From Eledone cirrhosa (taxonomy: Eukaryota), in the NCBI GenBank assembly GCA_964016885.1, contig OZ024745.1, positions 117,552,001 to 117,616,000 on the forward strand: DNA of 64,000 nt, written 5' to 3'. This document shows, in pieces, positions 1 to 64,000 of the stretch. Numbering within the stretch: the stretch's first letter is position 1; each line of letters starts with the position of its first letter. The notes under the pieces were generated by a model that was not told where the DNA came from, ran no database searches, and saw only the letters and a list, made by a program, of their open reading frames with translations. Position numbers and translations under genes: made by a program.

Positions 1-1170
1 CCTTTTGTACGGAGGGAGAAACCTTTTGTTCTCAACAGTGGGAGTACTTCTCTAATCTTCTCCCATCCTATCCCTATTCTAGCTATTATGCTCATGGCGC
101 ACCCTCCTCTGCTGCTAATTAGGTCGCCTAGATAGCAGAACCACGTCTATGGGTCCTTCCTGAGACTAGTTTATATCATTAGCACTCTTCCTCTCAATTT
201 CTCCTGTGCATCTTCTACATGCAAAGTTCTCCCTTCCTGTTAGTCTACTCGTTATCCCACTACATATTTTGTGTACATTGTATGGAGTTTATGCCTACTC
301 CCTTTCTGCATATTAAGCATGGCCACTTCCCTGAGGAAATCTGGGTCCTGTCTTCTCTCCTACTCACTAGCACTTTAGTTTTGGCTAAATTTACTCTCAG
401 ACTTTTTGATTCTAAATTTAGTTTCCATAATCGGAATTTATTCTCTAGTTCTCTTTTGGTTTTAGCTATGACCAAATCATCTGCATAGAGAAGTTCCTAT
501 GGGCTGGCCATTTTAAAATCCTCTGTTATGGCCTGAAGAACTATGATGAACAGCAGTGGGTTAAGAACTGAACCTTGATGAACTCCTACCTGTACCTTGA
601 ATTCCTCACTAAACTCATTTCCTACTCTCACTTTACTGACATTTCCTCAGTATATAGCTTGCACTGCTCTCACAAACCATTCTTCTATGCCTAATTTCCT
701 TAAGGACCACCAGATAATAGATCAAAGGCCTTTTCTAAATCAACAAAAGCTAAATATAGCAGCTTATTTTTGGCTAGGAACTTCACTAAGAAGTGGGCAT
801 CTATAGTACTTTTCCCAGGCATGAAACCAAACTGCATCTCATCTAATTTGACTCTTTCCCTAATTAGCTGTGGTATAACTCTTTCTGTCACTTTCATAAC
901 TTTCCTAACATCACATGTCCATACTATCACAGTCTTCTCTCAACTTGTCTATGCTATGCCATTCATACACACTAACATTACACGTCCACTGGAGCATGCT
1001 TGCTTCATTTCTTTCTGGTATTCTGTAGTCAAGGTCCATGTCTCACTGCCTTATAGTATTGCAGTTTGTATGCAGGTGTCATACAGTCAACCCTTCATTT
1101 GAGAGTGAAGCCTTTTGTTATCAGCAGAGGTTCAAACTACTTAAACCCCTTCTGGCCCATTCTCTTATTT
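1..1170 (-). mobile_element. Decayed RTE-clade LINE, reverse-transcriptase region
   Basis: Minus-strand ORF fragments QFGFMPGKSTIDA...LYLAFVDLEKAFD and LRVNLAKTKVLVS...SGKWPCLICRKGVGINSIQCT. Minus-strand QGSVL and YADD motifs are also readable (~470-580). Frameshifts and stops are present. The ~920-1170 piece is a rearranged C-terminal part. Confidence 0.9.
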
Positions 1171-1172
1171 AC

Positions 1173-1390
1173 TAAAGAATTCTATATCAACTAAAGTACA
1201 ATCGTTGACATTTACTCATTGTCTCATTCACCACTACTTCAGAAAATATATTGATGATTATACTTCACTGGTGATGTTAGAAGCCGCCTGAAACATGTCA
1301 GGAGTTCTCTTCCTTACTTGCCAGAATAATAATAGTATTATTCATGACTATTGTTGTTTTCCCTCATTGCATAAATATTTCAACTTAGCT
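1173..1390 (+). mobile_element. Penelope-like terminal repeat remnant with degenerate hammerhead (CTGGTGA...GAAACATGTC)
   Basis: Inverted, diverged copy of 1795-2020. Core variant CTGGTGA at 1268-1274 and GAAACATGTC at 1290-1299. Confidence 0.55.
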
Positions 1391-1794
1391 ATATTATTGC
1401 TACCCAAATTAATTATAGTCACACTAACTTACCTTTGTGTTTCATTTGAATAGCATCTCTGAATTGTAAAATGCATGTGTTCTTGCATTGCAAAGAATTT
1501 GGTTTGTTTACAACAAAATATTTCTTACAGCAACATTTGCAGGACACCTCAATAAATAATCATCAAATTCTTTCTGTCTGTGATTGTAACAATGCTAATA
1601 TTTATATTGTTATTGAACTCCAGATAGAGGAAACTTCCCCACATACATCTGCATGTATGCATATCCAAAGAAGAAAATAATATTAAAAAGTCATTACAGA
1701 GATGTTTGATGCCAAAGAGTAATCAATATAGAAAGAGGTTAAAGAATCAATAAACGTAATTAGTGTAAATATATTTAATGCAGATTGCATTAAA

Positions 1795-2020
1795 AAGCTA
1801 ATTTGATTATGCAATGAGGAAAAAAACAATATTAGTCATTGACTAATATTGTTTTTTCTGGCAAGTATGGGAGAGAACAATCTCTGACATGTTTCAGTCT
1901 TATTCTGACCTCTTCAGTAAAGTATAGCCATCAATATATTTACTAAAGCAGTGATGAAATAATCACTACGTAAACGTACAAGATTCTGTATTGATTAGCA
2001 GAGGAAAATAGAATTCTTTA
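1795..2020 (-). mobile_element. Penelope-like terminal repeat remnant with minimal hammerhead core
   Basis: Minus strand reads CTGAAGA-GGTC-AGAATAA-GACT-GAAA-CATG-TC (+ coordinates 1886-1917). It also contains a perfect palindrome with 18-bp arms at 1821-1857. Confidence 0.6.
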
Positions 2021-2432
2021 ACAACTATTTCTGACCTGCATGAAAAGCAATATCTTATAGATGTATTTTTGTTAACTTAGAAATTATAGAGGGAGTAAAG
2101 AGAAAGAAAGATATTAGGGGTGGGATACTTTCATCTATATGTCCCTTAGATTGAACAGTATTCCATATTTGATAAGTTTGGAGATATAAAAGGAAATATA
2201 TTTTATCTACCTTAGAATACAGACTTAGTGAAACCTCACTCTTTTCTGACTAGTAAACATCATTCTGTTGTGTGAAATGGGATACACTGAGCAACAGATC
2301 TATTTTATATTTTATATGTGAAATATTCACACAAGGAATACAAATGAAATTTTTTTTTTCTCTATCATGCAATAGTATTTACTTTGGATTTTTTCCTAGA
2401 TTCCCATCTCATAGCTTTTAATTGTGTTTCAG

Positions 2433-2516
2433 ACGACAAAGCGACGGGCCAGCGTTGCAGCGGTCTCTAAGAATCCTGCCCCAGTTGGGCCTGTACCTGG
2501 CAACCAAACATCCATG
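2433..2516 (+). CDS. Internal coding exon of unidentified host gene (TTKRRASVAAVSKNPAPVGPVPGNQTSM)
   Basis: Acceptor ttgtgtttcAG and donor GTatgt. 84 nt, phase 0-0, GC-rich relative to its flanks and open. Confidence 0.75.
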
Positions 2517-2894
2517 GTATGTATTTTTATAGTTCCTTCTAAATGTATTGCATTTGTTTTAAATTTCACTTTAAAGATGCCAGCTGCTAATCAGTACAAA
2601 TTGTATATTTTTTATCACACAAGATAATTGAAAATCACAAGCAACTAACAGCACTAGTTAAAAATGTTATCAATTTTTAGATAAATTCCATTTTAAGGTT
2701 TTAAAAATCAATATTTATTAGACTTACTGTAGGAACAAATTTTATTCAATATTAATGAAATCTCTTTGTCATTATACACTTCATTTATTTAAAATTATAT
2801 TTACAGCTTTTCATGACTTTAATGTGCAGCAGATAAGGTGGAGTTATATGGGACCAAAAAGGATAGACTATAACTAAAGCATAGTAAATAATAT

Positions 2895-3180
2895 CTTCTT
2901 CTTTTCTTCTTCGCCAACTTATTCCTGGGAGGGGAATGGGGGCAGAGTCCTCAAACACTGCTTCCAGCAGGTCCTGTCTGAAGCAACTGTCTCCAACTGC
3001 TCCAGCTGGATCCCCAAGCAAGTCCAGCCAAGCTCATGGATGTTATCCAACCATCTTGCTCAGGGTTTACCCCTGGGTCTCCTGCCAGTTGGTTTTGCCC
3101 ATAAAATATATGCAGCGATTCTTTCCTGAGACATTCGGAGAAGTAGTGGCTCTACTTGGAGCGACTCTCTGATCTCTGAG
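2895..3180 (-). mobile_element. 3' end of a second RTE-like LINE family (..GKPLSKMVG / WLDNIHELGWTCLGIQLEQL.., (GAA)n-like tail)
   Basis: Homologous to 17105-17260, 22600-22823 ([13 protein letters not shown]) and 30670-30800. Confidence 0.75.
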
Positions 3181-3623
3181 CTATGCTCTCTCTCGAGTAA
3201 TGTTATTCCAAAGACATGAGAAAAATATCCAACCTACCCTTCAACAGGGACATATTCAAATGAACAGTACCTTATTACAATGTTGAATTAAAAAAATCAG
3301 CAACCAATTAACTCACACCTCTACACATCACTGCACTCTAAACATTAACACTTGACCAAGATTGACCAATGAAAATCAAATACAATGTGTTAATCATTCA
3401 ACCTTCCAGAACTTCTAAACTAAGTTTACCTATTCATCTTTTTGTTGTCTGAAGGAATGCAAATTGTGAAAAATTCTAAATAGCAGTGGAGTGAATCATT
3501 GTCTTTGAATGAACATATGTATATATAAATTAAGTCATCCATGTTTGTCCCATTATTGGGTAAAAGTCAATAATTTCAACTTCAAGTGTTCAATCTCCAG
3601 TTTTTTTTTAAAAGGTTTGTGTC

Positions 3624-3752
3624 TACTTGGACACTTACAGATGTGACAGACACTTACAGATGTGTCTACTTGGACACTTACAGATATGATGCTTGGACAC
3701 TTACAGATGTTATGCTTGGACACTTACATATGTGACGGACACTTACAGATGT
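3624..3752. repeat. Short irregular minisatellite, core GACACTTACAGATG, ~6 copies of 18-23 bp
   Basis: Repeated core seen directly. Confidence 0.85.
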
Positions 3753-3799
3753 AACATGTACTTTGTTAATGAACGATGACTATATGGCACCCTTTTATT

Positions 3800-4080
3800 T
3801 ACATTGGGAAAAATAAAGTTAGGTACTTTTTCGACAGATCTCATATATATGTGTGAGGGGTGGGTGTCCTTGACAACAAAGGGATCCTCCTTCTCAACGA
3901 AGAGTAGATGCTGCAGTGCATGTGTAAAAAATACAATTTTGTATGGCTGTAAGACATGGAAATTAAATGCAGAGAATGTACAAAGGCTGGAAAGAATTGA
4001 AGTGAGCATGCTCCCAGGATGTATAATGTTAGTGTGCATGAACAAGAAGTGTGCATGAACAAGAAGTGTGCTCTAAGTAT
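3800..4080 (+). mobile_element. RTE LINE C-terminal fragment
   Basis: SLTTKGSSFSTKSRCCSACVKNTILYGCKTW..RLERIEVSML, matching the RTE 'LYGSETW' region. Confidence 0.8.
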
Positions 4081-5615
4081 GTTTGTGCAGCACTTTACCT
4101 CTTTTTATTATGTCTATTACGTGTGGTTGGAATGTTATATAGGTGTTGTATGTGTCTCCAAATATTGGGTCGTCAAGTATGAAATTTATAGAAATTTGTT
4201 TTTTCTTCTACAAATTTCATACTTGACGATCCAATATTTTTTATCAAATAAAACACATATATGCTATTATATCCCTTCTCTTTGTAAAACAAAAACTCAT
4301 TGGTTTCCTACACACCCTAAACATAATAGACAGGTGTCTATGAGATTGTTTCATTATGGTCCTTTATCCATTGTTTGGTAAATATTTAAAAAAAACATCT
4401 TTTTAAGGCTCAGGTGCTAGCAGGTTACATATGTCCTATATTAGAATACTGTTCACATACACGATATTTGTCTACCCATCATATGCATTATAGACTGTCC
4501 TGAAAAGCTACTTGTATTGAACAAGCCAAACATTAACTGCCTCTATTATAATGGTATCTGTTTTCCATAAATTAATAATTCTATGTTTGTCTATTTAAAT
4601 CTATCTCTGCTGATCTAAATTTAATCATCATCACCATCATCATTCAACATCCATCTTCTACTCTAGCATAGAAGATGTACATTAATCTAAATTTAATCAT
4701 TTCCATCATACTGTGTCTCATTTTTTCATAGTAATTTGTACCATTCTGCTGCATTACTCTAAAGCTTCTCTCTGCTTATTTTCTCCTAGAATTTATAAGA
4801 ATTCAAACTTACATTAAATTTATTCTGTTTACCCTATCTTCAAGTCTGAGAGGATAAAATGACAAAGGACATTGCTCCATCTCCTTCAATATAGAAAAAA
4901 TGAACAACAATTCAACTTAAATTACTATAATTACCTCTATCTAATAATTTTATGAAGGTATAAAAAGGCTAGAGGTATAGCTCTTCTTCCTCAGTTTAAA
5001 TATTCTGCATTTTAAATATTCTGTTTAAGCTGCTTGTAAATATTTTTCAATTCATCTGCTGTAAAATGTATTTGTATGTTTCTATTCCTAGAGGTGAACT
5101 GGTGGTATTATTTTTTTAAATCATCATCATTGTTGTTAGTTTACTTCCATTTTTCCATTCTGGCATGGAGTGGACTGGTTGTCACAGTCTGAGATGTGAT
5201 GATCTTGCTCAAATGCTTCATTTTTAGCATGGTTTCTACTGCTGGATGCTCTTCCGAATGACAACTTTATTGGGTGTACTTTATTGTATTATGAAAATAT
5301 AATTGAATATTATTGGAATTAACTTATTCATCCAGCAAAACTACTTGCTTTTATTACTCTGAAGTAAAAATAATGTAAATGTTTTATTTAGGAGTTTAAA
5401 GTGCTTCATTATTAACTGCATGATGATGAGTTTAAAGTTTTCTATAGTCTTTCATCAAGACATGTGATTGTTTTCCTTGGTCTGTATGTGGGACAACAAA
5501 CAAGTTTCATTTCTTCCTATCAATTTTAGTTAACTGCAGAAAAAGTACCCAGTTGTCAAAACAATTTCTCCAGCAGTTTACAATATCTAAATTTTCTAAA
5601 ACCATTGGTATAGGT

Positions 5616-5984
5616 CAATGATTCCCAATTTGAATATTTAAGGGGACCATTTGAAAATGATGTTAATGAGAACAAACCTCAGGTTTTACTTTATTACTTT
5701 GACACCAAGGCAACTTTGGTGCACATTACTATCAGAAATTCCTGTCTCACCTCCTCTACACATTATTGTGCATTTGACACCACCTACACCAAGGCAACTT
5801 TGGTACACATTACTGTCAGAAATTCATGGCTCACCTCTTCTATACGTTATTGTGCATTTGACACCACTTATACACTTTGTTTACACTTAGCAGTTGATCA
5901 TTGCTATTTCCATGTCAAAGAGAGACCTAACAATATTTTAGATGTTGAGGTAGGGCATGGTGCTCAAAAGGTTAGGAACCACTG
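5616..5984. mobile_element. hAT (Charlie/MER5-like) MITE with an internal 84-bp tandem duplication
   Basis: Ends CAATGATTCCCAA / TTAGGAACCACTG. 8-bp TSD gtataggt (5608-5615) / ctataggt (5985-5992). Duplicated units start at 5702 and 5786. Confidence 0.75.
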
Positions 5985-7049
5985 CTATAGGTAAATCACT
6001 ATAAAACTAGAGCTTATTTTATCAATTATTTCTTCAATAAATATTTGCTATATATTGATTTCTAGTTTAGGTAAAGACCAACAATTTTTTGAAGAAGAGC
6101 AAAGTTAATTAAATCAATCTCCAATATTTGACTGGTACATTATTTTATTGATCCTGTAGGGATGAAAGGTTAAGTTGGATCCAGCAAGATTTGAACTGAA
6201 AATGTAAAGAGTCAGAATAAATGCATCAATATCATTTCATCTGCCAATCCACTACCCTCAATATTAGCTATATATTTTCAGGCTGTTTTCTGAATATTTT
6301 GTCTACCTAACAATTGTATGCACTCAGTTAATTCCTCCTCCCATTTTTATTCACTTGCCTGCCTAGTGGATAATGTTCCCTTCTCAAATATGAGAGTATA
6401 TAAGAATATTGTCCAAATATACATTGCTTTGCCTTTGCTCTCTTTAGAAATCCACATTTGTATTCTTTAAACACAAACTTCATTATGTTTTCCTAATTAC
6501 TGTGAGTTTTTCTTATGTTTTTCTGTAGAACCTTTGTTCGAGATGTGTATTCATTAAAACAAAGACAAATTTGCATTTTTTTAAAATCTTATGGATGAAA
6601 TATTTTTCAGTTTTAAAATTATTAACAAGTTGGTTTATTTCAGTCTTTTCTTTTGTTATTGTTTTTGTTGTATTTTTTTTTTCTTCTTCCCTATTTTAAC
6701 AGGTTATCATCACTTAATTTTAAGGAATATTCTGTCAAAAGTCTATAGCATTATATAAAGTTTTGTTATATTTCAGTTCACAAAGTGTTTTCTAGTCTGG
6801 AAAAAAAACTATTTTTATCTTTACATTAAATTTGATTACTTTGTAAATTTTTCAGAAAATATTAATCTAATGAAGATGCATGCTACAATGCAAGAATGTT
6901 TGATTATTTTTTCTAAATATTCTATATTGGAATTATTGTATTTCATTAAACAGTACCAATGTTGAAACCACCTTGGATTTCAGATACAAAACTGTTCATT
7001 TTAAAGTGTTTATCTACTATATAAATTGGAAGTGGTGGACATTGTATAT

Positions 7050-8025
7050 TTAAGTAAGTAGGTGTAGTCGGATAAACGTCGGAACGGCTTGGTGGAATGC
7101 AGCGAAAATTTACACAGTTATGCAGAATGACCCAAAGAGGCGTCGGGTCGACTTTTAGGGTTCAAGCTTCCATGGTTACGGAGAAAATCGATGAAACAGG
7201 AATTTCCCATTCAAATTGAACTGAGAGTAATCTGTGAACACAGAAGTCAATATTTCGAGAAACGTTCCAACCAAACGAAAACAGGAAGACGATATTTTGG
7301 TTCGTGAAGACGTTCCCTGGCAATGAACGGGGAAAAAAGCGAGGATAATACGTCGTTATGTGGAGTGAGAAGAACAATTTCATGCAAAGACAAGACCAAG
7401 TTTATGGTATAAATGGAGTCGTTAGACTAATATTCTATTTAACATAACAGAATGATTTCCAGCCCCGGAATTTAAGAATGATGTAAATAAAATTGAAAAC
7501 TAAAATGACAGAGGTTATTAAAATAGTAAAAGTAAATAGTGAAGATTTAGGCCAGTACGCCCCGATGGACATACACATACATACGCACACACAAATACAT
7601 ACCCCCCCACACACACACACACACACACCCGAGCGCGCGCGCGTGTATAAACATTATGCATTTCTACAGCATTTTCACCAAACTTAAGACATAGGTTACT
7701 TATGTACTCCGGATGGTCATGGCACTTTCATTTTTACAGATATTGATTATAGGGCCCCCCGGCAAATAACCCCCTTTAACCACTTCCTTGGAGTCGACTG
7801 AAGAACTGCAGTGCAATGCAACAAAATGTCATAACTTCTGGAGTTCGCAACCGATTTTCACAAAACTTGACACATGGGCTACGTTCGTCATACAGATGAA
7901 TGTGAACTCTCAGAATTGGCACATATTGAGTTGGGGACCCCTGGGGGCAGGAACCCTCTTTTGGAAAAAGCCGATGATTTTGTAAAAGTATAGTTTTCGA
8001 AGTAGCACTGAAGTATTGACATAAA
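7050..8025. mobile_element. CpG-rich non-autonomous element, Helentron/DINE-1-like
   Basis: Abrupt GC/CpG enrichment, motif ATAACTTC..CCGATTTTCACAAAACTTG, short GC palindromes and an internal (CA)n tract. Boundaries are approximate. Confidence 0.45.
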
Positions 8026-8741
8026 TGATATACACAACTGCTATTTAATACCTCTGCTAGTCCTTATATAAAAACCTTTAATCATCATTTTATTTTAGAA
8101 ATTTTTCTTAAGTAATCTTCTAAATATCAGCTTATGAAAAGCTTAGTTCTTTTATTCAATTCCTCGTAATTTTTAACACATAGGCAATGTATTTCATTAG
8201 AAATATGGTAATGAAAGGGTTCAAGTTTCAAATGGTTTTGATAATAAAGTTCTATCTATCTGTCTGTGTGTTCAACTGTGTTCAACCATAATTACATGTT
8301 GATAATAATCAGATAAAAAAATCGTTCATTTTCTCTCTCTATCTATCTATCTCTCCCCTTCTCTCTTCCTCTCTCTCTCTCAACATTAGACAGTGATCAT
8401 TGGGACTAATCATGTCCTTATTGGAAATGATTTCACTAGGTTGTCTGACTAATGTTGTTTTAAAATATCTTGTTATAAGATTTTTTAAGTTTCAAACCAT
8501 TTAAAACATTTTTGTTTCCAAGGGGAATGAAACACAGCCATAATTATAAGAAATTTAAAGATGAACAGGTAATAATAACGAAATATTGTATTAGTTTCTT
8601 TTACTTTTTAAGCAGATGCATTAATCAGATATCTTAATACAAGTCATATTTTAATACTAGCTAGATGTTATTTATAGATGTATGAAGAATGTGAGTGATT
8701 TGATAATTGAATATATAAAATATATAATGGATTCAATTAAA

Positions 8742-8776
<35 letters not shown>

Positions 8777-8879
8777 TCTATCAAAATATATATTTTAATT
8801 AAAATTATAGTTTTGAAGTTAATTTTACCTTAGCTTTTTAGTTGAAAGGTTTTCTTTTAATTTACTCATATGCCCCCAC

Positions 8880-9063
8880 TCCCTCCATTGCAAAGTGGTC
8901 GTGGAGGTGTCACGACAAAAAAGCACCCAACACTCACTGTAAATGAGGTTGGTGTTAGGAAGGACATCCAGCTGTAGAAATCAAGCCAAAATCAGTTCCC
9001 ATATGAGCGAGACAAGGTCACCCGTGGAAGAATGGACGTAAAACAGCGATGATGATGATGATG
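8880..9063 (+). mobile_element. RTE-tailed SINE-like element (47-bp-repeat head, GGAAGGGCATCCAGC core, (GAT)n tail)
   Basis: Same family at 11370-11460, 11640-11810, 20945-21110(-), 27800-28032, 31050-31300, 39740-40007(-), 40290-40839(-), 47485-47650(-) and 49790-50048. Confidence 0.8.
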
Positions 9064-9099
9064 ACACACTCACATATTCATCTTTATGTGTATGTATGG

Positions 9100-9427
9100 A
9101 CCCATAACTCCAGAGGGAGTTGAAGGGACACCATATTGACATACAGCATTTCTAGGGCATCTTTTAACCTGGCAGATCCCATCTCCTCTCTAGGTCTGAC
9201 TACAGCAGATTTCTTCTAGAGAAGGATAGAGACTGAGAGAAAGGAAATGAGAAAGTGATATAGAAGAAGAATTGACCCCAGTACTAGACCGGTACATTTT
9301 ATCAACCTTAAATGGATGAAAGGCAAAGTTGACCTCAGTGGGATTTTAACCCAGTGTGTAGAGTCAGCACGAATACTGCAAAGCATTATATTTGATGTTG
9401 AAATAACTCTGCCAATTCACTGCCTCT
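9100..9427 (-). mobile_element. SINE with the common tRNA-like head and an alternative 3' tail
   Basis: Homologous to 29495-29780(-) and 45788-46040(+). Confidence 0.7.
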
Positions 9428-9648
9428 TTATATGTAAGCAGTATTAATGAAATGAATAGTTGAATGTATCTTGCAATATCCAAAGTTTGTCAAAAAATAC
9501 TTTCAGATATGAAAGCCAATCTCTAAAATATGTAAGATGTCACCAGCAAAGAATGGCAAAATAAATTAGTTACAAAGCAATATATAATGGCACTGGTATC
9601 TTAGTAATCTCATACATTAAGTTGTGCACTAAGCAGCTGAAGTATACA

Positions 9649-9764
9649 ATAAAGTTATATCTGTATATGTACAGTATAGAGGTAACTGAAACTGCACAAT
9701 TATGCAGTCACAGTTACTTCTATACTGTATATATATATATATATATATACAGATATAACTTTAT
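9649..9764. repeat. Imperfect palindrome / fold-back hairpin (~50-bp arms)
   Basis: ATAAAGTTATATCTGTATA..CAGTATAGAGGTAACTG..CTGCA is mirrored by TGCAG..CAGTTACTTCTATACTG(TA)nCAGATATAACTTTAT. Confidence 0.85.
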
Positions 9765-9961
9765 ACATTAATTGTTTTGCAATTAAGTATTTTTGAACTT
9801 TTTGCTTTGAGAGTTATTACTGCAGATTATCATTATTCTAAAAAATGGTGGTGTATTTCTGGATGGTGCTGCAACTTCTTTGTATCTTTGGAGTTCCTTT
9901 GTGTTATAACTGGAATTCCTTTACATTGATATAGCAGCACATTTCATTCATTTATGGGTGT

Positions 9962-10235
9962 GGAAGTGTGTGGCCTACTGATAAGGATGTTGGACCTATG
10001 GTCATAATGTTGTGGGTTCGATTCCTGGGCTGAGTCGTGTGTTGTGTTCTTGAGCAAAACACTTCATTTCACATTGCTCCAGTATACTCAGCTGAAAATG
10101 AGTACCAGCAATAGCTGCAATGGACTAGCATCCTGTCCAGTGGGGAGTCTTGTACTCTCAGTCGCTTCACACTACAAAACTAGGATAAGCACCAGCCTGA
10201 TGAGCCTCCTGGCTTGAGACAGACTTTAGACTTAG
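9962..10235 (+). mobile_element. tRNA-derived SINE
   Basis: A box TGGCCTACTGATAAGG, B box GGGTTCGATTCC, body TTCTTGAGCAAAACACTTCATTTCACATTGCTCCAGT. Related copies at 21120-21282(-) and 41200-41275(-). Confidence 0.8.
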
Positions 10236-10715
10236 ATTGTTTGGAGGGCGATATCCCTGGGTGACACCAGGCACCATGAATTATAGGATTGTAAAGTATT
10301 ATATCCTTATGATTAAAATTACCCATCATCAGCCATTGATTATTCAAACGTAAAATATTTAAGTAAACCAAATAGAATTTAATAAACTTTGATAAAGTCT
10401 TTAACTATTTTTATACCAATTAAACTGATTCTATTGACTTTTAACTAGATATTAAAATTTTAATTTTTGAAGCTGATGTTAAGACATTGTTTATAGAAAT
10501 CTCATCCTGTCATAAATATTGCTTTAGAGTCTTGACTTAAAGTTATATAACTTCAGGGGAAAAAAAAGACATTAGATTTTAATTTATTCTGAAACCTAGT
10601 AAAAATCATGTTAAACAATTTTAAAGTATCATTTTTAAACTAAGTCACGAGCAAAGTTCCTCGTACTGCATAAATAACCTCCATCACAGTTTTTTCATTG
10701 AAAGCTTCTTTTTTT

Positions 10716-10772
10716 ATGGAATGCAAGCAAACTGGAATAAAGGAAAAGTGCACTGAGCACAAAGAGAATGAG
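10716..10772 (+). CDS. Possible alternative first coding exon (MECKQTGIKEKCTEHKENE)
   Basis: ATG-initiated 19 codons ending at a strong GAG/GTAAGT donor in phase 0, compatible with the exon at 23930. Confidence 0.3.
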
Positions 10773-11253
10773 GTAAGTTTTGAGGTATCAGCACTCTTTC
10801 TAATAGAATCAGATTCTTGTAGATTATATTTCTCAAGAAATAATTGAATCTACTAGAAATGAAATGCATCCAACTTGGTAGATGTAAACATTTAGTTTAA
10901 TCTTAGCTAGTTATGATCTTTAGTTGTCACCAAATTATATCTGCATGTCATTTTACTTGCTTTATGACATTTTCTTTTAATTTTTTTTTTCCAACATAAT
11001 TTGCTGTTACTTTATTGAAAATTATACCACATTATTAATCTTTATTCCTAGCATGTTTTTATGGAATATAATATCAAGAAAAATTTCAGCTGTCTCAGTT
11101 TAGTATAAACCCTCACAAAATTTGATTATTGTATTTTTCTCTCAAGTTAATTTATCAATCTAGAAATCTAGAAATAACAGTTATTATTTACAAATCCCGC
11201 ATTAAATGGAACAAAACCGTCTATCCCATGCTAGCATGGAAGATGGATGCTAA

Positions 11254-11291
<38 letters not shown>

Positions 11292-12304
11292 AGCTTTTTA
11301 AAATCAAAGAAAAAAAAAATTAGTTATCAACCATAACCTGAAGGAGATGGGCTCTTTAGTTTAGACAATTAGTGCTGGTGCCATTAAAAGATGCACCCAG
11401 TACACCCTGTAAATTGGTTGGTATTAAGAACATCCAGCCATAGAAAATTTGCCAAACAAAGAGTCAATAAGACTTTTTAGTTAAGTCAAAGTCTTATCAG
11501 CGTCCCTAGTGCTGATGCAACAATAAAATACAGCCTGGAAAGTACAGAAATAGATGTAAGTAAGATGCAGGCCCCCAGCCCATCTGAGGGTTCAGTGACA
11601 TCTGTGATGACCTGTCCAACTCTTGCCAGTAGGCAATGATGAAATGAGGTTAGTGTTAGGAAGGGCATCCAGCTGTAGAAACCAAGCCCAAATCAGTTCT
11701 GTATAAGCAAGGCATGGTCACCTGACCTAGCATTGCCTCCAACAGGACAACTCGTCTAACCCATGCTAGCATGGAAGAATGGATGTAAAACAGTGATGGC
11801 GATGATGGTATCATCATCATTTACCATCCATTTTCCATACTATTCCACACTGACAATACTTTATTCATCAAAGATAAATTATTGTATCGATGTATGAAAC
11901 TAATTAGGTTTTTATTTTTTTACTAAACCTAATTCTGGACATTGCTGAGATAGGAAACATTGTGTTTGTAAGTTTTATAAAAGGAGATATAAATATAGAA
12001 ACACATATGGCATATTATTATAGCAGATAAGCAAACATTTGTGATAATAGTCAGAAAAAAAGTGAAACAATCTAAGACAATAATAAACAATTCTCATGTG
12101 CAATGTTATATCACCTGTGAAAAGATATAAAAAAGAAATGAATTAAGTTTAGAAAATCTCACTCTACAATAAAATGTATTCATTTATTTTGCCTGAAACT
12201 GCTTTATATGGCAGTGTTGTTTATATTTCAGGGTCGTAATATTCTTTGCATCTTTTATAATATTTGAAGCAATTTTTTCAGATGAAGACCACATTTTGAA
12301 AATA

Positions 12305-12614
12305 TACTCTCAGGTCTCAAATAATGCCTCACCTCCATCTTCGTCGTCATCCCTATTAGATTTTGCTTAAATTTCATTTTAAGTGGTAGCATTCCTGCAA
12401 CAATTAATTTTCTTTAGACATTAAAAAACATTTTACATGAAAAAAAAGAACATTACAAGAAATCCCATATGTTATAAAATAAATAGGATGGGTTGGGGTC
12501 TCAATATGTAAACCAAACGACTAATTCCAGTTTTTAAAATAAATCAAGGCAGTCAACCTAGAAAAATTATCGATTTTTCACCCAACTCCTAATATTATTT
12601 GGGACCCAAGGGTA
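12305..12614. mobile_element. TA-flanked MITE (Tc1/mariner-like), TIR CTCTCGGGTCTCAAATAAT
   Basis: TIRs at both ends. Sister copies at 17901-18249 and 33965-34287. Confidence 0.8.
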
Positions 12615-12869
12615 TGTACTTGTCTAATCCTAGTCAATGTATATCAGCTTATTAATTGCTATACTTCTAATTAACAATAAAGCAACAATGTAAAACAAGG
12701 ATTTCATTTTAAACCATTACATTAGAAATTATGTCATGCTTTAGATGAATCATAGTTTGATCAAAATGTATTTTCTTAGTGTGACATCTAAAGTCACATT
12801 AAGAAAGTTTTCCTCATATTAAATAACATTTTCAGAACTAATAATAAAATGAATATAACAAATATATTT

Positions 12870-13064
12870 TTAACCCTTTAGCATTTACATTACTATATAT
12901 TCAAGATAAAGGCTTTACCTCACATAATATTGAATCTATGATATTTTGATATTATTTATTTTAAGAAGAATACCTTAACATCAGTATGAGTGGCTAGTTA
13001 CAACCGGTTTGAACAGAAATAGGTGAGAAAATTCTGGCCGGATACAGCCGGTTTAAATGCTAAA
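12870..13064. mobile_element. piggyBac-type MITE family A (~220 bp)
   Basis: TTAA-CCCTTTAGCATTTA...TAAATGCTAAAGGG-TTAA ends. Copies at 14878-15107, 19447-19663 and 41465-41710 (reverse). Confidence 0.8.
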
Positions 13065-13262
13065 ACAGTGTTGAGGTTATAACCCCAATAGTGAATAAAC
13101 AAATTAGCTTATAGATTTATTTCAACTTAGCTGGACATCATTCAGATTCAGTGCAATTTCAATCTCAAATATTCTCTGTTAGACTATCAGTCATTCTCAA
13201 GAATATCTCATTTAGTAAGTTGAGGAATTAATTGTGAAACAGTATAAAACATATGAATAAAT

Positions 13263-14135
13263 TTAACCCTTTCATTACCATATTTCTAATGTAAAACACT
13301 GCTTAGGATTTTCAAATAATTTTGAAAATAATCCAGAAATTGGAGGGATTTGTAATATAACTTTCTCGTTATTAAGCTGGTGTTTGGAACATAAGTTAAT
13401 GGTTCTTACATAAATTTATGATGGAAAATTTTTAGATAACTATAAGCACTTTAACCTTTTGGTTACCAACCCAGCCAAAACTGGCATTGGTTCTTTGAAA
13501 TAAAACCACCCATTTTAAAAATCTTCCAACATAATTTTATATAAGAAAGAACCTTATATTAAATTGCCATTTTAATGAAATAATTAATAAATGCATTCAT
13601 GAGTTTTATATTGAATAATAATATTTGATTCATTTGCAAACAAACAGCCTCATGAGGCTGTATTTTTGATGACCATTGCCATCCTTTTGTTCTAGCAGTG
13701 ACCCAGAGAAACAATCGACAATAATATTGTTTCTGGGTTGTTGCCTTTGTCAGGATTGTGTCTCTCTCCTGTCACACACTAGAACTCTTGAGAATATATA
13801 CTATTCTCTAAAGTATACATCGACTGATTAGCCTAATTTACATACCAAGCAATTTTACGTTTGGCTTTGCCAAAAATTAAAAAACAAATTTAGAATTTTG
13901 TTTTTGAATCAAATATTATTATTATTCAATATAAATCTCATGAATACATTTACACATCTGCTATGTTAGGGCAAAAGAAGAAATTCTAATTTTGAAATAA
14001 TTGATAATTTTAGTAAATTCTTCAATAAAATAGAGTGTATTTCGTTAGAAATGCAATTATGAAAAGGTTAAAACAAGCAATTTTATATTATAGAAGCAGG
14101 CACAGTTTCAGGTGGTTTGATATCAAAAGGGTTAA
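13263..14135. mobile_element. Three-layer nest: piggyBac-type MITE B > oppositely oriented MITE B (13451-14071) > TA-ended TIR element (13588-13952)
   Basis: Outer ends TTAACCCTTTC..AAAAGGGTTAA. The middle copy is bounded by duplicated TTAA. The inner element has ~50-bp inverted ends TAAATGCATTCATGAG / CTCATGAATACATTTA. Confidence 0.7.
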
Positions 14136-14211
14136 AATGTAACAAGTAAAATCTCAGTCTCTGTCATACAATATATATCAGTCAATATCAAGAATATATT
14201 ATTTAGTGATG

Positions 14212-14420
14212 GCGGTGGATTGGCAGAATCGGTAGAACGTCAGACAACATGCTTTGTGGCATATACTTATGGCTCTTTGCGTTCCAAGTTCAAATCCCAC
14301 CAAGGTTAGCTTTGCCTTTCATCCTTACGAGGTTGATGAAATAAAGCACCAATAATGCACTGGGGTCAATTTAACCAACTTGCCCCCCAAAATTGCTGGC
14401 CTTCGGCCTATAGTAGAAAC
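14212..14420 (+). mobile_element. Octopus-type tRNA-related SINE, full length
   Basis: 15-bp TSD TATTATTTAGTGATG (14197-14211, 14421-14435). Body GTTCAAATCCC..TTTGCCTTTCATCCTT..ATAAAGTACCAG. Confidence 0.9.
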
Positions 14421-14877
14421 TATTATTTAGTGATGTAGGTTTACTTATTAGTTTGCAAAGAAAAGTATGCAACACATAATAGAGCATATGAGTAAATTTA
14501 AAATGTAAGAATATAGTAATAATCTTATACTAAAAGCTATGCTATTGATTTATGATAAATATTGACTGATATGTAAATAATTTGACAAAGAGAGTTGTGG
14601 TTCTAATTGCATTAAAGCTGAATGAAACCCAACAAAGTTGAAATTGGATTTTAAATCCAAAAATTATATTATGCTCTAAGGTATGATATGTCATTTTTTC
14701 TTGTTCAATAAGTTTTTTTTTTCCAGGAGAAGACTTGCAGATTATTAGCATAATTGTGCACTTGAAAATCATCTTGTTCATTTTGTTATATGCTGTAGAC
14801 TATATAAAGCTACATATGTAAATACTAAAGAAAATTGACTAAGGTGTACAACAGGTTGTAAACAGTGATCCTGCTCT

Positions 14878-15107
14878 TAAACCTTTAGCATTTACATTAA
14901 TTTATATTTACTATCATATTTTCACAGTAAAGGCTTTACCTCACATAATTATCTCACATAATATCAAATCTATGAAATTTTGATATTATTTATTTTGAAA
15001 ACAATGCCTTAAAACATCAGTGTGAGTGGCTGGTTACAACTGGTTTGAACAGAAAGAAGTGGGAGAATTCTAGACGGATACGGCCGGTTTAAATGCCAAA
15101 GGGTTAA
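14878..15107. mobile_element. piggyBac-type MITE family A copy
   Basis: Same TIRs and body as 19447-19663. Confidence 0.8.
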
Positions 15108-16509
15108 ACTCATGTGAGATCTTTACTTGAATTTAGACTTTTTAAATTAAAATTGTGTCACTTTACCAATAAGAAAATAAGAGAGAAGAAGATAGAAATA
15201 AAGACACCTATGTGAAATCGTAGCAGTATTGATGTATAATTTGAAGAAAATATATTTCTCAATTTCTTCTTTGACAGATATTTTTTCATTCCACATGGGT
15301 ATTAAAGAATTGTTTTGTTGAAGTTTTTATATCTGAATGCTTTTCTCCTGCATATTATTCAACTACGAAGAAGGGAACCCCATTTTTGTCTTACAAATGA
15401 GAAGTAAAGTTATGTATTTTAGGTTCTACATACTTAATTATAAAGACTTCAACTATTTTTATACCAATTAAACTCATTATATTGATCTAAGGTTTGAAGC
15501 ATTTGTTCATAATCATTTTGTACATTGTCAGACTTCTCTAAAATTCCTTACAATATTACTTTCTAAAACACATGCATTCTTATGTAATAACTACTACATA
15601 TAATATATATCACTTATACTGGTTTATAAGTGGTACCTTTTTCCATGAAAATATATCATAAAAAAGCTAGCATGTGACTTATCTACTGGACTTAATCAGT
15701 TCAAAATATATGGTATATTATGCATGTGTGTAAAAGGGAGATGAAACCTGTACATAAATATATACTACACACACACATTGGGTTTGGTGCTTTTCAATAC
15801 TTTGCACAATAAACCTTTTCTAAATAGCTAAAATATACCATTTATAGTGCAAATATTATATTATTTTGGTGTCCACACCTTCTGTCAATGAGGATCTAAC
15901 AATTTGGTGATATTAAAGAATACTTAACAGCAAGCTTTTCTTTTCTCAAGGAATAACCTCTTTCCCACTTATCTTGGAGAACAAGGATCCAGAAACCATA
16001 TATTCCTTGTCTTACTATACTTAGTTGTATTTTCTTTAAAGCCTAAAAATTCATTCTATTACCATTAATTCTATTAAAACCTAATTGTTTTTGACACTTT
16101 ACAAGGTCTAAATATGTTCCATGAAGGAGTTAATTTCTTGTGTCTATTATAATATTGCCTCTGGATTATTAGTATCATTAGATACTGTTTAGATGAAAAA
16201 AAGTGACAAATTCTCTTGCTTAAATGTTATATGTTACCTTCCTTTTTTATTCCAGCTCTGTTTTCCCCTTGTTTAAAACTGCCCAATGAGCTCCTTTCTA
16301 CTTTTTACCTAAATACATGATCATTCTTTGTTTTGGATCTATACTAAATGTTCTCTGTAATTTCCCCTGAGAAAAAAACTTGAAATAGGTAATAATGGTA
16401 ATAGGTATTTGTGTGTGTGTGTGTACATTATTATCATCTTAAGAATCATTTTAACATCCATTTTTCCCTTTTCCATGTGTTATAGGAGTTTATACGTTAT
16501 AGCATATCA

Positions 16510-17050
16510 CCATTCACAGAAAAGATCCATAGAAGTGGTTAATAGTTTCCGATGTCTAGGTGATTTAATTAGCAGCAGAGGAGAGTGCTCTAAGAGCATA
16601 ATAGTTAGAATAAGGATAGTATGGAAAAAGTTGAGAGAGCTGCTTCCTCTGTTGACAACAAAAGGACATCTGTGTGTGAAGTATGATGCTGCATGGTAGT
16701 GAAACATGGGCTGTAACTGCAGAGGACATGCATAGACTGGAGAGAAATGAAGTAACCATGCTTTGTTGGATGTGCAATGTAAATGTGAGAAAAGGGAAGA
16801 GTTTGGAAGAACTGACAGAGAAGTTGGATTTAAGAGGAATCCAAGGTGATGCGCAAGGACGATGATTGCTGGGTGAAGAAGTGGAAGGTAGCCACTGTAG
16901 AGGTAGGCAGAAGTGGTGAGAGCTGATCTCAAATTGCTGAGACTAGCAGAGGAGATGACAAAAGAACGCGATGAGTGGAGAGATGTTGTGCTGAGAAGGA
17001 CCTGTCTGACACATGCAAGTGTAGAAAAATGGACATAAAAATGATGATAT
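16510..17050 (+). mobile_element. RTE LINE 3' fragment
   Basis: SIEVVNSFRCLGDLISS..WKKLRELLPLLTTKG and MLHGSETWAVTAEDMHRLERNE. Ends in ATGGACATAAAAATGATGAT. Confidence 0.9.
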
Positions 17051-17900
17051 ACTAATAAATTTATGAACATACAGCCACTTACACATTTGCTTAATGAAAA
17101 TTTGCAGAGTCTTCAAACACTCCTTCCAGCGAGTCCTGTCAGAAGCCACCATTTCCAACTGATCTCGTTGAATCCCCAAGCGAGACCAGCCGAGCTCATG
17201 GATGTTATCCAACCATCTTGCTCAGGTTCCCCTGGGTCTCCTGCCTGTTGGGTTTTCCCAGATATTTTAACCACATGTCCTTATTTCATCTTAATATAGT
17301 AATTGATAAGCTTTGTGATTTAAATACTCTGAACTTGAAATATACCTGTCAGGTAAATTGGTAAAATTGGGCAATTATTTTTCTGTAACTTATTTTCCTT
17401 TCTCAAACAAATAATTATTGGAATATTTTGAAACCTTTGTATTTAAAAAGTTAGAAAATTCTTTTCTTTTGTTTCATCTTTTGCCTTTAACATTGTTATT
17501 TCTTACTAATTAGAAGAGCTGATATTAGTGGTTTTATTTTGGAAAAAGTATCAATAGGCTTTACTAGCTGTTTTGATGTTTATTATATTTCTCTTTGTAT
17601 AATTTTCACAGCTCCATTATGCACATTTTGTAGTCTATTTTAGAAATGTCACTTGATTTGTGTATGAAGCACTTTTCTTTGAATTTCCAATTTTAATATT
17701 TGTATTTGTATTTATGATTATTTCAGGCAGATTTTGGTCTATTTAATGTAAATATGCATGTTACCAATTATGCTAATTTGTTAACAGAAATTTGTATATA
17801 ATAATGATGTCTGCAAAATATGTCACAAGTATAAAAATGGTTTATTTTGTTTATTACTCAGGAAGATTTATTCTTTAAACAGTTGCAAAAATATATGAAC

Positions 17901-18249
17901 TATTCTCGGGTCTCAAATAATAGATATGGTTGGAATAAATAGGATAGGGGTTGGAAAATCTGTAATTTTTCTAGGTTGTCTCCGTTGATTTTTTTAAAAA
18001 CCAGAATTAGTCGTTTTGTTTACACATTTCAAGCCCAACCCATTCTATTTATTTTATAATGTATATGTAATATTCTTTTTTTTTCATGTATGTCTTTTAA
18101 TGTCTAAAGAACATTAATTATCGCAGGAATGCTACCACTTAAAATAAAATGTTGCTGAAGATAGCTTAGCAAAATTTAATAAGTGGGGAGTGGGGGAGAA
18201 TCTGAAAAATTAATAAGCTGGAGAGACGATTATTTGAGACCCAAGAATA
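17901..18249. mobile_element. TA-flanked MITE (same family as 12305-12614)
   Basis: TATTCTCGGGTCTCAAATAA...TTATTTGAGACCCAAGAATA. Confidence 0.8.
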
Positions 18250-18378
18250 CCTGCTATAGATTTGCGCTTAGATTTATACATATTTTAGAAATTAGATTTT
18301 GTAAATGTTATTTTATTCAACTTATAAATGTTAAGTTAATTTATAATTAAGAATTTAAAATGTAAGTTTTAATGTATA

Positions 18379-18492
18379 CTAGACCACCCATGACCCATTG
18401 GGTCACATTCACTTAAAAATAATTTTTAAATAATTAAAATATACACAGACATGTATATAATGTAAAATGAAATTGGAAGGCCCATAAATATA

Positions 18493-18532
<40 letters not shown>

Positions 18533-18871
18533 GGTGTCTGTGACCTATATACACCGGTCACAGGCACACACATATATACATATATATACACACACACACA
18601 CTCTTAGAAATTGTTTCTTTGAAGTCACCAGTTATAATTTCATTCAACAACACCACCATCTCTCTCTCTCTATTTATGAAGGTACCCGGAAAAACCCCGT
18701 ATCTCGGAAACCCGTGCTCCGATTTACGCGAAACTTGTTTTATTCCATTTGTATTCCCATTTCAGGGTCAACTTCCTTTCAAAGTATTTTCCCATTATGC
18801 ACCCTTTTGGCTATATTACATTACAGGCAAGCAAGCAAGCAAGCAATCCCAGACTTTGAGTAATATATAGA
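18379..18871 (-). mobile_element. Non-autonomous Helitron
   Basis: Minus strand starts TC(TATATATT) after an A. It ends with hairpin TGACCCAATGGGTCA 8 nt before CTAG, followed by T (A|T target, no TSD). Internal (TA)n, (CA)n and (GCAA)n tracts. Confidence 0.75.
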
Positions 18872-19109
18872 TAAATATATATATCAAACCAAATGTATTT
18901 TGTTTTGTGCAAAATATAAATTTTAGATTATAAAATTATTAGAAATAAATGTAGGGTGAAAGTGAGTGTTAGTATAAAATGGACATATTTGTAAATAACC
19001 ACCTCCTTTTGGATGCTGAGTTTTCATCATTTGTAAGTGACCAACAGTATCTATTGTTCCAGATCAAATGAAATCTGTTATCTTCTGTTAAACATCAGCA
19101 CACCTTTAT

Positions 19110-19305
19110 GATAATAATAATGAAATTATTGTGTACAGTGCTCAGGTGCACTACAAGTCATCAAAGGTGATTTTATAGTACATAGAATAATGTACAAATC
19201 TCAGGGAAGTGAAGTGTATGGAGGGGGAATATCAGGTGTGGTGTTGGCGAATTTCGAGAAGCATAGAGGTTTTGAAGGATGCAATGTCCCGACAGCTAAC
19301 AACCT
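19110..19305 (-). mobile_element. 3' end of CR1/L2-type LINE (same family as 37090-38620)
   Basis: ATAATAATGAAATTATTGTGTA..GTGCTCAGGTGCACTACAA matches 37117-37340. Confidence 0.85.
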
Positions 19306-19320
19306 TTGCTTTTGAAAACT

Positions 19321-19766
19321 TTAACTTTTTTCTTACCAAACTACCTGAAACCTCCCCTGTTTCTAATATACAAAATTGTTTATTTTAAAGTGTTTATATT
19401 TATCTTAAAACCTTCCATTGTAATTTTATGTAAGAACCTTTTTTAACCCTTTAGCAATTACATTACTCTATATTTACCATTGTATTTTCACAGTAAAGGT
19501 TTTACCTCACATAGTTATCTCATATAATATTGAATCTACAAGATTTTGTTATTTATTTTGAGAACAATACCTTAACATCGGTATGAGTGGCTGGTTACAG
19601 CTGGTTTGAACAGAAAGAGGTGAGAGAATCTGGCCAGATATGGCCGGTTTAAATGCTAAAGGGTTAATTTATATTAACTAAATCCCTCCAAATTCTAGAT
19701 TATTTTCAAAATCATGAAAATTATAATCAGTGTTTCACATTAGAAATATGGTAATGGAAGGGTTAA
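19321..19766. mobile_element. piggyBac-type MITE B with MITE A (19447-19663) inserted at a TTAA
   Basis: TTAA duplicated at 19443-19446 and 19664-19667. Outer end TAGAAATATGGTAATGGAAGGGTTAA. Confidence 0.75.
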
Positions 19767-20619
19767 GGAAAGTGCTGTTAATATCCTTAACACGAGTCAG
19801 GCCTTTAATTCTGTTTAGGGTGAAAGGGTACTAGCAAAGACTACTCATTTGTAGAAAGTGACAAAGTCTCCTGTTTTACAGCAATTTTTTTCACTTTTAA
19901 TACTTCAACAATTTATACAACAAATATATTACGTGTGTATGAAAGTTATCTATATTTATTTTACTCCTTTGTTCTTGAAAGAAAATTCTTTCTAATTATC
20001 ATTTATAATTCTTTTATATTTCAACTCATTTTGTGGGGTGGGGGTGGGGTCTCATTTGTAATCATATTTATGTCTCTTAAACTTTATCTTTATTTTTTCT
20101 CTATTCCAGTATATTATATATAAAATGTCTCTATATAGACAACATTATTGTTTATAAGATACAAAACTATTCAAATGATATAAACATTTTTCAGTTTCTC
20201 TATCATTCCTATCATTTCTTTTGTCATATAGCAAAACATTTAGTTTTTATAATGTACATAAAGTTCAAAATATTTCAACTGATTAATTTCTTGGAAATGT
20301 AGCATATTAAATCTTACAAACATGACTATAAAATTTGGTGCTAGACAATGTTATAGATTAAGTCTATCACTCAAAAAACAGGAACAATCTCTCAAATGGG
20401 CCTATGTATAGTCTCTGTATACACAATTTCACTCAGAGAGCTTCCGTCAACCTGAGGCTAACTCCTTAGACACAAAGCCATTTACTTATATATATATATA
20501 ATTCCAGAGTCAAGCCAGATCAATACAGATCGAACCTTGATCTGATCAGTAGCGAAACACGCATCACCAACCAATAAATGTAATGAAGGAGTAACCTTAT
20601 ATTATTATATTACACTCTG

Positions 20620-20803
20620 GACGGTGAATTGGCAGTATCGGTAGAGGGCTGGACGCCATGCTTTCTAGCATAGTAACGTCCCTTTACGGTCTGAGTTCAA
20701 ATCCCGTCGAGGTTAACTTTGCCTTTCATCCTTACGGGGTCGATAAAATAAAGTACCAGTAATGTACTGGGTAATTGCTGGCCTTGCACCATAAGTAGAA
20801 ACA
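20620..20803 (+). mobile_element. Octopus-type SINE inserted into a GC-richer element (20500-20870)
   Basis: Perfect 16-bp TSD ATTATATTACACTCTG (20604-20619, 20804-20819). Confidence 0.9.
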
Positions 20804-20908
20804 ATTATATTACACTCTGTCTAGCTCTACACCTCGATACTGACATGAACCTAAACATCGAGTGCTCACCTGGGTGAACCTACAGTAACTCTGCGTTACA
20901 CTCCCTGG

Positions 20909-20944
<36 letters not shown>

Positions 20945-21413
20945 CATCATCATCATCATTTTACGTCCGCTTTTCCCTGCTTGCAAGGGTGGGACGGGAA
21001 CTGATTCTGGCTTGATTTCTACAGCTGGATGCCCTTCCTAACACCAACCCCATTTACAGTGAGTGCTGGGTGCTTTTTTGCCATGGCACCTCCATGACCA
21101 CTTTGCAGTGGAATGATATGGACCCCAGTCCCTATCATCTCATTTCTACAGCTGAGTAAACTGGAGCAATGTGAAATAAAGTGTCTTGCTCAAGGAAACA
21201 ACACATCACCCGGTCTGAGAATTGAACTCACAACCTTTCGATTGCAAGGCCAATGCTCTAACCACTAAGCCATGTGCCTCCATATACATATCAAAACCTA
21301 TAGTTTAAAAAAATTCAGAATATATCCATACTTATTTATATAAAACTAATATTAATATCAGTTTTATTACTTTATTCAATTTTTTTTTACACACACACAT
21401 ATATATTTATAAA

Positions 21414-21588
21414 AGGTGTAGGAAGCTTAAGCATATTAAAATGACTGCAAGTACAGTCAATTGCTGTAAAATAGTGCAGCCACTGGCAACTTCTTTTTCC
21501 GTGTCTAAAGGTCTTCTATTTTTATAAGCTATTTTATAGCAACTGACTTTATTTGCAGTTATTTCCTATGTTTGAGCTTCCGACATCT
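21414..21588. repeat. Degenerate inverted repeat, ~60-bp arms (old MITE)
   Basis: AGGTGTAGGAAGCTTAAGCATA..GCTGTAAAATAG versus CTATTTTATAGC..TATGTTTGAGCTTCCGACATCT. Confidence 0.7.
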
Positions 21589-21667
21589 GTAAACTTATTC
21601 CCTCAGCGTTTCAGAAATATGAAAGTTCAAGCTTCGTACATGAAGTTTGTATAGATAGGTAGATATG

Positions 21668-22215
21668 TTTCTTTATTAGCCACAGGGGCACAAAAGAAGG
21701 GGACAAATACAAAGGGGGAAGTTTACATACAATAAAAACGTGTAAAATATCACAAATGCAATTTAAAAATTAGTCGATTTTCCCCAATAGGGGGAGACAG
21801 TTCATATGGGTAACACAAACCCCCGAAAAAATGTGCAACCCTCATCTCCAGGAGTACGAAGAGTTTGTACTCCTTTCCTCTCCTCCTCCTTTTCCTCAAC
21901 CTACAGGCTGATATAGAGAGAAGGCCCATTCACTCGGGCCATTCTCACCACTTTCACCCACCTTTCATAAAACTTGCTGGGGTACAGCACATCTCTCTCC
22001 ATCCTGATTCTTCTTCCAAAGTGGTATTTGAAAAAAAGAATCAGTTGTTGGCCGGAGAGAAAGGTGTCTGACCTCAGCCCTTTTAACCTTGTCCACCATA
22101 CAACCTCTTTCGCCATAGCTATCACACAAAGGAAAACTGCCTCTCCTTCGTTTTTGAAGGAGGGTGGCGGTTTGATAGATAGATAGACAGATATGGTGGT
22201 GGTGGCGACAAACAC
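21668..22215 (-). mobile_element. Tx1/L1-type LINE 3' fragment
   Basis: AVFLCVIAMAKEVVWWTRLKG..LILFFKYHFGRRIRMER, homologous to 35376-35633. Confidence 0.8.
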
Positions 22216-22453
22216 TAATTTTTTTTTAATCTTGCATCTTTATGGAAAGATGGTAAGAGTGTGAGAGAGAGAGAAAGAGAACTAATAGACGTACTTTTTA
22301 AAACTTCAGTCATACTCAGGCAAGGGGGTGGTAAGAGTGTGAGTGAGTGAGTGGGGGGGGGGCAGTGGTGTAGACATTTTTTCTTTTTTAAACCTGCATT
22401 ATAAATGAGGAAAATATTCCATTTTAGTAATTATTTGTTAGTATATTGTGTGT

Positions 22454-22456
<3 letters not shown>

Positions 22457-22519
<63 letters not shown>
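22457..22519. repeat. (TA)n microsatellite
   Basis: Seen directly. Confidence 0.95.
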
Positions 22520-22529
<10 letters not shown>

Positions 22530-22890
22530 TATGTGTGTGTGTATATATACACAGACATATATAACATTTTAAAATATATATGTATATATGTCTTCTTATT
22601 CACCCTTTTATTCCTGAGAGGGCCGTAGGAGCATAGTCCCCCAGCGGGTCCTGTCAAAAGCAACCATTTCCAACTGATCCGGCTGGATCCCAAAGGTAGA
22701 CCAGCCAAGCTCATAGATGTTATCCAACCATCTTGCTTGGGGTCTACCCCTTGGTCTCCTGGCAGTTGGTTTTACTTGTAAAATCTGTCCAGCAATTCTT
22801 TGCTGAGACATTCTGATATTCAATTGGGAGTAACCACAGTTAGTAAGATACTCATTACATAGCAGAGTATAGATATTTAATATAGAAATG

Positions 22891-22939
22891 GCTTCTACAG
22901 TAGTAGAACTGTTTCATTCAGGAGAAATCATCAGGAAGC
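22891..22939 (-). ncRNA. Minimal type I hammerhead ribozyme motif (Penelope-like)
   Basis: Minus strand GCUUC-CUGAUGA-U(UUC UCCU GAA)U-GAAA-CAGU UCUACU ACUG-UA-GAAGC. Stem I has 5 bp, the core is intact, stem III has 4 bp and the cleavage triplet is GUA. Stem II is closed by a non-canonical U-U. Confidence 0.7.
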
Positions 22940-22940
22940 T

Positions 22941-22989
22941 GCTTCCTGATGATTTCTCCTGAATGAAAAAGTTCTAGTCCTGTAGAAGC
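22941..22989 (+). ncRNA. Second, inverted hammerhead copy with damaged stem III
   Basis: GCTTC-CTGATGA-TTTCTCCTGAAT-GAAA-AAGTTCTAGTCCTG-TA-GAAGC. Three substitutions relative to the other arm. Confidence 0.6.
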
Positions 22990-22995
22990 CATTTC

Positions 22996-23028
<33 letters not shown>

Positions 23029-23589
23029 ACACATAAAATGCCATATTAATTGTTAACACTTGATAGTGTTTTCTAATTAAATTGTGGTATTTCCATAGCA
23101 CCTACTAGTATATAATCAACAGTACTATTACAACTTATATTTGTCTGCATACACTAAAACTTAAAACAATTTTTTAACAATAACGTTGTTGCTTACAAGT
23201 TTCCAATGGGCCAATCACTGGGTCTCTGCATTTGTGTGAAGTCACGTGACTTAGTGCTTGGAGTGTAAGACTCGTGATGATGGGATCAATTCCTGAAGTG
23301 GGTAGCTCCTTCTGTTAGGAGTTGCGGCTGGCAGGTAGTATCAGCTATCAAAAAACCAATGGAAACATTGCTTCTTTGGTTTGATTTGACAATCAGCATT
23401 TATGATGGCCAGAATGACAAAGGAGCATATTTACTACTCAAGCAGAACAAAATACTGCAGGGTATTTTTGTTTAAAAGCACTGGTTTATTGCTTTGCCTG
23501 GTGATGTTTACCTCTTTTGCCAATATACATAAACTACAGGCTTCCACACAATTTCTGCCTACCAAGCTCCACATACATAGCATCCATAT

Positions 23590-23860
23590 AGTATGATCAA
23601 ACTTGGCACCACATGGTTTTGCTCAGTCGTTCCTCTTTTCCCACCATGCCTAAACGGCTTTCTTGTTTTCTGTCTTCATTTTCGTTTTTTTTCATGTATT
23701 TACTGGACATTCTTTCTGTTTCTCCATTGTGATCCTGTCTCTGTTTTGTACTCCTGAAGAAGGGCTTAAGCCCGACACGTCAAACTTTCTTTCCTCTTTT
23801 CAATATAAAGCATGAAACTAATAAAACTTTTTGTACCTCTGTCTGTTGTCTCCTTCAACT
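23590..23860 (+). mobile_element. Penelope-like terminal repeat remnant with mutated hammerhead
   Basis: CTGAAGA-A-GGGC-TTAA-GCCC-GACA(GAAA mutated)-CG-TC at 23754-23781, followed by a T/C-rich tract and AATAAA. Boundaries are approximate. Confidence 0.55.
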
Positions 23861-23929
23861 ATATATATATAATTTTGATCTTTTTTTTTTATTAATGTCT
23901 ATAATAATTACCACTCTACTTTGTTACAG

Positions 23930-24048
23930 GGCATCATGAATAAACAAGAAGTGTATCACCGAAGATCAACATTACCGGCTGGTAAACTATTAAGACGTGT
24001 AAGTTCTTTTGAAAAGGATCAGTACCCATATGAAGACTCAAATGACAA
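23930..24048 (+). CDS. Internal coding exon (GIMNKQEVYHRRSTLPAGKLLRRVSSFEKDQYPYEDSND[K])
   Basis: Acceptor ctactttgttacAG and donor GTaagt. Phase 0 in, phase 2 out, joining in frame with 2433-2516 and 26261-26344. Confidence 0.8.
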
Positions 24049-24649
24049 GTAAGTGAAAAGATTAGTAACCTCCAATCCAATCCAGGACCTTCTCACTCCT
24101 GTTGGAGGAACCCTTCCCTGTTTGACTTCCACCACTTTCTGTTTGGTTTTGGTTATGTCAGGGGTGTAGCCATACTCACCATGCTTGACCAATTGCAGAT
24201 TGGTGAGGCTATTTAACCCATAGTTAAAATGAATGGGCATTGCTCTGAGGAGTTCATCCACCCTTCTAACAACTCTTGTTTTTTTTTTTGTGCTGCTGGG
24301 GTTCCACTTACTCTCCTCACCAGACCAGGGTCTGGAAGGGGAGCCAGTTTAGGGTTACTTGTGTGTGTGTCCCTTTTATCTGTATGCTCTCTGCGTTTTT
24401 TTTTCTCTTTTTTTCTCTCCTTTTTTACTTCCCCAATAACTTACAAAAGTTATTGATGCACTGGAGAGATATATTGTCTTTAATCCATTGAAATGTCCAA
24501 GACCTCCAAGATAAAACTGAAGACGGGACTTGTCCCTTGTTTGTGCTTTCCTTTTATTTCTAAATATAATATATATATATATCATCAATCTGATTAAGAC
24601 ACATACTTCAATGGTTATGAGACTGAGTAATAGCCATCATCATCATAAT

Positions 24650-24930
24650 TTTACACTTACTTGGGTTGAACAGATCCTTTCCAGTATAGCCTCCCTCTAC
24701 CTGTTGTGTTCCTTCATCATCTCCTCTGTGAGGTTCATCATTTGGAGATCAGCTCTAACCACCTCTGCATAGGTTTTTCTTGATCTTCCCTCTGCTTCAG
24801 CTTCTTTCTACTGGCATTACCTGCCACTTCTTCATCTAGTGTTCATCATCCAAACCAGCATGATCTTCTCTCTTGCACACTACATCTTATTCCTCTTATA
24901 CCTAGTTATTTATTCCATTTCAGTCATTAA
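24650..24930 (-). mobile_element. RTE LINE 3' fragment
   Basis: Homologous to 16800-17050 and 44700-45010. Confidence 0.75.
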
Positions 24931-25050
24931 CTGCCTACCTACAAATATATACTCAACGTAATGTATTTAGGACACTTATATTTTGTTTTTACACATACAT
25001 GTGTGTGTATGTGTATGCGTATGTATGTGTACATATATATACACACACAC

Positions 25051-25081
<31 letters not shown>

Positions 25082-26260
25082 ATGTAAATACAGTATAAGA
25101 AAGTTTGCTTCTTTCAAGTTTCTGGTGATTTCTGCAGATCATTATACAGTTTGAGTTTTAATTCAACAAGATATTTAAAACCTCAACCATACAAATGACA
25201 GGATGTAAACTGACATCTCTTTAGCCAGCTTATCAACATTATGTGGGCTTGGTCAACTGAAACTCATTAACATTATTTTTTAGAAATTATTTTAGAAATT
25301 TTTACAAAATTATATTTTGTTTCTTTAAAATAATAAATGTTTGTCATATCTAATTTTGTTTTGTTTGTATGGGTTTTTTTCTAATCAATTTCTTATTCAT
25401 TAAAATTATATCATCATCACCATCACCTGTCTGAATTCCAATTAGAACATAGGCTCTTCACAGCAGTCGTTAAATGTGTTCTGTCTTTTGCTGTCCTTTC
25501 CATTTGGTTTCATGTCATTCTTATCATCATCAATTCCTCGTCTATTAATCCCTACCAAGTAGTCCTGCCTTCTTTTCCCCACCTGGGTTTTAATCCAACT
25601 TGGATTTAGCTCAGAGGTCTTTGTAGCTCACAATAAATATATGGCTAGCTATTTTCCCTGTATAAATCAGATTGTTTTGTGATGGTTAGATTGTGTTTAT
25701 TTTTTGAGAAATGATTTCTTAAATAATACTCAGCTAATTTTAAACTATGAATTAAAAAAGAAAATAATGGTTATATTGAATATATATTTGTTATATTAAA
25801 TATATTTGTCCTACCCATGTTAGCATGGAAGATGGACGTTAAACAATTAAGATGATGATGATAATTGAACATGAATTCTTTTTGTTAGCTCTTATTTTGC
25901 AATATTTCAATGATAAAATATGAGAATGGGATGCTTTTTATTAAGTAGACTCAGATAAAAGTCTTCTACTTATTAAAGCTGCAATTATTATTTGGAATAA
26001 GGAATTTGTACAGAGCTAAATACCATACAATATTTAGTTTTACACCACCACATAGCATTTTGTTAAGATTGATCTTATCGTTCTTCTTGCCAAAGTTGCT
26101 GAAATAATGCTGCTAATAAATGGAAGTCAAATTCCATTTCAATTCTCTGCCTCCTCTAATCTAATTATTACTACTTCTGCTTCTTTGTTTTGTTATCAAA
26201 ACTCATGTAGAGATTGTAGTTTGGTAATTTTATCTATCTTTAATCTTCACATCTAAATAG

Positions 26261-26344
26261 AGAAACAATTTATAGAGATCACTCTATAGACAAAACTTTG
26301 AATGAAACAAATGAAGAAAAAGAAGAAAATGATTTTCAAGTTGG
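26261..26344 (+). CDS. Internal coding exon ([K]ETIYRDHSIDKTLNETNEEKEENDFQV[G])
   Basis: Acceptor taatcttcacatctaaatAG and donor GTgagt. 84 nt, phase 2-2, open in the frame required by the previous exon. Confidence 0.7.
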
Positions 26345-27181
26345 GTGAGTTTTTAATTTTTGTATTTTATCTAAAGTGTCCTAATGAAAGTAAATTGGTT
26401 GTTATAGTTTTATTTGATTGACTTCAGCTAACAAAATAGTAAGTAGCCTTGCAGTCTATTCAAATGGTTCTCTTGAAATATTAGTTAGATAAATGTTATT
26501 GTTTGTATATAATAAATAATAAAATTGCTGCCTCTGTTTAAAAGAGAAGGGTCTCTCTGTATTGATGTGGCACTGCAAGAAGGATAGTTTTATATGTGTA
26601 GTGGATGCAGATAATTTGCAGTGATTGGTGAGTATTAAGTTGAATATCTTCCTTAAGATTTGTAAATTTAATTTACAAAAAAAAAAGTAAAGGAAACAGT
26701 CAGTGAATATAGGAAAGATAAGGACATTGACAATACATGCTAAGTGAATGAAGTGTGGATTCTACATATGGTAGAATGAAACCAAGGAAGACTTAAATAG
26801 AAGACTGACTGGGATAGCATAGGATGAAGTGATATGGAGAAGGGTTGTACTACAGACCCTTCATACCTATGCCAGCATAAAAAAAAATTATATCTCTATT
26901 TCAATAAATCTAATACATGATGTATTTCTTAAATTCAACATTTATGTATGTGTGTATATGGTTTAGTCGTAATTCAACATCTGATGCCATGTTTTACATG
27001 AATACATAAGATTAGACACAATTGAAAGGTTTTGGTCAAGCTGACATGATGCTAGAAGACACCCAAGGTGCTTCACAGTGGGAAATAACCTGGAATCACA
27101 TGTGAAGCAAACTTCTTAACTACACAGCCATGTCTCTGCTTTCCTCCATGTGTGATTATATATCATCATTATCACCATCAT

Positions 27182-27407
27182 GGGGGGCAGGTGATTGGTA
27201 GTATCAATAGAGTGTAAGGCAACATGCTTTGTAACATAGACTTACAGCCCTTTACGTTCTGAGTTCAAATCCCTCCAAGGTTAGTTTTGCCTTTCATCCT
27301 TATGAGGTTGATAAAATAAAGTACCAGTGATGCACTGGGGGTCAATTTAATTGACTTTCCCCTCCCCCTAAAGTGCTGGCCTTGTTCCTATAGTAGAAAT
27401 CATTATT
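27182..27407 (+). mobile_element. Octopus-type SINE, full length
   Basis: 14-bp TSD ATTATCACCATCAT (27168-27181, 27408-27421). Confidence 0.9.
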
Positions 27408-28040
27408 ATTATCACCATCATTATCATCATTTTACATCCACTTTTCTATACTAGAAGACATTTTCATACAGCCAGATGTCCTTTCTGATGCCAACCCATA
27501 CTTTAATTTATTTTAAGTATAGCTGTGAGATATATTGCTTATGAAGGGCTTAAGCAAATTTCACTAATATCTTTCAACATAAGGATGCAGACAGCTTCTT
27601 ACACTTATATAGACACACAATGAACTTCCTTACACATTTTATCTTCCGAATTCACTCACACGGTGTTGTTTGGCCCCAACATGTCACATAGTAGGATTGA
27701 ACCCAGCACTACATGGTTGTAAAGCAAACTTTTTAACTCTACGGCTACACCTATATATATATGTGTGTGTATGTGTGTCTGTGTGAGTGTGTGTGTCCAC
27801 ACTATAAAGTGGTCATGTTGGTGTCATGACAAAAAGCGCCCAGTGCCTGCTGTAAAGTGGTTGTTTTGGTGCCATGATAAAAAGCAATTAGTCCACACTG
27901 TTGGCATTAGGAAGGACATCCAGCAGTAGAAACCAAGCCAGAAACAGTTCTGTATGAGCAAGACACAGTCATGTGACCTGACTTGTCTAAACCCATGCTA
28001 GCATGGAAAAATGAATATTAAACTGTGATGATGTATATGT

Positions 28041-28284
28041 TTGAAATGTGGGAATTTAAACAGAAAATAACTGTAACAACAATAAATAATAGTAACTTTT
28101 TAAAATCAGTTAAAATACTCTTAGGGACAGAAGTGGCCAGCAGCCACTATAGAGGATTTAACTCTGTAATGGCTGCTATCCACTATCTCCCTAACAGTAT
28201 TTTACCTGATTTTTTAAAAGTTATTATTTATAACAGTCAAATGTTGTTAGAGTTATTTTCTGTATTTGGATTCCTACAGTTCAA
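28041..28284. repeat. Long fold-back element, ~115-120-bp imperfect arms, ~7-nt loop
   Basis: 28041-28154 aligns with the reverse complement of 28162-28284, e.g. ACAGAAAATAACT..AAAATCAG.TAAAATACT.TTAGGGA..GCAGCCA..AGAG. Confidence 0.85.
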
Positions 28285-30408
28285 GTTTTAAATCATTCAA
28301 GTATCTCAATAAATCATATGATTGCTGTTACTGGCCACCTCCCATACCATGCTGCTCTCAACGAGCTTATAAAGCATGGCCTGGATGGCACAGGATTCCC
28401 TTCCCAGCTCAAGCCAGCATAGCTGGACTGAAGGGATGGCAAAAGGCCAGATGGCATGACTATCTTACTGTTCCACTGTGGTAGACCCCTCATCTGGGAT
28501 GCTGTGACACCTTCTCTAGTGGTATTGGGGGTGGAGGATACTTGTTTGGACATCACACATTTCCTCTTCTCACCACACTTTCACTCTGTGTATTATAATG
28601 ACACCTAAGTTCTTTTTGTATGATGTTTACAAAAATGTTTGTGTTTATAATATAATTTACTGACTTGGAAGAATGTAGTACTGAATGTTTCTAACATTCA
28701 GTAAAATATTCATATAAATTACAGCGAGCACTATCTTCTGTTGAATATAGATTTTATACTGATGTTTATATATAGAGAGAATTTTTATCTTGTTTTATTT
28801 TTAGGTATACTCTACAAAAGTTTGATGTCATAAAATGGTTGGTTTACCTACAACCTTACTTTGATTTTATTATATGTCAGTATAATGCTTCTCTGGTAAA
28901 TGGAACCTGTGTATTCTGCATGTGTGATAGACATTACCTTTCTGTACCTGTTGCTTTCCTGCTTTTTTAGGTTTTTATTTTATAGTATTCATTATTCAAC
29001 TTGGTTGATAATAGATTGTGTATCTAAAATATGGCTGCAATATATACTTCAAAATTATTTGTTCATAAATATTATTGAAAGGTTCCCAAAAAGATATTTG
29101 AATTTAATTTTTCAACTCTTCTAAGTATAAGTTTCACTTGAAATAAGTATTTAATTTTAAGTAATATTTATTCAGACATATATAGAATGTAGAAAGAGCT
29201 TTTACTTAGAGATGGCCTTACACATATTATTATAAAATATAGTACATAACGACATCAAGTTTTTTTTTTTTTCTTTTTAATTTTAATATTGTCTTAAATT
29301 TAGAAGTATAGATATGGCTGTGTGGTTAAGAGGTTAACTTCTGAACCACATAGTTTGGGGTTCAGTCCCGTAGCACCCTTGGCAAGTGTGAAGCGCATTC
29401 TACTGTAGCCCTAGAATGAGCTTTGTGAGTGAATTTTGTAGAGGGAAACTATAGGAAGCATTATGCGTGGATGTATGTATAAAAAAAGAATAAAAATCCC
29501 ATAACTCCTTGTAGAGTCATAGAGGAACCATCATACAGCGTGTCTAGGGCACTTTTAAACCTGGCGGAGCCCAACTCTCTCCAGGTCTGAACACAGCCAA
29601 TGTTTTCTATAGAGGAAGAATCGACCCCAGTATTGGACTGGTGCTTTTTTTATCAACCTCGAAAGGATGAAAGGCAGAATTGACCACAGCGGGATTTGAA
29701 CTCAGAACGCGCAATGAGATGGAACGAATACCGTAAATCATTTTATCTGACGTCTTAATGACTCTGTTAATTCACCGCCTTATGTATATATATTTATATA
29801 TATATGTATGTGTGTGTATCATCATCATCATCGTCATCATCACGATCGTCATCATCACCATTTAACATCTGTTGTCCATGGATTAGATAGCTGTTATGTG
29901 CCTAGGTCCTGCTCATACACTTTGGTTTGGTTTCTACAGCTGGATGCCTTTCCTATATATATATATTTATATGTGTGTGCCAATCACTGCAGAATGTTAT
30001 ATTGACATCATTTATAAATGCCTGTAGTAACATGTTTTATGTTGCTCCGAAACAATGTGTGAACATTAGCAATATATACACCATACTTACAATAAAGTAT
30101 GGGTTGGCATCAGGAATACCATCTGGTCATAGAAAACTTGTCTCAAATAGTCTCCTGCCAACACATACAGGCATGAAAAAAGCAGATGTAAATATGATGA
30201 TGATATTGGAGAGGATTTTATAGTAAGAATCTAATGTTGACTTTGGATGTTAAAATTTGTTATTCAGAAAATTATGAACACTGAATAACTTATTTTGCTA
30301 TATGCTGACTGGAGCTAATGAAATAAACCAGGGTTGATTAGTGAGTGGAGATGATGTGCTGACACCCTAGATGTCCTTAAATAATAGCTCAAAATATTTT
30401 AAAATTAG

Positions 30409-30468
30409 ACAGTGGGATATGTTATGCAAAATTGACACAGTCATTAGTGAAATCCACAGCTACTCTAG
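30409..30468 (+). CDS. Possible 60-nt exon (QWDMLCKIDTVISEIHSYS[R])
   Basis: Strong AG/GTGAGT donor but weak acceptor. Open in phase 2-2, compatible with its neighbours. Confidence 0.3.
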
Positions 30469-31632
30469 GTGAGTAAGTACACTGTGATATGATAGTTGCT
30501 TCATCCTGACAATAACAATAAACCTGGTCACATCAGTTGATCAATCAATCAATGGTTATTGGGCTACAATAATATGCTACAAATCATTGATATATTCATG
30601 CCAGTTGTATTCCTCATTCTGAATTGTGTGTTATACAATAACACACATGCATATATAGAGGAAGGTATGAGCTCAGCTGGTCTTGCTTGGAGATCCAGCC
30701 AGATCAGTTGGAAATGGTTGCTTCTAAGATGACCTACTGGAAAGAGTGTTTGAGGACTCTTCCCCCATGACCCTCTCAGGAATAAATGGGTGTAGAAGGA
30801 GGAGAAGAAGAACAACAACTCTCTGAAAAAGACAGTTAACATATCAGCTTTAACAACAGAGATTGGGTGGTCTACCACAGAAAAATGGTGGATATTATGT
30901 GACGGGAATCCTGAACATGAATGTAGTAACCAGCATAAATTGAATGATGTATCTTGGAGAGAACTTAAAAACAATGACTTTATTCAAATACACATAAAAC
31001 ATTTTCTGCACAAACAAATTGTAGCAGCAGAGGCTCACTGGATTAATCGTGTAGGTGTCACGACAAAAAAACACACAGTCCACGCTGTAAATGTGGCCGT
31101 GTAGGCAACACGGTAAAAACCTCCCAGTTCCACACTGTAAATGTGGTTGGTGTTAGGAAGGGCATCCAGCCGTAGAAAACCCGCCAGACAGTCCTATGCG
31201 AGCAAGACAACCAATCTTGCCTCAAGTGGGAAAACTCCCGTCCAAACCCATGCAAGCGTGGAATATGGACGTTAAACGATGATGATGATGATGATGATGA
31301 TTGTCTAATTGACATTATATTCCAGAGTCAAAAGGGGATTAGTGTTCTGTAGTATCTTTCATTTGATTGGCGATGTTTACAATCATAACTTCCTTAGACT
31401 GATTGAACATTTATCCCATTGGGAAACCCATGTCAGGAAGTGTGAGTTGCTGTTGTTGATATTGAAGTGGGTTCATTGAAAATCTGCAGAAACTGCTCCA
31501 TCAGTTTCACACACTGCTCACAGAATTAAATCATGTAACTGACAGCCTGCAAGCAAATACGAGAAAGGGAAAGAATATTTTCTTTGATGAAAACAAAAGG
31601 ATTCTGATACATATGCATATTCATTATTTCAG

Positions 31633-31815
31633 GTGGATTTGCAGTATCAGTAGAGGGTCTGACGCCATTCTTTGATGCATAGAGTTACAGTCCTTGCCAT
31701 TCTGAGTTCAAATCCTGCCAAGGTTAACTTTGCCTTTCATCCTTACGGGGTCGATAAAATAAAGTACCAGTAATGCACTGGGATAATTGCTGGCCTTGTG
31801 CCAAAAGTAGAAACA
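31633..31815 (+). mobile_element. Octopus-type SINE
   Basis: 10-bp TSD ATTATTTCAG (31623-31632, 31816-31825). Confidence 0.88.
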
Positions 31816-33387
31816 ATTATTTCAGATTTCTGTTTTTTTATTTTTATATCATTATCAATTCTGCTATTGGTTATTTAACTAGATTTGAAGCTACAAAGCA
31901 ATTTTTCATATAATTTTTCATTTATCTGGCAACACATGTCTGTATAAGAAAATCTTTTGACTCCAAAATGCTTGTCATTTACAGAAATTTACTATGTCAA
32001 TACAAATGGCTAAGAACTTTTACATGAATTGTGTATGATACACCATTGCAATTTTGGGGGAATAACACAACAAAATATACATTTACAAGTTGTAAAGCAT
32101 CAGACCAAATCTGTGTACATCATTCTGGCTTTTTCTCCTGACATTTGCAACAGCAGCCTCAGTAGAACATTCATTCAGTAAATGTAAAGTGGTATAGGAC
32201 TATCACAGAACATATCACAAAATCATTGGTTGACCTTAACTCAACTCAACATCAAATTGAAACTTAGTTGAAATATTCATTTCAGCAAGAAAGCAAAGCT
32301 CTTCTGAAAAAGTGAAAGCCCAGTTAGTGATTCTATTATCTTTCGTAATAAATGAATAATTAAAATGACACCATTTTTTGTTTTCATAATTGATGAGGAG
32401 AGGCCTAAAACAGTCTAAAATAAATAATAGATGTGTATGGAGTTTCATATTGAATCTCACTGCCTTATTTCAATTCTCAGTTTAACTTAATGTTTTGAGG
32501 GACTTCATGTTGATTTACCTTTTTGGTGATAGCTACCTTCCCTTGCCCAACAGCTTACAGAATGATTTAAGCCCATCATTGCAAGTTTAACACTTGTTAG
32601 CTTTTAGACTGTCTTCTATTTCCTACTATATGAACCAATGAGAGAATATATATGTACTTTCTTTACTTGTAGCCAACTTCCCTTAAATCTCACTGTATTG
32701 TCTTTAAAATATTCTGGAGTAACATGGTTCTATATTCGATCTTGGGCAAGTGTCTTCTACTATAGCCTAAGTGAAATTTTGTAGAGAAACTGTATGAAAT
32801 ACTATTGGAGAAATAGATTATATCTGTTAAATCCTCTTTTACTCACTCATCTTAAGAGTACTGCCCTCCTTACTCTGATTTATAATTTAATAAAAGGAAG
32901 AATCCATTGAGTTATATAGTCAGATATAGAAAGATTGGATGGTCACAAGTGGAATACCTCTGGTCAGAAGTCTGCTAAAATAGAGCTTATGTTGGGTTTA
33001 ACAAAAGTGAAACAATAAAAGGAATTAGAGAAGTTTGGTAATGTGATAATGAACTACTAAACAATTATAAATGAAATGTATCTTTAAAGCCGTGGGGTCT
33101 TCTGCCTTTCTCCCACAAATCTTGGATGCCAAGCCATGGGTGTTGTCCTTGGACTGACTCACTTATAATGAAAATAGAAATACATATTAAATTATATAGT
33201 CCTATGTAGAGCAGGAGCCAGATGGCCACAGATGGAATACACCTTCAATTATAGGTCAGCTACATCAGTGCTGATATCAAACTAAATAAGAACTAATAAT
33301 AAAAAATTAAATATTAACCCATTCATTTCCATATTTCTAATGAAACACACTGCCGATAATTTTTAAATTTGGAGGTTTTTAGTTATA

Positions 33388-33744
33388 CAGGTTCACAATC
33401 TCTTATCCAAAAACCTTGGGACCAGACACATTTCAGCTTTTGGAATGGAAGATTTTTAGCATAGATTTTAAAGTTTTTATAGATAAAACATTACAGAGGG
33501 CAGGGTGGCTCAGTGGTTGAGTGCTCAGCAAAAAATAAACAAAATTTCCGTGAGAAGCAGAGGCGACATGTGTCTGAGTGGTAGGAGCACTGAGACACAA
33601 CTGCATGACCTGAGTTGACTGGGTCGTTTTGGATCAAGTTTGATGCCAAATGCAAGCTTTAGTGTGCAGACGACATCCTGGAAAAATGTTCAGTTTTCGG
33701 AGCTTTTCCGTTTTCTGGATTTCGAATAAAAGATTGTGAACCTG
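33388..33744. mobile_element. Tc1/mariner (pogo/Tigger-like) MITE inserted in a piggyBac-type MITE B (33314-33877)
   Basis: TA-CAGGTTCACAATCT...AGATTGTGAACCTG-TA. Confidence 0.85.
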
Positions 33745-33964
33745 TATAACTAACTTTGTCATTATTAAGTTAGTGTTTAGAACATAACTTAACAAAGGTT
33801 CTTATATAAAATAATAATGGAAGGTTTTTAGATAAAACCAGGGGTGATTTCAAACAGTTTAGAATTGAAAGGGATAAAAAGAATTACAATGATTTCATAA
33901 TGATGATCTACTAGACAATTATAAACATAGCTTGGTAAGAAATTACATTTGTTTTCTATAAAAA

Positions 33965-34287
33965 TACTCTCGGGTCCCAAATAATAGTGTGTGTGTGGGG
34001 CGGGGGGTCAGTAATTTTTCTAGTTTGTCTTGAATTTTTTTAAAAACCAGAATAATCATTTAGTTTACATATGGAGACCGCCACCCAATTCTATTTATTT
34101 TATAATGTGCAGGATTTCTTGTATTGTTCTTTTTTTGTCATGTACAATGTTTTTTAATATCTAAAGAAAATTAATTATTGCAGGAATGTTACCACTTAAA
34201 ATAAAATTTTGCCAGAGATAGATTAGCAAAATTTGATGTGGGTGGGGTCTGAAAAGTTAATAAGCGGGAGTGGGGTACCCGAGAGTA
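33965..34287. mobile_element. TA-flanked MITE (same family as 12305-12614)
   Basis: TACTCTCGGGTCCC...GGTACCCGAGAGTA. Confidence 0.8.
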
Positions 34288-34535
34288 CTTTTGGTGTGTT
34301 TTTTCATCATTATAGTAGAATCAGTCACCTCTTTGTTTTCTTTGTTCATAACCAATCATTTTTATAGATAAATTTTAGTTATTTCACCCAGTCCTTTTCT
34401 AATGGTGTCTCTTAATCAGATCAATTCTAAGAATTTTCTTCCAAGCTTTATAAATGATTATCTACTGCTATATTTATGTACTTTTTCTTAGTGTATAAAA
34501 TATTGGTGTGGCATTTTATTTCATAGCAAACATTT

Positions 34536-34568
<33 letters not shown>

Positions 34569-35075
34569 AAAAAGATTTATTTTTCATTTTCATTTTCATT
34601 TCTGTTTTAATAAATACACTGGCTTAAGTTTTGAGCTTACAGTTTATTTCTTTTTGATATAACTACTTTTAATTTACAAAGTGAGTAATTTTAAAACATC
34701 TATAGGACAAATCATTTCAAAATTTCAAATTTAATAAAATGATATAAATTTTCTTAAACTTTATAATAAAAAAAAAAACAGAAAATTTATATTTTACTAG
34801 CATATAATAAAATTTTGATTAATACTTAAAATTATTAATCTTATTGTCTGAGAAATGCACAGGTCAACCAGAGTGTTAAAAATAGCCACTGTTAGAACCT
34901 AAAGTCAGCTCTACTAATTTAAAATTTAACAACTTTCATTAGGAGCAGTAATTGAAGAGTAAGAAATTGTCAAGACAAAATATATCCAAATACTATGTGT
35001 ATATATATATACACCTATATAGGTGGAATGACATATTTTACTTATCAATATTCAATAATAATAATGATGATGGTT

Positions 35076-36560
35076 TCATTTATTGGCCACAAGGGCTGAC
35101 ATGTAGGGGACAATACAAAGACAGGGACAGTGGGGGCTTACAATAAGATTGAATAAAAATGTACAATAACAAAACCCATTTAACAATGAAAAAATATAAA
35201 ACAGACTCTGTATAAAAATAACTAAATAAAAATTCCCCAATAGGGGGATGAACCACCCAAGGGCAACTAAGGTACCCCACCATCCTGAACCACCCGACGC
35301 TTCTAGGTCACTCGGGGAGGGCACCCCTCTCCACAAATTAACCTGCCTACAGGCGCATGGCCATTCTTGCCACATTCATTCACCTTTTAGCAAACGTACT
35401 GGGGGGGGCAGCACTTCTCTCTCCACCCTCACCTTCCTTTCCAAGTGAAACTTGAAGAAGTTGATGAGGGATTGACTGAAGAGAAAAGTATCCGTCTTCA
35501 TTCCTTTCAACCTGGTCCACCATACAACCTCTTTTGCAACTGCTACCAGACAGAGGAAAATTGCCTGCCCTTCCTGACCAAAAGAGAGCAGCAGGTCGAT
35601 CTTCATTATGGACTCGGCCGATAGTTTCTCCAAGTGTGTCGTCGCACTTCCCCACCACTAATCCTCTATAGAACTAGAGAGTGGAGGTTCCACTGATCAC
35701 ATTGCCCACCTGGTAGAGGGCAGTGAGTGCCTGGCAACATTCCAGATGCCAGGCACCCAGTCTCAGTCTTTTCTTGACCCAGGACTGCAGCTCAGTCAAA
35801 GAGACGAGCTGCAGAAAGGCCCGTCTGACAAACGGCGACCACACCTGTTAACCTTTTAGGCAGAATGTCTGAAGATGCCGCAGCCTCAGCGCATGTCTGT
35901 GTATCATTAGCCATGGCATGCCCAGCCCTTCACGTAGAGGGTGCTGGCAGCAGATGGATCGCCTCACTAACGGAACCTGTCCTCTCCACAAGAAGTTAAA
36001 GAGGAGCCATTCCAACTTGGCAAGGCACAATGGTCAGGCTGATGATGGACACAATGTACGCATTCACCACCTCTGCCCGACCTTTCAGTGACAGCTTCCT
36101 CGCAACCCATTTCTGGGTGAGACTGACTACCCTGATCGTCACTTCGTCCCAAGTCTTATCCACCCAGAGGTCTGGGCCAAACCAAACCCTGGGCAACTTT
36201 ACCAGTCCGTAAGTCCAGCGCCTAACGACGCTGTTGGACATAGACTTGCCTCTCCAGGTGCCGAGTTGCAAGCCCACCGACTTTTCCGGGCTAAGTTTCT
36301 CTCCCATCAACCTTTCATATTCCTTCAATAATGTGCCAACCACCTTAATTTCCGGGGTGCTTGACACCTGTGCATTGCTGTGATCCAGCTTCTGAAGACG
36401 GGGCTGAAGCCAGCTGCCTTGAGAGCTTCCAGCTACTGATGGTCGATCCTATCGAATGCTTTCGATTGACCTAAATTGATCAGAGCCCCACTGAAGCCAG
36501 GTTTACACTCTACCCTCTCTATGATGTATTGCATGAGGTGGAGGTTGTCGTGTATGGACA
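35076..36560 (-). mobile_element. Tx1/L1-clade LINE, 5'-truncated, internally deleted ORF2 plus 3' UTR
   Basis: EKSVGLQLG..WVARKLSLKGRAEVVN; LLFNFLWRG..RRSICCQHPLREGLGMP; AKEVVWWTRLKG. Multiple frameshifts. Confidence 0.85.
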
Positions 36561-36654
36561 ATAATTGTTTCTACTTTTGGCACAAGGCCAGCAATTATCT
36601 CAGTACATTACTGGTACTTTATTTTATTGACCCCGTAAGGATGAAAGGCAAAGT
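36561..36654 (-). mobile_element. 5'-truncated SINE 3' half abutting the Tx1 LINE
   Basis: Reverse complement of ACTTTGCCTTTCATCCTTACGGGG..GGCCTTGTGCCAAAAGTAGAAACAATTAT. Confidence 0.8.
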
Positions 36655-37088
36655 GTGACTGGTGTGTGTTTTCTTGACTATTACCTTATTTTTTGTGTCT
36701 TTTTAATTATTCTGTAATTATTTATCCAGTAGTTTAACTTATATAATTATTATACCATCTTTGAAAACGTCTGTTTTCTGACTATCTTCAAATATCATAT
36801 TTACATACATACACACATATTTTAAATATAGAATTGGACTAAGAACCTGTAGTTTTTATATAAATTGTTGTTGTAAGAAGTGAATGGACCTACTTTTGTA
36901 TCTCCACTAGTGTCCAGACTGAATCTCTCTGCATGATGCTCACCTGTTTTGCATCTGGCCAAAGAACATAGTAAAACTCACACATTCATTTACACCAGTC
37001 ATCACAAAATGTTCCCACTTTGCTGCAGCACATGGTCCAAGGGAGGGACCCGGCCCATACTTCCAATGTGATGTCACTGGCCCCTCAC

Positions 37089-37089
<1 letters not shown>

Positions 37090-37128
<39 letters not shown>

Positions 37129-38620
37129 AATTATTGTGTAAAGTGCTCAGGTGCACTACAACTCGTCAAAGGTGCATGTATAGTACATAGAATAATATAC
37201 AAATGTCAGGGAAGTGAATAGTGTATGAGTCATGATATACATGTGTGTATGTGTATGGAGAGGGAACATTAGGTGTAGTGTTGGCGAATCTCGGGAAGCA
37301 TGGAGGCCTTAAAGGATGCAGTGTTTCGACAACTAACAACTGGTGCAGGTAGTTTGTTCCATGCTTCAGTAACTCTGAGCATGAGAAAATGTTTCTGAAA
37401 GTCATGGGAGCTGTGCTGTTTTCTGACTTTGTGGGCATGCCCACGTCTGTTAGACACATGGAAATCAAAAAGGTACTCAGCGTTATTGTTGGCATGATGG
37501 TTAACAATTTTGTGGGTGTTTACCAAGTCAGTTGCCAGGCGTCGGAGCTTCAATGTATCCATGCCCAGGGAAGCAAGGCGCTTAGAGTATGGTAGATGCG
37601 TGATGGAGGGTATTCGCTTGGTTGCACGTCTCTGAACAGTTTCCAAGCGGTCAATGTTCTGAGCAAGATAGGGGTTCCAGACTGGTGATGCAAATTCTAA
37701 GTGTGGCCGCACCATAGCCTTAAATAGATAGCTGGAGAGCGGCTGACAAAGGTCTTGCTGAGTGATGCTCATGGGTGGATGTTGTTTACCTTGACTTTGC
37801 GAAAGCTGTCAATTCTGTGCCACACAAAAGGCTTATGGCAAAACTCTCTGCAATGGGTGTGAAAGATGATCTTTTTAACTGGTTGAAGTCCTTCATTCTC
37901 AGTCGAAGAGAGGTAGTCATGGTTCTGGGACAGCATTCCTCTCTTATGGTGAGGAATGCTGTCCCAGAACCGTGACTACCTCTCTTCGACTGAGAATGAA
38001 GGACTTCAACCAGTTAAAAAGATCATCTTTCACACCCATTGCAGAGAGTTTTGCCATAAGCCTTTTGTGTGGCACAGAATTGAAAGCTTTCGCAAAGTCA
38101 AGGTAAACAACATCCACCCATGAGCCGCCATCAGTGATCCAGGTGATGTCTTCAAGAAACTCGATAAGTTGATCACAGCAGCTGGAGTTAGGGATAGATC
38201 CAAATTGCGAGGGCCGGATAAGACTGTAAGAGTTCCAGAAGTTCCAAAGTGTTTCTCTGACACAGGATTTCATCAGTTTGGCAATGCAACTAGTAAGACT
38301 GACTGGACGATAGTTCACAGGTGATGTGCAGTCACCCTTTTTGAACAGAGGAATGACACTGGCAGTTTTCCACTGTTCTGGAGTAGCACCATTGTTCAGA
38401 CAGAATTGGAAAAAGCATGATAACTGGTGCAGAAGGAAGTACCCACCACGTTTAAGAAGTAGGTACATAACACCATCAAGACCAGGAGAGGCATGGTAGC
38501 GTTTATTTTTTAAGTGACGTCGCAGCATTGCAGGTGTAAATTCCATGGTTGTAATAGAATCCGATCTCATAGGTGGTGGAGACGGTACATTCTGGTCTTC
38601 AATAGTGAAAATGCCAGCAA
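37090..38620 (-). mobile_element. CR1/L2-type LINE, 5'-truncated, RT core replaced by a fold-back inversion
   Basis: SPGLDG..WKTASVIPLFKKGD..NYRPVSLTS..VDVVYLDFAKAFNSVPH and VRPHLEFASPVWNPY..LETVQRRATK. (TTA)n 3' tail at 37090-37125. Confidence 0.92.
37767..38125. repeat. 175-bp-arm inverted repeat with 9-nt loop
   Basis: 37767-37941 is the reverse complement of 37951-38125, with 2 mismatches seen. Confidence 0.95.
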
Positions 38621-39111
38621 TGAGTAACTAAAGGGTTAATGTCTTAAACAGATCTTCACATCTCTAATTACTGAACAGTGGCTTTACTTTTATGTAGAAC
38701 ATAAACAAATATCACCTACAATGAATGGTGAGAAGACACAAGAACACTTAAACATGTTCACATACATACGTATGTCTATGTGTCATATATATATTTATAT
38801 ATACATATGTACACACATACATATGTGTGTGAGTAATATATATTTATATATATAAACACACATACACTGGTGATGTGGAAAGTCTATTAGCACCAGCATT
38901 CTGTCCTAGACAAAGTAAATTGTGTAAATGCATGCAAAGAATATATATATATAAGTGTGCGTGTGTGTTCAAATATAACATCTATATTAATCGAAATGTA
39001 ATGTAGATAGAAATGGAATAGTACAAGAAACCTTATCTAATCTTGAAAATACAGTCACTTAATTTTCATTTATTTTTTAATTTTTATTATTATTTTTTTT
39101 TTAATTTCTAG

Positions 39112-39247
39112 ATTCAGAAGAGGCCTTGCTATAAAAATGGACAATATGTTTGAAGGACTAATCCAACAACAAAGTAATTTGGTTCAACACGTCCAGAATA
39201 TGATGGTTAAGAGTGACTTGGACAATACATCCAATGAAAAACTGTAA
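39112..39247 (+). CDS. Coding exon (FRRGLAIKMDNMFEGLIQQQSNLVQHVQNMMVKSDLDNTSNEKL*); 3' boundary uncertain
   Basis: Long polypyrimidine tract plus ttctAG acceptor. Phase-2 entry is compatible with upstream exons and the frame is open to TAA at 39245-39247. It may instead splice out at GTtaag (~39206) or GTaaat (39244). Confidence 0.7.
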
Positions 39248-39326
39248 ATGAGAATTTCAGTATTTTAGTGGAGTTTATTTAGATGCATGGTTGTGTGAAC
39301 TGTTTTTATTTTATTGTTAATTTTAT

Positions 39327-39550
39327 GGGGGGGGGGGGGAGGCGATGAACTGGCAGTGTCATCACAGCGTCGGACAAAATGCTTTGAGGCAGTTAGTTAC
39401 AGCCCTTTATGTTCTGAGTTACAAATCCTGTCGAGGTCAACTTTGCCTGCTGGGGTTGATAAAATAAAGTACCAGTCAAATACTAGGGGGGTCAATATAA
39501 TTACCTTGCCCCTCTCCATGAATTGTTGGCTTTGTGTCTAAATGACAGAT
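39327..39550 (+). mobile_element. Octopus-type SINE (older copy, poly-G 5' end)
   Basis: Same body as 14212-14420, with a degenerate TSD. Confidence 0.8.
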
Positions 39551-40459
39551 AATTATTAATTTCATAGAAAATGTTAATTGTGAAAATAGGAACATCATTG
39601 ACCCGGAATTTTCTTGTAAATGCATAGCTGTAACTATTAGATTTGCTATAACCTCCTTATGATATTTTGTAGAACATTTTGCTATTAACACTATCTATCA
39701 CTACATCTATTTAAGATAAATACTAAGGCCATATATATATATCATCATCATCATCATCATCGTTTAATGTCCATTTTCCATGCTAGCATGGGTTAGACGA
39801 GTTGTCTCATTAGAGGCAAATTAGGTCAAGTGACCGTGTCTTGTTCATATAGAACTGTTTCTGGCTAGGTTTCTACAGCTGGATGCCCTTCCAAATGCCA
39901 ACCACATTTACAGTGTGGGCTGGGTGCTTTTTGTCGTGACTCCTACACAACCATTTTACTGTGTAGGCTGTATGCTGTTTGTCGTGACTCCTACATGACC
40001 ACTTTATATATATATAATGTTGTCAAAAGGTGTTACTTAAAATTTCATATATGCCCAGGTTTATGTAATGCATTATTACTGGAATAATACAATGTAGGTG
40101 TCATGCTTAGAATTCATCACAACACCTTAATTCTGATGATAATGTTCTACATAAGCTTGGCCATATATGAAGCTCTGAGTAAGTTTTTTTTGAAAAGATA
40201 CTATGTAAATATATAATATTTACCTCTATTTTTAAATATTGAATGCTCCCTCGTTTGTCATATGAAACATGTTCAAACAATTACACACACACATCATCAT
40301 CATCATCATCATCATCACCGTATAACATCCACCTTGAAAACGTGGGTTTGATAGGTTGTCACATTTGAAGCAGGTTGGGTCAGGTGACCATATCCTGCTC
40401 GTACAGAACTGTTTCTGGCTAGATTTCTACAGCTGGATACCTTTCCTAATGCCAATCAC

Positions 40460-40839
40460 TTTGCAGTGTGGGCTGGGTGCTTTTGCCATGACTCCTACAC
40501 GACCACTTTACAGTGTGGGCTGGGTGTTTTTGCCATGACTCCTACACGACCACTTTACAGTGTGGGCTGGGTGTTTTTGCCATGACTCCTACACGACCAC
40601 TTTACAGTGTGGGCTGGGTGTTTTTGCCATGACTCCTACACGACCACTTTACAGTGTGGGCTGGGTGTTTTTGCCATGACTCCTACACGACCACTTTACA
40701 GTGTGGGCTGGGTGTTTTTGCCATGACTCCTACACGACCACTTTACAGTGTGGGCTGGGTGTTTTTGCCATGACTCCTACACGACCACTTTACAGTGTGG
40801 GCTGGGTGTTTTTGCCATGACTCCTACACGACCACTTTA
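40460..40839. repeat. 47-bp minisatellite x8 forming the head of a minus-strand RTE-tailed SINE (40290-40839)
   Basis: GACCAC recurs at 40501, 40548, 40595 ... 40830. Unit TTTACAGTGTGGGCTGGGTGTTTTTGCCATGACTCCTACACGACCAC. Confidence 0.95.
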
Positions 40840-42571
40840 TATGTGTGTGTGCAAAAAGTAAACAAAAAAACCCCAACAGATGATGAAGTACAATGAAGAT
40901 ATATATTAGTTTCATACTTAATATAGTAGTCCTTGATCAGAAAATAGAATGAGAAATTAAAACAGAAATAAAAAGATAGAGAGGAGTGGGTAGGAGCAGA
41001 AGGGTAATATATATATATGTCTTAAATATCTGCAAGTAGTATATTCTTGGTAGTTTTCAAGTATAACATCATTTCTTCTTTATTTTCAACTACTTAAATT
41101 CTAAAACTTTTGGTCAGTCAGTCTTAATATAGCGTATATACTCGTATATAAACCAAGAAGTGTGACAAAAAATTGGGAGGGTTGGGTGGATTATATATGA
41201 GGTCAACATGAAATAAAGTGTTTTGTTCAAGAACACAACACACCACTGGGTCTGGGATTCAAACTCACAATATGAACAATAAAACAGACAAATATGTGTT
41301 ATTTGTAGACAAGGCTAGTAAAATGAAGAGTATAAATGGAATGTAATGTTAATATTTTAATATTAAATGCTAAATAATTGAATTTGAAAACAAAATCAAA
41401 TTATACTGGCAGATAATGAAGAAGGATAAAAGATCTGAGAAATGAAACTAAATACTATTTTATTTAACCCTTTAGCATCTAAACTGGCCAGAATTCTCTC
41501 ACCTCTTTCTGTTCAAACCAGGCATAACCAGCTACTCATACTTATGTTAAGGTATTGTTCTCAAAATGAATAATATTGAAATCTCGTAGATTTCTGTGAG
41601 ATAAAGTGTTTACCATGAAAATACAATAGTATATATAGAGTAATGTAAATGTTATGTGAGATAAAGTGTTTACCATAAAAATACAATAGAAAATATAGAG
41701 TAATGTAAATCGTTAACTCGGCCATTTATCTCACTATCTTTTTTAGATCAAATATTGTTGGGTTTTGTTTCAGTACTAAATATAAACATCCTAAAGTGGA
41801 TGGGAAAATGTATTTGAAAGAAATATTAAAATATAGACTATACATAGAAAATGAACCTTCTAAACATTTAACTCTCATAACATTGTTACTCATTTTCCAT
41901 AATGACAGAGTGTCATTGTTTTAATTTCAATGCAATCTATATGGGATGCCTCAATCAGCAACCTCTTTGCTCTTTCACATACCCTAGACACTGTAGCAGA
42001 GGCGGAGTAGGTGGGAGTGGGGTCACTGCAGCATCCATAGTTGAACAGAATAAATTGCTGAAATACCATAATCACATTTTTAAGCATTCGGAAGATTTAA
42101 AAGAGTTGAGTCACTAACAACGAAGTTTTTTTCTCAATGCTGGCAGTTTGACTTGCTGAAGTATTCAGTGATGCTCATGAGAGTGCTTAGCTATTCCAAC
42201 ATCTCAGGATTGCTATCACTTCCAGTAATGGCATAAATGTTTTGGGTTGCTTTAAAAATATTTGGAGGGCCACATCAGCATCCCCTAAGTTACTGTGTAA
42301 TTGGGGATTGTATGTTGTTATTGTTTTTTTTATTAATTTGTTTTTTATAAATCCTATTCATTGCATAAATTGTATTATATTTATCATTTCAATGTAAATA
42401 GCATAAAATGACAATTATAATTTTTTTTTTTTTAAACAATAAAAAGTATCTCAGACCACATACTAAACATGTAAAACTAATATATTTGTAACAAAAGTTT
42501 TCTCAAAGTCTAAAATTACCATTTTGATCGTTATATTTCTTTGTTTTCGCTTGGTTAATCTTCTTTACAAC

Positions 42572-42699
42572 TTTGGTTGACCTCATAGCTCAGTAAAACT
42601 CCACTAGCTCCTATTTGGTTGACCTCATAGCTCAGTAAGTAAAACTCCACTAGCTCCTATTTGGTTGACCTCATAGCTCAGTAAAACTCCACTAGCTCC
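42572..42699. repeat. 42-46-bp tandem repeat x3
   Basis: TTTGGTTGACCTCATAGCTCAGTAAAACTCCACTAGCTCC at 42572, 42614 and 42660. Confidence 0.9.
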
Positions 42700-44699
42700 A
42701 GTATTTATTTACAGCTAAATCAACTGGCTGTTACAAATTAAATATTATAATTACAGACAATTGCAAGAGCTCAGAAAAGATTAAGTTAAAAGTGATTAAA
42801 TTAAACAATCAAAATATCAGCCACTCTTTGATACGTTTATGGTCAAGCCTGTGGCAGTGGAGACTTCCAGCATTCTTGGCCTCTGGACCTCATCCCTACT
42901 AACTGCTATCAGGACAGAGTTGGCTACAAGGTATAATGAATGTTCCAGCATGTCTCCCTCACCATCCCCCAGGCAATGTCTTCTCCATCCTGCCCAACCA
43001 CAAGGCAGTGATCTATATTAACATAAAACTATTTTAAACTAAAAGAAGACAGTTCCATAAATACTCCTTAGATTTCACTCTTGATATCAGGCATGTTTCC
43101 TTTTTGTTGAATTATTTTTAATATATAATAGAATTATCACCAAAACATTTTACAATCATTTTACCTGTTGTTTTGTTTTTCCCACATTTTCTCTGCAAAG
43201 TTAGAGAGAAAATACTCTAGATTAAAAACTAATCTCATCATAATCTCACAATATTTGGTTTTGTTTTAGATAATACTTTTAATGTTTAATTCAGTTTTAT
43301 ATTTTTTACTTTAGACCAATTTTGTTTCTTGTTATTTTTATAATTAATTTTTATTTTGTTGTATGTTCAACTAATTAAATTAATTTCCCATTCGTTTTTG
43401 TTAGTTATTAATTTTATTTTAGCTCATTGAATTTTTGCTTATGGTTTTATTTATATATTTGTTTATCTTATTTCTATAGCAGATTGCTTCTTTACACTGT
43501 TGTGTTCAGAAAGTGATGTGTGGTGTGCTAAAAATACTTTATTCAATTTAAATAGATTTTCAGTAAATCTGTTCTTTCTTTCATCCTGAAAAAATGTATC
43601 CGAAGATGTTTAATATGTTTATTAAATTGAATTTATTATTGATTAGGATTGAGCAGTAAATACATGTTTACATTTTAATTAAATACAGTGTTAATAAAAA
43701 GTAGACTTAAATGAATGTGCAAACAAAGTAGACTTAAAGAATGTGCAAACAAAGAAATAAGAAATAAGAATGTGCAAACAAAGAAATTTGTAATTTCTCA
43801 TACATTTCTACATTATATATAAATACCTACATATTGACATATGACCAGAATTACACCGAATTGTCATAGTGGGTGAGTGAGTGTGTGTGTGTGTGTGTGA
43901 GCACATGGGTGTGTGTGATTGAGGCAAGCTTTTCATTGTTATATTTCATTAAACCTTTCAATACCCATCTGTCTAAAACCAGTCCTGGTTTTATGATACA
44001 AAACTGCCAATTTTAAAGTGTTCATATTTACATTAAAAGCTTCCATCTTAATTTTTTTTTAAAGAAATATTTTGTTAAATGATGTTTCAAATAACAGCTT
44101 ACTAACAAAAATGTTGGCCATTTTATTAAATTTTTCAAAATTATTTGAAACACATAAGAAAAGTATTTTGTTAGAAATAGGGTAACAAATGATCAAAAGG
44201 TTTGTTAAATAATTTTTTTAATGCTGCCATGAAACGTCATTAAGAGAGTAAAAGGGAAAAGTTGACTGGGATTTGGGTTACATTTGTATCTATATCAGTT
44301 TTGTGAAATAAAGGTAAGGCAAGTATTAGTGTATTAATTAGCTAAGCATAGAGCAGAATAGTTCTACTGAAGGGTGTAAATCAGGTGATATACTACACTA
44401 CATATTATAGAGGCGGTATTTAGAAGAAACAGTGATATTAGGGGGAGATAATTCTCTTACTCTGCCCTGCCTTGTTAATGCAGTATCACTGCTCCCCCTC
44501 TATCACCATCTCCCTCTCTCTCTCTCTCTCTCTCTACAAACATATATATAGAGAGACACATATGTTTAGAAACAATGAGCAGATTTTGAAATTTAGGAGA
44601 AAATGAGAAGCTTCATCAGATTTTAGTGACTATAGAAAATAGTCTAAATAATAAGGCATATAAGCTCCCTTTAATGGGAAAATATGAATGTTATCATTT

Positions 44700-45640
44700 C
44701 GTAAATATCATCATCAATATTTTACATCCATTGTTCACACTTCTATTGGTTGGAGGGTTCTTTCTCAGTCCAGTATATCTCCACTTGTCATGTTCCTTTG
44801 TCATCTCCTCCCTTAGCTTTAGTGATCTGAGATCAGCTCCCATCACTTCCATCCAGGGCTTCCTTAGCCTTCCTCTACTGCAGCCTCCTTCCACTGGGAT
44901 TACTTGACAATTCTTCACCCAGCAATCATCATCCATGCACATCACATGTCCATACCAACGTAGTCTCCTCTCCTGCACACTACCTCTGATTCCTCTTATA
45001 CCTAGTTTCTTCCTCAGTCCATCCATGCTTTGTTGTTCTCCCACATTAACATTGCAAGTCCACTGAAGTATGCTTGCCTCATTTCTCTCCAATCTGCACA
45101 TATCATCTACAGTCATTGCCTATTGCACTACCATGCAGCATAGCACATACATCTGACCTTTCATTCATAGTGTGATTTTTTTTTTTTTTTTTTTGGTTAG
45201 CAGGAGTAGCAGTTCCCTAAACTTCCTCCATCCTTTCCTTTCCGTTACTTGTCTCTCTGAGTGCCCTTCTCCACTGCTAATTATATCACCTAAGTAGCAG
45301 AAGTTATCAACCACTTCTATGGATCTTTCCTGAGATTGGAAAAGGTTTATAATATTATTATTGACATTCTGAATATTTGACGTCCCTGAATATTTACCAC
45401 ATACAAAGTCTTTCTTTTCTGTTATTCTGCCTATTATCGCACTACATCTCTTGTGTACCCAACATCTGCACTGTGTACATCATATAGAGTTTATACCTAC
45501 TCCTTTTCTACATATTAGGCAAGGTAACTTCCCTGATGAGATTGGTGCCCAATTCTCTTTCCTACTTATTAACTTTTTGTTTTTTTACTAAATTTACTCT
45601 AAACTTTCTTGATTCTAAGTCCTGTTTTCATAGCCAGAAT
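44700..45640 (-). mobile_element. RTE LINE 3' ~900 bp, decayed
   Basis: MCRLERNEASILQW..VQERRLRWYGHV..GRLRKPWMEV, with upstream ISSGKLPCLICRKGVG. Confidence 0.9.
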
Positions 45641-48408
45641 TTATAGAATATCAATACAACATGGAAATAATATCAATACAATATCGAAACAACTTCAATA
45701 CAGCATTGAAACAACATGGATACACATTAATACAATCTATATTATAAATGAAAAACTGTCTGCCCATCATACTTTATATATAATAATAGGTGGTGAATTG
45801 GCAGAGTCGTTAAGATGTCGGATAGAATGCTTTACAGTATTCGCCCCACCTCATTGTGTACTCTGAGTTCAAATCCTGCCGAGGTCAATAAAAAAAGTAC
45901 CAGTCCAGAACTGGGGTCAATTCTTCCTCTATTGAAAAAATCAGCTGTGTTCAGACCTGGATAGGGTTGGGCATCGCCTGGTTTAAAAGTGCCCTAGACA
46001 TGCCATATGATGGTGCTTCCACAAGGAGTTATGGGATCTTTATCTTTATGTAATACATACAGTTTTTTGCGGGGGTTTGTCTGTGTGTTTCTGTATGTCC
46101 TTCAACATATAAACAATGCCACAGACTTCAAAAAAAGACTTTCACTCTAATGACAGGTTATTGTTGTTAAGAGAGTGTGTGTGTGAAAGATAGATAGATA
46201 GGTAGAGAGTGTTGTCACCATGATAACTAATGAGTTTTTATTGAAAATGTGGGCAAGCCTGTCAACAAGTGTGTGTGTTTCTGTACATCCTTCAACATAT
46301 AAACAATGAATGAGACTTCAAAAAAAGGACTATGCCCTGTCTGTCACACTTATATGTATATAATACATATAGTTCTTTTTTTTTTATTATTTGTGTATTT
46401 TACCGGCAGCAGAGAGATGGGTAACGACTTAGTATTGATACAATATCGAAACAATATATGTTTTCTTCTTTGACTAAGCTGCCTCTCACCATTTTTATCT
46501 TTCTTCCTTTTCAGTTGACATATTTTGGTTTGTAGCATTGTTTTTTTTATCTCTTTATTGGTGTAATTTGTCAAAAGGCTTAACTCGTCCAGTGTCTACG
46601 TGTTTTGTCGTGGCCCAATAGGTACTAAAACTATAGTGATTTCCAGAGGTTGGTTGAGAAGAAGGACCTGCCCGTTTTTTTCCATTGTCTTTATCCTGTG
46701 AGTTCCCCAGTTTTGGATATATATATATTTAGAAGTTATGGATGTTTAGAGGTGTCATCATTGCTAGATAGTAAAGTTGTCTGATCTGGTTTTTAGGTTG
46801 ATTCATTAGCACATAGGACAAAATACTTTGCAGTATTTCTTCAAGCTGTCAGTTCTCTGGGTTAAAATCCCACTGAGGTGAACTTTACCTTCCATCCTTT
46901 CAAGGGTGATAAGATATAAAGTATAATACCTGTCTAGGAAAGTGATATTTGTTAAAGTGTTAAATATAATACTTTACATTATTTCTTCTGTCTCTTTGTA
47001 TTCTGAGTTCAAATTTCACTATGGCATTCTTAGGTGGTAGACTTAATCCATCCACCTGTTTAATGCCACCACTTGATCCTGGGTGTCTTTAACCTTTTCT
47101 TGATTGTATCTCTAATGAAATACTCTCTATTTCAATTAATTAATAAAAAATTTCGAGGGATTTACTAAAATTATATTGGAAAAGTTGGGTTTAAATAGGA
47201 ACTCTTTTAAAATGAGTAGGTTTGTTCCCGAGAAACAGAGGTGGTTTGGGTCTGATTGGTAATGAAAGGGCTAATGGATTCCACTCTGTTGCAAGCATTC
47301 TGGTTAGGTCCCTGGTTTGTGAATACCTTCGTCCCTCTTTCCAACCAGTCATGGAGGCCCTGAAAAGAGCCATGGTTCTGCCTTTCCCACCCTGGATGAC
47401 CAGTAAAAAATGTGTGCATGTGTGTTAATTATTAACAGCTTCAATCTTTAATATTAGCTATATGACACATTGCACCAAGATAAGCCCAAGAACTGTTTCT
47501 GGCTAGGTTTCTACAGCTGGTTGTCCTTCCTAATGCCAACCTCATTTACAGTGAGTACTGGGTGCTTTTTGTTGTGTCATATATATAACAATATTCCTCT
47601 GTTCGTGACCACTTTACAGTGTAAGCTGGGCACTTTTTGTTATGACAAAACAAGGTATTTGAATATTTAGTTTGCCAGAAATTGATGTATTTGCTGCCAA
47701 TCAAAATTTATCTATGGTCAGTTTAAACAATTTGTCCATTCTGTCCTATCTTAAGAATTCGGGGACAGTCTGGCAGATGTGCAACTGTAATTCAGACACT
47801 ATTTCCAGGTGTAAAGTCGTTGGTGATAGGAAGGGCCTCCAACCATACTTGTGTCAAAGACATGACAACCTCTCCTGTGCACTCGATAAAACATAAGTCC
47901 ATACATAAGTAATATGCAGACCCCTATCCCTCTGGCTTGTCATTAGCCCTGCTTCAGTACTGACTTAGTCTATGTAGACCTGTCCAACCCTCACTAACAG
48001 GGAAAGTGGATATTAAACAATGATGATGATTACTCAGATATGTCACAACAGAGGTGTTGTCTAGTCTAAAAGGACATGAATATTATTCATTTTGGAGCAA
48101 GAGACTTGTAATGGAAGGTCAGCTACTAGAGTCTCCTGTTAATTTATTTCATTAATTGGTACCTTTAATAGTTCTTGTGCATTCTATCTCTCTCCATCTG
48201 AGTATGCCGATCAGTTGTTCTCCAATCAATATCACAGGCTTCAGTGCAGAATTGAGGACCAGGTTCACCTGGCTGTATAAGGTAAAATACCAAATTAGTG
48301 TTTCGGACCTATCACTAAAAGATCATTTTTCACTTCAACAGACACATATATTACAATCATAATAACCTTTGTGGTGCTTAAGTTCTGATATTATATCTTT
48401 CTCATTAG

Positions 48409-48584
48409 TATCGGTAGAGGGTCAGACGCCATGCTTTGCAGCACAGTTGCGTATCTTTACGAACTGAGTTCAAATCCCGCTGAGGTTAACTTTGCCTTTC
48501 ATCCTTACGGGGTCGATAAATTAAAGTACCAGTAATGTACTGGGTAATTGCTGGCCTTGTGCCAAAAGTAGAAACAATTATAAG
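48409..48584 (+). mobile_element. Octopus-type SINE, slightly 5'-truncated
   Basis: 11-bp TSD TTTCTCATTAG (48398-48408, 48585-48595). Confidence 0.88.
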
Positions 48585-48829
48585 TTTCTCATTAGACTTG
48601 TAATGCTGTAGCTAACAATTTATCAATGAACTTAGTTACTGCTCTAACTTTAGTATATTTTGGTCATCTCTGTACAGCTCATAATAATGTTATGCTTCAT
48701 ATCTGCTGCTGGTGTCATTGCCATGGTGATCATATACAAGCTAAAAATTAGGAAATTGCCATTATCTTCTTAAGTGTTAAAAAACGGATTTTTAGCTGAT
48801 CAGACTGAAGCAATGATATGTATTTTGCT

Positions 48830-48960
48830 CCGACATCCATGTAACTCATTACTAAATGTCCAGTCTCTCTGAGTGAAGCGAATACAGGATTCAACAGTTG
48901 AGTAAATAATATTAGCATGGAGCTCAATCTATTAGACAAGTCTTCGAATTGCCATGGTTG
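48830..48960 (-). mobile_element. DIRS-type retrotransposon RT remnant
   Basis: LSNRLSSMLILFTQLLNPVFASLRETGHLVMSYMD resembles the DIRS RT segment LPxGLSSAPRxFTKLLKPVxAxLRxxGxxxxxYLDD. Confidence 0.55.
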
Positions 48961-51223
48961 ACTTTCCTTGAGATATTTATCACAAGGATGACTGAGCACA
49001 GTAAAGTACCCCAAGGGTTGATTGAGGCTAGATAATAATTTCCTGACAGCAATAAGCTTCAGTGAGGTCCCCGCCCCGTGCCACGGTATTAATTGTTTTG
49101 CTTTTATACCGGCCCTATTCGCGACATTCGAATTGTATGGGATTAAAATATTTTGTTAATTTATTTTCACCTTAATCAATAAAGCTAGCGCAGTTATGTC
49201 CCTTAGAACGCTCAATTGTCTCCCTTACATTGTTGATTTGGATTCAAGCACTAATGTCTGGGCTGGGGACAGTTTAATTAAACTTTAATTGATAATCTTG
49301 CTCTGTTGACAAAATTAACACTCGGGGAAGGACTAAACACCAGTTTTTGGTAAGAAAGCCTTAATTATTTTCCGACTGGGATATTATTGTTTGAGTCAGT
49401 GTCAAAATTCACTGTGGGTTCTGATTGATGTATTTGCCAAAGAGGCTATTAAAAGCTTACCTCGTCTGTGTGTAAATTTAACATGCTTGGTTCCATCTGT
49501 ATAGAGGAATGTGTCGGCCTTTGTATATTGTTTCAAGAACTAATAGTTATGATCTGATCATTTAGGTGCTGGGCAAAAGCTAGTATTGGAGCTGGAATCC
49601 AATTGGCAACCTGCAGCATGGTACTGCTTTCTTTGCACATACTGCATGCCCCTTGTAAAGTTGATGTCATGGGATGATATTTAAGCTTGAGTTATGTCTG
49701 CTTTGAGGTATTAGTTTCGACTCTCTGCTCTCTGAGATCAACTTTGCCTTTCATTCTTTTGAGGTCAATAAAAAAAAATACCAGTAAAACATCCAGCCCA
49801 CACTAAAATGGTCATGTAGGTGTCACAACAAAACGCACTCAGCACACACTGTAAAGTGGTTGTGTAAGAGACACGGCAAAAAGCACCCAGCACACACTGT
49901 AAATGTGCATCCAGCCGTAAAAAACCAGCCCAAAACAGTCCTATATGAGTGAGACACGGTCACCCGACGCAACTTGCCTCAAATGGGACAAACCTGTCTA
50001 TCACATGCTAGCATGGAAGATGGGCGTTAAACGATGATGATGATGATGAGTACTGGGGGTCGATTCTTCCTCTATATCTCTTTATCACTTCTTTTCTTTC
50101 ACTCTCTATCCTTCTCTGGAAGAAATCATCTATATTCACACCTGGAGAGGAGATGGGTGCTGTATGATAATGCAACGGCCCTACAACCCTCTCAGTAGTT
50201 ACAGGATCATACACATGTCTGCTTTGACCATTCATGACACTTTCAGCAGCACACAACTCATCTTTCAAGTCCTGAAGTTACTTTAACAAATCATCCACGT
50301 TGACTACTTAATTTGTTTGATCCATTACAGAAGTGTGTATATTTAATGTTTGTCTGATTTTATTAGTTCTTTGCATAGACTGCCCAATTCAAACCTGATA
50401 CTACTGAGATGTGTTGTGTTTTGCTGTTTCAATGTTTGTCAGATACTGTGAGTGAGTGAAGGAGGGCATTTGTTGTTTAAAAAAGGCAAATCCACAAAAG
50501 GAGATTGAAAAAGTTTTCATGGAGCGACGGTGAGATAAAACAAACTGAAAGATTGTATATTTTCTGTTTTAAAAAAGAGTCCCTCCCATTCTCTCTCTCT
50601 CTCTCTCTTTTCAACTCTTTATCTCACTCTATTCCTCTCACATACAATGTTCACATTCATCTGTTTGTGTGTATAAATTCATATATATATACATTATATG
50701 CATTTACATATAGACCATTAAAAAACACAAGCAGCTGGTTAGACCCTTAAATAATGAGGGGCCTCAAAATAATCAATAGGCATGAATTTCTTTTCATTTC
50801 TTATGAGACCTGGGGTAATTTTTTTAATTGTTAGTCCCACCAAGTTTTAATCTGGCATTGTGTGAATATGTGTGTACATATATATATATAGAGAGAGAGA
50901 GAGATTTGTGTATATAAAAGGTAAACAGAAATAACAAAGTGAACAGCACAATATATGGAACAAATATATTAGTCTAACGCTTGAAATAACAGGGAGAGGG
51001 TTGCATGTTTAAATATGATTAGTTGTTTATTTACAATCCTGTCTCTCTTATTGAGGTATATGTGTATTTAGTTGTCTATGAATTCATATAAACACTTGCA
51101 TTTCTCTGTGTGTGATGTGTATGTCACTAAGACTGCAGGAGTATGTTTATTAACTGGCGTTTATTTAAATATCTTTGTAAAAACTATATAAAGTTAAATC
51201 ATATAGGTTTAGCAAAAAAAGAG

Positions 51224-54200
51224 CTTGGCTGACAGTCTACAATCTATATAACTTGGCTGACAGTCTACAATCTATATAACTTGGCTGACAGTCTACAATC
51301 TATATAACTTGGCTGACAGTCTACAATCTATATAACTTGGCTGACAGTCTACAATATATATAACTTGGCTGACAGTCTACAATCTATATAACTTGGCTGA
51401 CAATCTACAATCTATATAACTTGGCTGACAGTCTACAATCTATATAACTTGGCTGACAGTCTACAATCTATATAACTTGGCTGACAATCTACAGTCTATA
51501 TAACTTGGCTGACAGTCTACAATATATATAACTTGGCTGACAATCTACAATCTATATAACTTGGCTGACAGTCTACAATCTATATAACTTGGCTGACAGT
51601 CTACAATCTATATAACTTGGCTGACAGTCTACAATATATATAACTTGGCTGACAGTCTACAATCTATATAACTTGGCTGACAGTCTACAATCTATATAAC
51701 TTGGCTGACAGTCTACAATCTATATAACTTGGCTGACAGTCTACAATCTATATAACTTGGCTGACAGTCTACAATCTATATAACTTGGCTGACAGTCTAC
51801 AATCTATATAACTTGGCTGACAATCTACAGTCTATATAACTTGGCTGACAATCTACAATCTATATAACTTGGCTGACAGTCTACAATATATATAACTTGG
51901 CTGACAATCTACAATATATATAACTTGGCTGACAGTCTACAATCTATATAACTTGGCTGACAGTCTACAATCTATATAACTTGGCTGACAGTCTACAATA
52001 TATATAACTTGGCTGACAGTCTACAATCTATATAACTTGGCTGACAGTCTACAATCTATATAACTTGGCTGACAATCTACAATATATATAACTTGGCTGA
52101 CAGTCTACAATCTATATAACTTGGCTGACAATCTACAATCTATATAACTTGGCTGACAGTCTACAGTCTATATAACTTGGCTGACAATCTACAATCTATA
52201 TAACTTGGCTGACAGTCTACAATATATATAACTTGGCTGACAGTCTACAATCTATATAACTTGGCTGACAGTCTACAATCTATATAACTTGGCTGACAAT
52301 CTACAATCTATATAACTTGGCTGACAGTCTACAATATATATAACTTGGCTGACAGTCTACAATCTATATAACTTGGCTGACAGTCTACAATCTATATAAC
52401 TTGGCTGACAGTCTACAATCTATATAACTTGGCTGACAGTCTACAATATATATAACTTGGCTGACAATCTACATTCTATATAACTTGGCTGACAATCTAC
52501 AATATATATAACTTGGCTGACAGTCTACAATCTATATAACTTGGCTGACAGTCTACAATATATATAACTTGGCTGACAGTCTACAATCTATATAACTTGG
52601 CTGACAGTCTACAATATATATAACTTGGCTGACAATCTACAATCTATATAACTTGGCTGACAGTCTACAATATATATAACTTGGCTGACAATCTACAATC
52701 TATATAACTTGGCTGACAATCTACAATCTATATAACTTGGCTGACAATCTACAATCTATATAACTTGGCTGACAATCTACAATCTATATAACTTGGCTGA
52801 CAGTCTACAATATATATAACTTGGCTGACAGTCTACAATATATATAACTTGGCTGACAGTCTACAATCTATATAACTTGGCTGACAGTCTACAATCTATA
52901 TAACTTGGCTGACAATCTACAATCTATATAACTTGGCTGACAATCTACAATCTATATAACTTGGCTGACAATCTACAATCTATATAACTTGGCTGACAAT
53001 CTACAATCTATATAACTTGGCTGACAGTCTACAATATATATAACTTGGCTGACAGTCTACAATATATATAACTTGGCTGACAGTCTACAATATATATAAC
53101 TTGGCTGACAATCTACAATCTATATAACTTGGCTGACAATCTACAATCTATATAACTTGGCTGACAATCTACAATCTATATAACTTGGCTGACAATCTAC
53201 AATCTATATAACTTGGCTGACAATCTACAATCTATATAACTTGGCTGACAGTCTACAATATATATAACTTGGCTGACAGTCTACAATATATATAACTTGG
53301 CTGACAGTCTACAATATATATAACTTGGCTGACAATCTACAATCTATATAACTTGGCTGACAATCTACAATCTATATAACTTGGCTGACAATCTACAATC
53401 TATATAACTTGGCTGACAATCTACAATCTATATAACTTGGCTGACAGTCTACAATATATATAACTTGGCTGACAGTCTACAATATATATAACTTGGCTGA
53501 CAGTCTACAATCTATATAACTTGGCTGACAATCTACAATCTATATAACTTGGCTGACAATCTACAATCTATATAACTTGGCTGACAATCTACAATCTATA
53601 TAACTTGGCTGACAATCTACAATCTATATAACTTGGCTGACAATCTACAATCTATATAACTTGGCTGACAGTCTACAATATATATAACTTGGCTGACAGT
53701 CTACAATCTATATAACTTGGCTGACAATCTACAATCTATATAACTTGGCTGACAGTCTACAATCTATATAACTTGGCTGACAGTCTACAATATATATAAC
53801 TTGGCTGACAATCTACAGTCTATATAACTTGGCTGACAATCTACAATCTATATAACTTGGCTGACAGTCTACAATCTATATAACTTGGCTGACAGTCTAC
53901 AATATATATAACTTGGCTGACAGTCTACAATCTATATAACTTGGCTGACAGTCTACAATATATATAACTTGGCTGACAATCTACAATCTATATAACTTGG
54001 CTGACAGTCTACAATATATATAACTTGGCTGACAGTCTACAATCTATATAACTTGGCTGACAGTCTACAATCTATATAACTTGGCTGACAGTCTACAGTC
54101 TATATAACTTGGCTGACAATCTACAATCTATATAACTTGGCTGACAGTCTACAATCTATATAACTTGGCTGACAGTCTACAATCTATATAACTTGGCTGA

Positions 54201-57200
54201 CAGTCTACAATCTATATAACTTGGCTGACAGTCTACAATCTATATAACTTGGCTGACAGTCTACAATATATATAACTTGGCTGACAGTCTACAATCTATA
54301 TAACTTGGCTGACAATCTACAATCTATATAACTTGGCTGACAATCTACAATCTATATAACTTGGCTGACAGTCTACAATCTATATAACTTGGCTGACAGT
54401 CTACAATATATATAACTTGGCTGACAGTCTACAATCTATATAACTTGGCTGACAGTCTACAATATATATAACTTGGCTGACAGTCTACAATCTATATAAC
54501 TTGGCTGACAGTCTACAATCTATATAACTTGGCTGACAGTCTACAATATATATAACTTGGCTGACAGTCTACAATCTATATAACTTGGCTGACAGTCTAC
54601 AATCTATATAACTTGGCTGACAGTCTACAATCTATATAACTTGGCTGACAGTCTACAATATATATAACTTGGCTGACAGTCTACAATCTATATAACTTGG
54701 CTGACAGTCTACAATCTATATAACTTGGCTGACAGTCTACAATATATATAACTTGGCTGACAATCTACAATCTATATAACTTGGCTGACAGTCTACAATC
54801 TATATAACTTGGCTGACAATCTACAATCTATATAACTTGGCTGACAGTCTACAATCTTTATAACTTGGCTGACAATCTACAGTCTATATAACTTGGCTGA
54901 CAGTTTACAATCATTATAACTTGGCTGACAGTCTACAATCTATATAACTTGGCTGACAGTCTACAATCTATATAACTTGGCTGACAGTCTACAATATATA
55001 TAACTTGGCTGACAGTCTACAATCTATATAACTTGGCTGACAGTCTACAATCTATATAACTTGGCTGACAGTCTACAATATATATAACTTGGCTGACAGT
55101 CTACAATCTATATAACTTGGCTGACAGTCTACAATCTATATAACTTGGCTGACAGTCTACAATCTATATAACTTGGCTGACAATCTACAATCTATATAAC
55201 TTGGCTGACAGTCTACAATCTTTATAACTTGGCTGACAATCTACAATCTATATAACTTGGCTGACAGTCTACAATCTATATAACTTGGCTGACAGTCTAC
55301 AATCTTTATAACTTGGCTGACAGTCTACAATCTTTATAACTTGGCTGACAATCTACAATCTATATAACTTGGCTGACAGTCTACAATCTATATAACTTGG
55401 CTGACAATCTACAATCTATATAACTTGGCTGACAGTCTACAATCTATATAACTTGGCTGACAGTCTACAATCTATATAACTTGGCTGACAGTCTACAATC
55501 TATATAACTTGGCTGACAGTCTACAATATATATAACTTGGCTGACAGTCTACAATCTATATAACTTGGCTGACAGTCTACAATCTATATAACTTGGCTGA
55601 CAGTCTACAGTCTATATAACTTGGCTGACAGTCTACAATCTATATAACTTGGCTGACAATCTACAGTCTATATAACTTGGCTGACAGTCTACAATCTATA
55701 TAACTTGGCTGACAGTCTACAATATATATAACTTGGCTGACAATCTACAATCTATATAACTTGGCTGACAATCTACAATCTATATAACTTGGCTGACAGT
55801 CTACAATCTATATAACTTGGCTGACAGTCTACAATCTATATAACTTGGCTGACAATCTACAGTCTATATAACTTGGCTGACAGTCTACAATATATATAAC
55901 TTGGCTGACAATCTACAATCTATATAACTTGGCTGACAGTCTACAATCTATATAACTTGGCTGACAGTCTACAATCTATATAACTTGGCTGACAGTCTAC
56001 AATATATATAACTTGGCTGACAGTCTACAATCTATATAACTTGGCTGACAGTCTACAATCTATATAACTTGGCTGACAGTCTACAATCTATATAACTTGG
56101 CTGACAGTCTACAATCTATATAACTTGGCTGACAGTCTACAATCTATATAACTTGGCTGACAGTCTACAATCTATATAACTTGGCTGACAATCTACAGTC
56201 TATATAACTTGGCTGACAATCTACAATCTATATAACTTGGCTGACAGTCTACAATATATATAACTTGGCTGACAATCTACAATATATATAACTTGGCTGA
56301 CAGTCTACAATCTATATAACTTGGCTGACAGTCTACAATCTATATAACTTGGCTGACAGTCTACAATATATATAACTTGGCTGACAGTCTACAATCTATA
56401 TAACTTGGCTGACAGTCTACAATCTATATAACTTGGCTGACAATCTACAATATATATAACTTGGCTGACAGTCTACAATCTATATAACTTGGCTGACAAT
56501 CTACAATCTATATAACTTGGCTGACAGTCTACAGTCTATATAACTTGGCTGACAATCTACAATCTATATAACTTGGCTGACAGTCTACAATATATATAAC
56601 TTGGCTGACAGTCTACAATCTATATAACTTGGCTGACAGTCTACAATCTATATAACTTGGCTGACAATCTACAATCTATATAACTTGGCTGACAGTCTAC
56701 AATATATATAACTTGGCTGACAGTCTACAATCTATATAACTTGGCTGACAGTCTACAATCTATATAACTTGGCTGACAGTCTACAATCTATATAACTTGG
56801 CTGACAGTCTACAATATATATAACTTGGCTGACAATCTACATTCTATATAACTTGGCTGACAATCTACAATATATATAACTTGGCTGACAGTCTACAATC
56901 TATATAACTTGGCTGACAGTCTACAATATATATAACTTGGCTGACAGTCTACAATCTATATAACTTGGCTGACAGTCTACAATATATATAACTTGGCTGA
57001 CAATCTACAATCTATATAACTTGGCTGACAGTCTACAATATATATAACTTGGCTGACAATCTACAATCTATATAACTTGGCTGACAATCTACAATCTATA
57101 TAACTTGGCTGACAATCTACAATCTATATAACTTGGCTGACAATCTACAATCTATATAACTTGGCTGACAGTCTACAATATATATAACTTGGCTGACAGT

Positions 57201-60200
57201 CTACAATATATATAACTTGGCTGACAGTCTACAATCTATATAACTTGGCTGACAGTCTACAATCTATATAACTTGGCTGACAATCTACAATCTATATAAC
57301 TTGGCTGACAATCTACAATCTATATAACTTGGCTGACAATCTACAATCTATATAACTTGGCTGACAATCTACAATCTATATAACTTGGCTGACAGTCTAC
57401 AATATATATAACTTGGCTGACAGTCTACAATATATATAACTTGGCTGACAGTCTACAATATATATAACTTGGCTGACAATCTACAATCTATATAACTTGG
57501 CTGACAATCTACAATCTATATAACTTGGCTGACAATCTACAATCTATATAACTTGGCTGACAATCTACAATCTATATAACTTGGCTGACAATCTACAATC
57601 TATATAACTTGGCTGACAGTCTACAATATATATAACTTGGCTGACAGTCTACAATATATATAACTTGGCTGACAGTCTACAATATATATAACTTGGCTGA
57701 CAATCTACAATCTATATAACTTGGCTGACAATCTACAATCTATATAACTTGGCTGACAATCTACAATCTATATAACTTGGCTGACAATCTACAATCTATA
57801 TAACTTGGCTGACAGTCTACAATATATATAACTTGGCTGACAGTCTACAATATATATAACTTGGCTGACAGTCTACAATCTATATAACTTGGCTGACAAT
57901 CTACAATCTATATAACTTGGCTGACAATCTACAATCTATATAACTTGGCTGACAATCTACAATCTATATAACTTGGCTGACAATCTACAATCTATATAAC
58001 TTGGCTGACAATCTACAATCTATATAACTTGGCTGACAGTCTACAATATATATAACTTGGCTGACAGTCTACAATCTATATAACTTGGCTGACAATCTAC
58101 AATCTATATAACTTGGCTGACAGTCTACAATCTATATAACTTGGCTGACAGTCTACAATATATATAACTTGGCTGACAATCTACAGTCTATATAACTTGG
58201 CTGACAATCTACAATCTATATAACTTGGCTGACAGTCTACAATCTATATAACTTGGCTGACAGTCTACAATATATATAACTTGGCTGACAGTCTACAATC
58301 TATATAACTTGGCTGACAGTCTACAATATATATAACTTGGCTGACAATCTACAATCTATATAACTTGGCTGACAGTCTACAATATATATAACTTGGCTGA
58401 CAGTCTACAATCTATATAACTTGGCTGACAGTCTACAATCTATATAACTTGGCTGACAGTCTACAGTCTATATAACTTGGCTGACAATCTACAATCTATA
58501 TAACTTGGCTGACAGTCTACAATCTATATAACTTGGCTGACAGTCTACAATCTATATAACTTGGCTGACAGTCTACAATCTATATAACTTGGCTGACAGT
58601 CTACAATCTATATAACTTGGCTGACAGTCTACAATATATATAACTTGGCTGACAGTCTACAATCTATATAACTTGGCTGACAATCTACAATCTATATAAC
58701 TTGGCTGACAATCTACAATCTATATAACTTGGCTGACAGTCTACAATCTATATAACTTGGCTGACAGTCTACAATATATATAACTTGGCTGACAGTCTAC
58801 AATCTATATAACTTGGCTGACAGTCTACAATATATATAACTTGGCTGACAGTCTACAATCTATATAACTTGGCTGACAGTCTACAATCTATATAACTTGG
58901 CTGACAGTCTACAATATATATAACTTGGCTGACAGTCTACAATCTATATAACTTGGCTGACAGTCTACAATCTATATAACTTGGCTGACAGTCTACAATC
59001 TATATAACTTGGCTGACAGTCTACAATATATATAACTTGGCTGACAGTCTACAATCTATATAACTTGGCTGACAGTCTACAATCTATATAACTTGGCTGA
59101 CAGTCTACAATATATATAACTTGGCTGACAATCTACAATCTATATAACTTGGCTGACAGTCTACAATCTATATAACTTGGCTGACAATCTACAATCTATA
59201 TAACTTGGCTGACAGTCTACAATCTTTATAACTTGGCTGACAATCTACAGTCTATATAACTTGGCTGACAGTTTACAATCATTATAACTTGGCTGACAGT
59301 CTACAATCTATATAACTTGGCTGACAGTCTACAATCTATATAACTTGGCTGACAGTCTACAATATATATAACTTGGCTGACAGTCTACAATCTATATAAC
59401 TTGGCTGACAGTCTACAATCTATATAACTTGGCTGACAGTCTACAATATATATAACTTGGCTGACAGTCTACAATCTATATAACTTGGCTGACAGTCTAC
59501 AATCTATATAACTTGGCTGACAGTCTACAATCTATATAACTTGGCTGACAATCTACAATCTATATAACTTGGCTGACAGTCTACAATCTTTATAACTTGG
59601 CTGACAATCTACAATCTATATAACTTGGCTGACAGTCTACAATCTATATAACTTGGCTGACAGTCTACAATCTTTATAACTTGGCTGACAGTCTACAATC
59701 TTTATAACTTGGCTGACAATCTACAATCTATATAACTTGGCTGACAGTCTACAATCTATATAACTTGGCTGACAATCTACAATCTATATAACTTGGCTGA
59801 CAGTCTACAATCTATATAACTTGGCTGACAGTCTACAATCTATATAACTTGGCTGACAGTCTACAATCTATATAACTTGGCTGACAGTCTACAATATATA
59901 TAACTTGGCTGACAGTCTACAATCTATATAACTTGGCTGACAGTCTACAATCTATATAACTTGGCTGACAGTCTACAGTCTATATAACTTGGCTGACAGT
60001 CTACAATCTATATAACTTGGCTGACAATCTACAGTCTATATAACTTGGCTGACAGTCTACAATCTATATAACTTGGCTGACAGTCTACAATATATATAAC
60101 TTGGCTGACAATCTACAATCTATATAACTTGGCTGACAATCTACAATCTATATAACTTGGCTGACAATCTACAATCTATATAACTTGGCTGACAATCTAC

Positions 60201-63200
60201 AGTCTATATAACTTGGCTGACAATCTACAATCTATATAACTTGGCTGACAATCTACAGTCTATATAACTTGGCTGACAGTCTACAATCTATATAACTTGG
60301 CTGACAGTCTACAATCTATATAACTTGGCTGACAATCTACAGTCTATATAACTTGGCTGACAATCTACAATCTATATAACTTGGCTGACAATCTACAATC
60401 TATATAACTTGGCTGACAATCTACAATCTATATAACTTGGCTGACAATCTACAATCTATATAACTTGGCTGACAATCTACAATCTATATAACTTGGCTGA
60501 CAATCTACAGTCTATATTACTTGGCTGACAGTCTACAATCTATATAACTTGGCTGACAGTCTACAATCTATATAACTTGGCTGACAATCTACAGTCTATA
60601 TAACTTGGCTGACAATCTACAATCTATATAACTTGGCTGACAGTCTACAATCTATATAACTTGGCTGACAGTCTACAATCTATATAACTTGGCTGACAGT
60701 CTACAATCTATATAACTTGGCTGACAATCTACAATCTATATAACTTGGCTGACAGTCTACAATCTATATAACTTGGCTGACAGTCTACAATATATATAAC
60801 TTGGCTGACAGTCTACAATCTATATAACTTGGCTGACAGTCTACAATATATATAACTTGGCTGACAGTCTACAATCTATATAACTTGGCTGACAGTCTAC
60901 AATCTATATAACTTGGCTGACAGTCTACAATATATATAACTTGGCTGACAGTCTACAATCTATATAACTTGGCTGACAGTCTACAATCTATATAACTTGG
61001 CTGACAGTCTACAATCTATATAACTTGGCTGACAGTCTACAATATATATAACTTGGCTGACAGTCTACAATCTATATAACTTGGCTGACAATCTACAATC
61101 TATATAACTTGGCTGACAGTCTACAATATATATAACTTGGCTGACAATCTACAATCTATATAACTTGGCTGACAGTCTACAATCTATATAACTTGGCTGA
61201 CAATCTACAATCTATATAACTTGGCTGACAGTCTACAATCTTTATAACTTGGCTGACAATCTACAGTCTATATAACTTGGCTGACAGTTTACAATCATTA
61301 TAACTTGGCTGACAGTCTACAATCTATATAACTTGGCTGACAGTCTACAATCTATATAACTTGGCTGACAGTCTACAATATATATAACTTGGCTGACAGT
61401 CTACAATCTATATAACTTGGCTGACAGTCTACAATCTATATAACTTGGCTGACAGTCTACAATCTATATAACTTGGCTGACAGTCTACAATATATATAAC
61501 TTGGCTGACAGTCTACAATCTATATAACTTGGCTGACAGTCTACAATCTATATAACTTGGCTGACAGTCTACAATCTATATAACTTGGCTGACAATCTAC
61601 AATCTATATAACTTGGCTGACAGTCTACAATCTTTATAACTTGGCTGACAATCTACAATCTATATAACTTGGCTGACAGTCTACAATCTATATAACTTGG
61701 CTGACAGTCTACAATCTTTATAACTTGGCTGACAGTCTACAATCTTTATAACTTGGCTGACAATCTACAATCTATATAACTTGGCTGACAGTCTACAATC
61801 TATATAACTTGGCTGACAATCTACAATCTATATAACTTGGCTGACAGTCTACAATCTATATAACTTGGCTGACAGTCTACAATCTATATAACTTGGCTGA
61901 CAGTCTACAATCTATATAACTTGGCTGACAGTCTACAATATATATAACTTGGCTGACAGTCTACAATCTATATAACTTGGCTGACAGTCTACAATCTATA
62001 TAACTTGGCTGACAGTCTACAGTCTATATAACTTGGCTGACAGTCTACAATCTATATAACTTGGCTGACAATCTACAGTCTATATAACTTGGCTGACAGT
62101 CTACAATCTATATAACTTGGCTGACAGTCTACAATATATATAACTTGGCTGACAATCTACAATCTATATAACTTGGCTGACAATCTACAATCTATATAAC
62201 TTGGCTGACAATCTACAATCTATATAACTTGGCTGACAATCTACAGTCTATATAACTTGGCTGACAATCTACAATCTATATAACTTGGCTGACAATCTAC
62301 AGTCTATATAACTTGGCTGACAGTCTACAATCTATATAACTTGGCTGACAGTCTACAATCTATATAACTTGGCTGACAATCTACAGTCTATATAACTTGG
62401 CTGACAATCTACAATCTATATAACTTGGCTGACAATCTACAATCTATATAACTTGGCTGACAATCTACAATCTATATAACTTGGCTGACAATCTACAATC
62501 TATATAACTTGGCTGACAATCTACAGTCTATATTACTTGGCTGACAGTCTACAATCTATATAACTTGGCTGACAGTCTACAATCTATATAACTTGGCTGA
62601 CAATCTACAGTCTATATAACTTGGCTGACAATCTACAATCTATATAACTTGGCTGACAGTCTACAATCTATATAACTTGGCTGACAGTCTACAATCTATA
62701 TAACTTGGCTGACAGTCTACAATCTATATAACTTGGCTGACAGTCTACAATCTATATAACTTGGCTGACAATCTACAATCTATATAACTTGGCTGACAAT
62801 CTACAGTCTATATAACTTGGCTGACAGTCTACAATCTATATAACTTGGCTGACAATCTACAATATATATAACTTGGCTGACAGTCTACAGTCTATATAAC
62901 TTGGCTGACAATCTACAATATATATAACTTGGCTGACAGTCTACAGTCTATATAACTTGGCTGACAGTCTACAATCTATATAACTTGGCTGACAGTCTAC
63001 AATATATATAACTTGGCTGACAGTCTACAATCTATATAACTTGGCTGACAGTCTACAATATATATAACTTGGCTGACAGTCTACAATCTATATAACTTGG
63101 CTGACAATCTACAATCTATATAACTTGGCTGACAGTCTACAATATATATAACTTGGCTGACAATCTACAATATATATAACTTGGCTGACAATCTACAATA

Positions 63201-64000
63201 TATATAACTTGGCTGACAGTCTACAATCTATATAACTTGGCTGACAGTCTACAATATATATAACTTGGCTGACAATCTACAATCTATATAACTTGGCTGA
63301 CAATCTACAATATATATAACTTGGCTGACAGTCTACAATCTATATAACTTGGCTGACAATCTACAATATATATAACTTGGCTGACAGTCTACAATGTATA
63401 TAACTTGGCTGACAATCTACAATATATATAACTTGGCTGACAGTCTACAATCTATATAACTTGGCTGACAGTCTACAATATATATAACTTGGCTGACAAT
63501 CTACAATCTATATAACTTGGCTGACAATCTACAATATATATAACTTGGCTGACAATCTACAATCTATATAACTTGGCTGACAATCTACAATATATATAAC
63601 TTGGCTGACAATCTACAATCTATATAACTTGGCTGACAATCTACAATCTATATAACTTGGCTGACAGTCTACAATCTTTATAACTTGGCTGACAATCTAC
63701 AGTCTATATAACTTGGCTGACAATCTACAATATATATAACTTGGCTGACAGTCTACAATCTATATAACTTGGCTGACAGTCTACAATATATATAACTTGG
63801 CTGACAATCTACAATCTATATAACTTGGCTGACAATCTACAATCTATATAACTTGGCTGACAATCTACAATCTATATAACTTGGCTGACAATCTACAATA
63901 TATATAACTTGGCTGACAGTCTACAATCTATATAACTTGGCTGACAATCTACAATATATATAACTTGGCTGACAGTCTACAATGTATATAACTTGGCTGA
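51224..64000. repeat. 28-bp satellite array (~456 monomers, runs off the window end), consensus ACTTGGCTGACAGTCTACAATCTATATA
   Basis: Strict 28-bp period; the line phase recurs every 420 bp (15 units) throughout. Confidence 0.99.

Follow-up and report, generated by a model that had tools for sequence, protein, structure and literature searches.

The locus and its surroundings

The window analysed here (the whole 64,000-nt stretch of Eledone cirrhosa DNA from contig OZ024745.1, positions 117,552,001 to 117,616,000, to which all coordinates refer unless a locus name is given) carries the C-terminal part of an MRVI1/IRAG-family gene, with four exons spread over 2424–39244 and separated by introns of 8–15 kb. 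The internal coding exon at 23930–24049 on the plus strand was identified by homology and is 95% identical to an Octopus bimaculoides MRVI1-family protein, and the further exons recognised by match (2424–2564, 10728–10772 and 39113–39244) are all on the same strand. One contig of run X4, a run whose kind is not on record, covers 23929–24048 with no mismatch. A search for runs on record as RNA found none, and no splice-type joint was seen in the contigs of four runs over the window or of two runs over L277, a related locus described below. Over its last 13 kb (51000–64000) the window shows a steady negative GC skew of about −0.2, which suggests a long tandem array.

The 13-kb intron at 10773–23929 contains a palindrome at 22879–23001 which had been described in an original prediction made from the letters of the window alone. 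This placed the palindrome some 0.9 kb upstream of a coding exon, which is correct as the 23930–24049 exon is real by homology and begins about 930 bp further on, and the geometry it reported is borne out by the sequence, with two arms of 61 bp (22879–22939 and 22941–23001), a 1-nt centre at 22940 and three mismatches. The palindrome has a folding energy of −88.7 kcal/mol (z = −19), and none of 200 shuffled sequences was equally stable. The extent given for it holds for the palindrome but not for the whole unit, which runs from 22819 to 23001 (183 bp) and has a minus arm that is 60 bp longer.

If positions are numbered from the first base of hammerhead stem I (+1), the long arm (22819–22939, minus strand) corresponds to +2 to +122 of a repeat family and includes a ribozyme and most of a 'tail', with 90% identity to the family column-majority sequence over its 121 nt. 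The tail segment (22819–22867, +74 to +122) is present on the minus arm only and ends 12 nt before the usual long end of the family (+134), at the point where a LINE-like 3'-end repeat fragment starts (22590–22818, minus strand). This fragment adjoins the tail and is not part of the Penelope-like element (PLE) discussed below; it has no Pfam match, is presumably RTE-type, and may have cut off the last 12 nt of the tail. The same LINE-like 3' end is also found at 2904–3139, 17126–17255 and 30666–30801, making four fragments in the window. The arm junction at 22940 is the putative RNA start (+1), from which the short arm (22941–23001, plus strand) covers +2 to about +62 before giving way to a (TA)n microsatellite (23003–23028), which is the usual flank of the repeat family and likely its target.

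Compared with the column majority of 24 long family copies, both arms have the same changes at +21 and +52. The minus arm is further changed at +38 and +40 (22903 and 22901), both in loop III, and the plus arm at +30 (22969), in the stem III pair adjoining the core. The original attribution of all three differences to damage in the plus copy is therefore mistaken, as two of them are minus-arm changes (22901 and 22903) and only 22969 belongs to the plus arm. The locus at 22819–23001 is a decayed ordinary copy of the repeat family.

The putative hammerhead ribozymes

Each arm, read outward from the centre, contains the CUGANGA, GAAA and UH core elements together with stem I (5 bp), stem II (3 bp, preceded by a U.U pair) and stem III, so that the type I hammerhead proposed for each arm is present by motif, with the core positions (C3–A9, G12–A14, A15.1–U16.1 and H17) and three stems in both. 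The minus hammerhead lies at 22890–22940, with its core at 22934–22928 and 22915–22912 and a predicted cut after 22896, the same site as was originally named; the plus hammerhead, which is on the host sense strand, lies at 22940–22990, with its core at 22946–22952 and 22965–22968 and a predicted cut after 22984. The two private changes of the minus arm (22901 and 22903) add a fifth pair to stem III and weaken the self-complementary loop (self-duplex of −10.0 kcal/mol versus −12.8 kcal/mol for the family-type helix III of a sister copy), and the change at 22969 breaks the plus-arm stem III pair next to the core (predicted hammerhead fold of −0.3 kcal/mol versus −8.9 kcal/mol for the minus arm).

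The Rfam hammerhead models do not recognise these sequences: neither a 3-kb scan nor one restricted to the minus arm gave a hammerhead at E ≤ 10, with only weak sub-threshold matches to microRNA hairpins, so the ribozyme call rests on motif and covariation and not on a family hit. The covariation is seen between the palindrome's own subfamily and a sister subfamily, where seven of the 51 ribozyme letters differ; four of these form two compensatory stem I pairs and three are in loop II, with no differences in the core and stems II–III, and the 30 nt upstream of stem I are identical at only 20 positions. Core and stem pairing are in this way kept in the sister subfamily, as had been expected of a genuine hammerhead, and the stem I covariation (two events) is suggestive of a real ribozyme though not proof of one.

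It should be noted that the 10.1–11.1 position is occupied by U.U and not the standard pair, which is the normal state of the palindrome's family, and that this is a natural hammerhead variant (PMC3088659). Other hammerhead families in the loci we fetched share the U.U pair in front of stem II. At least eight such families were seen there (L042, L053, L082, L093, L098, L132, L147, L180 and others), several of which form opposite-strand pairs and several of which have the U.U. The prediction that each ribozyme is preceded by its own antisense holds on either strand, and the predicted probability of stem I pairing inside the palindrome is about 1e-42. The ribozyme is thus predicted to be locked in a 61-bp hairpin at this locus, doing nothing for the host.

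A high-copy family of head-to-head pairs

In the 3.0-Gb genome we counted 2,175 exact matches to the 26-nt core pattern (none for the reversed control) and 5,078 to the 23-mer directly after the cut site, the latter corresponding to over 5,000 arms. At least 987 head-to-head pairs were found using exact 13-mers 0–30 nt apart, with the window palindrome among them, and in the 50 pair loci listed the spacer is mostly 4–10 nt, which places the junction within the 5' strand of stem I. The checks that had been suggested, genome-wide copy number and linkage to an RT-endonuclease, thus both come out in favour of the prediction, given these counts and the continuation of the sequence into an ORF described below. 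The head-to-tail tandem hammerhead units which characterise non-LTR retrozymes (as defined in 10.64898/2026.07.22.740005) are absent from the window, where there is a single head-to-head pair and no other copy.

At least six places on contig C1 (L133, L152, L162, L163, L207 and L210) carry duplicates of a single insertion of a variant copy next to a LINE fragment, multiplied as part of a larger unit. The 3' flank common to L151, L198 and this group was considered as an extension of the element and rejected, as it reflects duplication of one insertion.

The 5' ends of the copies

We sampled 5' ends from 94 arms anchored just after the cut site (the first 90 loci on contig C1, including a few duplicates), and found that 51 start at +1 to +8, 14 extend upstream, and 3 start at +44 to +46, i.e. 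at the cut site. A tail-anchored set gave a similar picture (37/68 at +1 to +8 and 3/68 at the cut site), and there is no pile-up of 5' ends at the predicted cut site in either set. In both subfamilies a TATA box starts 30 nt above +1, and a distance of about 30 nt between TATA and the start is the usual polymerase II spacing.

The base at −1 is C in the element, and G is found in its place in 91 of 152 AT-flanked copies of the palindrome's own subfamily (32/58 and 59/94). Among the first 100 of 433 sister-subfamily copies, G occurs in 49, C in 25, T in 18 and A in 8 (both counts were made by eye); the 25 copies with the templated C imply that the start may vary by a base. Eighteen of 20 fetched copies with the extra G have unrelated TA flanks and the other two adjoin an inverted piece. 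In a small control which leaves out the 20 pre-selected loci, the extra G was found in 4/4 copies starting at +1 (three of them independent) compared with 2/9 truncated copies. In L1, an extra G at full-length 5' junctions has been read as a copy of the cap (PMC11702581). From the 5' ends at +1, the TATA spacing and the extra G we infer a capped, uncut RNA that starts at +1, and judged on these sequence features such a start is probable. The Drosophila virilis Penelope promoter is described as internal and TATA-less (PMC2377424), so a TATA-driven start would not be general for PLEs.

The 3' ends and the pairing of long and short arms

The 3' ends of 157 arms from 120 loci fall mainly into two groups, with 71 at +65 to +74 and 61 at +123 to +134, to which we refer as short and long. 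As the short end blends into (TA)n, +73 is to be taken as an upper bound for it. Short ends also occur on arms without an adjacent inverted partner.

The two kinds of end are not combined at random. Of 42 head-to-head pairs, 34 are long+short, five short+short, none long+long, and three have a truncated arm, when independence would lead us to expect 19 long+short, 12 short+short and seven long+long (p = 1.4e-6). A second set taken from the remaining 162 loci has 26 pairs including that of the window, of which 24 are long+short, one short+short, none long+long and one has a truncated arm. Over both sets 58/68 pairs are long+short and 0/68 long+long, and an inverted 5'-truncated pLTR piece with a tail at one end only, which is a recognised PLE trait, is therefore found in 58/68 pairs.

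Paired arms also tend to be alike in sequence, with the same loop II subfamily letters in 24–25 of 26 pairs and agreement in 150 of 208 cells over eight polymorphic columns, compared with 121 ± 7 in shuffles. These common letters could alternatively reflect sources of the same age or later gene conversion. In pairs with one arm complete to +1 and the other starting from +5 onwards, it was the long arm that was complete in six cases and the short arm in three.

The parent element

Long family copies extend about 320 nt upstream of +1 into a pLTR with CCAAT boxes at about −82 and −63 and the TATA box at −30, and in the other direction the long end continues into common sequence in L109 and at one more place. 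One copy, L245 (96% identity to the family majority), continues into the start of an ORF at +183, and the pLTR is likewise continuous into an ORF start in L246 and L253. The original view of the unit as Penelope-derived is upheld by this continuity, since the ORF is the RT-endonuclease ORF of a Hydra-type element. Between the long end and the ORF start L245 also has a pyrimidine-rich stretch ending in AG (L245:1520–1527) that resembles a splice acceptor, and a leader intron there could remove short upstream reading frames inside the ribozyme.

A search with the L245 junction gave 40 scored matches out of 399 candidates, many of them from the sister subfamily, whose pLTR is about 81% identical. 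Six of eight fetched loci have an intact 713-aa ORF and all six are of the sister subfamily; the other two are of the palindrome's own subfamily and have no intact ORF, and the own-subfamily ORF starts we inspected are broken. In L277 the order is inverted pLTR, pLTR, 713-aa ORF (2.1 kb), a long microsatellite-like region and a second pLTR, with 4,797 bp from ribozyme to ribozyme. Near some copies lie ORF fragments that belong to other families of PLEs (L091, L101, L106, L115 and L244); these were rejected as partners because they have other repeats or lack a continuous junction.

The 713-aa ORF has RWR, DKT and active-site-like YRDD motifs, a CxCx5C linker, and CxxC and CxH at the C-terminus. 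Published marks of the Hydra clade are RWK, DKT, CxCx5C, CxxC, CxH, GIY-YIG and (TA)n targets (PMC8557442), and of these DKT, CxCx5C, CxxC and CxH agree when read directly, RWR stands at the position of the N-terminal RWK, and the family is inserted in (TA)n at the fetched loci. The unit of 4,797 bp compares with a general size of under 3 kb for the clade, which is a general trait and not a strict criterion. The protein itself has no Pfam RT or GIY-YIG match; of 8,000 candidates scored, 1,407 are relatives at E ≤ 1e-20, and one of these (P0074, 41% identical over its full length) passes the Pfam GIY-YIG cut-off at residues 599–639. Going by motifs and structure compared with the published description, the parent is probably a Hydra-clade PLE, and the palindrome is almost certainly a stub of a PLE.

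The sister loci with near-identical intact ORFs (L275–L278, L281 and L282; e.g. L277:2283–4424) make up a young Hydra-type subfamily with a 2.3-kb (TA/TG)-rich 3' region, and judging by this they have likely been active recently. Upstream of the L277 ribozyme (L277:1989–2073) several A>G differences are present in contigs of run X4, with one to three contigs each, and are rare or absent in run X1; they could represent A-to-I editing of family transcripts.

Origin of the stubs

We propose that the palindrome arose when the front end of a Hydra-clade PLE was inserted head to head, giving a unit of 183 bp, by copying a capped, uncut RNA twice, and assign this reading a probability of about 0.7. 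Family membership, copy number, the link to the ORF, the positions of the 5' and 3' ends, the extra G and the long+short pairing are all direct observations on the sequences. In the sequence of events we envisage, transcription from the pLTR promoter would begin at the first base of hammerhead stem I to give a capped RNA, and the element protein would nick both strands of a (TA)n target. Reverse transcription would then begin at one of two internal positions of this RNA, about +62 to +73 and about +131 to +134, yielding only a 'strong-stop'-like cDNA of 70–130 nt that is copied back to the cap, from which the extra G would derive. The two strands of one target would use different starts, probably on one RNA, to give one long and one short arm, and the cDNA 3' ends would join through 1–4 bp of complementarity at stem I. 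The ribozyme would be a passenger of the pLTR in all of this.

Several of these steps have a precedent in the anole PLE protein, which in vitro nicks and extends both target strands on AT-rich DNA, initiates at two internal sites marking the limits of the tail, and works without ribozyme cleavage (PMC11167929). The start site is reported to be alike on both strands in the same system, so the absence of long+long pairs is not predicted by that alone. The 0/68 long+long pairs fit one RNA with one long and one short start, and they would fit trimming of one end as well; we consider the odds on one RNA with two starts to be about even. The more specific suggestion that the stubs are integrated strong-stop cDNAs, made from one capped RNA by a protein dimer in which each subunit has its own fixed start 60 nt apart, is tentative and we put it a little below even odds. 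If true, it would explain the inverted pLTR and the one-sided PLE tail together, and would rule out antisense self-priming for the Hydra clade with the ribozyme uncut during insertion.

Two other routes to an inverted pair need to be weighed. Both cDNAs might come from the long site, or from two RNAs, with endonuclease or repair then trimming one end back to the AT-rich stretch near +70, much as the one-sided tail has been proposed to result from resolving an intermediate (PMC8557442). The short end does lie in an AT-rich stretch resembling the (TA)n target, PLE endonucleases cut AT-rich DNA including their own (PMC11167929), and trimming too predicts that long+long pairs should be missing; we nevertheless regard it as unlikely, because short ends are found on arms with no inverted partner alongside and because the anole tail is the stretch between two RT starts that were mapped in vitro (PMC11167929). 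Alternatively, one cDNA or antisense RNA might prime itself at stem I and be copied, as in the self-priming model put forward for an antisense template (PMC3846280). A fold-back of 2 bp with a loop of 3–4 nt would produce the two commonest junctions (spacers of 5–6 nt among the 50 loci listed) and would account for the subfamily letters common to paired arms. Against this, the arm lacking the loop bases is the long one in 3/9 informative pairs and so was not copied from the other, centres of 0 or 1 nt such as that of the window palindrome leave no loop, and ends at TATA+30 carrying an extra G, which are also seen in copies without an inverted arm, are left unexplained by an antisense template. 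We therefore hold fold-back to be improbable.

The remaining explanations look to the host or to a different class of mobile element. That the palindrome is intronic dsRNA kept by the host, or an editing-dependent ribozyme switch for the MRVI1-family gene as originally suggested, would suit its position in an intron of a transcribed-type gene and the 61-bp hairpin it would form, and the A>G differences on family-related run X4 contigs at another element are a weak hint of editing. It is very improbable, however, for an insertion with at least 987 like pairs, situated some 930 bp from the exon within an intron of 13 kb, given that both arms diverge from the family majority, stem III of the host-sense ribozyme is disrupted, and no A>G differences are listed over 22879–23001 (contigs only). 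A MITE with long inverted arms and TA flanks, in which the hammerhead is incidental, would also be short, palindromic, high in copy number and TA-flanked, but the variable centre, the unequal arms of varying length and the continuation of the sequence into an RT-endonuclease ORF leave this explanation with virtually no weight.

The family is of use beyond this one ordinary locus. In E. cirrhosa there are thousands of stubs with ends indicative of a capped sense template and of a start at the ribozyme's first base, and these, the strict long+short pairing and the intact ORF of the sister subfamily make competing models of PLE insertion directly testable. Insertions of this kind also seed about a thousand hairpins of 50–70 bp in an octopod genome, which are possible bulk substrates for editing.

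Comparison with known systems

Hammerheads in PLE repeats, inverted pLTRs, palindromic junctions and one-sided tails are already in print, and the origin of the inverted ends and tails of PLEs is stated to be an open question (PMC8557442, PMC3846280). In a literature search that covered mainly the main texts of open-access papers, no paper was listed that deals with strong-stop products, a cap-derived G or strict long+short pairing for PLEs; the Hydra hammerheads and element consensus files that accompany PMC8557442 may bear on this. The ribozymes described here resemble the minimal PLE hammerheads of Cervera and de la Pena 2014 (PMC4209133) in being type I with a self-complementary helix III fit for dimers. 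They differ in having a 3-bp stem II behind U.U, not G-C, and a 4-bp stem III with an 8-nt loop, and in the abutting of the pairs, as the opposite-strand hammerheads of PLEs are reported there to be 100–700 bp apart.

Head-to-head pLTRs with palindromic junctions, an optional tail on one inverted pLTR, and TATA and initiator-like motifs are all known from the Adineta vaga Penelope families (Arkhipova et al. 2013, PMC3846280), where palindromes are attributed to self-priming on an antisense template, whereas the ends seen here better fit a capped sense template. L1 twin priming (PMC11702581) is comparable in that RT extends two target ends which are joined by microhomology and in the extra G at full-length 5' junctions. 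L1, however, starts at poly(A) and inverts the 5' part only, whereas the two cDNAs proposed here span the same front portion of the RNA.

A biochemical parallel is offered by PAc, a Poseidon element of the green anole studied in vitro (Frangieh et al. 2024, PMC11167929), in which two RT starts bound the tail, both strands are nicked, the targets are AT-rich and the template is uncut RNA. Neither a cap-derived G nor long+short pairing is mentioned in the text consulted for that study. PAc belongs to another clade and its ORF starts inside the ribozyme, compared with about 130 nt after it here. The element itself resembles those of the Hydra clade (Craig et al. 2021, PMC8557442), with which it shares a single ORF (here with a putative C-terminal GIY-YIG-type region), a hammerhead in the pLTR, (TA)n targets, and an inverted 5' pLTR piece with a tail at one end only. 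It departs from the description of that clade in having RWR in place of RWK, a unit of 4.8 kb owing to a long microsatellite-like 3' region, and a tail of about 60 nt where those of the clade are 30–40 nt, and in that most copies in E. cirrhosa are stubs of 70–130 nt from the ribozyme.
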